A stretch of 64,000 nucleotides of DNA from assembly GCA_010093815.1 (NCBI GenBank), contig ML996570.1, one strand, 5' to 3'. Made by a program: the position numbers and the translations under genes. Origin of the DNA: Pseudovirgaria hyperparasitica (taxonomy: Eukaryota). A model generated the notes under the pieces. That model was given only the letters and a program-made list of their open reading frames with translations, had not been told where the DNA came from and ran no database searches. Positions 1 to 64,000 of this stretch are shown here, in pieces. The stretch's first letter is position 1. The number at the start of each line of letters is the position of its first letter.

Positions 1-468
1 AGACAAGCTACGCCACTCATGAATGTGCTGTGATTATACACGAGATCCCCGCATCCGTCCTTTAGGCCCTGAATGCGCACCTTACTCATTCGCTACACAA
101 GACTTCAATGTTGTAGTGTCATGTGCTGGAAACAAGACGCGAGAGCTCACCATGTTGCGCATCTTTCGCCTTTGGCTAGTCAGCGCAGCTAATAGTGGAA
201 GGCACGTTCGATACTTGCCGCTGGCGACCTGACAGAGGTGCGGAACATTGACCTACCTATGAGTTAGATGAGCGAATTTTTGAGTTATCCTTCCCGTGAT
301 AGCTGGCCTGTATAATATGTACGTTCATCATTACTGAAACGACAGAAAAAATATTATGAAGCACACGACTTAGGATGTATCTAACCCTACCGAGTTCGTG
401 TGTATTAGAGATCTCGTCGGTATTCTCCCACTAAGCAGACTGTCCTCTCTTATATGCCCGTGTGCTAT

Positions 469-1368
469 CTACACATAATCACACACGACCCCACTACTTC
501 CACTCACGGCACAACTCGTCAACACTGTGCCACTCTGTTTGATATCCAGTATACTAGCCCCCGTCACCCCAACCGTTGCACTTCCAGTGCTCGCACTCGC
601 GCCCGTGAACTCCACCTTCCCGAAATCCGCAAACGGGACCAGACCCCCGCTGCTGCTAAAGTCCTCGACGATCCATTCAGCATTTGTCTCACAGAGATGC
701 GCGGACTGCGCGGTGAACGTGTGCGTGACAGTCTTGCCGGTGGACTCGTTTGTGACGGTGGCGCTGCCGCCGGACACCGAGGACGCGGTGACGGTCATGG
801 TGATGGTGTTGCCGGCAGAGATGGGGATAGAGGCAAAATTATAGGCGTAGTCTGGATACCATTCGTACCAGGCGTCGAAGCTGACAGTGCCTGTGGTGGT
901 TCCTCAGCATTCTGACAGTTTGAGGGGTATTGGTGTGCTTATGGATGGCTTGTTGAAGTGGGCTAATAACTTACTGCCTTGGACATAGAAATCTACACCC
1001 GTCTGCAGGATTGACGTGCTACATGTGTCTCCATCGATTCCGACCCATGCGGACGCGGCGTACTCGGTTTTGGACGAGCCGCCAGAGGGGATACTGGGTG
1101 TGGGCACGACGATAGTGCCGGTGACGGACTTATAGCCCGTTCCGATGAGCACAGCGCCGGCCCAGTTGGTAGAGTATTCGGCGTGGGTAGTGTTTACTGG
1201 GATGCCGACATGAGTGCTGTCGAGAGTGGTCTCGACAACAGGAATTGGGGGATTGGATTGGCGTTGAGCAGCTCGTTTGAGATGGCGATCGCGGCGTTGG
1301 GAAGTGAAGGGGGCAGCGAAAGCCGGGACAGTACACAGGATGGTTGTCAGAGGGGTGGAAAGTTTCAT
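469..1368 (-). CDS. Secreted glutamic peptidase, family G1 (aspergillopepsin II / scytalidoglutamic peptidase-like); 2 exons, intron 891-974
   Basis: ATG at 1368 gives a signal peptide (MKLSTPLTTILC). G1 motifs YSTNWAGAV, ASAWVGIDG, ILQTG (catalytic Q), AWYEWYP and NAEWIVEDF (catalytic E). A GTAAGT..CAG intron joins VQG-S-TVSFDAWYEW in frame. Confidence 0.95.
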
Positions 1369-3018
1369 GGTGATGGTACTGGGTAATGAATGTATGATCG
1401 GATGGGCGGTATGGCTTTGATATACGTTGTTTGGGGAGCTGGAAGTGTGAGGGTTGAGACTGAGAGGGAGCGAAGGAATATATGGGGTTATATAGACATG
1501 TTGAGAGATAGTATTGATACCGGACAACGCTTCACTGTAAGCTGTCCTATCGCGCGTCGCCAAGGGGATCATAGTAGAAGGAGAGATTGTGATATCGAAA
1601 GGATATGCGATACAACCCTAGCCCATATTCTGGGAGATGGATCATGCACCTACCTTTTCGAGAATCAACATGCCAACACTGGAGGATCACAGTTTCTAGC
1701 GAGATCCTCGGGCCCCATGTGATCCGATGTATTGCTGTATATACGGGATCGCTCAAAGACATGCAGGACGCGCTTTGTTGGTCCCTGTCGAGGATGAGGT
1801 CGGGGTGTGCAAATGGTTCAATGATAATGTTCCAGCTGGGATCTTGCCATATATTGTGGTCTAAGGATAAATAAGTGTTCGAGTGGCCTGGTGGTAGTAT
1901 TAGATATGGCGTGGCAAACAACTCGCGACCTGTGCCACTCAGCGAGGCTATCCGTGCCATGAGTGGTTGGACTGTCCATATCTCTTTCTGCAATATTCTT
2001 GGTACAGCCCTTTGAACATGACGTGAAACCCAGATCCCTAGCTGTCAAGTGACTCGTTTCGGCACACGAGATGGCATAGGTTGGGATTGTGTTTGACTGA
2101 AGTAGGCTGCATTCGTGGACTCAGTCTAAGTATGCAATGATCCATACAAGTTCCAGACGATCAATTCCCCAAAGACAACTTTGAGTGCTCATGGCTAGCC
2201 AATCTTCTGCATGCACGAGACGAGAAGTCGTCGTGAACCTGGTTACCCTTGTCAACAAGATACGCGCCGAGCCACATGAAGCTTTCACAAGCATTGCTTG
2301 TTCACCAGAATGATGGCAGTCTCCTCCCATGGTATGAGATAAGCTTTTATAAGACCAATCTTGTTGTTAGCCAGACGAATAGAGTAGATGATCAGGCGAG
2401 GACTATAAGCGAGGCAGGGACGTGGTGCTTAAGAGATAAGGCCGATATAGCAAGTTTCCTATTCCAGCTGGACTCCCGTAGGCCCTAGGTGTTTTGCCAT
2501 CTTTTCCAACCATGGAAAGCGAGTTCGCGATGGAGTATAGGTCTGGAGCTTCCAACACACTTTTGAGAGGACATATACTAGTTTAGCACACGCAGAGAAA
2601 CAAGAATCGTCTATTCAGACCTTACCAGCATGGTTTGATATTGTTCTCAATCTTGAGAGGACATGCATCTGGATTTAATGGAAGAACTCAATAACCAACG
2701 AAATATCGTTCAGAGTCGCCACGTGAACGATCGACTTTGAACTACCCAGGTGATCTGAGAAGTTGTTGATAGACAAGCTTCACACGGTATTAAAGTAGGG
2801 AACGTGACGAGCATCGCTTTGTAACATGACATTCAAATTGGCGAAAGGAAAACAACAGCGAATTCTGGAGAGCTGAAGTTTCACTTGGTTTGGACTTAAT
2901 TTTCTGGTAGTACTTCGATCACGTGATATTGTCCCTCCTTAGCTCGGGCTGAACTAAGCGGCATGTGCAGAAGCCATCAAGGTCCTCTCCCAATCCACGA
3001 CTCTCTTGACACCTCAAT

Positions 3019-4377
3019 ATGAAGGGTACATGGTTGTTAAGCTCCCTGGTGGGCATCTCCCCAGTCCTTGGAAGATTGTCTTCGCTAGATGAGCACCAAT
3101 TACTCCCATATCATGAGGTCAGCCACGAAGCTCAAGCTGCCCAGGTACCTGTGAACGAGCTTCACAAATCTAACGCACATATCCCATTGCTTGACACAGC
3201 TTTCCGCGAGAAACTGTTAGACCTGCACAAGCATCTTGTCGAGATTGAGTCTGTGTCTGGGAACGAGCTGATGGTCGGAAAATGGTTATGGAGATATCTC
3301 ATCAACAATGGCTTCTCGGTCGAGAGACAGGAGGTTGAGAAGGATCGATATAATATTTACGCATGGGGTGGAAACGAGGATGAGAAGGACGATGTAGAGG
3401 TGATCTTGACAAGCCATATCGATACGGTACGTGCGATTCGACGGCCATTGCTTCTTGTCTAATGCCACCAGGTCCCACCATTCATCCCATACAGCATTAT
3501 CGACAACGGTACATCGATTGCTGGTCGAGGATCTGTCGATGCGAAGGGTAGTGTTGCTACTCAGATCACCGCCGTATTGTCCCTCCTTGCAGAAGACAGT
3601 ATCCCACGTTCCAAGATCGGCCTGCTCTACGTGGTCGGGGAAGAAGTCAACGCAGCTGGGATGAGATTTTTTTCGTCTTCTCCATTGAATAAGAAAAATT
3701 ACACTGCCGTAATATTTGGAGAACCAACTGAGGAGAAGCTTTGCAGTGGTCATAAGGGTAACTTCAGGCTCGTAATCGACGTACAAGGAAGAGCTGCCCA
3801 TAGCGGCTACCCCTGGCTTGGACTCAGTGCCAATGATGTGCTCGTTGAGGCGCTCAGCATCATCAAGGGGCTAGAGTCTGGTCAAGGAGACGGTCTGCCA
3901 TGGGATGAGGACATGGGAAACACAACGGTAAATATTGGAAAGGTGGAAGGAGGTGTTGCTGCGAACGTTGTGGCAGAACATGCAACAGCTGAACTACTCT
4001 TTCGCGTTGCAGCTTCTACGCCTGAGAAGATTGCAGCTAGTGTTGAGCATGCCCTCAAGGATGTGATCAAATATACTAGAAGTAACGGCGGAAACTTTAC
4101 TCTCGACACCAGTGGGAAAGGCTCCATCCCGGTACACTTGGATTGCGACATCGATGGCTTTGAGTGTTTTGGAGTCAATTACGGCACAGACATTCCTCAC
4201 ATGGAGCTGAGTCAGCAGACCAAGAGATATCTCTATGGACCTGGCAGCATTTTCGTCGCCCATGCAGCGAACGAGGCGGTCAAGATCAAGGATCTTGAAC
4301 AGGCCGTATTGGATTACAAGCAGATCCTATATGGCATTTTCGACAAAGAGCAGATGAAAGGCAGGCTCGAGTTGTAA
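3019..4377 (+). CDS. M20-family metallopeptidase / ArgE-like, probably secreted; intron 3427-3471
   Basis: Hydrophobic N-terminus. Motifs SHIDTV, GRGSVDAKG, VGEE, FGEPT, AAHSG and a C-terminal AH. GTACGT..CTAAT..CAG intron restores the frame. Confidence 0.9.
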
Positions 4378-5139
4378 TCGTCGCGCTGGCACCAACCGTA
4401 GCACGTCCCTGGGGGTACAGCACCAACAGAGATCTTGGTGGGGTGACGATATCCCGCAATTGAATCTGGAGAACCCCAACCCGGGATTAATATACGCGTA
4501 CTCAGTCAGCGTTCGCGTCTGCAGAAGTTCAGACAGGGTTTGCTGGTCAGAGTGTCATCCTTTGCTGGAGAAAATTGACGATGACTTGTCAACAAACCAT
4601 GCGGAGACGAACGGAATGAGTGAGGGGTGAGGTAATGTTCTCGGGCTAGAAGCTGGGGAGGCTTCTGTAAGCCAATCAGTGCCGCGACTGTTGCTGAATA
4701 AACTGGAGCCGCGTTTGTTGGTGCGCCAGCTTCATTGTACCATTTTCCCATTGTCCCGCATTGTTTTCTTTGGCCCAGCCCGCTTGACCATGTTGAGCAC
4801 TGCAACTCCATTCATTCTTCTTAGGCCGATGATGATTGCGGTATTTGATTTGTTCAGCCAGGCTGCTTTTCGGTGAACCAGCCGCCGGTTTTGGCCGTCT
4901 GGTGGGCTGCTTAGAGAGCTCTGGTGGGGCAAACACCGACAGGGCCTGAGTATCGGGTACTGTAGATTGGAATACCCCTCCAACGCTGCCCCTTCGTCAT
5001 AAGAAACCCAGCTCCCCACCCACCATCAGGGCACACTTCAAATTTTCATCTCCTCGTCCTCTTCATCTCTCTTCATCCTTTCCATCCTTTATCTTAGGCA
5101 GCGTCTTCGTCAATCAATTGTCGAATCCATTCAAGCTGA

Positions 5140-5961
<822 letters not shown>

Positions 5962-6289
5962 AAGATCACATGTGTTTCGCAATGAGAAAAGGGATATATG
6001 CATCAAAGGCTGAATCATGTCTTACTGGGTTGTACTGAGATACCATGAAGTAGCACAAAAGACAAATGAGAGCCAAGTTCAGTATATGCCTCCTCTAACC
6101 AGTGCTCCTCTGTCTGCCTTACTTTTAACTTTACTGGTCGTAGTAAAAAGTGTAAATGAAGAACTCTTATGTGTTGTGTAACAGAAGATACATTGTAACC
6201 TTAACACAACACATGTGATCCAGTCAAGGAATAACATAGATTCCTTCCGCGAAGGCACTCTACATATCGAGGCTCAAACGCCCAGCCGC

Positions 6290-7740
6290 CGTTAGATAGA
6301 TCAATTATGACATATAACAATATTCTATAGAAAATTACTTCTGCAGTAGAGTTATACTATTGAGATCCTATTAATCTAGTAAAGAAGACTATACTATTTG
6401 CTTTTTGGATTAGAAGGATATCTTAGATAGTAATCAAGTATTACTTTTGTAGATAGATATAGCTTTATAGATCTTATCTGTCCGAGACATATATAATTAG
6501 AAGTCGTGTCCCTAGAATAGCTATCAAGGAATAGAAACCTTTATCTTCTATCTATACATAGAACTACCTTATAGTTACTTAGTGTGGTTTGATGAGATTT
6601 CAATATAGAGATAATTAATAGTGTTTCTCGCTCATTATGAGTGCTCGACTTCAGGGAACTTACCTCCAGGCTACCATACCTGTACTAACTGTGGTGTGAT
6701 GGTAGCAACTGCTGCACGCTTCACATAGCGCAGATACAACTCGGTAGCTGTCTGTCGAGCCTTCAGTGTATTAGCAATGAATGTACTCTAGCGAGGTGTC
6801 CACACGAGCATCCTACTAATCATTCCCTGCCTATCTTGTCTACCATCTAAATGGCTTTCTTTGTATGGATCGCTTATAACTTTTATCCGGCACGCTAAAG
6901 CAGATGGTTTCGTATGTCCTTCCGCAGTAATAGGTTTATTCCTAATCTGTCTAAGTGGCCGTCAACGCGGACGAAAGCCCCATAAGTCATAACACGGGCC
7001 AATACACTAAAGGGAGCCGCCTCCAATTCAACGCGTTTCCGGGAACGAAGACATCAATCTTAAAAACCTAAATAAGCGTATTGCTACGTTTTTGAGCCCG
7101 AGGAACAAGGTGACATAGAACCTGAATTGTTGTTGCCAGCTGGTGAATATTTGTAGGGGGATTTCAAGGATTTAGAAGGCTCAGAATGCCGCAGGTGGCG
7201 TAGGTATAGAGTAAGCAAGCACTTCCTTCACTTGCTTACGTAGAACCCAATAATCTTGGCACATAAAATGCCAACTATTCTTCCTCTTTTGATATTACGG
7301 CTAGATCATATAAGAATCATCAGGCCTTATGATTAGGCATTAAACTTCATATATGGGCTTGGTAGCTCTGTAAAGTCTACGTGCTACAATTATAATAGAT
7401 ATGTCACGATAAGTTATAGTAACGATTTAATAAAAAGTATCAATCACAACCAAGAAGTAAAGTTACGTCTGGAGATACTAGTGCCTCTTATGAACGAGGC
7501 GTACGTAGTCTACCACATTATACTACTCACGTGTTCTAAGCAAGACTAGCAACGCGATGTCCTAGTTCGTAATGTAATAAATTATATTGTATATCTCCTT
7601 CCTTTCTCTGGAGATGACTCAATGCTAGAAACACTAGAATACTTAAAAAGCTAATATATGATATGTTAGAAAGGTAGTAAAGGAATCCAAAAGCGGCTTC
7701 TAGTAGTAACCCTAACTCTTTTGCACAACTCCTAGCCCAG
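6290..7740. repeat. AT/TpA-rich degenerate tract, probable RIP-mutated repeat relic
   Basis: No ORF of 60 aa or more from 6018 to 7833. Visibly TpA/TAG-rich, strongest at 6290-6620 and 7350-7720. Confidence 0.55.
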
Positions 7741-8601
7741 CCTCCTTACAGGGGTGAAACACGCCACACCCGTCGCCGATGCTGATCACCATACGTCCAC
7801 CCGCCAAGCCGCGCCACGAACCCACACACCAACTACCCCCTGCTGCACATCATCATTTCGAAATCCCATGGTAGCGTAAGTGAACACATCAGCACTTCGC
7901 CGCCAAGATGTCGCTGGCTACACAATACATATACACCCGCCTCCGGCAGGCTGCTCCATTCTTGTGCATTTGCTCTGCAATACGTGTTGGCTTTGGTGAT
8001 CGCAAACGTGTATGTCCGCATACGTCATTGAGAGCGCGGCATGAATGTCCTCGGATTTTAGGCCTATTCTTCGCTGCTTGTAGTTTTGATCAGTGCACCT
8101 GAGTGCGCACGTCGTAGACCAGCTGGCTGATAGGGTGCGTGCTGGGAGTTGAAGGCGATATCACATGTCCGATTCGAAAGGTTGCAAGGTGCGTTGCCGC
8201 CAAAGTCATTGCCCTCGAGCCTTAGAAAGGAATCCAAACGTGTTTAGTGAGCGACATGTATGAGCCAGAGACCACTCGTACCGAGGACAGGCTCGTTGTG
8301 ACGGACCAGATATGAGCAAGAAGCCACGAATAATGCTGAGAGAGAACTGACTATTTCTTCTATCTACTTATTCTATCCCCCTACAAATGTGAAATGAAAG
8401 GTGTATATGCCAGGATCGCTAATGATCAGATGAACTGCTCAACCGACTGTCCCTGACAGCGTCTTCCTCGGGCTATGCATGCGCTATGCGAAGAATGAAC
8501 CAAGTGCGTCGCTAATACCAGATCAGTCGGTAAAATTGAATAATCTATGTGGATATCTGAAAAATAAGAAACAAAACCGAGACGTTCAGCGAATATGCCC
8601 T

Positions 8602-10060
8602 CTAGTCTTCAACGTCCTCGTCCCGACCAGGCCAAAGGATATGATTCTTGAGGATTGCGCGGATTTGGAATGACACAATGATGAGCCACATAAGAACGAT
8701 GACTACCGTCATTGAGTTTCCGACGTATCTAATTGCCTCGTTGTCCAATGCGTTGCCAATGCTGATGGTCGCAATGGTAAAGCCAGTGTTTGGGAATACA
8801 CATGCCCACATCCCAAGATGGAAGAATTTAGGTGGCTGAATGGCGACGGCTATGACAGTTATACAGAAGAACCAGAAAGCCAAGAGCCACAGAGAGATGG
8901 CGCATAGGGTCGCGACAGTCCGAAATAGAGATGGGTCCACAGGATTACCCAGGATGTAGATATCATCCGGTATCGCTTTCGACATACCGATAAGAGCGAG
9001 AGCAGTGAAAGATGGAGGACCAACGCCAATGAATAAAGCCGCTCGATGCTCGCGATTAGGTAGTCCAACCTGCATCAAACGGCCGATAAGGTGGGCGTAC
9101 ATGAGAATAGCAACCCAGAAGCCCAGACCTTGTGCTGCTAGACCAGAAACAAGCATGGGAAGTCGCATCGACACGGGCTGGTCGATGGCAATGATCGAGG
9201 CAATGGTGCCAGAAAGCATGCTCGGGAAGATTGGCAACAACCACGACGGCATCATCTTGGTCAAGTGATAGTCGTGCCCGGCGAAGAGGTAAGCGTACTG
9301 TGCGATCGCTAAGCAGAACGTTGCTACATAGTAGACCCAGTACGCAAGAGCAATGCTCATAAGCAGCCAAGTTGACGCAGGACTTTCGCCCCCAGCACGA
9401 GAAGGTATAACAATGAACCTGTGAGTCCCTGAGATGATAGTTGCGATTGTGAGGAAGAATGTTGGGACGAAAAGGCCTTCTCTTTCATGCCGGATGGAGT
9501 TCATAAGGTCGCCCGGGTGCGCTATGAAGCGCACGATAAGCGTTATGGTGACTCCAGCAAAGATGGTCAGGTTCAGGCCGTAGAAGAAGACACCAATCTC
9601 GAACAGGCCAGGAAAACTGTGAGGCTGACCCTCTAACAGCGTAGCAATACCACCTGTGCTCATAGTCAAAGTATACCTAGATTAGAATCAGAAATCTTCA
9701 TTTAATGATACTTCAATGTAGGAAGATATACCATGCCCACGTAAAATGATGGATCCTGTCTTTGGCGGAGAGACCAGCGAAGGGACCACTTGAGTCTACA
9801 CTGTTGTTTCTGGAGCTGTCCGAGTCGTGGTGATCTTGCTTTTCGACATCCAGAGATCGAGGAGTCGATTTATTGGGCATTGATGATCTCCGCGATGGTA
9901 CAGGTGTTGGCTCTGTACTAGAGTAGACAGCATTGGATCTTCCTGGTGGTTGGCGGTGTGGTAGATATGATTGATCCTGGTCGCTCGTGGTCATCGAAGA
10001 CGGTTGGTATAGTGGCTTCTCCGACTCAGTCGGCGAGACTGCTCTCGAACAATCCATCAT
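8602..10060 (-). CDS. mae1: C4-dicarboxylate/malic acid transporter (TDT/SLAC1 family, Mae1-like); intron 9677-9731
   Basis: Spliced HFTWAW-YTLTMSTGG signature; PSWLLPIFP, FIGVGPPSFT, WACVFPNTG; C-terminal ILWPGRDED; about 10 hydrophobic segments. Confidence 0.9.
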
Positions 10061-13000
10061 GTGCGCGAGTCTACTTGTCTTGCTCTATGAACGGGGGTTT
10101 AGTCGATACTAATGTAGAGAACGGTTTTTCAATGTATGTGTATAAAGTGATAAACTATGAGGTTCGAGTGAACAATGAGTGTAGTGAAGATGTTACGAAT
10201 GTGGGGGTAATGAATGTGGGAATTAGGAGTATATAAATGCTCCAGAATGGCAAATCGACAAAGAAAGACGGAGGGTTTAGAAAAGATGGCGATGATGCGT
10301 GGGCCATGTCGCCTCTAGTACACCATGCTCATATATGCATTGGTACAATGCAAGGTTTGGAGATCCCGACCATTTCCTAAATATGCCAAGACTACTCGGA
10401 GGAAGCTTTGTGTCTTGTCCAGCGGCGGCGAGCGCAAGGAGTTTGATTTAGAATTCGCCTAGCGCCAGTATCGAGCCCATCCTCTCGTGCCCCCCCTTAA
10501 AATCTTAAATTGTGCTCAGGAAGAAGCAGTAAGAAGGCCTCAATTGACTGCATTTGACCGAACGAGCATCTGTTCTTCGATAAAGCATATGAAGAGGAAT
10601 CATCATCGGGTGTCCAAGGCGGCATTCGCGATCACAGTACTATGAAATTCTGAGGTGTGGGCGTACGTGGACGTGGCTATTTCCTACGTCGATCTTGGGT
10701 AGGCGCCAAGCTGCGATAAATGACATTTGAATGCATAAGAGTATTAGTTGTGCATGTCCATTGATAGATCTGCGGCTTTTGAACGACTCGAAACGACATG
10801 AGCAATAGGCGTGTACGACGCCCGTGGGTACGAGCGGGGCGGAGGGGATCAAAGCGTCTATAAGCGGGCCTCTCTTAGGTATGTATTATGATTTGGGCAT
10901 CAAATGTAGAGAGGAAAGCTCAAGCAAATTGGTACTCTTATAACATGATCATATTCTAGCAATTCAGATCATATGAATGCGATAGAGTCACCTTTCTGTC
11001 AGCAGACCCATGTATGCGAATGTTGTTTGGTGTATAACAATGTAAGGGTCTATAAAAAAAATAACGAAGTAGGAGATACCGGCATGTCTTGACTGTGGAA
11101 GTGGCTGTTGTGGCTGTTGCTATCCGAATCCATTCCCGTCTATGTTAAACATAGCAGGCCAAGACGCCAAGAAGTAGGCGGCAGTCAACAGTGGACACCC
11201 GCCATCGCCCTGTACCTACCACGGGGCCGCCGTCCGCCCGCTTCCTTCTTGGAACCCATGTACCACCACCACTCAACAACCCTCAACGAGTCAACAGCAT
11301 GTCATTGTCTCATTGCCGCCACACGGGTCCGTAGCAGCCGTGAAGCCGCCACACTCTTCAAACGTCAAAAGTGGGTAATAGATAACTTGGCGTGCCAGAC
11401 ATGTCAGGGAATAGTATCCTATACCAAGTGCATTCCTGCTTGGACCGCGCTTCCCTGGGCCACGGTCGACCAAACTTCGCAGGGCCACAAAGCATCATCT
11501 TGTAACGTCTCTATAGACTAGGAAGAAGTATATGGCCGCATCTGATCAGAGCTTGAGCTCCGTGATCCAGAATAGAGTTAATGGAGCAGCTGAAGCCGCC
11601 ATCCTTATCAGAACTCACACCATTCATGACGCCTCGGCCCGAGTCACTTAGCTCACCCTTGAGTTCTCCGTCAAAGAGCAGAGCGCCAACCTCATATGGT
11701 AATACAGCAATCGATCACACCAAGGTACCCATCGCTATACAAAGAGGTGGAAAAAATCTTCAATCCCGATTGATAATTAATTGACGCATTGCTAAAAAAA
11801 AAAACAGCATAGACACAGCCCTAACATCAAACAGTGTACTATCATTCAGGGTAATTAGTATCCATCTGTCAACCTTTCTCCAAGCTCCAGCGTGATCGAC
11901 ATAGCCTACATGCGTATCTCGCCAGGAAACTTAAACTCAGTCACACCTATATGTGTTGCGCGGGTGGTTTGAAGACCTCCTTTAGACACCACTTTTTTGA
12001 GACTCCCAGTGATACAGATACTTTGATGTGACCCTCCACGCCGGACGATCTTCAGTTCCTTCAAGGTGGAGTTCATAACACTTCACATATACATCATAGA
12101 ATTCAAAGCTTCGACGCAAGATCTGCCAGTCTAGCAAAGTATCATCCCTAAGAGCATTCCATGTATGTCTTAATCATAATATATGTGTACAACTGGAGCT
12201 ATGACAATGTCGGACTCCAAGATGTTTGACTTCCACTGTATGTTTTGATGGATCAGCCAGACTAACTCATCTGTAGATATGAGCTCTTCTCAACACTAGT
12301 AATCTTTAAGCTTGATCCTGGAGCCACACGGCGAGATGAGCCCACGGTAGGATTTATGTTGGGCACTGGGAGCATCCTCACGAGCCAGTGATCCCAGCAA
12401 CAGCACGGCGACGCAACACAGCTCACAGCTATCGCTACAGAGATTTACACAGTGAATCTGCTCATTTTGGCTATTTGACAGAGTCCTTCAATCTTATGTT
12501 ACGCTAAGAAATTGACACTATGTGATAGCAGAGTGATAGTACAGTATTGCATATTTATTTGGACCACCGGTGACGGTCCGAAAAGACGACACTGTTGATG
12601 AGGGGAGGACTAGCATATTGTCATACTCGCTTGTATCACTGACATGTGATTCCAACCCTACCGTTGCTGCATTAGAGAACATGTATAAAAGTCTAATTAG
12701 CTGACATAGATGTATAGCCCTGTTTCGAATGAAAGCCAAGTTCATAAGTATACATCGCTTCAAGAGGCAGTGCTGTTGTGAGCCTAAATCCTCGCGTGTA
12801 GAACCATACTCCAGTTCTATATATAAGTCTACTCAATGGACTGTGCTAATCAGATGTACTATACTATGGAAAGCCAGTCCATCTAGCAATTGAAGTACGC
12901 ACCGCTACCAATGCTGCCTCAGACCACGCTCCAGCGCTAAGCTAAGCTTAGTGCATACACACTGAGATAAGCTAGGATGGTACGCCTATCGTTCGAAATT

Positions 13001-13845
13001 TCGCCGAGGGCCATAGTATGACTTGCGGCGCACTTCATACTCCAGTCATAATGCGGTGGTCTGAGATCTCAAGATATACGAATGCAAAGTGTGTTTGTAA
13101 CTTATTCAACAAAGCCCCTATCAAGAACGCAAAAGTTCGCCGAGGCTAGCCAGCACATGTGCGGTGTGAACATCCGTGGCATCGGACGATCCTTGTAAGT
13201 ACGAACACTATGTCTCCACCCGAAAACTGGAATCTTCGCTGCACTTGTCTCAACATTCTGATAAGATCAACTCCCGTCTCTACGTCCTTCGATCGTATTC
13301 CATCAAGGATATCAACACCCCACCATAGCCCCAATTTCCTCGCCTGGACACATCCACCCTTCCCGGCCCGTCAAACTATCGCCAGCAACGGTCATAGCAA
13401 TCCACAACGACCCATTCCTGTCCCCACCGCCTGCATTAACTGACCAGGTTCCGCCACGCGCTAACCAATATATGGAGCTGCTTGAAGGCAGCCGGATGTC
13501 TTGAAACCCGTCCTGTTCAAGATTAACCACTGTGTACTGTAGTACGCTTCGGTCCTCAAGGACAGAATCCAGTTCGCTCAATTGGCGATAGAATCGATAC
13601 CGAGACTGGTAGTTTGGGCATATGTCGACGAAAAGGTGTATACTGGGGTGAGCTGGGGCTTGTTGGTATGATGATAGGGTATAGCAGAGAGATCTCTATG
13701 GTGATTCCGGTCGTACTGGACTGTGAGTGATGAAAATCAGGCTTGATCAATATGTTTCTCAGTCTTGTGGCGTCGTGAAGAAACTTGGACTCGCTTTGCT
13801 TGGCATCAATGACGGAGACGTTGGCGATGCCTCCAAGAAGTCCGT

Positions 13846-14721
13846 CTACACGCGAAGTGTCTTGCGAACATCAAAAACTCGAGGCTTTGTCTGCCTAGAC
13901 TTGCTCGAGCGTGTCGTCTCTATGCTACCTGGTAGAACATATCCGCGCTGATTGCTAAACAATCGCACCCCAGAACGAACGAAATCTGTGGTATAGTGAG
14001 TGTGGCCAAAAATCCACACGCCCACATTCCTCCAAGCTTCACGGTCAGAGATGAGATCGGTTGCGAAAGCCGAACTCCAGGGATTCTGCTCATGGTTCGG
14101 ATGAGATGTCCCGCACATCGAAGGTGCGTGATGGGTCACGACTAAAGCCGTCCGTGTTCGGCTCCGCTGACTGGATACTGGATTGGTCTCGTTCATTGAG
14201 GATACTGCTCTCTTTAGCCAGGTGTAATCAGACTCAAAAGCTTTGTTGTGGTCTTCAACAGTCCAGTCGCAAATCTTCTGGAAATCTTTCACGCGTGATT
14301 GAACTACTTGCATTGATTCTTCAGGAATTTTCGACCAAAGTGTACAGCCTAATATGGTGACTGCGGAGTTGGGTACATCAAAACAGGCCTGATGGAGGAT
14401 GACAAGCTTGCAATCCAGTATTGGCTCATCCTGAAGTTTCTGGGCCTGCTCTAAGCCCGCCGCATACGACAATCCATAAAATTCATGATTGCCAAGGACA
14501 AGAAATATCTTTTCGAATCTGGCTTTATGAACTTTCAGGAATTCGAGATAAGGTTCATAGTCGATGAGTCGTCCAATGTCGCCACCAAGTATAAGATACG
14601 GCGCTTGCGATATGATGTTATATGTGCTGTATTGCTGGCCGATTTCGAGATGCAAGTCTGAGACAACTTGGAACGTTGGTGATAATGACTTGGGTAGCAA
14701 GTACCGGAGAAGTTTGTTCAT
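13846..14721 (-). CDS. Calcineurin-like metallophosphoesterase
   Basis: Full motif set SDLHLE, GGDIG, LGNHEFY, THHAP and FGHTH. First ATG is at 14721 (the ORF-track start at 14742 is a GTG). Confidence 0.9.
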   Translation of the reverse strand: MNKLLRYLLPKSLSPTFQVVSDLHLEIGQQYSTYNIISQAPYLILGGDIGRLIDYEPYLEFLKVHKARFEKIFLVLGNHEFYGLSYAAGLEQAQKLQDEPILDCKLVILHQACFDVPNSAVTILGCTLWSKIPEESMQVVQSRVKDFQKICDWTVEDHNKAFESDYTWLKRAVSSMNETNPVSSQRSRTRTALVVTHHAPSMCGTSHPNHEQNPWSSAFATDLISDREAWRNVGVWIFGHTHYTTDFVRSGVRLFSNQRGYVLPGSIETTRSSKSRQTKPRVFDVRKTLRV

Positions 14722-15074
14722 GCTCGCGTTCTGTGGAGCCACTAGCCCTCGCTATAAGCGTGAGCTTCTGTAATCCAGTTTCGAGTTGTATCCGCACCCG
14801 AAGAACTGATGTGATCAATGAACGACGTGAAGTGGCAATCAAGAGTTCAAAATTGTGATGGCAACAATCACAAGCCGCTCAGACGTCTGTTGTGACTTTT
14901 ACGCGACGAACGAAGACATGGTGCTTGGCATTACACGTGACACCCTTGGACCCTTGCTTCAGCCACCCACTTGCAGGTGGATTGTAACCGCTCCCTTCGT
15001 AGTACCTTGAGGAGACTTTCGACCTAATCCGCACGAGCATCGTCAGAGCACATCACTGTTCGCGCTGTTCCGAC

Positions 15075-15845
15075 ATGGAAGCCGTGCAAATTAAAGTCGC
15101 TTTACATATCCTTGGACACGCTGGTATACAAGCCTGCATCGTTGGTGAGATAGCATTGAACTACTACAACGTTCCGCGAGTACTCCATGTAAGCTCTATT
15201 AGCTATCTTAATCTACGCTGTGACCCAAATTATAGTAACTTCTGATAGGATGTCGAATTATGTGTTCCTGAGCATAAAGTATCAGACGCCTTAACGACCC
15301 TCGAAATCTCTGGACTGTTTCATGCGGAAGCAATTCAAGAGTTTGATATCTACAATGAGTACAAGCGTGGCTCACCAAGGCTTCGCACTTCTAGCTGGAT
15401 CGCCCCAACTTGCACATTTGTGATACTCAGCGACACGAGTCATCATCTCGCTCCGTTGGAAAAGCACATCATCTCTCAGGAATCAAAATTGTCCAATCCG
15501 ACATACAGCTCGCAATTGCTCGACATGATCTCCACAGACGATATCAATTCGCTTCCATTGCCCAAGCTTTCGTCTCTATTCAGTGGACTCTGTCAAAGAT
15601 ATGTTCAGACGAAAGATGATGTTGCTATGATAGCCGCTGAGCAGCTGGTGGACGGAACTGACATGAACGAGATGTGGTGCCTACGGCACCTCAACGGTGC
15701 GAGCCTTGAGGTTCGGGCGTTAGCATCTAGGTTAATCGATGAAAAACCGTGCCGCTTGGATGCGTTCTCTGGCTATAGTGTTACTTGCTTTATTGCAGAT
15801 TCCGCAGCATCTGACAGGATTAAACGTCTTCCTGGATATGAATAG
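15075..15845 (+). CDS. Hypothetical protein (~236 aa) with a degenerate Pol-beta-type nucleotidyltransferase motif; intron 15189-15248
   Basis: Exon 1 MEAVQ...ACIVGEIALNYYNVPRVLH, then a GTAAGC..TAG intron, then DVELCVP, which runs in frame into ORF 15420-15845. Confidence 0.75.
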
Positions 15846-16436
15846 CAATCAGCGCGAACCACGTTCTTTCATTGGTACACAGGTGTTTATGAGTTAAGTC
15901 CATGTCGAACGGTGTGTAGGTCTTAGATGCAATAGTAGTGAACTTGTCAGCCCGAGCGACTAACGCCGCACATGCATTGGCTGCCCCGATGAACGTCTAA
16001 TTGCTGAAAATTATATGGACTTCGGTCCAGTTACACTTTTTAGTTGGACCGGAACGCGCGCGTAACAAATTGATCTGATTTGCCGCAATACCCTGATGAA
16101 GGCATGCAAAAATAGTCCTTTTCTACTGCCGCCAATGGTTCACAATACAACGCTCAGCGCGGCGTCTACCTCACGTTTCACACAATCCGCGCCATCCATA
16201 GAAAGATCACTTTCATGGTAAGCACGCCAGGAGCCTTGGAATCTAGCCGACTATTAAGTAGCTCATCTCACCCGACTGAGAGACTAGACTCACTCTAACA
16301 TATTATCTTCAAACAAAACCTTGCACTGTAAAGACAGCACATTGAGCCCCGCAACATCCACGACAACTCAACTTACGACACAAACGAAAATTCAATCATT
16401 GAAGCCTGCAGCTTATCGTACGACCTTGTTCATATC

Positions 16437-17186
16437 ATGCGTCAAAGTAGGCTGAACGACGCTGCCATTGCTCTGGACCGAGTACTGGGTCATGCACAAA
16501 TCCGATTCGGGATCTTCGGCGGATATGCTATCGGCGCATTAGGGGGTAACCGAGAGAGCAAGGATATCGATTGTGTCGCATCCGTCACAAAGCAGCAGAT
16601 CATCAACATTCTTGACAAAAAAGAAGGCTTCGAAGCAGTCATGCAGAGCCGCCAGGACTACGTTGCTTTTCTATGGTCCGATAAACCTAACCGTGAAGGT
16701 GCTGTATTAGTCGAGATATTTTGTGAGCAATTTCCAGGTATCTTCTGCCTTTCTAAGCGCAAATATTGTGTTCGTTTGATGTACAACTATCTGATCCAAC
16801 TAGGAGCGCGGTATTCAATGCGTAACGCCGAAGTAAGACCAATCACTATCAATGGCGAAGGGCTTGGCCAGGGATCGTCCAATTTCTTCGATCCTGTGTA
16901 CATCTTCAAGGGGAAGCTCCGCGCTGCTGCGTTGCGAAAAAAGTTTCATGACTCGGCAGACCTACGATGGATCGAAGGGCGTTATAGTGCACAGATTCAC
17001 GAGCGACGTTCTGAACTAAGTATGCTGTACATCGGTATTGCTTTGAAACGATACCCAGAGCTCGATCTGCTGTTCACACGACTTGGTGTCGACGTCGAGG
17101 CTTGTAAGAAGGCCGCAAATGAGGTAGATCTGGAAAAATTACCAGCACCAGCACCAGGTGATGTTCAGGGTGGTATACTGGGCTGA
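16437..17186 (+). CDS. AbiEii/MenT(DUF1814)-like nucleotidyltransferase-fold protein (~227 aa); in-frame intron 16738-16803
   Basis: IFGGYA..LGGNRESKDIDC (GG.A / R.S.DID), LVEIF strand, and C-terminal KLRAAALRKKFHDSADL (K..A / D..DL). GTATCT..CTGAT..TAG intron. Confidence 0.8.
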   Translation: MRQSRLNDAAIALDRVLGHAQIRFGIFGGYAIGALGGNRESKDIDCVASVTKQQIINILDKKEGFEAVMQSRQDYVAFLWSDKPNREGAVLVEIFCEQFPGIFCLSKRKYCVRLMYNYLIQLGARYSMRNAEVRPITINGEGLGQGSSNFFDPVYIFKGKLRAAALRKKFHDSADLRWIEGRYSAQIHERRSELSMLYIGIALKRYPELDLLFTRLGVDVEACKKAANEVDLEKLPAPAPGDVQGGILG

Positions 17187-17306
17187 TATAGCGCATTATG
17201 GAATAAATCAGTCCGATTGTGCAAGGCCAAAATGGCTAGACAGTACAATACTCATACCGCACTACCATTTCGATGCGTTGGTTGTTACATTATTGTCCCA
17301 ATTCCT

Positions 17307-18378
17307 TTACTGTTGCTTCTTCTGAGCCGCAGGACCCATTTCCTTGCTGAATGCAAAGTATGACACTTCGAGACCAGCAACAGCAGAAACACCGACGTAT
17401 GCTAAGAGAAAGAGAGGAAGGATTGCGATGAAGCCCATGAAGATACCTAGATTTTTAGTACCGTGGCACAGATGAGAGAAGTTTTGGGAACACACCTGGG
17501 GATAGAAACATGTACTTCTCGAAGAGTGGGAGTGAGTCGTTGGATGTTCGGATACCAAGGTCTCTCTTCAGCTCAACGTGCAGGGCGGACATCCCGTCAT
17601 CCATCTCATATTGCCCGTATACGTGCTCTTGCTGTGAGAGACCCGGGTCATCTGTTCTGGGCGGAGGTGTTGTGGTATATATGACTGTAAAATTGGCTTC
17701 GTCGTGGAGGCTTTGAATGACAGCGTCGAGGAAAATGTCTGCATTATGATTAATCTAGTGGCTTAGAACAGTGCCTCGAATGGAGATTTGATTGAGACTC
17801 GGGGAGTCCTTACCGTTTTGCTTGAGACTCGCCATTCTCTCTTCTGGATATTGAGCGAGGTTCATGAATTGTACCTTGATCACCCTTGGATAATTGTCCG
17901 CAAGTGAGATGTATCCGTCCGCAGCATTCACCTCCGTGACACTCGCTCCACATTGTTTTTTCAGATATGTGGTCATCACTTCTGCATCCGTTCCTCCAAC
18001 TACTTCTGGTATCGTCGTCGACGAAACTATCTTTTTGTTGTCTCTTGCAACGTAGCGTTGTAGATATGGTGCTGCAGCCGCGCTGGCATAGTCCGCAGTC
18101 CTCACGTTCGGTTGCGATACAACCACGTATGACTTCGTTGTGCACCCTTTCAATACATTTTGCACCTGTGCTGTAACGTGCGATTCTGTCGTTAGTTGCG
18201 GAACTCTCGTTTCGAAGCCATCAAGCTCTCTATGGCCAGTCAGTTTCGGTGCTTTCAGAGATTATCAGCGGGCAGCTTACTTCGACGTCGAGAACAAGAA
18301 CAATGGCGACGTATCCTGGAATGCGAACGCGAGGGCCAGAGATGAAAGGGTAAACGCTCCTAGCCGTAGGAGACCCAT
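17307..18378 (-). CDS. BIG1 / Ac45-VOA1-like ER membrane protein; introns 18230-18280, 17739-17813, 17447-17495
   Basis: Signal peptide followed by AFQDTSPLFLFST. C-terminal LFEKYMFLSPG-IFMG transmembrane segment and VSYFAFSKEMGP..KKQQ. All three introns are canonical and in frame. Confidence 0.82.
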
Positions 18379-18978
18379 TTTGTCTTTGGTGATGCTCTTT
18401 GTGATGATGATGTTGCAAGCTTCCAGCTTCACGGGCTGTGCAGGCGGAGGTGGTTATGCCGTTTCTGGGCTAGACTCGCCCTAAGCCGAGAACGTTTAGT
18501 GGCATGGAATGATCTATGGATTTGGATGACTTCACTAGAAAACCTTTATTTCTAAGCTATATTGGCCTGAGCGTTTGGAACAGAGACTTCAATTTCTTGA
18601 CTATTGAAGATCCGTCTGAGCTACGAGCCACAAAGAACAATTGACTGATGATTCATATAGCGAATTGCGAAGCCTTGGTGTAATAGGCGAAGTGACTCAC
18701 ACTGATTCTTCGGGGGCTCGTGCCACGGGTGGCGGTGTTTGTAAAGACTTCCGCCGAAACAGAACCTTGGAAGTCTACAACAACAACGTCGCCACAGCTC
18801 CTGCCATATCTCATCGTTCATATCTGGCTGTCGCTGAAACCCAGGAATTTCTATTACAACTTTATAGTCTACGTCATAGGATCATATCACTTCGTTTCGC
18901 AAAGATATACCAATATCAAGTGACGACTCATTTAATCGTGGAAGGGCCAACCCACGGGAGCTGCAATCTTTTGCTAAT

Positions 18979-21900
18979 ATGTCTACTACTGGCCCAGAAT
19001 CGCTACCGGCGGGCCCTGCGGACAGTACCCGAAGACGGGCGAGAAATCGTCAAAGGCCAAGTCGCACCATTCCAGATGCCCAGGATCAAGGAGAGGACAC
19101 AAACGTAGCGCGACAAGTTCAAAGTCGTGGGAGAGATGGCGTACGAGGACGGCCAGGCAGAGGCGCCCACACAACTTTGAGACCAATGAGCGTTCCACCC
19201 GTTCCGGAAAGCCAACATACAAGCCCGAATATCTCCAACAATGAAACGCGAACGCCGCGGCAGTCAGGTCCGCGTCGTCGCGGCGGTGGTCGTGGTGGTC
19301 GTGGTGGTCGAGTGGACACCCATATGGACGAAGGACGCAATTCACGAAGACAACGAGGCGAGCCAGCTCACAATGTGAATACTTCTCAGACCTTTCAAGG
19401 AAGGCGATTCGGTGGTCAATTGACAGAAGCGAATAGCAGTATTGAAGCGTCGGCCGACACAAGTCTATCGGCCAATGCAACAGCTTTCGTTCCTGGTCAA
19501 CCACATGAATCTCGTCCAATTCCTCCGGCTGCAGTCCCTCCACACAATCTTCCCCGTAAACGAAAAGCTTCGAAATCTACGGCGCCAGACATAGCTACCA
19601 GGATCCACGAGGACATCGAGAACCACCAGTACGAATGCGCTATATGCACCAATGAAATCCTTCCAAACTCGAAAGCTTGGTCATGTAGGACATGCTGGAC
19701 GGTCTTCCATCTGAGTTGCATCAAGAAATGGTCAAGTAGAGAAGGCTCAGCAGTCTCACAGCAGCCACCTGGTCAAAACGGCGAGCTACCTCCGCCTAGA
19801 CAATGGCGATGTCCTGGTTGCAACCTACCAAAGGACGATGCTCCGAAGGCATTTACTTGTTGGTGCGAAAAAGAAATTGACCCTAAACCTCTCGCTGGTC
19901 TTCCCCCTTTCTCTTGTGGGCAGACTTGCGCCCGGGATCATCTCATACCTAAGAAGTGCCCCCATCCATGCCCATTGAGTTGTCATGCGGGTCCTTGTCC
20001 ACCATGTACACATACCGGGCCCACTCAAGAGTGCTTCTGCGGTAAGCAATCCGCCACACGGCGATGTGTCGACACGAATTACGAGTCTGGATGGAGTTGT
20101 CAGCAACTGTGTGGGAAGTCTATGTCGTGTCGCGAGCATGTGTGCCCCCGCAAATGCCACGAAGGTCCTTGTGGTTCGTGTGAGATCAAAATTCCTGCGC
20201 GGTGCTATTGTGGTAGATCAGAAAAGGCGATACTGTGCATGAATCAGGGCCAGCCCAAGCCAAGCCAATCAGCAGAAGAAAATTGGGTTGGCACTTTTGA
20301 TTGCGCCAGCGAGTGCAAGCGTCTCCTTGATTGCGGTATCCATCGATGTACTAAAGGATGTCACCCCCAAGATGCAGATGCCTCCCACTGTCCTCGTTCA
20401 CCTGATAATGTTGATCATTGTCCATGTGGAAAGACAAAGCTCGCGGATCTCAGTACAGCACTTCGTCAAAACTGTGAAGATCCAATACCGAATTGCAATG
20501 AACCCTGCCATACAACGTTGGCATGCGGCCATACTTGTGAACAGACATGCCACGGTGGGGAATGCAGTCCTTGTATGAGACGTGTCTCGATCAAATGTCG
20601 TTGCGGCCGAGTCGAGGCAGCAACGGTGTGCCATCAAGGCTCGTATTCACAGCCCCAATGCAGACGGAAATGCAAAGCATTGCTCAACTGCAAACGTCAC
20701 GAATGCGGAGAACATTGCTGCCCAGGCGAACAGAAAGCAGCGGTACGGACGAAGAAGAAACTAAGACCCCTGAATACAGCGCCGCGGCCAATGGACAACG
20801 ACTTTGAAGCCGAACACATTTGTACACGCTCCTGTGGACGACCGCTTGGCTGTGGTCTTCACAATTGTCAGGAGCTATGCCACTCTGGACGATGTGGTAG
20901 TTGCCCTGAAGCAATTTTCCACGATGTTGCCTGTCATTGCGGTCGTACTGTTCTTCAGCCGCCTCTTCCTTGTGGTACCAAGGTTCCAGCCTGTCGTTTT
21001 GAATGTACGAGAGTGAAAAGCTGTGGACATCCGCAAGTTTCCCACAGCTGCCATACAAACGACGAGGCATGTCCCAAATGTCCGTTTCTAACAAACAAGA
21101 CTTGTTCTTGCGGCAGAAACGTTCTAAAAAATCAACCATGCTTTCTGCCTGAGGTGAGATGTACTGAAGAGTGCGGACGAAAACTGAAATGTGGATCCCA
21201 CAGTTGTCGCAAAATATGCCACAAACCTGGAGATTGCGAGGATTCAACATCCGGGTGCCAGCAGAAGTGTGGAAAGGAAAAGTCCTGTGGCCATCCTTGC
21301 TCAGAATTATGTCACTCTCCGTATGAGTGCAAAGAAGAGAAGCCATGCGACTCAAAGATTCTGATTACATGCCCTTGTATGCAGCTAAAAAAAGAGACCC
21401 GATGCAATGCGACAAAGACGAATGGGGGAAATAATAAGAAAGAATTGGATTGCAACGATGAGTGCGCTCGGTTAGAACGAAATCGCAAACTCGCTGCAGC
21501 TCTCAACATCGACCCTGAGACGCACTCTGACGATCATGTGCCATATTCCTCGGATACCCTCAACATGTATCTAGCCAATTCCATATGGGCTTATGCTCAA
21601 GAGAAAGAGTTCCGCATGTTTGCTGCAGATGCGGAGGCGAGGCGACTGCGGTTCAAGCCAATGCAAGCGCCACAGAGAGCTTTCATTCACTGTTTGGCTG
21701 AAGACTTTGGTCTTGATTCTGAAAGTATGGATCCGGAGCCGCACCGGCATGTTCTGATATTCAAAACGCCACGCTTCATCATGGCCCCTATGAAGACGCT
21801 GGCGGAGAGTGCGAGGATTAGACAACGTCAACGAAGCACCGTCAGTACTGCTGCAAAGATTATTGCCCAACCTGCTGCTCCCATTATCCGACAGAATGCT

Positions 21901-22527
21901 AGCAATACGGTTGATGAACCGTATAACGGCTTTGTCCTGACCAATGCTCGCTTTGCGCTAACAGCCGAGGAGCTACGATCTGCGCTCAAGACCGTCATGG
22001 ACCCGAAGTCTGGTGTAATCTTCGATATAACTTTTCTACCCAACGAGGATGTTGTACTAAAAGCAGCTTCTCGGACGTTGATAGAGCATGATTTAGAAGT
22101 TTACCTCAGGTCCGTTAAGCCCGGAGTCGCACGCACAGTTTCCAATCAGAGACTGGGCAGCATCGAGCTTTGCCGCCTGGATCCCTCGTCTAATATCACC
22201 CGACGCGAGTCAGACATAACAAGCAATGGTGGCTGGAGTCAAGTAGCAGCCAAGGCAAATTCTACGGGCCGATTTGTGCGACAGGTGCCAGTCATTGGAT
22301 CTGCCAGTTCCTTTACTGTTCTTAGCCTTTCGTCGAGAAATAAGAAGCTACCAGTATCCAAGAGAGAGGAGAGTATCGTAGATGACTGGGAGGCTGCGGA
22401 GTCGCTGGAGGAGGAGAAGGAGAAAGTGTCTGCTAGCGCTTGTAGTGAGGATGTTATTGAATCCTCCCAGATCCATGGGAATGACAACGCTGAGACGGCG
22501 AAAGCGACAGAGGAAGAAGTGAGGTGA
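18979..22527 (+). CDS. FAP1: NF-X1-type zinc finger protein with RING-like and R3H domains (FAP1 / shuttle craft-like)
   Basis: YECAIC..WSCRTCWTVFHLSCIKKW..WRCPGC, repeated CG.H.C...CH.G.C units, and R3H motif QRAFIHCLAEDFGL. Confidence 0.9.
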   Translation: MSTTGPESLPAGPADSTRRRARNRQRPSRTIPDAQDQGEDTNVARQVQSRGRDGVRGRPGRGAHTTLRPMSVPPVPESQHTSPNISNNETRTPRQSGPRRRGGGRGGRGGRVDTHMDEGRNSRRQRGEPAHNVNTSQTFQGRRFGGQLTEANSSIEASADTSLSANATAFVPGQPHESRPIPPAAVPPHNLPRKRKASKSTAPDIATRIHEDIENHQYECAICTNEILPNSKAWSCRTCWTVFHLSCIKKWSSREGSAVSQQPPGQNGELPPPRQWRCPGCNLPKDDAPKAFTCWCEKEIDPKPLAGLPPFSCGQTCARDHLIPKKCPHPCPLSCHAGPCPPCTHTGPTQECFCGKQSATRRCVDTNYESGWSCQQLCGKSMSCREHVCPRKCHEGPCGSCEIKIPARCYCGRSEKAILCMNQGQPKPSQSAEENWVGTFDCASECKRLLDCGIHRCTKGCHPQDADASHCPRSPDNVDHCPCGKTKLADLSTALRQNCEDPIPNCNEPCHTTLACGHTCEQTCHGGECSPCMRRVSIKCRCGRVEAATVCHQGSYSQPQCRRKCKALLNCKRHECGEHCCPGEQKAAVRTKKKLRPLNTAPRPMDNDFEAEHICTRSCGRPLGCGLHNCQELCHSGRCGSCPEAIFHDVACHCGRTVLQPPLPCGTKVPACRFECTRVKSCGHPQVSHSCHTNDEACPKCPFLTNKTCSCGRNVLKNQPCFLPEVRCTEECGRKLKCGSHSCRKICHKPGDCEDSTSGCQQKCGKEKSCGHPCSELCHSPYECKEEKPCDSKILITCPCMQLKKETRCNATKTNGGNNKKELDCNDECARLERNRKLAAALNIDPETHSDDHVPYSSDTLNMYLANSIWAYAQEKEFRMFAADAEARRLRFKPMQAPQRAFIHCLAEDFGLDSESMDPEPHRHVLIFKTPRFIMAPMKTLAESARIRQRQRSTVSTAAKIIAQPAAPIIRQNASNTVDEPYNGFVLTNARFALTAEELRSALKTVMDPKSGVIFDITFLPNEDVVLKAASRTLIEHDLEVYLRSVKPGVARTVSNQRLGSIELCRLDPSSNITRRESDITSNGGWSQVAAKANSTGRFVRQVPVIGSASSFTVLSLSSRNKKLPVSKREESIVDDWEAAESLEEEKEKVSASACSEDVIESSQIHGNDNAETAKATEEEVR

Positions 22528-23199
22528 AGAGATAGAAACCTATAGCGCAGACCTAGGCTGTAAAAGAAGCGGAGGCAGCTTCACTTCGTCCGAAGGACTG
22601 GCGTGTTGCCATTGCAGTGATGTCGATATTAGCGTATAAACATAGCCTTGAAGTCAAGGCAGTGGACCTGATAAAGGCTGTACATATTAGCTGGATCTCA
22701 GGGCGTTTTCTGATAGTATGTTCTCGAAGAAGAACGCAAATGTGGTTGATCTCAAGAAAACCGGCCATCATTGTACTGCATCCAGGACAGAAGTCACACA
22801 TGTTGACAGCCAATATCACCTGCCTTTTTATTGGCTGGTCCCGATAGTTCTAGAAGAAGCAGACTGTGGGTCAGGTTTTGGGCACGAGTCGGAGCTATTG
22901 GTCACAGCTACCTGGCACCCTTGCTGCAGTTAGCTTGACCCGCGTTTCGAAGATGCCACCTTGGACATATGGTTTTCGTCTGCCGTGTACTGTACCGTAG
23001 TATTTTCTCATGTCTTCACCGCAGTGATGCTTAATATGACATTGTCTATTATTCTCATCCAGTAGTACGTCGTGATCGAGATAATACCTCCCTACCATCA
23101 TTACAGCTCGTCGAACATCCGAGCCGCCGATCTGCGCCGCCCCTCAACCTTTCCCTCCCTCACTGAGGGTCTGTTACACTACCAGAACCACTCTGCAAC

Positions 23200-26100
23200 A
23201 TGGAGGCCGCTTACGCTCGTCCAACAAGGGAGACTTTGGAATTCTTCCAAGTCTCGGAGCAACATGGCTTGAACGAGGAGCGCGTAGAAGCCCTGCGCAA
23301 GAAATATGGGAAGAACGGTAACTGCGAGAAGAACTCGTTCCTCGGCAACATGAGAGCTAATAGTACATTTGCAGCCTTACCTGAAGATCCACCAACTCCC
23401 TTATGGGAGCTCATACTAGAGCAGTTCAAAGATCAACTCGTCATAATACTTCTTGGATCCGCCGCGGTTTCATTCGTCCTTGCGCTCTTCGAGGGTGGCG
23501 ACGATTGGACCGCTTTTGTGGACCCTGTTGTTGTAAGTTCCCTGTATACGTATGTTGAGTAGTCGAGAAGCTGACTATCCCACAGATCCTGACGATTCTC
23601 ATCCTCAACGCCGTCGTCGGCGTATCGCAGGAAAGCAGCGCCGAAAAAGCCATTGCTGCACTCCAAGAATACTCCGCGAATGAGGCGAAGGTCATAAGAA
23701 ATGGGGGTATCAAGCGTGTAAAGGCTGATGACCTGGTACCTGGTGATGTCATTACCGTGGCTATAGGAGATCGTATTCCCGCAGATTGCAGATTGCTCTC
23801 CATTCAGAGCAATAGCTTCAGTGTAGACCAGTCCATCTTGACAGGCGAAAGCGAGAGTGTTGGCAAGGATACTAGAATCGTCAAAGACAAGGATGCTGTG
23901 AAGCAGGACCAGGTCAACATGCTATTCTCTGGTACGACTGTGGTCAACGGTCATGCTAACGCTTTGGTCGTTCTCACCGGAAGTAACACTGCCATCGGCG
24001 ATATTCATGAAAGTATCACGTCACAAATTTCGCAGCCTACCCCTTTGAAAGAGAAGCTCAATGACTTTGGCGATGTGTTGGCCAAGGTCATTACTGGTAT
24101 CTGTATTCTCGTCTGGCTCATCAATATTCGTCATTTCAGTGATCCTTCGCACGGAAGCTTCACCAAGGGTGCCATTTACTACCTGAAAATTGCCGTGTCA
24201 CTTGGTGTTGCTGCTATTCCTGAAGGTCTCGCAGTTGTTATAACTACCTGTTTGGCCCTAGGTACTCGGAAGATGGCTGCCAGGAACGCCGTGGTCAGAA
24301 GTCTTCCATCCGTCGAAACACTTGGTAGTTGTAGCGTAATATGTTCCGACAAGACTGGGACTCTGACGACGAACCAAATGAGCGCCAACAAGATCGTCTT
24401 CATCAATGAGTCTGGTACAGATCTCGAAGAGGTTGACATCGAAGGTACTAGCTTCGCTCCCGAAGGACAAATATCTTTCAAAGGAAAGGGCCTCATAAAT
24501 GCTGCTGCCACATCAGCCACTATAACGCAGATCTGCGAGGTCACTGCTCTGTGCAATGAGGCCAAGCTCTCAATCGATCCTAAGACGGGCAATCACAGTG
24601 TCGTGGGTGAGCCTACTGAAGGCGCGCTTCGTGTATTGGTAGAGAAGGTTGGGACTCCTGTCGCAGATGTGAACGCGAAGCGATTGGCTGCATCTCTCTC
24701 TGACCGCCTACATTATTCCAGCGCATACTATGAATCACAGTATCCCAAACTCGCCACCTATGAGTTCTCTCGCGATAGAAAGAGCATGTCAGTCCTGGTC
24801 CAAGGTCGAAGTGGTCCAAAATTGCTTGTCAAGGGAGCCCCGGAATCCATTCTGGACCGATGCACCCACGTCCTCGTCGGAGCTCAAGGCAAGAAGGAAA
24901 AGCTCAATCCGAAGTTGGCCAACCTCATCAACCAAGAGATTGTTGAATATGGTAACCGAGGTCTCCGTGTTATTGCACTTGCCTCTGTCGAGGATATCGG
25001 GTCAAACCCATTGACGAAGACAGCTAAATCGACCAAGGAGTACGCACAACTCGAGACCAAGATGACACTTATTGGCCTGGTAGGTATGCTGGATCCTCCT
25101 CGACCAGAAGTTCGCCGTTCCATTGAGCTATGTCGCGAGGCAGGCATACGTGTAGTGGTTATCACGGGTGACAATCAGAATACAGCAGAGGCGATCTGTC
25201 GACAGATTGGTGTCTTTGGTGCAAACGAAAGTCTATCTGGTAAGAGCTACACTGGGCGACAATTCGATGCTTTGTCCGAATCCGAAAAGCTCGAAGCAGC
25301 AAAGCGAGCATCACTGTTCTCTCGGACCGAGCCGTCTCACAAGTCCAAGCTTGTAGATCTGCTTCAATCAGCCGGAGAAGTTGTGGCTATGACTGGTGAT
25401 GGCGTCAACGACGCGCCCGCGTTGAAGAAGGCCGATATTGGCGTTGCTATGGGCTCAGGTACTGACGTAGCCAAGCTGGCCGCCGATATGGTTCTAGTTG
25501 ACGACAACTTTGCAACTATCGAAGGTGCCATTGAAGAAGGGCGATCCATCTACAGTAACACACAGCAATTCATCCGGTACCTCATATCCTCCAACATCGG
25601 CGAAGTTGTTTCGATTTTCTTGACCGCCGCAGCGGGTATGCCTGAAGCTCTTATACCTGTACAACTCCTCTGGGTCAACTTAGTCACCGATGGTCTTCCA
25701 GCGACAGCCCTTTCCTTCAACCCCCCTGATCACGATGTCATGCGGAGACAGCCAAGAAAGCGCGACGAGCCACTTGTCGGTGGGTGGTTATTTTTCCGCT
25801 ACATGGTCATTGGTACCTACGTAGGTGCAGCAACCGTTTTCGGATACGCTTGGTGGTTCATGTTCTACTCAGAGGGTCCACAGATCAACTTCTCTCAGCT
25901 TGTAAGTTCCGAAGTATGCATAAGTGTAGGGGGCTCAGGTTCTAACTCGAACCAGTCTAATTTTCATCAATGCTCGACCAAATTCCCTGAGATTGGATGT
26001 GAGATGTTCGGAAATGATATGGCTAAGTCGGCATCAACGGTCTCTCTGTCAATGTAAGCTCGATCTTCAAATCGTTGTGCTCCCACACTAACATGCCAAC

Positions 26101-26439
26101 AGCTTGGTCGTCATTGAGATGTTCAATGCAGTCAATGCGCTCTCTTCGTCCGAATCTCTTATCACCCTGCCTCTCTGGAAGAACATGATGCTCGTCTACG
26201 CTATTTGCCTTTCCATGGCTCTCCACTTTGCACTCTTGTACATTCCTTTCTTGCAAAGCTTGTTCTCGATCGTGCCACTGAACTGGACCGAATGGAAGGC
26301 TGTTTTATATATCAGCGCTCCGATCGTCGCGATTGATGAGGTACTAAAGTTTGTTGAGCGGACATTCTTTATGAAGAAGATCGACATCTCGAACCTCCAA
26401 GCTGGGGTAAATGGCAGCCTGCAGAAGAAAAGGAATTGA
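23200..26439 (+). CDS. nca-1: SERCA-type (P2A) ER Ca2+-ATPase; introns 23318-23374, 23533-23585, 25902-25955, 26054-26102
   Basis: TGES, IPEGL, DKTGT phosphorylation site, KGAPE, MLDPPR, TGDGVND, SSNIGE and VNLVTDG. C-terminal KKRN fits a KKxx ER-retrieval signal. Confidence 0.95.
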
Positions 26440-27626
26440 GCGTTGGATTGGCAGGGGCCGGGCCACAGCGCGAATCCTGTCGTAGACTAGTATTGCAATG
26501 CTATAGAAACTAGACACATAGCCAGATTACACAAGACAACTAGAGTAAAGAATAAAAGAACAAAGGGCATTATGCGCCGCAGAACCACGCCGCTTAGGAA
26601 GATTGTCTGATATGCCTATACGCAGTTATAGCTACACATACACACATGACCATTGTCGTTCTCCATGTCTAGTAGGAGATTTTCAGGTGGCGACCTAAGA
26701 GTCCAAATAGGGAGTCGGCACGAAGCAGAGAATCGGGAACGGGGACGGTATGTCAGCGCAACGGAGGCTCAACACCAAGGAACTAAGTCGAACGTTGAGA
26801 TTTTAGGCGCTGGAGATTTCAAGGGTGGGAGGTACTGTGTGCTCTGCTCTGTACGCTATATGTTGTGTGTTGAATGATACTATTTGTATGGCGTGAGACT
26901 GGTAGAGAGGATGCAGTTGGGGAGTACAGCATCGAGGACGAGGAGGGGGAATGATGACAGGAATATTGATAGGTCATTACTTTGATGACTAGGAGGTGGA
27001 GGCACAAATCGACAGGTATGAGATGAATATCTGTCGTTTTCGCTCCTTTAGAATTCGAGGCGGCTAACCTCGCATTTATCCGAGCCGCCGATCAGTCTTC
27101 TGGTGGGTGTGGAGGTAGTAGGGCTTGGACGCTAATTAATAGGGATCGAGTAGGCAGAGACCCACTGGTTGGCAGGTGCCACATTTGCGCCAGGAAGCAG
27201 CCATGTTTATTATATTAAAGCACCCGCGCCCAAGCTTCTTTCAGTCTTGAACTTGCTACCCGTGTGAATTATATTTTGACTAACACGAAACTTCCATTAC
27301 CTCCTTCTGCGCTCGGGACAGTCGTTATCTGTGCACCGTTTGGCCACGAAGAAGATACGCGAGATCGGAGTATTTACGCGGGCTTTATCGCCAGGGAGAC
27401 TAGCTACAGAAGTGGGGTTGTGTTGTAGGTGCGAGGTCTGAAAACGGTGAGTGTGTTCAACGACATAGCATGATGGTAGAGATCTTTACAAGGAGATGCC
27501 CTGGTGCTTTGTTAGTAGCCTCAACCTAGCATGCGGGTTTCCACTATGCAAGATCTTGCGTGGCTTTCACATGAACTGTCCGATTCAAGCTGATATTGAT
27601 TATTTAGCATCTATCACAGCCGCGTC

Positions 27627-29403
27627 ATGACTTCGATTCGTTCTGGCGCGCCACTGGCCAGCACAGCTAACGTTACTGAGCCTCAAGTCGCTCTCCCCCA
27701 CCAAGAAGGTGATGACGCTGATACGCCCTCGAACATTAGATCGCACAAGGAAGACAGGTCCACCGCCTCGTGGTCCGAGAGAGATGCCGAGCTTGGGATT
27801 GATGGATTACAGGAGAAAAATGAGCTACAGGATTCCGCCGACGAACAGGATCCTAATGTAGTTTTCTGGGACGAGCCGATTGATCAGGACCCTAACAATC
27901 CAATCAATTGGAAAGAGGGATGGAAGTGGATGAATATTGCGGTGCTGGCGATATGTACACTTATCACGCACGAACTCCTGGCAACACGCCGAGGACATAA
28001 GCTAATATGATACAGACCTCTCGCCTCGAGTATGTTTGCTCCGGGTGTTCCTCAAATCATGCGGGAGTTCAACACCTCCGACCCAAAGCTCGCCACTTTT
28101 GTCGTTTCTGTCTATATTCTCGGTTTCGCTTTTGGGCCACTCCTAGTCGCGCCCCTGAGTGAAATGTATGGAAGGACAGTTTGCTACCATAGCTGCAATG
28201 TGTTGTTTGTCATATTCGCAATTGGCTGTGCTGTGTCGAACAGCTATGGCATGCTCGTGGCGTTCCGTTTCCTTATGGGTTGCGCCGGATCTGCACCACT
28301 GACTATCGGTGGAGGTACTATCGCAGACATGATGCCTCCCGAACGCCGTGGGTCAGCTATGGCTATCTGGGCCTTGGGGCCCTTGCTTGGACCCGTTATT
28401 GGACCTGTCGCCGGTGGGTTTCTGGTTGAAGGTGCAGGGTGGAGATGGGTATTCTGGCTGCTAGCAATTGTCGTAAGTCTGGTACGAGTGCCTACTGTGG
28501 AATATACTTACTATCTCGCCAGGGCGGTGTCTTTACAGTGCTTGCATTTCTCTTGCTCCGTGAATCCTATGCTCCTGTCTTGATCGGACGCAAGGTAGCT
28601 CGCCTTCGGAAAGAGACCGGAAATATGAATCTACGCAGTAAGCTTGACAACGGACTGACTTCCAAAGAACTGCTCAAGCGTGCTCTTGTGCGCCCAACCA
28701 AGATGCTCTTCCTCTCACCCATCGTGTTCCTCCTTTCGCTCTACATGGCCGTTGCCTACGCCATCCTCTACCTCCTCTTCACCACATTCACATTCGTATT
28801 TGAGCGGAGCTACGGCTTCAGTCCCGGCAACGTCGGCTTAACCTATATCCCCATTGGTATCGGCATGATTATCGGCTTAGCAGTTCTAGGAACACTCAGC
28901 GATCGTCATATCAAAGCGCTAATAGCCCATGGCGTGACACTTCAACCGGAGCACCGGCTACCTTATCTCTTGACTATCCCAGGGGGTTTTTGCATCCCCC
29001 TTGGTATGTTCATATATGGCTGGACGGCGCAATATCAGGTCCATTGGGCAGTACCGTTGCTTGGCACTATTTTCGTGGGCATTGGACTGATCAGTTGCAT
29101 GGTATACTCTTTTCCTCCTGAATGATCTTGCCAATCTACTAACATTCAGACAAGATGTCTATTAACACATACATGATTGATGCGTTCACGCTTCACGCTG
29201 CCTCCGCCATGGCTGCCAATACCGTGCTGCGATCTCTAGCCGGTGCGCTACTGCCGTTGGGTGGCCTGCAAATGTACAATGCTCTAGGATTGGGTTGGGG
29301 AAATAGTTTGATGGGTTTCATTGCGCTTGCCCTCGTACCAGTGCCGGCGGTATTCAAGATCTACGGGCCGTGGTTGAGAAATAGGTTCTGGGTCGAGTTT
29401 TAG
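27627..29403 (+). CDS. MFS drug:H+ antiporter (DHA1 family); introns 27968-28015 (GC-AG), 28473-28522, 29102-29154
   Basis: [48 protein letters not shown] and PEHRL motifs. Confidence 0.92.
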
Positions 29404-30117
29404 AGGGCCAGAGGATCAGTGTAAACAAGTGACACTTGCATTACGTTGCATTGCAGGCGTTGGGGCATACCGAGCGTGTCGAGAAATCCACTGTAGACTT
29501 TATGTAATCATGATTGATGGGTGAAATACCGTTTTTGAGCGACTGAGTCACTGTGGTAAAGCTGCAGTTTGTACTGCACGGCCTCGTAGGTCCTTTGTCG
29601 TGTTTGCATGCCTGTACAGACGATGCCATCCCTGCCCCTGAACCATCTTATGTCAAGAGACTGGGGCCATGTGCAATGTGATGTACTTCGTTTGATTAGT
29701 ATGGTGTACGATGTGGGCGGCAAACCTGGCAATTCTATGACAAACATGCAAATTGCCAGCCTTCTCTTCTCTAACTCATCAACATCATTTCCATCCCATC
29801 ACATATTATATAAGACATGTAGGTGGGTTCTAGACAGCTTACACACCAAGCCTGACGACACCATCCAGGAGAGGTGTATGGTGTATGGCAGTAGCTTTGC
29901 CGGAATCAAAGCCCTGGCCGTGTTCGCACTCCCTAAACAGCAGAAATTTTATCTTTTCCCTCTGCCACTAGCCAACGGGATTGGAGGGAGGCCTGACGGC
30001 TGTGCACTGATCGTGTAGCGCCGTAGACCATAGCGTAGCTTGGCCCGAAGCAGCAGTGTGTATGTGTATAGTGTGAGGGGAACTGACTGTCGTCGCTGTC
30101 ACTCTTGTAGTCGCTCC

Positions 30118-31210
30118 TCAGAGGTACCGACCGAGCCATTCGAGACCCTGATGATAACCTACAGATCAATGCCAAATCAATCAGATCAGTCCTCTGGTCC
30201 GCACGGGTAAGAGGGTATAGGGTGTTTCCTTCCTCCTACCTTGTCCCCTCAAAACAGAGCACATAAACAGCCCAACCGGCCTATCCCTCCCTCCTCTGCC
30301 CCCCTCCGCCCCACTAGCACCACCACCCCGATCAAGCCCCAACTCGGCCCGAAGCTGTTCCTCGCTCACCGCGTCAACGGCATCGATCTTATTCCCTAGC
30401 ACGAGGAAGGGTACCGTGGTGGTGCTGGCCAGGCACTCCAAGGACAGGGCCGAGTCGAGCGCGGCCTTGGCCTGGCGGAAGCGTTCGTGGTCCTGTGCGT
30501 CGACGAGGAAGATGACGGCGTTGATGGGGTGGATGTGGGTGGCGGTGCGCCAGGGTTGGGGCGTGTGTTTGTACATTAGGCCGCCGAAGTCGTAGGGGGT
30601 GATGGGTGTGGAGCTGATGGTGAGTTTTTGGGGGGTTTTTGCTGCTGTGAGGGTGTGTTGTGAGTTGGTGAGTTGGTGAGTTGGTGAGTTGGTGAGTTGG
30701 TGAGTTGGTGAGTTGATGTGTCTTGCGTGGATGCTTCGTGTGCGTTTTCCGGAGGGGGATGTATATGTTGTATATTTCAAATCGGCGGACTCACAGGATT
30801 GGGCATCTGGGGATGGCGAAGTTAGTTAGCGTGCAGCGGGTATCTGAATCGGAAGCAGCAATTCATGCAGTCTGTCTGGCATTGAGGGGGAAAGGGGACA
30901 TGCTTACTATGTGGCTTTGCGGCCATCTGCTCTGTCCGGAGGACGTGGAGAAGGGTCGTCTTGCCGGAGTTGTCGAGTCCGAGAAAGAGGACTTTGATGT
31001 CCTTCTCTACGAGGCCTAGCCAGGAGAGGCCATTGAGGACTATTTGGAGGGGACGGTACTTAGTATTTATATCTGGACATGCTGGTGCTATGGTTGTAGT
31101 TGTTGTTTTCTGGGATTGAGTCATGACTTACACCTAAGGTAGACTAGTTAGAAGAAAGGTTCTAGGGAAAGGGTTTGAGTGGGGTCTTCGTACCATTCTA
31201 GGAACCACAT
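30118..31210 (-). CDS. Divergent Sar1-family small GTPase paralogue; exons 31210-31194, 31133-31132, 31039-30908, 30806-30795, ~30644-30240, 30158-30118
   Basis: Spliced product MWFLEWFLNGLSWLGL..FLGLDNSGKTTLLH..YDFGGL..IFLVDAQDHERF..LGNKID..FMCSVLRGQGYHQGLEWLGRYL* is collinear with Sar1. All splice sites are GT-AG and the frame is intact. Confidence 0.85.
30660..30715. repeat. Tandem octamer (GGTGAGTT)n, about 7 copies, in intron 4 of the Sar1 paralogue
   Basis: Directly visible. Confidence 0.95.
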
Positions 31211-34200
31211 GGGTGCATGTCTGGGGTCTCGACGTGGGTAGGGGAGATTATGGCTTAGTTGTTGCTAATAGGCTGGATGTACTTATTCTAGAATTTGCTC
31301 GGGTTTCTTTTTTTGTTCTACAAGTCAGGGCTCCTATGACGTATGTGGCTTCATACCCGCTATGCTAGTTGATCCATCAAAACTTCTCCATAAACAAATG
31401 TTCCTTGTTCTTGAATGCGATGATACTCCGATATCCCTATTTGATTGCGCAGGCTACGTAGAAATGAAGCGCGCGGTATCCGAGCGGTATACCTCTGCCG
31501 TATCGTGAGGCCACTGTCCGGCTTGGAAAAATATGTAAACACAATAGGGGTAGTGTGTTCACTGACTCCAAAGGCATTACATCACCTAGTACAATATCTA
31601 CTCAAGCGACTCCCTGGAAGACGACATGTTCAAGTTTCTGCTCGCTAGACTTGCATAGTCGTGCGATAGTGAAGCCGATAATATCACGACATGTCTCTAT
31701 TTTACCCCGTCCTAAATGCCTCTTTTCCATTTTACAAACTCATCGTACGGCATAACAGTCACGATTCAAATCTACAGACCTCACTCACCGTGCCTAGAAG
31801 AGAAGAACAGGACGTTGATGTCCGCCACAAAAATATCCGCTAACCACCCGGCATAAAACCCTCGATAGCAACGATGACAATCGCCACTACCCCATGCCGC
31901 TGCTCATCATCACCATTCAATAAACACACCAAACCAACCACACATAGGAAGGCCAAATATACTTCCAAGCACAACCACCACCACCACCACCCTTCGGCTG
32001 CAATGGTAGTGCTAGCAAGGCAATAGTTGTGTTGAGCGAGGGCTCACATACTGAATCCATGCGTCTAGCTCCGGGAGACTGTTGTGTGTAGACGTATTGC
32101 TTCTGGAACTGGGAGGGAGGATAGGGATGGGAGGCGTGCTATATATATATTAGTGTAAGTAAGTAAATCAACTGCCGGGTAACACCGCCCCTGTCACACG
32201 CATTTGTCATGCATTCACTATCCACAAAACATGCATCTGTCTGCTGGATCAGTCAGTATCATTGTGCGACTTACCCGGCAGTGGTGCCTCTCCTTACATA
32301 TATATCTATCCTCGCACAGAGTATACGGCTACTCTACTCGCATACCTACAACAAGGCATTATGGTTCCGTCTTCGACGGATGGGACTTGTGACGACGGTA
32401 GACAGAACATTGGTCCGAAAGCCCCATGTGTGGCGTGCGAAGCGGTGGAAATGTTGGTGATGATCATTGGTATTGGGGGTGGATGGTGGGTAGTAGCTGG
32501 GCGCGGGTGGTATTTGGTGGGGAGTATACGATTGTAAGAGTGAGGGCGGAGTTGTACTGTGGGGTTGGGGAGTGTGAATTGTGATTCTAAATGCTGTGAG
32601 TATGAATGGAGAATATGATAGTATGTATGCATTATGTCCAGCTATGATAATGACGACCATCACCACGGTAACAAACTATCAAAACCCTGATGATGAATAG
32701 CGTATAGTGATGCTAATCATCACCATCATCACGACAGCATAAAGACACATGTCCCAGAACCCTGCGATCAGAAAAAAGCAATCATTCCCACACATAGTTG
32801 TCGTGTAGTGTAAACAAGTGGGAGACACTTAGACAGCATAGTCTTCCATACCGATGTCCCTTGCACATGTTTGCTGACGAGAGGAAGAAGTTTTGGGGCT
32901 TGAGGGGGTGGTATATATATGCACATCTGTAGCTGTTCTGCGTGTGAATAGACTAGACGAATGCCGGGTACGCATCGTATCACACGTCATGCTCGCACGT
33001 CACGTTCGCCGGGTTGGATCGTGGATGAGACGTTGTAGCTGATGACAGAGACAGACATATCTTCACTTTTCAATGTGTGATAACAATATACATCATGTCT
33101 GAACAGCGATAACGTGCACCACTAATGTATAACAACGATGAGCAACACTACTCCCTTGCTCCCTCCCTCCCTCCTCCACATCCCAAACACCAAACAAAGC
33201 ACCCATTCGCAGCACATGCACATACTCCTGGCCCCAAGCATAGATGTGAAACGTTCCTAGGGGCTTATAATTGCATCCCGTTAGCGCTTAGACGGGCGGT
33301 TGATGTATCAGAGTCTTATTGCTGGTGAGTAGGATAACAAAGCAAGATAGAGTAGAGGAGGGGGATATATATAGACAGATACGTGTATATAAGCACGCGT
33401 GAAGTTCCAGCTAGATGAATAGCCGGGTACGTACATACGTACATACGTCCCGCCTCGTGCTTCCACGCCTCATGCTATGGAGGGTAGGAGAAGGAGAGAG
33501 GCAGGGAGGGACAAGCTACGCACAAGACTTATAATAACCCAGACCTCGTGAATAATCTAATCTCAACGAGGGCACAGTGCTTATATTTCTCGTTCCACGG
33601 CCACTGCCTGCGGATCATGTGGATATGGTGGTGGTGGTAATAACCATCTTCACCATTTAATAACATTACTATAGGAGGAAAGTCCACTCAGCACGAGCGA
33701 GACATATGTACCGACGTCGATGCCTTGAGGTAGTGTGTGGGAAAGGGGGTTGTATTGGGAATCTAGTGATGGCCGGGGGATAGCATGGTAGTATGATATG
33801 GAAACTGCGGAGATGGAAGAAAAGGAAGATGGGATAGGCGTATGACGAGTGTTTAATTGAGAGGGAGAGGATATGCTCGGAATGCCGGGTAGGTGTGCTT
33901 TTCACACAGTCATATATTCAAAGTGACGCACATTTCTGTGAAAGGGGTTCCACTACACTCGACACAAGTATATATAAATAGATGACTATAAGTCCCGTGG
34001 ACAACTCAATCACTCACAGCACCCAGAACATAGAAATCTATATTTCCGACATCAATAAGGATATCCGCGATGGATGGCGTGGACCAGGCTTGCCGGTTTC
34101 TTGTGTGCTTTGTCGGGCGCCTTCCCGTCGCGGTGATCTTTCGACCTTGACAACAACATGATTATGCGGCTTGTCGCGCTGCTGCATTGCTACGAGTGTG

Positions 34201-37200
34201 TGATGATGGGTAGTAGCTTTTGGTGCTGATGTGCGGCATGTCTGTGCAGTGATGAAGGCTTGGGTATAGTGGTGATGATGGTGATAGCCATCTGGGAGCT
34301 TGTGAGAGATTCACGCATGCAATGTTGGATGAGTGTTTTACCCCCTATTCACAGCCAATCCGAGGCCAGTCCAGCCAGGTAGATGCCTGGACGCACTCGA
34401 TTGAGGACGAGAGCCAGAAGACTCGAAACAGAATGAAGCGCTGGAGTGCTCTTCCTATGCTAGTCTCACCGCCGCCGTTACTACTTCTGCTGCTCAAAGA
34501 TATCCAGCGAGGCTTTCTAGTCCATGGCGTTTGAGCTAGAGTCTCGTGGCCTTCTTGATGGAAAAATGCTCTTATCTCTACTGGTGATTGCCGTGCGATT
34601 CCACGATCCGAAAGCGCTGCCTCCGCCATCGACAACATCCAAGTCTCGGCTCTTGTGGCTTGTAGACGAGACGTCGCGACTCGTGAACGAGGGGGCTCAT
34701 CTTAAAATAGTCGTCACCTGATATGAGTGCGCTTGACAGAAGCCACGGAATGGGGCGGTCTGGGGCGAGACGTCCCGTTGAAGCCACAACCTCGCAGACC
34801 GGGCAGGGCGTCCACGATGTTCTGCCTTCCTCATGCTTTCAGCGGCGTTGCTAGTGGCTGTTTGTCACAGAGTCAGTCAGTCAGTGGCGCGCTCGAGAAT
34901 GTGGCGATGGAGTGAGTAGTGAGTGGATATATAATTGGCATTGAGTGGAGTCGGAGCCGTGGTGGACTCATCTGTAGTGTACTGTAGTAAGTAAGATACG
35001 TACGAAAGGTAAAACAGGGCGAAGTCTGGAATCGTGGTCGCGGCAGCACCATATCTGATATAGTGGACGGCTACATGATGCCATGCAACAGGGTATCAGT
35101 ACCGGCTGGCAGCGCAGTACAGTACAGTGCAGTACTGCCATGAGGCTCCCCTGTTTCAGAACGCGCCGTGACAGTCTCTGGGCGCGATCGCCGATAAGCG
35201 AAATCCAGACTCAGGCTGGCAGTGCGCCAGCAGGCATGTGTTGAACGGTATCTTTCACGGACAGCACGTCGCGCCATCAGGAATGGAATGGGAAATGATT
35301 GTAAGAATAAGCTCACGGAGAGAAGGCCTCACAGCGTGACATCGCGCAAGATGGATGAATGAAGTCGATTTGTCGGTCCCGGGGCGAGGTTGGTTGCAAC
35401 GTCGCCAAAAGGGAATATAATTGTGCTGCCTGGGCGGACGGGTTCTATGCAAGTCTGGAACGTGTTGCGATGACGCCGGTTCCGGGTTCCTGGGATCGAC
35501 AGGGAGGGCCTGGGCGTAGGATATACGAACGTGCAGCTTCTTACGGGCGTAAGGGAACGGGCGTAAGAGAGCGCACGCGCGGAGGAGAGAGGAAGAGAGA
35601 GAGAGGGCGGGCAGTTGGTTCGAGGCTGGCAAAGCAAAAGCGCAATGTGCGGATTAGGAGTCTGCGTTGTCCTTTTGTGATGACTTTCCAAGGTTTTGCT
35701 TGCTGATGTGATTGAGATGCGCGTACAGTCAAGCTCGCCGAAGCTTCTCTGCTGCTGCGTCTTCATCTCGAGTTTGCACCACTACAGATGTATTAAAATA
35801 TTACCAAGCCTACCCAGGGTCCTCTTTCGTGCCCGTTTCAGCCTCACGATTAAAACTGGAGAAGTGAGCGTTATATGCGATTAATGCCTATCGATTAGAA
35901 AATCTCCTGAAATGGCCCGGGCTGCTGCTGACTGAGACTGCTAGGTGGATGAGGCTTCCCCGCCAAGAGACGGTGGAGTTAAGGCGCGCGTGGATTGTGC
36001 GAAGTCCGAAGCCGCTCTCTCTTACTCTCATCGCTTTCATCACAGTCATAAATAGGCTGATTGATCTATGTAAGCACTATTTTTGCTTGGCATCAATTGT
36101 GTAGCGAACTGGATACAGTCGTAGAGTGCGTGCTACCGTACGTACGTCCTGACATCATCAGGCATGCATAGTTTGTTATACTGAAAGAGCCGTGCCTATG
36201 GATGAAATTCACCATGTGTTTTGCACCTGACGATCGGCAGCCAGCCACGCGACGAGACATTTTCCAGCCTCGCCGACGATCTCCTTGTGTCCGCTGTCAA
36301 ATCGCGATTAGAAATGTTGCAAGGAGAAAGACTAGCTCGAGGATAGATTGAACGGACGTCAACGGTGAATTTAGAGCGCAATTCGCAGCAACGGCGTGAT
36401 TGGTTGGCTGTGCAGGATGCTCAATGCAGATTGGCTACCGGCCATCGTCGATGGCACCAGGATGCGATGGAAGGGTTAGGCAGTACTAAGAAGTAGTACA
36501 TGTATGCCACGAGTCTCGAGAGAAGCTTCTCGGAGCCGTGGACCCTGGGGCGCTTGCAACTAGAGTGGCCAGCAAGACTCCAAGACTCCAGAACTCCCAG
36601 GACTGGAGGTTACGTTACATGTAGAGGAGAGGCGCGTCAAACCAAGTGACGAGACGTCTAGAGGGGCCTGGCGACGCGCGCCTCGTAGCTGGCTGGTGTC
36701 ATCGTCCAACCATCAACGGGGTCACGGGCTGTAGCAGAGAACCGCATTGCCGTCGAGAAGATGATATTGTATGCTTTCTAGCGGTAGCACCGTCGTCTTC
36801 TGCTTCTGATTCTTCTCCGCATAGGATGATAAATCATGGTAATATCACATGGAATAAATAACAAAGGGTGTTAGCGGCACTCGCACGCTCAACGAGGCTT
36901 TTTGTCCGACCGGCGTCCCTGGTCTTGGCTCGCTCATCTCTTGACACTTGAGTGGTGGTGGTAGGCAATTGTGATCGGCAGATCGGCAGGCCGCATGTCC
37001 CCTCCCCGCATAGAAGAATAGTGATATAGATGGCTGGCTCATGAAAAGTGTCTGAGATGGATCCAAGTGAGGAGGTCGTTGTAGTAGAAGGGTAGAACGG
37101 CCAGACTTGAAGCGGTAGTGTTTGGAAAGTATAGCTTGCAGACCGCCTCCGGAACTGGCAAGCAACCGAGAAGCCACTGACGATGGTGTTCTTTGGGTGG

Positions 37201-38160
37201 TGGTTTGGATTGATGCGTGGGGACAGCAAAGAGAGATATGCCTGGTTAGTCGACGGCTTTGGGTGCGCGGCAATAATAACATTAGATTACAGCCTGTGTC
37301 CTTGTACCTTTCTGGCCCCGTCGGAGACAGAAGTCGGACCGAGAGCGGCGAGTGGGCGCAGATATCAGCATAGCGGGCGCAGACTCAAGTCTGATAGTCG
37401 GAGAGGAGTGGCTTACGGAGAGTATTGTAAAGATGGATGGTACCTGGCTAGTTGTTCTGCTAAAGCACGTTATCGCTTGATCGGCGCCAAACTCAGTAGC
37501 ACAGCGGACGATCCCGAACGCTCTCGACCCAGCGGTGTTTGAGTCGCGGCCTTGTCTTTTGTGTTCTGACGGCTGTTACATTGCGGTCGGTCCTGGACAA
37601 AGGGCGGTACGGTAGCTATGTGGGTGGATGTGGTATTATAGTTACTATCATTATTATGATTGTCGTTGTTACTATCATTATAGTAAGCCATGTCGCACAC
37701 CAATAATAACAACGATAATTAACATCTCCAACGTCAAATGCTGCTGCTGCACTACCTCGGAAATATTCTGCACACTGCACACTGCAAACTCCCAAACCGC
37801 AAGCTGCTGCAGGCTGCAAGCAGACTCGAACAGTATGGCGCAGGACAGGCAGGACAGGACGGCATGGTAGGTAGGTAGGTAGGTTAGTTAGCTTTTGATC
37901 GTATATCGTATCCAAGACCAGGTGTAATAAGCCGAAAAACAATCATATCATATGTCATTTTGAGTGTATCAGATGAGATGATGAGATGAGTAGTGTGTGT
38001 AGTTACCGTCACAGGGCCCCATGTCGACCGTTGACGCGATCATAGCGGGTTGGTTTGTTGGTTGGAGGAGGCAGACAGTGATTTATTCGGGGGACGAGGA
38101 GACGCCAACCTTGCGGCAGGCTTGAAGGGGCTTGGGGGCTTGGAGGGGGGGAGGGAGACT

Positions 38161-38200
38161 TGATTAGGCTGGATTAGGCTGGATTAGGCTGGAGTAGGCT
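38161..38200. repeat. Tandem decamer (GGATTAGGCT)x4 upstream of the histidine kinase; (TAC)n tracts follow at 38365-38450
   Basis: Directly visible. Confidence 0.9.
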
Positions 38201-38908
38201 TGGGTAGTTGACACAACTTCAGTCTAGAGCGCGTCCAAATCCTGGGCGGCTCCCCGTGCGCTCTCAACGCCAAGACCCACTTTTCTGCCCTCCGCCTCGC
38301 GCTCCATTCATTCATTGATTCACTCATTCATGGGTTCATGCTTTCTTTCTTACACGAACTAATCATTACTTACTACTTACTACTACTACTTACTGTCTAC
38401 CATGCTCTTGTCGTCATAACACACCTACTACTACTACTACTACTTACTACGCTCACTAATACTGTAATCTGTAATCTGTTTGTTACCCACCACCCTTCAA
38501 CTCTTCTTCTTGGCCCTCTTGACTCACCACCACCTATCTGTGTCCACTCCCTGTCTCCCTCTCTCTGCTCATTCCACCTTGCTGCTCGCATTGCTTGCAT
38601 ACTTCACCTCCCGTCGTTGCTTGCGACCACTTGCATCCTCCGTGCCAATCACATCCCACTCGGCTTCCCTACTTCCGCTTCCGACCACTTCGAAACTCGT
38701 TCTTGCACTCGCACTCGACTCGACTCGAACGCTCTCCCATACACTCTCTCGTTGCTTCCGACTCTTCAGCCGTGGCGCCCAACACTACTTCTACCAAGGA
38801 CGTCCAACAGCTGCATCTCACCAGGATCCAACTCCAACTTGGAACATCGGCCCCTCTTCGTCTTGGAAGCAGATCTCTCCAGCCAGGCAACGCTGGAGCA
38901 ATCCAGGA

Positions 38909-41637
38909 ATGGAGAATGGCGGGGTGGATTTGAGCAATAGGCCACCTGACTCCTTCGCCCGCGAATCTTTATGCTTTTCCGGTCCTGAACCTGGTCTTGT
39001 CATCCACAATGGTGACCCGAAGCATCATGAGCAGCAGCAGGAGCTGTTCGCTCACGACGAAAGCCGCGCCATCGAGAATCTGATCAAGTTAAAGGCCCGA
39101 TTACGAAACTTGGCCGGTTCGGACTTCTGGGAGCAGATGACGGAAGGACTGGCCAAGATGATGGGTGCCCAGTATGCCTTTGTTTCCAAGCGTATCGTGA
39201 CCGACGACGAGAACGCTGCTGTTGAGATGCCTCCCATTGGCATGCCTGGATCTTGCCTGATGGGTCTCGCAATCTACATTTCAGACGGTCTGGCAATGGA
39301 GAATCGCATGACAAACTTCAAATACCACGCCTACTCATGCCCCTGTGCATACATGCGTCACGACAAGGTCTTTGTCATTGCAAAACACCTCGAGGAATTC
39401 GTTGTCGGCAACCCAAATGTGCTCCCTCTTCCCGCAGAATCCTATATTGGTATCCCACTCTTCGCCCATGGAAAATGTATAGGCCATTTTGGGGTCATGT
39501 GGGGCCCCAAGGAGTCTCACAAGAGAGGCCTCGGTTGGGCTCATATGGAATTGCTGTTGCATTCTGTCGAAGACATGATTCTGAACCGGATGCTGGAGAA
39601 AAGAGACTTTAGCGAAAATGTCGTCGATGCCATGAAATGCGGCCATTCCAAGGTAATACCTCATGATGCAATCGCTACAGCCACTCAATCACTCAAACCG
39701 TACGCTCGAAGCCTATCGCATGAATTGAGAACACCGATGCAAGGCGTGGTGGGAATGCTTGATGTCATGTACGCCACCGTACAAGATGCCGTTCAAGAAC
39801 ACCGGGACCTCCGTGTGCGCAAGGTCTTTACTGACCTGAAGAAGAACATTGAAGACATTCAAGGTCAGAAACATATTCTATCTAATATTAGGGCCCTCAC
39901 TGATACCTCCCAGATTCATCACGCCGTGCAGTGGAAGCTGCAGACAATGTAGTGCACGCCTATGACATGAATATGGGCGTCCCTGAGACTCCCGCCACTC
40001 CATTCGACGACGACGAGCCACGATCAGCCGTTTTGAATCTGCCAGAGAAGAGGCCAGATATAGTTGTTGCCGGTAACAATATGCATCTCAATCTCAAATC
40101 AAACAAACGAAAGCGGGAACCGACGTCCTGGGACTTTGGACCTGCTCCAAAAGTTCGTGTCCCAGTCTCTCCTCAAAGCTCACGTGGTCGAAACAGCTTC
40201 GACACCCAATATGCAGCCAGTCTGGCCGAGGATGTCAGTGCATCCAGACAATCGCATCACGACGACGCCGAAGCTTATACCAGTCCGAAGAGTGAGCCAA
40301 GGTCGCCTGTCTTCGCCACGGAACGCAACATCGTTCCTGGACTCCGACACACCAATCTTCCCGATGTGCTTCAATACATCATCAATGACTCTCTCAAAAT
40401 AGGTGGCAGACCTGAATCTGCCATCGCAAAAGAAACGGAGAATGGTGAGATCATCGAGGTTCACACGAGGTCACCAGCTGGCGAAGACAAAGTCAAGATC
40501 ATCGAATGGTCGGTAGCCAACAATGTCCCAGATTCCATGTTGATTGATGAGCGAGAGCTGGGCAAGATGATATCTTGTGTTGTTCTCAATGCCATCAAGT
40601 TCACCGAAGAGGGCAAAATCACCATCACGGCCCGTCTCAGTCATCGCAATCGATACATCATCATCAACGTAAAGGACAGTGGCCCAGGCATACCGACCGC
40701 TTTCCACCCAAACCTCTTCAAGGCTTTCTCACGAGAGGACGACTCTCTAACACGACAGAGCGAGGGTCTCGGTCTCGGTCTTCTGGTGGCCAAAGGTCTC
40801 GCCCGTAAACTTGGCGGTGACATCCGCTGTGTACACACAGAGACATACGGGCCTGACAAGGGATCCGACTTCGAGATGCGCGTGCCCTTGACGCCGAGTG
40901 ACGTGTGCAGTAGGCCATGCTCACCGTCAGGCTCTATGAGCCCTGCCACCCGGTCTCGCACTCGCACTCCAGGAGATTCAGATGAGCGTCTGCAGACACC
41001 TGCCTTACCACCTACTACGACCAAAGTCCTCACGGACTTGATACACGAAAGCCGCAACGACTCACACCATCCGAACCCTTCTCAGACCTCCACATCATCT
41101 CCGTCTCTACTCCGATCTCCCCGAATTCCTGCTTCTCCATCCCGCCGGCCAAGCGCACCTCAGATGTCCCGAAGACTCTCCACCAAAAGCACCTCGGGAG
41201 GTAGTCTCGCCAAGCGCCACCCGTTGAACTTTCTCGTTGCCGAAGACAACAAAATAAATCGCAGCATTCTTGTCAGCATGCTTAAAAAGCTTGGCTACTC
41301 GTCAATTAAAGAAGCATACGACGGTGCTGACGCTGTTCGAAAAATGACCGAAGATACTCAAAATGGCCGTCATGTAGATGTCATCCTGATGGATCTTTGG
41401 ATGCCGTTCATGGATGGATATGAAGCCACCGAACGCATCCTCGAGATGGGCAATGGTCCGAAAGACCCCAAACCTCCCACGATTCTCGCTGTTACAGCCG
41501 ACGTTACGGACGGAGCTCTGGAACGCGCTGCTAGGGCGGGCATGAAAGGCTTCATGACGAAGCCCTACAAACTTACTGATCTTGAAAGACTTATCGTTGA
41601 GTACTGCGCACAGCAAACCAACACCGATACCACATGA
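38909..41637 (+). CDS. Hybrid two-component histidine kinase (GAF-like sensor, HisKA, HATPase, receiver); intron 39864-39913
   Basis: H-box SHELRTPMQG, N-box NAIKFT, G1 DSGPGI, G2 GLGLGL; receiver AEDNKIN..LMDLWMPFMDG..KPY; GAF-like YIGIPL. Start codon is the first in-frame ATG. Confidence 0.92.
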
Positions 41638-42079
41638 ACTGACACGCTTATGCATATGTCCTCGCAGACAAGGTGTGCTCGGGGTTTTTATTTCTTCTAT
41701 TTCTGTGTTGTGTGATGAGCACACAAATTACAAATCATATTCATGCATAGCGAGAGGATATGGGCATACCACTAATGGCGTTTACTTGTTCAAAGCACCT
41801 GCCAGGGGCAGAGTCGCATGTCATGTATAGTGTATTTGAACTATGCTAGAGCGCCACCGACATGCGCAAAGACTTAGATAATCAGATGTTAAATTCACGA
41901 TATCAGGGACTTTCAAAAGTGATACGTGCGGTGTGCCTCAGGCAGCAGCTATAGCCGTAGCATTGGCTTGGCGTCCGTGTAATCATCCCCACATTAATGT
42001 AGCTCTCTACGAGTTGCATGCAACCTTTCATCTCAACTTCATATCCTCGCGACAGATGACTGTATCATAGGAACTAACC

Positions 42080-44607
42080 ATGGCAGTAAAAGCATCCCTT
42101 CCTCTCCCACCACCTCCTCCTCCATCATCTGGCTCTCTCGCACCACCACCACCCCCTCTAGATTCATCAGCACCGCCGCCTCCACCAGAGGACATTCCAC
42201 CACCTCCGCCACCAAGCGATGAACCGCTCGGGCCTGCTTTAGGTGTTCGCGGCAGTGTCGGTAGTGTGACTGGATCAATTCCAAGCAGGAAAGTAGCTAA
42301 GCAGCCACCCAGTATCGAGGATTTTCTGAAGAAGAAGAGGGAAGCGGACGCGCTAGCTGCAAAGGTATGCTGCCATCTGAGTACTATGCAAGGTAGTGCT
42401 TCCAGTAAACGTTTAAATGACCTAACTGTCATGTAGCCAAGGTTTATACCCCGAGCTCAACGTGAAAAATACGCGAAGGCCGAAGAACAGCGTCAAGCTG
42501 AAGAGCGAGCGCGAAGGGAAGAGGCAACGCGTTTGGAAAGAGCCAAGTTCATGGCAGAGGCTGGTATGAGTGAAACAGCGAGCAGTACACGTGGGACCAA
42601 TGGAAGCGCGCGACCTGCCATACCTACCGGACCAAGATCACAAAGACAAGAGGCTCCTAGAGGACCTAGCGCGATGCGCAACAGGCCTGGAGAAAAGACA
42701 AACATGCCACCGCCTGGCAAGCAGAGTGCTACTGTCGCGGCACCCACGGATAACAAGAAACGAGCAATAAACCCCGAAGAAGCGGAGAAGGAGTTGATCA
42801 GACAGCGATACATGGGTGTGGACAACAATGTTTCGACTTTCTCGGCGAAAAAGAAGCGAAAGCGGACCACAGAGAAGAAATTCAACTTTGAGTGGAACCC
42901 AGAAGAAGATACCAGCCAGGATTACAACCCTCTGTACCAAGACCGGACGGTGGCATCTTTCTACGGACGAGGTCGATTAGGTGGTTATGCAGATAACGAG
43001 GCCGGTGCTCGTGCGTACACAGATGCTATCAAAAAGCTCAGCAAGAGCGATGAGACAGCACGAATAAATGCAATCATGGACATGGAAAGACGTCAAAGGG
43101 ATGCAGGTGGACGCGGTGTATTGGAGAAGCACTGGAGTGATAAGGAGTTGTCTCAGATGCGCGAACGTGACTGGCGCATCTTCAAGGAAGACTTCAGCAT
43201 CAGCACCAAAGGCGGAACATTACCAAATCCGATGCGGTCATGGGACGAGTCCGATCTGCCCGAAGATGTCCTCGCTATCATCAGACGGGTCGGTTATACC
43301 GATCCTTCGCCAGTACAAAGGGCTTCTATCCCTATTGCTCTGCTCAACCGCGACCTGATCGGAGTTGCTGTCACTGGTTCCGGTAAAACTGCTGCCTTCC
43401 TGCTACCTTTACTAGTCTATATCAAAGATCTGCCTACCTTCAACGACTTCAACCGCAATGACGGGCCGTACGCAGTCATTCTCGCTCCAACTCGTGAGTT
43501 GGCGCAACAGATCGAATCAGAAGCAACAAAATTTGCGTCGCCACTCGGCTTCAAGGCTGTCAGTATCGTTGGTGGTCACTCTATTGAAGAGCAAGCATAC
43601 AACATGCGCGAAGGAGCACATATTCTCATTGCTACGCCTGGTCGTCTCCTAGACTGCATCGAGCGTCGTGTCCTAGTCCTCAGCCAATGTTGCTACGTTA
43701 TTATGGATGAGGCTGATCGCATGGTCGACCAAGGTTTCGAAGAGCCGCTGAACAAGATCCTTAACGCTCTCCCAGTCTCCAACGAGAAGCCCGACAACGA
43801 TGATGCTGAGAATCCGGTGGTAATGAGCCGTCGTCTAGGAGGCAAAGACCGCTACCGCCAGACAATGATGTTTACAGCCACTATGCCAGCAGCTGTCGAG
43901 CGCATCGCAAAGAAATACCTGCGCCGCCCCGCCACAGTAACCATTGGTAACGCCGGCGAAGCAGTCGACACAGTCGAGCAACGTGTCGAGATGATCTCAG
44001 GCGAAGAGAAGCGGAAGAAGCGCCTCGAGGAAATCCTACGCTCGAACCAGTACGCGCCACCAATCATTGTCTTTGTCAACATCAAGCGTAACTGTGACAC
44101 GATCGCGCGTGACATCAAGCACTGGGGATACTCGGCTGTCACACTGCATGGTAACAAGACACAAGAACAGCGTGAGGCGTCTCTGTCTCAGCTGCGTAAT
44201 GGAACTGCAGACATCCTCGTCGCAACCGATCTTGCGGGTCGTGGTATCGACGTGCCGGACGTTAGTCTGGTGGTTAACTTTAACATGACTGGGAGCATCG
44301 AGGCTTATACACATCGTATTGGACGTACGGGTCGTGCAGGGAAGACGGGTACAGCGATTACTTTCTTGGGACACGAGGATGAGGACGTCATGTACGTGCA
44401 CCCCTCATTCTATCTTGCTGTCAGTGGCAGTGCTAACCAAGCCATAGGTACGATCTCAAGTCCATGCTGCAGAAGTCGGACAAGAGCCGCGTTCCGGAGG
44501 AGCTACGCAAGCATCCTGCTGCGCAGCAGAAGAAGACACACGGCCAGAGAAAGGCCGAGAAGACGGAGGAGAATGGTGGCGGACAGCAGCGTGGCAGCGG
44601 GTGGTGA
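42080..44607 (+). CDS. PRP28: Pre-mRNA splicing DEAD-box helicase Prp28; introns 42365-42436, 44392-44447
   Basis: KFNFEW..DTS, HWSDKEL..MRERDWRIFKEDF, TGSGKT, PTRELA, DEAD and HRIGRTGRAG; terminal exon MYDLK..VPEELRKHPAA. Confidence 0.96.
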
Positions 44608-45222
44608 GAGGTGAGAGGTGGAGTGTTCATACTGACTATCGTATCGTCGCAATCAGGATATTACTGCTGTGTGTAGCAAAGCGGACGGCTTTCTTGCAAG
44701 CATCATTTGGGTATTCATGGCACTTTTTATCATATCATGTATCAACAACACTCGTCATCGACGGAGAAACCCTGCTGTCGAGTACGACAGGCAAGATAAT
44801 ACATGACTCATTATGATCCTACCTGAAAAAACATTTCAATCTGCATTCCAAGTAACGCGAGTCAAAGACTCTTTCTTCACTACTCTAATCAATAGTATAG
44901 TCGGAAAGGAAGATAGCAGGCTTAATTATAGTAAATGCGCATTCAATCGTATATGTTCTTGGGTAATTAGTGGCAGCATGCAAGCCCCCTGGAAATTCGC
45001 CCCTTTTTTAGAGGGTGGTCCACCAAAGTTGCAGAATAACATGCGTAATGTGTGCTGTGCTGTGCTGTGATGTGCTGTGCTGTGCTGTGCTGTGAGAGAG
45101 GGAGAGAGAGTAGCCCGCGTAGCTAAGCAATATAATGTCCTTAGTGAGTAAACGTATATATGTTTGTATTTGAGCAACTTACACCCATCTCTCAGCTACA
45201 CACCTACCTGCCTAAGCAATGC

Positions 45223-45310
45223 ACACATTTGAGTAAACTCACACACCTCTTGAGTACTTCACACACCTCTTAAGCAAACCCACATACCTCTTGAGTAACT
45301 CATACACACA
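45223..45310. repeat. Imperfect ~20-21 bp tandem array (ACACACCTCTTGAGTAAACTC-like, 4 copies)
   Basis: Directly visible; preceded by (TGTGC)n and (GA)n at 45050-45110. Confidence 0.85.
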
Positions 45311-45777
45311 CCCGGTAGTAAACCGTCACATACACATATAGGCAACCTGGAAAATGAGTTGAGTTTTCTATCCCCCTTTTCTCTTCTTTGGGTGGTTTTG
45401 CAGAGCTTCTTATACCTATTTTACGTTCTACGTATCTACCATTCTCCGATTGTTGTCGTGATGCTTGGTATAGGTACACTTTTTAGTTCACTGTATAGGA
45501 AGGAAGAAGGACTGGGTAGGGTGTTTGAAAGCAGTAAGATTGGGCTGGTTTACGTATCCTGGGCTGCCCTGCCTACCTGCTTGCCCTATGACTCTACTCT
45601 GACTAAGCAAAGTAGGTGGCGAAATGGAGATTGTTGACGCTGTGGGACATATTCTCAGAATTGCACGTTGGTTGGGGCGGATCCCGATGCCATCCGTATA
45701 AAAAGGGGTATGTGGATGAACACCTTGAGACCATCAACAAAGCAGACCATCCCCAGAAAGTACCCCGCATAAACACA

Positions 45778-47090
45778 TCACTTATACACCAGACCGCTAA
45801 ACTCACCAGCCAAGTAAACCTGTGACTCGACGGGCGATTCCACCATTCGGTTCGTAAGAGAAACTTGACGTTCTACGACCCTATTGCCGTTTTTCCAGTC
45901 GAATACTGTCCCGATGTCTAGCGCACAGGCGATTCGACTGCGCTCGATAGGACCGTGTGATGTGTGCTCGAGGATCATATCCTGGAGCTCGGAGGGGAGC
46001 CCATGAATGAGGGACGGGCGCGCCTTGGTGAGTGTGCATTCGAGGAGCATCTCGAGGCCCCGTGCAGAGACCGTGTATCCGTCTTCTTCAAAGAGGTTTT
46101 CTGGTGCGGAGTAGGCCTCTGAGTCGTCGGAGATGAAGTATCGGACGATCTTGTCCATTGTTAGGATTAGGTAGAAGTTGGCATTACTGGGTGTGCGGGA
46201 GGAATCTCGTTTCAAGGCGTTTCGTTCCGCGAAATTCTGCCGGATCAATGCGATTGCGTGGGGCATGTGCCGTGACACGACAATGGATGTCGAGGGGTAT
46301 CGGATGATGTTCCCTTGTACTGTGGCCCAATGAGGGAGATCGTGGATCCAAAGCAGATGTCCACCGCAGCTCCTACGAGGGCTGTTGATTTCCAGAACAT
46401 TAATGTCCAAAGTGGCAATTTTGAGCACTGCGTTTGCCAGCCGTTTGAAAGTAATATCGTTGTATCGGCTGCAGAGGATGTGCCTCCATTGAAATGCAAA
46501 GTCGGAAAGCATCCGACTCACAAAAGCCTTGTGCCGCTCGAGGTTACGTTTCTCCGTTGTAAGTCGCCGGAAGTTCCAAGTTGGTGCTGTAAACATGGAA
46601 AATATTGTATTCTTTAGAGGTAGTGGTTGCTCATAAGGCTGGAGATCCAGCAGACCGATCTCACGTTGTCGAAGTACACTAAGAGGCACTTGGGAGTTAC
46701 CAGTTTTCTTCTCGCAACGGAGCACACCGGCATCCAGGTCAAAAGTCCAAATTGCGGTGAGATGGATATGGCGTCGATCTTCAAATGGGCGAACGATATC
46801 ATCCTGTTGAAGCCAATCCCAGCAGAAGCCCAGATAGATTGCGCCAAATGTATGTTCTATCACTGTAATGTGAACAACACAGCTACTTTACGACGCAGAC
46901 TCGGGGGACTGACCGTTTGTTGCACCTCGTAGCCTTTTGGACGCTACTTGCAGGAAATCAATGTCGTCTGACCAGCGACGCTGGGAAAAGTAGATAGTGC
47001 CTAGGTTCCAATAAGCGGCTGGTGACTGTGTTGCGCCAGGGGGCGCGAAGCTATGCTACCTTGGTGTACGATGTTGATGAAAATAGACAT
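45778..47090 (-). CDS. Hypothetical fungal protein (~400 aa) with an F-box-like motif near the C-terminus; introns 47001-47059, 46863-46913
   Basis: MSIFINIVHQG exon plus two canonical introns join ORF 45778-46863 in frame; contains LPSELQDMILEH. Confidence 0.75.
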
Positions 47091-47245
47091 GTTGTGATGA
47101 TCATTCGCCTCGACGTTACGGCTATAAATTTGCAGTGAATGAGTCAACGATACGCTAGTTATAGTATGGCGTTGATTCCCGTATAATGAAACGTGATAAT
47201 TAATGTAGTATGAATATCAATTCGTTGATTAATTAAAGTTGCTCT

Positions 47246-47500
47246 TACTAAGAGCGAGAGAGTAGTAGAAGCCTGAGTAAGGCAATTAGGTAGATATGCC
47301 GCTAGACCTAATCCGGAATGGTCGGTGGATACCGCCTGGTCATAGCTTTTAATAGACCTAGCCGTCCAAACCTTTATATTCCTAACTATAAATACTACTA
47401 TATACTTGGGATCTTCCTGCTCTCCTTACATTCTATCGTTTAGATACAACTATCATTACTGTCTTAAGGTAGTCATTATTGCCCTGCCTCTGCCTTGACA
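47246..47500 (+). mobile_element. Putative RIP-degraded solo LTR (~255 bp)
   Basis: Ends in GCCTTGACA, has an internal TATAAATA and is TpA-rich. Flanks GCTCT/TCTCT are a near target-site duplication. The 5' end is degenerate. Confidence 0.4.
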
Positions 47501-47587
47501 TCTCTGTATTTTACCACGGAAAGCGAACTGCCTACCTATAATGGTGCTGGGCCACCTCGCATCTATCGACCTCCGGTATCCTTGAAC

Positions 47588-49379
47588 TCAAGATCGTGGT
47601 GTGAACTTGACCCGGGGACCAGCGACCGGCCTTACAATCAGCCATCCACGAGCCTTCACCTCACCGGAGTCCTCTCGGCTTCTTGATACACTAAATTTCC
47701 GAAGGATCTCAACTAGAGCCGTTTTGATCCACATCTTGCTGAAGTCGCGTCCGGCACAGATCCTTGGCCCTTGCAGGAAAGTCATGTTCTGGTAGTTGCT
47801 CGACGCGCCGCCGTGCTTGTTGGCCCGCTCGATGCCATGCTCGTCAATCGTGATCCACCGGCTTGGATCGAACACGTCGGCCTTGGGGCCCCAGTACTGT
47901 GGATTCCGATTGATCGCTCCGACCCACATGTGGATTGCGGTCCCTGTGGGTACCGTTCGTCCTACGATGCTTATGGGCTTGCATGTCGCCCGGGATGTGT
48001 AGGGCAGGGGAGGGTGGAGTCGTAGAACCTCCTCTACGACTGCATTGAGATATACCATTCGTTCTAGCTCTTCATGCTCAAAGTCTCTACCGGCAACGAC
48101 GTTATCGATCTCGGATATGAGGGTTTCCTGATGGCATAGATTCTCCGCGAGGGTGAGGTATGGATCGCCCATATGATCGCGGCGGTAGTTGTCTCGAGAC
48201 CAGCCATGAGGAACGTGAGGATATGCTCGACCAACTCGTCATCGTCGAGGGTCTGCGTGTCCTCACCGACGGAGCACCCGGCCGATTGTACGATCTGACG
48301 CAAAGCTTGATGAGGCAGCGGCTTGCCCTCTCCATTTTGAAGTTTAGCAGATTCCAGTATCTTCCAGCAGATCCTGCGCAACGCCTTTGCTCTCCGATCC
48401 CGCGCCCGGTTTATGCGCAAAGGGAGCAACTTCATGCATCCGACCGGCAGATACGTAGCCACACTGAGGAACCGCACAGCGCCCTGACTAACATTCAGCG
48501 TCCGCTCCCACAACCTGGTATCCGCATCGTCCCACCGCGATACCAGCGCATCCCAATCATAGCACAGCAAACTCGCACTCGACACATCCAGCACATACCG
48601 CAACGCAAACGGTGTAACATCCATATAATCGCGATCCACACCCACACCCACACCTCCCCTCCCAATCGCACCCGCAAGAAGCCCCGCTTTCCGCCTCACG
48701 ACCGCAAAGTTGCCCCGGACAGACTCGAGCCGGAGATGGGGCAGCATGATGCCGCGCGCTGTGCGATACCGCGCGCCCTCGCTGAGAATCAGACCCCACC
48801 CGAGGAACGGCGCGTCGAGGGCGGCCCATTCGGCGGGTTTGGTGTGGCCGTAGGCATGGGCGGAGAAGACGTCGCGGAGGGCGTCTGGGCTGATGGGCAG
48901 GATGGTGCTGCCTTCAATGAGGCCGTGGGTGTGCAGCGCGTGGGCGGTTGGGTGCTGCTTGAACCAGGCTAAGGGGGTGGTTCCGCGGGGCTCTTCGAGG
49001 AGGAGCTGTGTTGATCGCAGGATGCCGTTCGTCTGTTATATGCGAAAGTCTTTTCGTTAGTTGTGGTTAGAGATGGGGGAGGTAGGCGGAGGTGTATCAT
49101 TTCGTCCGACTTGTGGTGATGACTTACGTATATCGTGGGGAACAGCCTACGGAGTGGATTTCTGAGATAGGGCCAGAGGAGGAGTCGATCGAAAAGGTAC
49201 AACATTACTCCAGATGATAATACTTTAGCCCAGTCGCTCCGGAGAACCTCTAAAGACAATCTGATTGGCTTCGTTGAGGGCATGACGATGCACCATCCGA
49301 CGACCCAGAGCACCGCTGCTATGGTCAGGCATTCAACTAGATATAAAGGTCTTTGCGAGAGAAAGGCCGGAGGTTTCAT
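47588..49379 (-). pseudogene. Cytochrome P450 with a single frameshift at ~48155-48159; intron 49033-49127
   Basis: N-terminal TM anchor, I-helix AGLETT, EVLR, FDPSRW and heme motif FLQGPRICAG. The frame changes after WAIH and no intron explains it. Confidence 0.85.
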
Positions 49380-50028
49380 TTTTTGTCTTCTCTAGGTCGT
49401 ATGTGGAGCCTTCTTTCATCAGGCATGCGCTAAGCAGTGGCAGTTGGAGGATCTATTTGATTATATCAACCAGAGTACCAGCAAGAGCACATAAAACTTG
49501 GATTACCAAGTTCCAATATGAGAATGGCAGGAGGGGTTTATATGACAACGACTCTAGAAAATGTCCGAAAACCCCTCGCATACGGGGAATTAGTAGCAGT
49601 AGCAATTATGCAGTCCTTCCGCCGTAACCGCTATGTCCGCCTTTCAACGGTAGATCTTCTCCACCTGCATGTCATCAGGTTTCGGCTTCCAAAGCCAGCC
49701 ATGTCTGCTCTTCACAGAGGTGTGTGCAGTCGCGTGTGCGGAGATCTTGGTAGTACATAACGGAGATAAACTCGATCGATTCGGGAGATCTGAATCGGAT
49801 CACAAGACAGCACCACCGATTGGCGTGCTGTAGTGCATGAGCGATCGCTGACATATACGCAATGGCTTTGGTCATTACATTTTCTGTCATGTATGGTTAT
49901 GCACAGCCGGCGCTGTGATTCGATGTGCATCTTTGCAAATCCCACCAGTTACCTGCGCCAACGTTGCAGGCGCGTCATGCATTGGAAGAAGTGGAAGATA
50001 AGAAATCGATAGTAATGGGGGCTTTGGG

Positions 50029-50290
50029 GACGTAGGAATTAGCAAGCATTAGTAGGTATTAGCAGGAAATAGCAAGAAATTGCAAGAAATAGCAAGAAAT
50101 AGCAGGAAATAGCAGGAAATAGCAGAAAATGGTAGGAAATAGTAAGAAATACCAAAAATAAGCAGGAAATTATAAGAAATCATAAGAAATTATAAGATAT
50201 TATAAGAAATTACGATAAATTATTATAAATTATAAGAAAAAGTAAGATTTAGTAAGAGTTATAGATTATAAGTATAGAATACTATGTATC
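50029..50290. repeat. Decamer array AGCA(A/G)GAAAT grading into TATAAGAAAT
   Basis: More than 20 visible units; a related array lies at 50745-50865. Confidence 0.9.
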
Positions 50291-50744
50291 TCTTTAATTT
50301 TTAGAGCCATTTTCACCTCTACATAAGATACATAATTTTTGTATCCTATCCTTAGCTCGGACGGTATATACGTAGAGAGTGTTAGTAGTGGCTTCAATGA
50401 TCAAAGGAGAAGGGGCTGGCTCGGCAGAATAGCAGTCTTCATGTAGGCGTAATCGGTATGTAGTCACCATTGCCAAGTAGTTTCATCTCTTATGGAATTT
50501 AATCATGTATAGCTGATGTATTTAGTGTCTGCCTAAGTCCATGTCCTTGTCATTCGTCTCACTGGGTAGCTGAGCCGACCCAAGGATGAGCGCCTATTAC
50601 ATCCGAAACGTGACTTTCGGTAACTGGTGCAGTGTAACATATAGATATAAACGTGTGGCGTGTATATAAGCCCTAGCTAGTTAATAGGATGAATGTATGC
50701 GCGCAGCAGTAACTAGGATCTGGGCAACCGAATGATTTCTCGAA

Positions 50745-50865
50745 TAAGTAGGCATTAGCAGAATCTAGCAGGGAATGGCAAGATTTAGTAGAAATTAGCA
50801 AAATTTCTCGAGAAAGTAGCAAAATTTCTTGAGAAAGTAGTAAAATGTACTATAATTCTATACTA
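50745..50865. repeat. Second related array (TAGCAGAA / AGCAAAATTTCTYGAGAAAGT units)
   Basis: Directly visible, same orientation as the array at 50029-50290. Confidence 0.8.
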
Positions 50866-51131
50866 GACAGCGCTTAGCAGAAGACTGATGACGATATATC
50901 CATGCGTATGGAAATTCATTGCACATTGGCCCAGTATTTCGAAAATGGTTCGAGACACAAAGCAGGCAACTATGCATGACATGGATGCGAATATCGCTGC
51001 GTCTTCACTACTGTCAAAGACCGGGTCGTTGGCTGAGGTATATAAACCAGCCAGATCCATCCGAATTGTGCAAAGGAACAATCAACCTTCAGAAGAACTT
51101 TACATTCATATCCCAGCGAAGTACCAACAAC

Positions 51132-51488
51132 ATGTGTTATACCGCAATAAGATGGCATCGCTGCGGGATTCATACCGCGACAAAGGGGGTTCATTGCCGA
51201 GATGCGACGCTCAACGAAGCCACCGGAAGGCTGAATTCATGCGGGCAGCCTGGGGGCACATATGATGCTGGATTTACCCACCTTCTTTGCGGTAAACCAG
51301 AGTGTCCGCATAACGTGCTAGGCGGATGTTGGACTTGTTGCCAATGTGGAGCAACAGAGAATTACATCAATCCATGCAAAAACTGCGCCCATCAATGCTG
51401 CTGGAACTGCCGACCCATAGGTAAATCTTCTTTTGCTGGATTGAATGTGGAAGCAAGTAACTGATTGATGACAGTTGTCAATGGTTGA
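51132..51488 (+). CDS. Small Cys/His-rich zinc-ribbon-like protein (~100 aa); probable intron 51421-51474
   Basis: MCY..HRCGIH..C and WTCCQC..PCKNCAHQCCWNC; no signal peptide; GTAAAT..CTGAT..CAG intron. Confidence 0.7.
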
Positions 51489-51573
51489 GTGGTAGAAGAC
51501 CTTGCCTGGAAAGGATCGATGGTTTTCAACGTTTCATCTATGTATTTAAGTAATACATAGAGCGAGACAATTT

Positions 51574-52584
51574 TCAATCATTGCGTAGGAGACTTTGAAT
51601 CTTCTGCAAACCCATCATATCGCCTTCTTTGGTGTTAGCAAGTTCGCCCGTCACCCAACCATCCGTGAAGCTGCCTCCAAAATCCACCACCCAAGCATTG
51701 TCGTCACAGCTTATCAATACGTTTTGTGCTTTAACATCGCCCCATACGAGGCCATGCAAGTGAAGCTGCTGTACCATGTCACTGATCTGCGTTGCCCACT
51801 TCTGTCGTTGCTGTTTACTCGCCGACTCCACGAGAGCTTGTAGGTGGGGCTTTGTGGTGTCGGTATCAATATAGTCCATCAGGAACCCGAGAGCGGAACA
51901 GCAGTCCTCATCTGAAGTTATGAGACCCACAACGGACGGGATAGAGAGCCGCGTGCGGAAGTCCGTTCGTTGGATCTGGAGCAGAGAAGATATCTCCCTC
52001 TTCAAGGAGTGTAATTCAGATTGGTGACTGGTCATTTTCGCGCATAATGTCGTGCCCTCTATGCAAACTTTGAAAACCGCGTCATGTTTCATGACGTCCA
52101 GAACCTCGATCTGAGACAGCGCAAATGCTGGTATACCTGGACCAAGCTGGTACCGACTCAGGCCAGCGTGGTTCCAGTAGTAAGGAAACGTACTCAGGTC
52201 TTCCTCGAGTATGATGCATAATTTCTCATCCCGTGTGCACACTCGTAGTCCGACAACTTTTGGATTACAATAATCGTTCAGTGTCCGCGGAGAGAATGCT
52301 CCGTGACACTGGGCGAACTGCCGGAAGAAGGGCTGGCACGATACGGCGAGAACATCCGATATTTCATCGAACAGTAGGTCGAGTTCATCTTGGTTTTTTG
52401 CTTTCTGTAGAGCATGAATGCGATCGAGGTAGTCACGCTCGATGGTGTGCGGTGGAGAGTCAACAGACAAGAGTACTTCAAAGTGCACGCCGTTGCTTGT
52501 TATTGTAAACTGACAATCATCTTCAAGTCCATAACGGATAGAGTCGACTGCGTTGACACAAGGAGGCAGAGAAGGTGAATGCAT
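51574..52584 (-). CDS. Atypical fungal protein-kinase-like protein
   Basis: CAK lysine, REI glutamate, catalytic loop WGDVKAQN and DFGG; short C-lobe; no Gly-rich loop. Confidence 0.82.
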   Translation of the reverse strand: MHSPSLPPCVNAVDSIRYGLEDDCQFTITSNGVHFEVLLSVDSPPHTIERDYLDRIHALQKAKNQDELDLLFDEISDVLAVSCQPFFRQFAQCHGAFSPRTLNDYCNPKVVGLRVCTRDEKLCIILEEDLSTFPYYWNHAGLSRYQLGPGIPAFALSQIEVLDVMKHDAVFKVCIEGTTLCAKMTSHQSELHSLKREISSLLQIQRTDFRTRLSIPSVVGLITSDEDCCSALGFLMDYIDTDTTKPHLQALVESASKQQRQKWATQISDMVQQLHLHGLVWGDVKAQNVLISCDDNAWVVDFGGSFTDGWVTGELANTKEGDMMGLQKIQSLLRND

Positions 52585-54091
52585 AGCGTTGGAGTTGGTG
52601 GTGTTGAAGTTATGACTGCCTAGGTGTTAACCTAAGACTAGCTTTTATATTACTCGATAGAACCATTTATGATCAGAGGGTATTACGATTAGTCACAAGA
52701 TCACAGGGATGCTGTCGCCTAGAATGTGCTACTCAATGCATACATCACCACGCTTGGGCATTTTCAAACCTTCAGGCTGCAATTCTGGGGATGGCTGTCA
52801 GCACTTCCTGTTTCTGTTGGGACCTTTCATAATGAATTCTGCAGTAATAATAACAGTCACTAAAAATATTACAACTGAGCCTGCAGGCTAAAAGCCTTGG
52901 CTGGGAATGATATGTTATTTGCTTGTATTGGTAACAAAGGTTGTACTGTTATCTAATGCTAAGCCGGCATTAACATAGCCTTCATTTTGGCAGCGACTTT
53001 CTATTGAGTTGCAAATTGTATGATCGCCTTGATGATGTGTAAAAGGTATGTCAAGAGCAAGTCGCTATTAGATGTTACTAGATTACTCAAAGATATGTTT
53101 GCTCGTATGGGCGTACTTGAATGGCACGCCAACAGCACAGATCTTACTTTCCATATACAACGCACGATATGCCCTGGCGATCGATTGTCTCTGGAGTCGG
53201 CCACCGGGCTCTTTTGACTAAACAGAGTGGACGACGGGTGTCTGATGTGCAGCTCCTTGATGTATTGTAGCGAGCTTGCAGGATCCCACAAAGCTAAGAC
53301 CTGGATCGAGTACTTCTGCCTTGGACTCAGCTCTATGTCACTCTGCAACAACCTGACTGTATGCTGGTTCTCCGTCGTGCGAACTGGAGATGGCTCCAGC
53401 TCGAGCACCTGGGAATGTAGCTAACCGCATCGGTGCTAACAGTTTCTTGCCCGCTGCAATAAGCTATTGGAATCAAGCTCTTCATTGATCAATAGCGCTT
53501 ATCCGGTGCTCGCACCAAGTGCCCCAGATTCTCCAGACCGAGGACCTTGCTACTGACGATGGGGTTGAGAACTTGAGATACTTCTGTTCGAAGGGATTCT
53601 TGCTGTATCTTGACCTCTTCCAGAACATACACAGGTAACGTGCGGCGCAGATCAGAGAGCGGACGGTCATACGCTGAAGCCGACCGCAGATGGCTCTGAA
53701 CGCGAATATTATTCGTTCGGGAAATATTTGATCATTCGGGTGTATATTATGCGTCAATGTATACAAAGCGATATTGACGTATCACGTGAATAAGCTCTTG
53801 TGACACCTCTGTCCTTGCGACACGTATTACATGCTCACCCCTCACCTTATAACTGTCAAAGCTGTCCTAACGAAATCACCATTGCACCTGACATCCTCTC
53901 ATCGACAAAGTTGGGCAACTAGAGCATTCAAGGACCCCGATAAGTGTATAACCTGGAATTTCGAGTTTTAGTAAGCCTACGTCCTCAACAGCGATTTTTG
54001 TTCGACATACTAAAGTAACTCATTATGTAGGCCTACTACATGAGATATCCCTTATTTTAAGACCTCCTCGGCGTCCATCCGAATCGCATAA

Positions 54092-54478
54092 ATGACTGAC
54101 CCCATGACAACCGGACAGGGTTTTCTGTCAGAAACAGTGAGTCTAGGGAAGAGCCCTTCGTGTCTGTAACGCTCACCGCACTTATACGTGCAGATGATAC
54201 AAGAAGCCCTACGAGAAGGACTTGGCTACATCACCGGAAACATGTTTCATGCAGAGGAAGAAGACAGGACCATTCGATTTGTAGGGGCTTTCATCAGGAT
54301 ATCTAAAAGAGGTACCAAACCACTGGAGCTCACAGATATTGCGGAAATTCGAGAGTTTCGGATTCCTGCTGGATATTATGCGGAAGTGATAGATGGGTAT
54401 GCAAAGCTGACCAAATGCGGTCCATCTCCAGTGTTTGGAGAATCCTGTAACCCTCAGACCGACCAACCTTCAAACTAA
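54092..54478 (+). CDS. Small hypothetical protein (~109 aa); intron 54137-54193
   Basis: ATG exon of 15 codons, then a GTGAGT..CAG intron in frame with ORF 54188-54478. Confidence 0.55.
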
Positions 54479-54989
54479 TCGACATATCTTCGCTCTCTCC
54501 GAAAGGTATTAGCAATGTTAAGCACTCTGTGGTCGATATCTGCGACCTAATTTCCATCTGCCACTGATTGCTAGCCCGGACAGCGTTGTAAAACAGTGCG
54601 GCCAAAATCGGTACATGTGTAATAGGCGGTTTTGAAAATATGTACTTTATGTCTGTAACCTTTTAGGCTTCGTTTTAAGTGTAACTTTTGGGTCATGCTT
54701 ACGCCTAGGAGTCTGCATGGTCTGTGTTTCCACGAAAGTCTCTCGTTCTTGTCCGATTGCTGACTGTTGCCTAACAGTAGAGGCAGAGGAATGCGATAGA
54801 GAGAGATTAAATTGGTCTGTGCTGTTCATTTCGTCGACGTTCATACCGTAAAATTCTGGATCCTCGTTAATCTACTACAGTAAGGATCCTGAGTTCGACA
54901 CTATGTACCTTGGAACTCAGGTTGTAAGGTCATCCTTCGTTTCCGTTTCCTCATGCCCGAAATAGGAACAATCTGGGGGCCTGGTCGTC

Positions 54990-55556
54990 TTAGCTGCTGT
55001 TCACCAAGATGTTGACATGCTTACTGTCCAAGGATGGCACTCCATAATCATCTGCGAGCACATCAAGCGAAGGCGATTGCAAGCTGCCCCCCTTGACTCT
55101 CACCACGTCCAAAATGTTCATTCTCTCGTCCTCGCGCATGTTTGCGAGCTTTTGTTTTCCAAATGCCACAGCGCAGAGCATCACTACACCAGGACTGCTG
55201 TGGCGTAGAACATCATGTAGGAACTCTTGGTAAACCTGACCCGAGCGATTCGTCTGAACTTGGGTAAGAATGGTTATAGCAGTGTCTACATGCTTCGAAG
55301 CACGGTTGTCAACACGATCTACGACCTTGAACCTTCTCGCTGCTTTGTCTAACGCGTTGTAGAACTGAGAAGAATTTTCCGGAATGAAATTAGGGATACG
55401 AAGCTGTCGCGTTTTCATTTCAGCTTTCAGAGATTCTGCTGTATCGTGACATAGTCGAAGTAGGGTCGCTAACTCTTCGTCTGATACGTCAACATAGCCT
55501 TCTTCCAAAGAGGTCGTCCTTCGTTCTGTTTCAAGAACAACGCGGGTGGGCTGCAT
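54990..55556 (-). CDS. Hypothetical helical protein, probably spliced to a downstream exon with an RKRKRR basic motif (ending ~54870)
   Basis: 188-aa ORF. A GTAAGC donor at ~55024 and a CAG acceptor at ~54981 give SPQIVPISGMRKRKRR in frame. Confidence 0.55.
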   Translation of the reverse strand: MQPTRVVLETERRTTSLEEGYVDVSDEELATLLRLCHDTAESLKAEMKTRQLRIPNFIPENSSQFYNALDKAARRFKVVDRVDNRASKHVDTAITILTQVQTNRSGQVYQEFLHDVLRHSSPGVVMLCAVAFGKQKLANMREDERMNILDVVRVKGGSLQSPSLDVLADDYGVPSLDSKHVNILVNSS

Positions 55557-56928
55557 CTGAAGAGAGGACCATAAAAATGCAGAATGTAGAATATGCAGAA
55601 TGCTGCAAGATTCTGTTTACTTTTACAATGGGCCATGGATGTATAGACGAGTTTAGGCATCAGCCCTCTGGTTATTTTGCATGGTTATACGTGATGCAAG
55701 TCACCTTGGTAAGGCGGGCCAGACCAGCCAATGAGGATAATTCGATTCAGGAAAGCGTAAGATATCGCGTAAATGTGCAGAGTATCACAAGAAGCCCTAG
55801 AGCAGGTTTAAAGACTTTTGCCTCCTGCAAGGTTGTGCAAATTGTTCCAGTAAGCAGTCATGATCGTGGCGAGCGATAGGCTGTATTCCTAGGTCTGTAG
55901 AAGCGGCACAGTCTGGTGTGTATGTCCACCAGGATCGGGCAGAAGTCTAGTCACCATTGGTATACACCCCACGTATCGACTTGGGACACTTAGCAGAATA
56001 GGGCTTGTGGAGTAATGGATATCGTGACTCTAGGACGATAGACGGATGAACTATAAAACTTGGCACGTCGGTGAACAACCATGTAATCTGAATGCTCTGT
56101 GTTCGGAAGCTGCTCGAATATCAGCCGAAGCTTAACGTTGTCGCACTCTCCGCCAGACGAAAAGTCGTCTTCTGGACCTTTAGATCGGAATTCCACGCTG
56201 CAGCCTCATGGCTAACTCGTCAAATCCTAGGCTACGAGTGTCACTCCCTTACCAGTTGAGATTGATATATCCAGAAGGTATACCGCAAAGGACGTATGGC
56301 CTCCATTGCACCGCACTCTTACAGCTTAGGCCCATCGCATGGAAGCGAGAGATTTAGTGTGATAGCAAAAGTAGACTCGGGCATGGGAGTCGCTCTAGCC
56401 TCGGCTCGCTACGCGTGGCTGAGGGGATTTATGCTGAGACAGCCATGGTTCGACTGGCTACATTTATTGAGAGTCAAGTGTGCATGATATGTGAGGTGTA
56501 TATGCAAAGCCCGGAATGTTGAGTGAGAACTGTGCTGACGTTTGACTGTGGGTGTTGTTCGTACTATACCATAGGGGCAAGGGTTAGCATGTCAGCATCA
56601 AAGATGTTTTGCGGTCGGGCGCTTGCCGGTCATGGTCTTCCTAGATAAGTCAAATAACGGTAGAATGATTTCAGTGTATGGTTGGGTCGAATACCTCTAT
56701 AGTTATTCACGTGGCCAGAAAACAGAAACCCTAATTATCACTGAAGATCAGGGAGAGGAATGTGTACGATGCTGTAACAACTTCTTGATGTCATTTATAC
56801 GTATTGAAAGCTCGAATAGGATATCCAATCATCATTGGAGCTACAGCCACAAATATCTTCCGTAAAAGAGGGTAGAGCTTCAATTGTATATCCCGTCTTC
56901 GACAATGAAAGCATTCCAGCAGACGAGC

Positions 56929-57768
56929 CTATTCTTCATCAATCATGGCACGCATGACGCGGCTCTTGCCTTTGCGAGCCCATTGGGCAGGATCGACGTC
57001 CGCATATGTCGTCCCAATAGCCAGCTCGTCAATCCAAACCTGTCTAAAGTTCTGACCGCCTGGGGGGGCCTGGTTGTTGCTATCGAACCACTGATTGGCA
57101 TAGAGACCAACCTGGAATCGAAACTGACGGTTTCCATTGTCATTCAGTGTCGATGGTTTCCCAAGGTCGTTCACCACTTTTGTGCCATCGTACCAGACCT
57201 TGTAGTAGCCAGTGTTGTCAGACGCCCATTTGGCTTGGATGATGACGGTGTGCCAGACGCCGGCGGTGACAGTGGCCAGTCCCTCGTGGTATACGTTCTC
57301 GTTCTTGCAGTCTGAATCGGCCTCAATGTTGCCGAACGTTCTGCGGGCGTAGAACTGATTGCCTCTGATTCCGAGCATGGCAGCGGGCTTCCAGTCATCG
57401 CATTTGTTGTTTAACTGAGCAATGAACTGTGCCAGGTTGTAGCTCTGTGCACCCTGGAAGTCCCAGTTCTGTTGGAGGCGGAACGAGAAGCTGTAGAATC
57501 GCTCGTCGCCGCGCTTGTATCCATCGTTGTGGACGCACTCGGCATGGTAGCGGCCGCCCCAGTTGCTGTTGTACGTCTGCTGAGCCTTGAGAGACTGCGG
57601 GGATTCCAGAAACTCGCTGGTCGACTCGAGTACCGCGCCGGTGCCTGTGTTGTCGATGTTGAAGCTGTCACAGCCGCTTCTGTAGCCCTTGTTGGACCAT
57701 AGCTGAGTCGCCTGGGCCGTGAGGCAGAGGCCGGAGAGCAAGACTGCGGAGAAGCGCTTGGTGAGCAT
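56929..57768 (-). CDS. Secreted polysaccharide lyase family 20 (endo-beta-1,4-glucuronan lyase-like)
   Basis: Signal peptide; GRYHAE, GYKRGDERFY, QSYNLAQFIA, KWASDNTGY, VGLYAN and FRQVW.DE..IGTT.ADVDP, as recalled for Trichoderma glucuronan lyase. Confidence 0.88.
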   Translation of the reverse strand: MLTKRFSAVLLSGLCLTAQATQLWSNKGYRSGCDSFNIDNTGTGAVLESTSEFLESPQSLKAQQTYNSNWGGRYHAECVHNDGYKRGDERFYSFSFRLQQNWDFQGAQSYNLAQFIAQLNNKCDDWKPAAMLGIRGNQFYARRTFGNIEADSDCKNENVYHEGLATVTAGVWHTVIIQAKWASDNTGYYKVWYDGTKVVNDLGKPSTLNDNGNRQFRFQVGLYANQWFDSNNQAPPGGQNFRQVWIDELAIGTTYADVDPAQWARKGKSRVMRAMIDEE

Positions 57769-60160
57769 ATCGAGTGATGCTTGAAGGCGGAGACGATTCT
57801 GTTCGCTGGTGTCCTACTCTAGACTACAGGACCGTGAAGGGACCTTTTATAAAAGATTAACAGGTACCCACGGCGATCATCCTGGGGATATCGTGCTTCA
57901 GCCCCAGGTTTCTGCATGTCATGTAATTCAGGTCAAGTGGATAACAAACACCTGGACCGGCTAGTGTTGAATTGATTCCTTTGTTCGGCGATTTAGTCAG
58001 AAATCCGTGGCTTGCCAAAGGAGTAGCCTGTCGTCCATAGATGATGCATCTTAGATCGTATGGCTTCGTCCATGACAGCGACAGCGATATCTCATTGGCA
58101 GCTTCTGGGACAGATGACCATCTCAACTATTGTTCTTCGGCCTCGATCCATCGATACAGCGAAGAGCAAGTCGTATTTGCCAAGACCTGCTAGATGATAA
58201 AAGGCCACTTTCCATATCAGGAAGCTCCCTGGTCAAAGTCTGCAGCTTAGAGAGCCGTTCAAGCTTTTGGGGCCACTATGTGGAGAGGGATCGCCATGTT
58301 TACGCTTCGTATTACCGGAGATGCAACAAAGGTAAGAGAGGATAGTCTACTGTCGAAGACCAGACGAAATGACGACCTCGTGGTATACGGTAGGCTGACA
58401 TACGCCACTTATCTTTTGGGGTCATTGGAGCTTTCAGCTAGACGCTTCAGTGGAGCATCGTTTGACCGATCCCTGTTGTAGCATTTGTGAGGTGAATTCC
58501 CAATTGTTTAGATGAAATCCAACTAGTGTTGTGATGCGAGTGACGTGAGATGCAGAGAATTAGGATGTGTTTAAGAGATCAGCGTTAGCCCCGATTAAGC
58601 TTAGCTCACAGGAACGTTACTTATAAATAGATCAATGTGCTTTACCCGAATCTAAACGAATTGATGGCCCTTGCATTCTTCACATTTCTCAAGTTTTTCT
58701 GACATCCTCTGCCCCAACTGGGCCTACGCTCAAGTAGCGCTATAGGCCTTGGCGACATACCGTAAGCCTTTATAAGCGTTGCCCTGTGGGGTGGCGTTCA
58801 TTGATGTCCACAAACGAGCCTGACGTGTTGGAGTTGTATACTTGTTGACTGAATAGCCAATGTAAACAAACCCTCAGGCCTCACTTTGGGAATATGTTTT
58901 GGCGACAGTTTTACTTTCCCGAACGTTGAACGCGGCTCTGTTTGTTCCGACCTTGTTTCTCTCTTGTCGTCAGCTGTCGCACTGCATGCATGTGTAGCTA
59001 CAAGCTTGAGATGCGAGAGCTGGGAACTCGTCGCAATCTTCCGCAGTTGACACTCTGGCAAGCCGATACATCTTCCTACCATTGCTACTATCGAGAGACG
59101 AGGCACGAAGGGAAGCACCCAGCGAGTAGATTTATGTCTTCGTAAGCAAGCCTTCCCAAGCACAAACATAAATGGCTTGGATACCCAAGCGTAACACGCC
59201 CGATACAACGGTTGACCAACTGATATGGTACATTACGGAATAGAACATTTGCATCCAAGGCAAAGAGACAAAGCGGACACTTGACACAAAGAGATGCCCG
59301 ATATCAGCCGACCCAGTGGTGAGCGCGCTAGGCCTATTGCGGATGAGAGCGGCCGTCACCTGGAGTCGTGATATTATTCCATGAATGTAGAGGTGTCGTC
59401 CTACACCGACACCACCACGTTCGACACAGCATCTCGGATTCCATCACACACTCGGTGCAGCGATGGACATCCTGTCTGTCTAACATCGAACGCATGGATG
59501 AATATCTCCCAGACGTTAGCTCTTTCGCTTGAACGCACTCAACGCATCCCGATCGTGTGACCCGGGCTCGTATTTGTCGGCTCATACTTCCCTTGCACGC
59601 AGTGTCCTGCAGAAGGGAAGGGAGTAGTAAACAATGAATTCTGATATCTAGGTAGCCATACTTGTCGGCCGGCTTGCAGACGAATCGAAGAAATGTATGG
59701 TATCAGTCCAGGACAAGATTCCACGAGGAAGAATCTAGGGCTAAGGCTACCCGCCTGTCAAACACGTCAAGTCGCATGGCAGCCATACCATCTTCGTTCA
59801 GGCTGTGCCAAAGCACGGCGATCCAGCCCAGGACCGGAGAGTCTGTGTGGGGAGAGCCTTCGCTTGTCGCACCCGAATACGGATCGATGGCGTTTTTAGG
59901 GTGTTTTGAAGCCCCTCCAGCTGAAAGACCGCAGCTTCATGTCTGCCTTGCGTCGGGGTCGATGTTGGTATTTGATTGTTCTTGTCTGTTGCCTCTTTGC
60001 GCAAGCTTTTTGTGTTTTGCTTCAAGGCCTACGTTGTAGTGTGTGTTTGACTTTTCTTCGGCGTCGAGGATCGTCGTGCGCGTCTGGTTGATCGTTTCGC
60101 GTTGGGTTTGTTCACGATTCTATAGACGATTACTTTTTCTACTTTCGCTTCTCATATACG

Positions 60161-62095
60161 ATGAATCAAGTGTATCCTCCTGCGCAACAACAGCATGGAA
60201 CTCTGGGATACGCTCCCCCTCCCCCGTATGGCAATCAGACGCAGTATGCGGTCCCGCAACAACCAACATATCCGGCACCGACGACGTATCAGCAGAGTCA
60301 CGTTGGCGGTCAAGAAAAGCAGCAATATCAAGTGAATGCGGTCCCGATAGCAGCGACGCAGACACTCTCGGCACCTCCTGGATACCAGACCGCTCCTGGA
60401 TACCAGACCGCTCCTGGATACCAGACCGCAAGCGCAACACCACATACTCAACAGTATGCCGGCGCACTGCCGCAAGCACATCAACAACCGCAGCAATACG
60501 TGCCTCCACAGCAGGCGATGACGCCTCAGCCTCCTCCGGCATACCAGCAACAGGTCCAATACGGGCAACAGCCTACGATGAACCCAGGCCAACAACAGCC
60601 TGTGATGACGCCAGCCCAGCAACAGGCTGTGATGACTCCAGCCCAGCAACATCAAGTCCAGCAATTCATCTCGCACATGCCGCCAGAGAAGCTCCAAGCC
60701 ATCCAACAAATCGCCCAGCAACAGCCCATCTTCTCCCCTCCGCCCACACAGCCCAACGCAGCCCCTCCGCCCAACTTCGTCTCGACCGCGCCGGCCGGCC
60801 TCTTCGGCGCCAAACAGACCGGCCACGGCCACGGCCACAAACACGACCACTCCAAGGACGCCCAGCAGACGGGCAAAGTGCAACGCTTCCTCGGCGACAC
60901 GCTCGTCGGCCGCTTCGCCCGCGCATCGGTGCAAACCGCCACCTCCGTCGCCAAAATGCCCGCGGCGCTGTCCCCCTGGGGCGACAACAACCCCGTCACG
61001 CTGCCAAACGTGCGGTACCGCGACGCAGTGCTCTTCACCGTCTTCGCGGGCGTGGGCGCGCCGCTGATCGAGGGCGCAGACTCGCTCGTCAGCGACCTCT
61101 TTGGCGCAGACAGCTTCGTGTCCGACGTCGTGTCCTCGGGCGCGGGCTTCGTGACGGGCAGCACCGTCGTCAAGTACGGCGTGTTTCAGATTGTGGAGCA
61201 GGCCATTGACAAGGGCGTCGTCGAGCATCTGCTGCCGGAGGAGGAGCGCATGATTCAGACGGTCAGTGTCAAGAGCTTGCAGGTCGGCATCAAGCATAAG
61301 CTCATGGGCGTGGACGCGGATATCCGGTTCCATGGCGTGCGGGCGACGCAGAGCACGCAGGCGTGCGAGAAGGGCTGGTTTGCACCGTATTTCTTTGCGA
61401 GCAGTCGCACGCCCGTCATCCCGCGCGCAAACGACTTTGCGATCGGGCAGTTCTTTGGGCCGTTTCTGGGCGGTGCGTGGCTCTCTCTCTCTCTCTCTCT
61501 TCCCTTCCATCTCTCCGTGCATCTCCATTTGACTTTGAAGTGCCCACACTGACATTTACACCCAACAGCGGACTACGCAATGGCGCACAAACTGCTCGCC
61601 GAAGCACCGCACGCCCTCGCCATGTGCGACCCCGACCCCAGCCACGACATCGGCACAAACCGCCTCCTCTGCATCTTCACGGCCATCTCGCCGTTCCGCG
61701 CAAACATGTGGTCCACCTCGCGGCGCCCGGGCTGCGGCACGCTCATCTTCCACCTCTTCGACGGCTGCCCGGCGCTTGTCGTCCCCGTGACGCAGAAGTG
61801 CCCCGTCGTGGCATGGTCGCCGTGGACGCTGTCGCAGATGCGCGGTGGGGGTGCGGGTGGCGGTGCCGGGTGGGCGGCCGAGCGGCACCATGGGGAGATG
61901 TGCGAGTGGCTTGATGGGGTGGTGAGTCTGGAGCATTTGACGGCGGGGGGCGTGCGGGAGAAGTATGTGGATGTGCTGGGGCGGGCGGTGAGTTTGGTGC
62001 TGAATGGGGCGTTGGGGCTGGAGAAGGTGGCGGATAAGACGGTGTTGGGGAAGGTGGATGCGGAGAGGGCGGGCGTGGTGTTTTTTCGGTATTGA
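60161..62095 (+). CDS. Hypothetical protein: Q/P/Y-rich disordered N-terminus plus a globular-looking C-terminal region; intron 61473-61568
   Basis: Very high GC3; GTGCGT..CTGAC..CAG intron joins GPFLG-A-DYAMAHK; three 18-bp PGYQTA repeats at ~60377-60430. Confidence 0.85.
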
Positions 62096-62099
62096 GGCT

Positions 62100-63700
62100 T
62101 GCGTTGAGGGGTGTTGGATACTACCTGCGTGTATGGCGAATATTGTATGGTATGGTATGGTATGGCATTTACGAGTCGTCAAGAGTCTACGCACAGCGCC
62201 GTTGCTTATCATCATCATCACCCCCTTCAAAGCCGCACCCCATCACCGCAGCCCATCACCGCTCCTCCCCACCACGACGACGACGACAAAGCATGCGAAC
62301 ATAGAAGGTCACGCTGTTAAAACACCCTCCCCAACAACAAGAAGCATCGCATGTGGTTGTCTACATACGGACATCGATCTTTATGTCAAGCTTGAGTACG
62401 GGAGGAAAAGGGGAGGAGGGAGAGGGCGATGGATATGTATATGCGTAGATAGGTATGGGTCTGGGTCTGGGTATAGGTATAGGCACAGAAATACAACACG
62501 CGCATCTGGCATGAATGACGGGTACGCCCGCGTGTCGAGTCAAGCCAAAGGCGTGAAAAGCACGTACCACAATCCACGCAGCGTTGGTCATTCACACTGC
62601 ACAACGTGACCCTGCACAACGTCACGTACCCGACAACGACCATTCAATACATATATATAAATACCCAAACCTCAACAGCCCTACCTAATTACTTTCCTAC
62701 CTACCTCCCCACAAGGCGACTCAGTGACTCAGTGACTCAGTGCACGCAAGACCTGCCTACGAGAGGCATCTATGGTTGTTATGTGCAGGCTTAGAGATTG
62801 GAAAGGGATGGATGGGTCGTGCTTGGGGCGGGTTGAGGTCGAGGTGTATGATGTGTGTGTGTGCGTGTGGGTGGACTCGTGGTGGAGGGCATTGGCGGGG
62901 TGTGGTGGTGGAGGTTGTTGTTGTGTGATGGTGGTGGAGGTTGTTGTGTGATTGGGGTTGTGTGATGATGATAATTATGGTGGTGGTGATGATGATGGTT
63001 GTTGTTGTGTGGTGGTGGTTGTTGTTGTGTAATAGTAGTGATAGTAACAATGATTGTATATGTGTGTGAGAAGTCAAGATACAAAGTACAGGCACAGCAA
63101 ACACAGTGCGATTCACGCCAGTTCACTCCTTATCATGTAATGTCAAGTCAAGTCAAGTCACTTCACGCCAAATAAAGCCATGTAATGTCAAACAATCCCA
63201 CATCCAATTGATGGTAAATAAGTATATATCGTCGCCGTATATATATATCTTCTTCTCCTTCATCTACTTTTCATCCCCTATCCCATCCTATCCCCTTTCT
63301 CATCCCATCCCCATCCCATCCCAACCCAACCCAACCCAAACCCAAACAAGTATACAAATTACAACAAGACTGTACAGTCCCGCGTGGGTATATATATAAA
63401 GTAAAAAGAAATAAAAAACACAAAAGCACCACTCGCGTCCCATATAGATAGATATGGTAGCCGCGATGATGACGATGATGACGATGGTAATCATCATCAG
63501 AGAAAAGAAAAGAAAAAGAAAAAAGAGACATGAATGCCCAGGAGCCGGATCCCGAGACTTCCGGCGATGAGCTGAGCTGAGCTGAGCTGAGATGGATGGA
63601 TGGATAGAGACGGATCAAGATCCCCGCTATGCAAACCCGAAACCCGCAGCCGAGAAATTGAAAAACCCGCGCGTCCACGACAGACACCCCAACCCATCCC
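62100..63700. repeat. Microsatellite-dense intergenic region between convergent genes
   Basis: (GGTAT)n, (TGG/TTG)n, (AGTCA)n, (CCCAT)n, (CCCAA)n, (GCTGA)n and (GATG)n tracts. Confidence 0.9.
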
Positions 63701-63708
63701 CAAACCCC

Positions 63709-64000
63709 CTAAATCAACAAACAATCCCACCCCTTCCTCCGCATAACATCCCTCCAATGCACACTCCCCCCACCAACACCACCAACCCCACAATCCGCAT
63801 CCGCCTCCGCCCAAACCTCCGCCAACAAAATCCCCACCCGACCAAAACTTCCCTCGGCGCCCCCAACAACCCCCTCCTCACCCATGCGCGCCGCCCTCGC
63901 CGCAAACATGCCGCGAAACGCACTATCCGGCAGCGCCACCGAGCCAGCCACAAGCAGCGGCCAGGCAAGACACTTGTCGAAGGCGACGGGGATGAAAGCC
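63709..64000 (-). CDS. 3' end (partial) of a Pro1/NosA/RosA/ADV-1-like Zn2Cys6 transcription factor
   Basis: FDKCLAWPLLVAGS..SAFR..F..R..GSFGR..LLAEVW..VHWRDVM..KGWDCLLI* resembles the Pro1-family C-terminus. The frame stays open to the window edge. Confidence 0.7.
   Translation of the reverse strand, partial: AFIPVAFDKCLAWPLLVAGSVALPDSAFRGMFAARAARMGEEGVVGGAEGSFGRVGILLAEVWAEADADCGVGGVGGGSVHWRDVMRRKGWDCLLI

Follow-up and report, generated by a model that had tools for sequence, protein, structure and literature searches.

A spliced Sar1-derived gene with leucine at the catalytic histidine position in Pseudovirgaria hyperparasitica: probably an extra copy, either a GTPase locked on or a duplicate being lost

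The 64,000-nt stretch of Pseudovirgaria hyperparasitica DNA that we analysed (the window) carries an intact, intron-bearing Sar1-type gene at 30118-31210 on the minus strand. It has 202 codons (coding sequence 609 nt) and runs from an ATG at 31210-31208 to a TGA at 30120-30118. P. hyperparasitica is a rust-parasitising fungus (a mycoparasite), and few eukaryotic GTPases are as strongly conserved as Sar1. From start to stop, we find the following exons and introns:

31194-31210, minus strand: exon 1, 17 nt, ATG and MWFLEW, the opening of the N-terminal hydrophobic helix, read from the sequence
31134-31193, minus strand: intron 1, 60 nt, GTACGA...CTAAC...TTAG, predicted from the sequence
31132-31133, minus strand: 2-nt exon, GT, as proposed here; an AG acceptor precedes it and a GTAAGT donor follows
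31040-31131, minus strand: intron 2, 92 nt, GTAAGT...TACTAAG...ATAG
30908-31039, minus strand: exon 3, 132 nt, remainder of the N-terminal helix, P-loop, helix alpha1 and start of switch I
30807-30907, minus strand: intron 3, 101 nt, GTAAGC...GCTAACTAAC...CAG, removed in X3 and X4
30795-30806, minus strand: exon 4, a 12-nt micro-exon (ATGCCCAATCCT), confirmed by joints in X3 and X4
30645-30794, minus strand: intron 4, 150 nt, GTGAGT...CAG, removed in X3 and X4
30240-30644, minus strand: exon 5, 405 nt, interswitch hairpin, DFGGL, switch II, NKID, loop and FMCSV
30159-30239, minus strand: intron 5, 81 nt, GTAGGA...CTGAT...TAG, predicted
30118-30158, minus strand: exon 6, 41 nt, C-terminal helix and TGA, placed by sequence and alignment

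X3 and X4 denote contigs from two runs of a single study, and the kind of molecule (RNA or DNA) is absent from the record. We infer that both derive from RNA or cDNA from intron-sized joints that are missing in DNA runs: GT..AG-type joints occur in X3 and X4 contigs, both in the Sar1-type gene and in the convergent MFS gene next to it, and no such splice joints were found in DNA contigs X1 and X2. Read in this way, the contigs show that the gene is transcribed and that at least three of its joints are spliced in frame. In both runs the joint 30908|30644 has 12 letters between its sides that are the reverse complement of exon 4, and the micro-exon, which encodes part of the rewritten switch I (N51-A-Q-S and the first base of S55), is thus included in each. 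The contigs cover 30908-31039, ending exactly at 31039, and 30340/30342-30644 in exon 5; positions 30268-30339, which encode the Gly/Arg loop, and 31111-31191 lie outside their cover.

The frame-keeping first joint comes from one contig, of run X3, which spans 31192-31265 over exon 1 and joins onward to 31039. The joint, 31192|31039, reads ...GGT|TCC; joining exon 1 (to 31194), the GT at 31133-31132 and exon 3 yields identical letters, and the two GT pairs are indistinguishable in the contig. We postulate intron 1 because the RNA joint would otherwise be without canonical splice sites. The 2-nt exon then finishes the Trp6 codon and opens that of Phe7, and the six exons in frame of the first-pass annotation hold if this exon is accepted. 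A five-exon model with a non-canonical AC..AG first intron gives the same 609-nt, 202-codon product and is also compatible with the contig; we favour it less than two canonical introns. Splicing the GT at 31193 straight to the 31040 acceptor shifts the frame into a stop and differs from the contig. Intron 2 also contains an in-frame ATG at 31124 (MTQSQKTTTTT...) that may start a minor isoform, but a product from this alternative start is without the conserved MWFLEWF.

Intron-retaining forms are present as well. Intron 5 is covered solely by X3 record 9 and X4 record 14, both unspliced through it. The retaining form would swap the C-terminal helix for GRRKETPYTLLPVRTRGLI; removing the intron restores GYHQGLEWLGRYL (aa 190-202), which aligns with canonical GYGEGIRWLSQYV. 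Unspliced forms of two further introns occur in X4 record 16 and X3 record 12, the latter across 31010-31110 in intron 2. GT..AG ends and motifs resembling branch points are preserved in each of the five introns. Intron 4, which is open in frame, holds an 8-nt tandem repeat at 30652-30715 (8.1 copies; Tandem Repeats Finder score 114). It is retained in the public model of the locus, P0123 (an 'Arf-domain-containing protein' of 272 aa), which keeps two introns of the gene and uses an alternative acceptor AG at 31083-31082 within intron 2. We conclude that the public gene model is wrong and that the 202-aa, six-exon model is its proper replacement.

The spliced frame contains the hallmarks of a Sar1 protein. 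The N-terminal helix is MWFLEWFLNGLSWLGL (aa 1-16), and the internal motifs and loops lie as follows:

30954-30980, minus strand: P-loop GLDNSGKTT, aa 27-35
30577-30591, minus strand: DFGGL, aa 73-77, with the Leu77 codon CTA at 30579-30577
30520-30579, minus strand: rewritten switch II
30382-30393, minus strand: NKID, aa 139-142
30277-30333, minus strand: Gly/Arg-rich loop that stands in for the Sar1 omega loop
30253-30267, minus strand: FMCSV, aa 181-185

The helices at both ends, GLDNSGKTT, NKID and FMCSV, all named in the first-pass annotation, were recovered in this single frame, and the nucleotide-binding motifs G1 (GLDNSGKTT), G3 (DFGG), G4 (NKID) and G5 (FMCSV) are present. Exon 5 and the P-loop exon 3 each match the Pfam Arf family (PF00025; E 1.4e-16, 60.9 bits and E 1.8e-08, 34.5 bits, respectively; cut-off 22.3). 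Matches are to Sar1 over Arf or Arl: the 16 best distinct sequences in a phmmer search of the PDB are SAR1 (2e-22 to 8e-18), followed by ARL8B at 8e-07, and all named matches in the protein database searches are Sar1. Given the RNA-supported first joint, the N terminus aligns gap-free to canonical Sar1 (MWIINWF...LFLGLD), MWFLEWFLNGLSWLGL lying against MWIINWFYDVLASLGL, and the helix is without a myristoylated Gly2. The available text of one study assigns the N-terminal STAR motif and alpha1' helix of Sar1 to membrane and Sec12/Sec23 steps (PMC2150902).

The catalytic site and the switch regions depart from this pattern, as the first-pass annotation had also proposed. HMMER aligned DFGGL with D75-L-G-G-H79 of human SAR1B (8e0d, E 2e-22), which sets Leu77 opposite His79; the histidine that follows DxxG in Sar1 is therefore a leucine here. 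In the same available text, Sar1 His79 is likened to Ras Gln61, H79G is GTPase-defective, and switches I and II are residues 48-59 and 78-94 (PMC2150902). Compared with the consensus of 136 canonical Sar1 sequences, chosen for carrying D[LIV]GGH, both switches are rewritten: residues 43-96 match at 9 of 54 positions, as against 25 of 42 for residues 1-42 and 56 of 106 for residues 97-202. Neither the canonical switch I (...PT.HPTSEEL) nor the canonical switch II (H.QARR.W.DY) is found. Where switch I, switch II and the omega loop are expected, the protein has unrelated sequence rich in Pro, Thr and His. Prolines occur in the expected strand beta3 (PITPYDFGG). The replaced segments are of low complexity and CA-rich in DNA, resembling the introns. 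In a MAFFT alignment, Ser54 and Thr58 sit under two conserved switch I threonines, so a Mg2+-binding hydroxyl may survive in switch I. We considered whether the central region arose by a frameshift scramble and dropped the idea, as a tblastn search with an E limit of 10 detected no remnants of canonical Sar1 in the other frames. Nor did this search, at the same limit, detect another Sar1-like copy within the window.

Conservation is strongly partitioned along the protein. Among columns at least 95% invariant in the 136 canonical Sar1, 16/16 are kept in residues 1-42 and 25/31 in residues 97-202, compared with 5/14 in residues 43-96 (41/47 outside versus 5/14 inside; Fisher p = 3e-4). Overall identity to the consensus outside residues 43-96 is 81/148. 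The open frame exceeds chance, because it was kept in just 41 of 20,000 mononucleotide shuffles of the coding sequence and the spliced sequence, read in its two remaining frames, runs into seven and six stops. The central 54 codons are uninformative in this respect, because they stayed open in 6683 of 20,000 shuffles. Relative to canonical Sar1 there are five insertions (+3, +2, +2, +3 and +3 aa; 202 versus 189 aa), all in frame, for which we estimate a chance of roughly (1/3)^5 under neutral indels. GC3 is 0.72 and GC2 0.45, and GC content is 0.60 in exons and 0.48 in introns.

We found no orthologue among 1.84 billion representative proteins or in two word-index protein searches. Besides its own public model P0123, whose cluster is a singleton, the nearest relatives of the protein are canonical Sar1 at no more than 48% identity; in the tree set, identity to any canonical Sar1 is at most 50%. 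Canonical fungal Sar1 proteins are 78-90% identical to one another. A further match, P0124 (129 bits), was rejected as an orthologue: it is a head-to-tail doubled fragment of ordinary Sar1. The maximum-likelihood tree places the Sar1-type protein within Pezizomycotina Sar1, in a 19-row clade with support of 100/97. An approximately unbiased (AU) test also admits a tree in which 28 canonical fungal Sar1 form a clade that excludes it (p-AU 0.369, lnL difference 4.7). Its terminal branch, at 2.08 changes per column, is some 19-fold longer than the median (0.11), a length also expected under relaxed constraint. The protein shares Pezizomycotina-like residues, among them the MW... start and DAVSEE. 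Furthermore, its first and last intron positions match those that intron read-through implies in the mis-modelled Pezizomycotina Sar1 P0024, P0011 and P0014, a match drawn from protein models rather than DNA. No canonical Sar1 bearing the species name appeared among the 166 member rows listed for 16 clusters, which is no evidence of absence, or among the best 120 of 2724 relatives of a Dothideomycete Sar1, where a miss likewise means little.

The predicted structure agrees with a retained GTPase fold, with the qualification that AF2 was run on the flawed public model P0123 with a canonical Sar1 alignment, which biases it towards the canonical fold. In this model the core has a pLDDT of 85-95, switch II (63) and the loop (54-61) are uncertain, and the top Foldseek matches are Sar1 structures. 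The switch I part is uninformative because the input was the flawed model. A kept fold, as far as this canonical-biased model indicates, together with the change from His to Leu is the combination of sequence and fold expected of a pseudo-GTPase.

Canonical fungal Sar1/SarA (PF00025) is the closest known system. It has the common fold family, provides the best sequence and structure matches, and shares the N-terminal helix without a Gly2 myristoylation site, the P-loop, DxxG, NKID, CSV and the C-terminal helix. Length is alike except for the 13 residues in the five insertions. The two differ in the catalytic residue, His in canonical Sar1 and Leu77 here, and in switch I, the interswitch, switch II and the omega loop. 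To our knowledge, the Sar1 catalytic histidine has until now been known through engineered mutants. The GTP-restricted mutants, mammalian H79G and yeast H77L, are changed at the same aligned position; these laboratory proteins retain wild-type switches and still bind Sec23/24. A dominant COPII block by trapping of Sec23/24 is not expected of the Sar1-type protein, because its switches themselves are replaced.

Other divergent members of the family offer partial parallels. Two Xylariales proteins, P0095 (Hypoxylon sp.) and P0080 (Hypomontagnella), are also Sar1-derived extra copies, with branches of 1.26 and 0.61. P0095 has DVGGQ and an altered P-loop, P0080 keeps DLGGH, and the rewritten segments of both differ from those seen here; neither groups with the Sar1-type protein with support in the maximum-likelihood tree. 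Microsporidian ArlEM is likewise a lineage-specific, very fast-evolving protein on an Arf-family scaffold with mutated GTPase motifs, as far as the available text describes it (PMC13393502). In ArlEM most canonical motifs are mutated and the protein is conserved across a clade, whereas G1, G4 and G5 are intact in the Sar1-type protein, which is known from one species. Like SarB (Vargova et al. 2021), the Sar1-type protein is an additional Sar1-like protein that presumably exists alongside a bona fide Sar1. In the accessible part of its description, SarB is reported from protists and is marked by a Trp in Walker B (PMC8358228). The Sar1-type protein has Tyr72 at that site, in YDFGG.

Taken together, these data indicate that the gene is probably an extra sar1 copy, either a GTPase locked on or a duplicate being lost. 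The intact motifs and the open 202-codon frame bear out the first-pass view of an intact, Sar1-derived, paralogue-like gene. On balance, we lean towards a lineage-specific sar1 duplicate that is still a working protein-coding gene and no longer a working molecular switch, being hydrolysis-dead and uncoupled from Sec12/Sec23. Such a protein would keep its membrane placement through the N-terminal hydrophobic helix and would hold guanine nucleotide through the P-loop, the Asp and Gly of DxxG, NKID and CSV. It would have GTP or GDP bound and would not hydrolyse GTP at a useful rate. The Sec23 GAP and the Sec12 exchange factor would fail to recognise it, because both read the switches, which are here replaced. 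It would then act as a nucleotide-bound pseudo-GTPase on membranes; instead of going through the Sar1 cycle, it might modulate ER exit or gain a new partner. This reading presupposes that the genome has a canonical sar1 at another place. The earlier suggestion of a neofunctionalised protein or pseudo-GTPase stands in part: the pattern of kept and lost residues fits nucleotide binding without Sec12/Sec23, and the bound state and the loss of hydrolysis are predictions from that pattern.

The same locus could be a decaying duplicate, either a young pseudogene or one that is dying slowly, with transcription and splicing still going on. Its open frame and motifs would then be leftovers of a highly conserved parent, aided by GC-rich composition. 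We regard this as a serious possibility, if a somewhat improbable one. A singleton without an orthologue in the searched protein sets, on a branch some 19 times the median, is what decay would leave. So are the loss of the catalytic histidine and of 9 of the 14 invariant columns in residues 43-96, the slippage-like low-complexity replacements beside an intron with an 8-mer microsatellite, and the intron-retaining contigs, among them the sole ones over the last intron; the open central frame says nothing to the contrary. Neutral decay would not, however, be expected to spare 41 of 47 invariant columns outside the switches when overall identity there has fallen to 81/148. Nor does it readily account for 202 codons free of stops and frameshifts while the alternative frames hold six or seven stops, for five in-frame insertions out of five, or for splice signals that are all intact, including those of two tiny exons needed for the frame.

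Two further origins carry much less weight. The protein could be an ancient Sar1-like paralogue, SarB-type or older, that survives only here, instead of a recent duplicate of fungal sar1. The AU result permits this, and SarB is patchy in distribution and difficult to place in the available account (PMC8358228). We nevertheless consider an ancient origin very unlikely: the maximum-likelihood tree nests the protein in Pezizomycotina Sar1, its Walker B residue is Tyr and not the SarB-marking Trp (PMC8358228), its first and last intron positions, as read from protein models, match those of Pezizomycotina Sar1, and it shares the MW... start and DAVSEE. Least credible is that this is the sole Sar1 of the fungus, still driving COPII budding with unusual catalysis. 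The missing species name among canonical Sar1 is in its favour, but these look-ups covered at most 15 names per cluster and the best 120 of 2724 hits, so the miss means little. Fungal Sar1 proteins are otherwise highly alike, yet most of the invariant switch columns are changed here, and changes of the H79G type are GTPase-defective in the available text (PMC2150902).

Within the reading that we favour, of a duplicate still working as a gene, a bolder version is conceivable, although we think it unlikely: a natural 'locked' Sar1. Such a membrane-inserting, nucleotide-bound pseudo-GTPase, derived from Sar1 and deaf to Sec12/Sec23, would have been recruited to regulate or scaffold ER exit sites, or another membrane, constitutively, and its role may be linked to what a mycoparasite has to secrete. 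If true, a locked Sar1 would offer a natural experiment, ready to hand, on how far the Sar1 membrane helix and nucleotide pocket can act without the GTPase cycle. It would add a Sar1-derived case to the pseudo-GTPases. A natural, expressed copy of this kind could reveal which Sar1 activities, such as membrane insertion, curvature and scaffolding, are usable without the Sec12/Sec23 cycle.

A split gene of the Sar1 type lies on the minus strand at 30118-31210. Splicing by the DNA signals gives a coding sequence of 609 nt and a protein of 202 residues.

Features of the Sar1-type gene (start, stop and introns from the sequence; motifs from the spliced translation)
31210, minus strand: ATG start
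Protein N-terminus, minus strand: MWFLEWFLNGLSWLGL
31193-31134, minus strand: intron 1, GTACGA...CTAAC...TTAG
31133-31132, minus strand: candidate 2-nt exon GT, preceded by an AG acceptor (CTAAC upstream of it) and followed by a GTAAGT donor
31131-31040, minus strand: intron 2, GTAAGT...TACTAAG...ATAG
30954-30980, minus strand: P-loop GLDNSGKTT
30577-30591, minus strand: DFGGL
30579-30577, minus strand: Leu77 codon CTA
30382-30393, minus strand: NKID
30253-30267, minus strand: FMCSV
Protein C-terminus, minus strand: GYHQGLEWLGRYL
30120-30118, minus strand: TGA stop

Both main exons match the Pfam Arf family (1.4e-16 and 1.8e-08). Among solved structures, SAR1 takes the first 16 places by distinct sequence (2e-22 to 8e-18), and ARL8B follows (8e-07). 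HMMER aligns D75-L-G-G-H79 of human SAR1B over DFGG-L, placing Leu77 against H79. The first-pass annotation had described, at these exact limits, a Sar1 gene with a natural His-to-Leu change at the catalytic site; given the motifs, the Arf and SAR1 matches and this alignment, that description is correct and the feature is real.

This Sar1 derivative is transcribed and spliced in frame, the RNA origin of the contigs being read from their joints. Contigs of X3 and X4, two runs of one study, are identical to the window and skip stretches of intron size bounded by GT..AG-type ends, in this gene as well as in the adjoining plus-strand MFS transporter gene. No such joints occur in the DNA runs X1 and X2, which are possibly the source of the assembly. 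Because intron-type joints are found in X3 and X4 and not in X1 or X2, we infer that the former are cDNA-derived, although their kind is not on record as RNA. In both, a joint from 30908 to 30644 holds 12 intervening letters, the reverse complement of a 12-nt exon at 30795-30806; introns 3 and 4 are therefore removed and a frame-keeping micro-exon is included. One X3 contig joins 31192 to 31039, at face value an AC..AG intron. Pairing the GT at 31193 with the same acceptor was rejected, as the frameshift leads to a stop. Introns 1 and 2 around the candidate 2-nt exon yield identical RNA letters, and the X3 contig fits either GT pair. On this six-exon reading, every intron is GT..AG and the N-terminus aligns to canonical MWIINWF...LFLGLD with zero gaps. 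The six in-frame exons proposed in the first pass are thus borne out once the 2-nt exon is accepted, and the transcript check suggested with them returned frame-keeping joints in X3 and X4. Such short exons are easily overlooked by gene callers.

Unspliced forms are also present: X4 record 16 crosses the exon 5 acceptor, and X3 record 12 reads through 31010-31110. The last intron begins with a GTAGGA donor and carries a CTGAT branch motif ahead of a TAG acceptor, and its removal would restore the C-terminal helix, in which 7 of 13 residues equal the canonical ones. Note that contigs are evidence of presence only; the sole contigs covering this intron (X3 record 9 and X4 record 14) keep it, and none shows it removed. 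The X4 contig is continuous there with the convergent MFS transcript. This transporter gene (within 28011-30267, plus strand; Pfam MFS_1, 1.6e-33) has a 53-nt intron spliced at 29100/29154. One X4 contig extends from it to 30267, taking in the stop codon, the final exon and the final intron of the Sar1-like gene; a tail-to-tail overlap of the two transcripts is possible. Genes in the flanks (18880-26054 and 39904-44611) are of ordinary housekeeping types, namely an NF-X1/R3H zinc-finger protein, a P-type cation ATPase, a hybrid histidine kinase and a DDX23-like DEAD-box helicase, with no sign among them of a transposon-rich or cluster context. Inside intron 4, an 8-nt tandem repeat at 30652-30715 (GGTGAGTT on the plus strand; 8.1 copies, score 114) gives a recurring CTCAC branch-point-like motif on the coding strand. 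The X1 and X2 contigs both break at this repeat, which short high-depth contigs cover.

Among 1.84 billion representatives searched exhaustively with HMMER, a single one matched at 100%: the public protein model P0123 (272 aa). NCBI lists it as an 'Arf-domain-containing protein' of Pseudovirgaria hyperparasitica, in a singleton cluster. The species is described in PMC3317363 as a mycoparasite of rust sori (Dothideomycetes, Acrospermales). P0123 keeps both the last intron and intron 4, the latter being open in frame, and uses another, upstream acceptor in the second intron (31082); consequently its C-terminal helix is missing and about 65 of its residues are spurious. This model should be replaced.

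Our reference set for the protein was 136 canonical Sar1 sequences, chosen by length and by GLDN[AS]GKTT and D[LIV]GGH; columns at least 95% conserved were taken as invariant.

Conservation along the protein
aa 1-42: consensus identity 25/42, invariant columns kept 16/16
aa 43-96: consensus identity 9/54, invariant columns kept 5/14
aa 97-202: consensus identity 56/106, invariant columns kept 25/31

Losses are concentrated in aa 43-96, which comprise switch I, the interswitch hairpin and switch II (invariant columns 41/47 outside versus 5/14 inside; Fisher p = 3e-4), in agreement with the earlier claim that both switch regions are rewritten. A Gly/Arg-rich stretch replaces the Sar1-specific omega loop. 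The conserved switch I threonine supplies a Mg2+-binding hydroxyl. In the MAFFT alignment, Ser54 and Thr58 fall under the two conserved threonines of switch I, so this hydroxyl may survive. No canonical Sar1 residues were found in the other frames of the central part. PMC2150902 assigns switch I of mammalian Sar1 to residues 48-59 and switch II to residues 78-94, equates His79 with Ras Gln61 and describes H79G as GTPase-defective. An AlphaFold2 run on the flawed P0123 gave pLDDT 85-95 for the core, 80-87 for the hairpin, 63 for switch II and 54-61 for the loop, and its best Foldseek matches are Sar1 structures. Because the 40-row alignment was mostly canonical Sar1, this predicted model shows compatibility with the Sar1 fold and nothing beyond.

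We lean modestly towards a hydrolysis-dead, cycle-independent Sar1-like protein that is not a COPII initiator. A decaying duplicate is appreciably less probable, yet a serious contender: no orthologue was found in three protein searches, the protein sits on a very long end branch, low-complexity sequence that is CA-rich like the introns fills the replaced segments, prolines fall inside a presumptive beta strand, and RNA forms retain introns. The central frame is also open in 6683 of 20,000 shuffles, making its openness uninformative. On the side of a selected gene, the full coding sequence is open in just 41 of 20,000, with 7 and 6 stops in the remaining two frames. Compared with canonical Sar1, the protein has 13 extra residues in five insertions, all of them in frame, and every splice signal is intact despite exons of only 2 and 12 nt. 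Outside the switches, invariant columns have been spared (41/47 versus 40/101 for other columns, Fisher p = 4e-8, with a pan-eukaryotic consensus that itself lowers the latter). GC3 exceeds GC2 (0.72 versus 0.45) and exon GC exceeds intron GC (0.60 versus 0.48), which also speaks against a relic. Six long ORFs in the window have GC3 of 0.45-0.57; the higher value here is possibly a legacy of codon bias in a highly expressed parent gene.

Best non-self matches in all three protein searches, including that of 1.84 billion representatives, were ordinary Sar1 (identity at most 48% for exon 5, and 34-39% along the long public model). P0124, a seemingly better match, was rejected as a doubled fragment of normal Sar1. 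A maximum-likelihood tree of 35 rows places the protein within Pezizomycotina Sar1 (support 100/97), on an end branch of 2.08 changes per column, where the median is 0.11. This placement disfavours an older origin, although an AU test did not reject a tree that unites the 28 canonical fungal Sar1 and leaves the Sar1-like protein outside (p 0.369). Three mis-modelled Pezizomycotina Sar1 proteins (P0024, P0011 and P0014) show intron read-through after MWI.NW and after ...MRQG, the same points at which the coding sequence is first and last interrupted in this gene; these shared intron places suggest, indirectly, DNA-level duplication of sar1. No second Sar1-like copy was found in the 64-kb window.

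In the predicted protein, the membrane helix and the G1, G3 (DxxG), G4 and G5 motifs are intact, Leu occupies the catalytic position and the switches are new. Such a protein would bind guanine nucleotide, could enter membranes by its N-terminal helix and would hydrolyze GTP inefficiently. Sec12 and Sec23 act via the Sar1 switches, so neither would be expected to recognize it. These properties together would make it the hydrolysis-dead, cycle-independent protein that we favor, with a canonical sar1 elsewhere in the genome presumably doing the essential job. No canonical Sar1 of this species was found among up to 15 members of each of 16 clusters or among the best 120 of 2724 matches to a Dothideomycete Sar1. 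Catalytic His and conserved switches are two of the sequence features that define Sar1 proper; because both are absent, the gene should be kept apart from functional Sar1 orthologues. Its likeness to the engineered H79G and H77L proteins is confined to one residue. In those mutants the switches are wild-type and Sec23/24 is trapped, something that the Pseudovirgaria protein probably cannot do. SarB identity was rejected by the Walker B criterion given in PMC8358228. Arf-family pseudo-GTPases are known, for example microsporidian ArlEM (PMC13393502). Full-text literature searches turned up no publication that deals with this locus or reports a natural His-to-Leu Sar1.

We consider the significance moderate, given an unproven function and a gene limited to one species. 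Two Xylariales proteins are likewise long-branch, divergent Sar1-like extra copies, but do not group with it: P0095 (Hypoxylon sp. NC0597; DVGGQ, altered P-loop GLPGAGKY) and P0080 (Hypomontagnella submonticulosa; DLGGH kept, omega loop absent). Terminal-lineage duplications are common in the family, according to PMC8358228, and Sar1 duplicates may have arisen repeatedly in Pezizomycotina.
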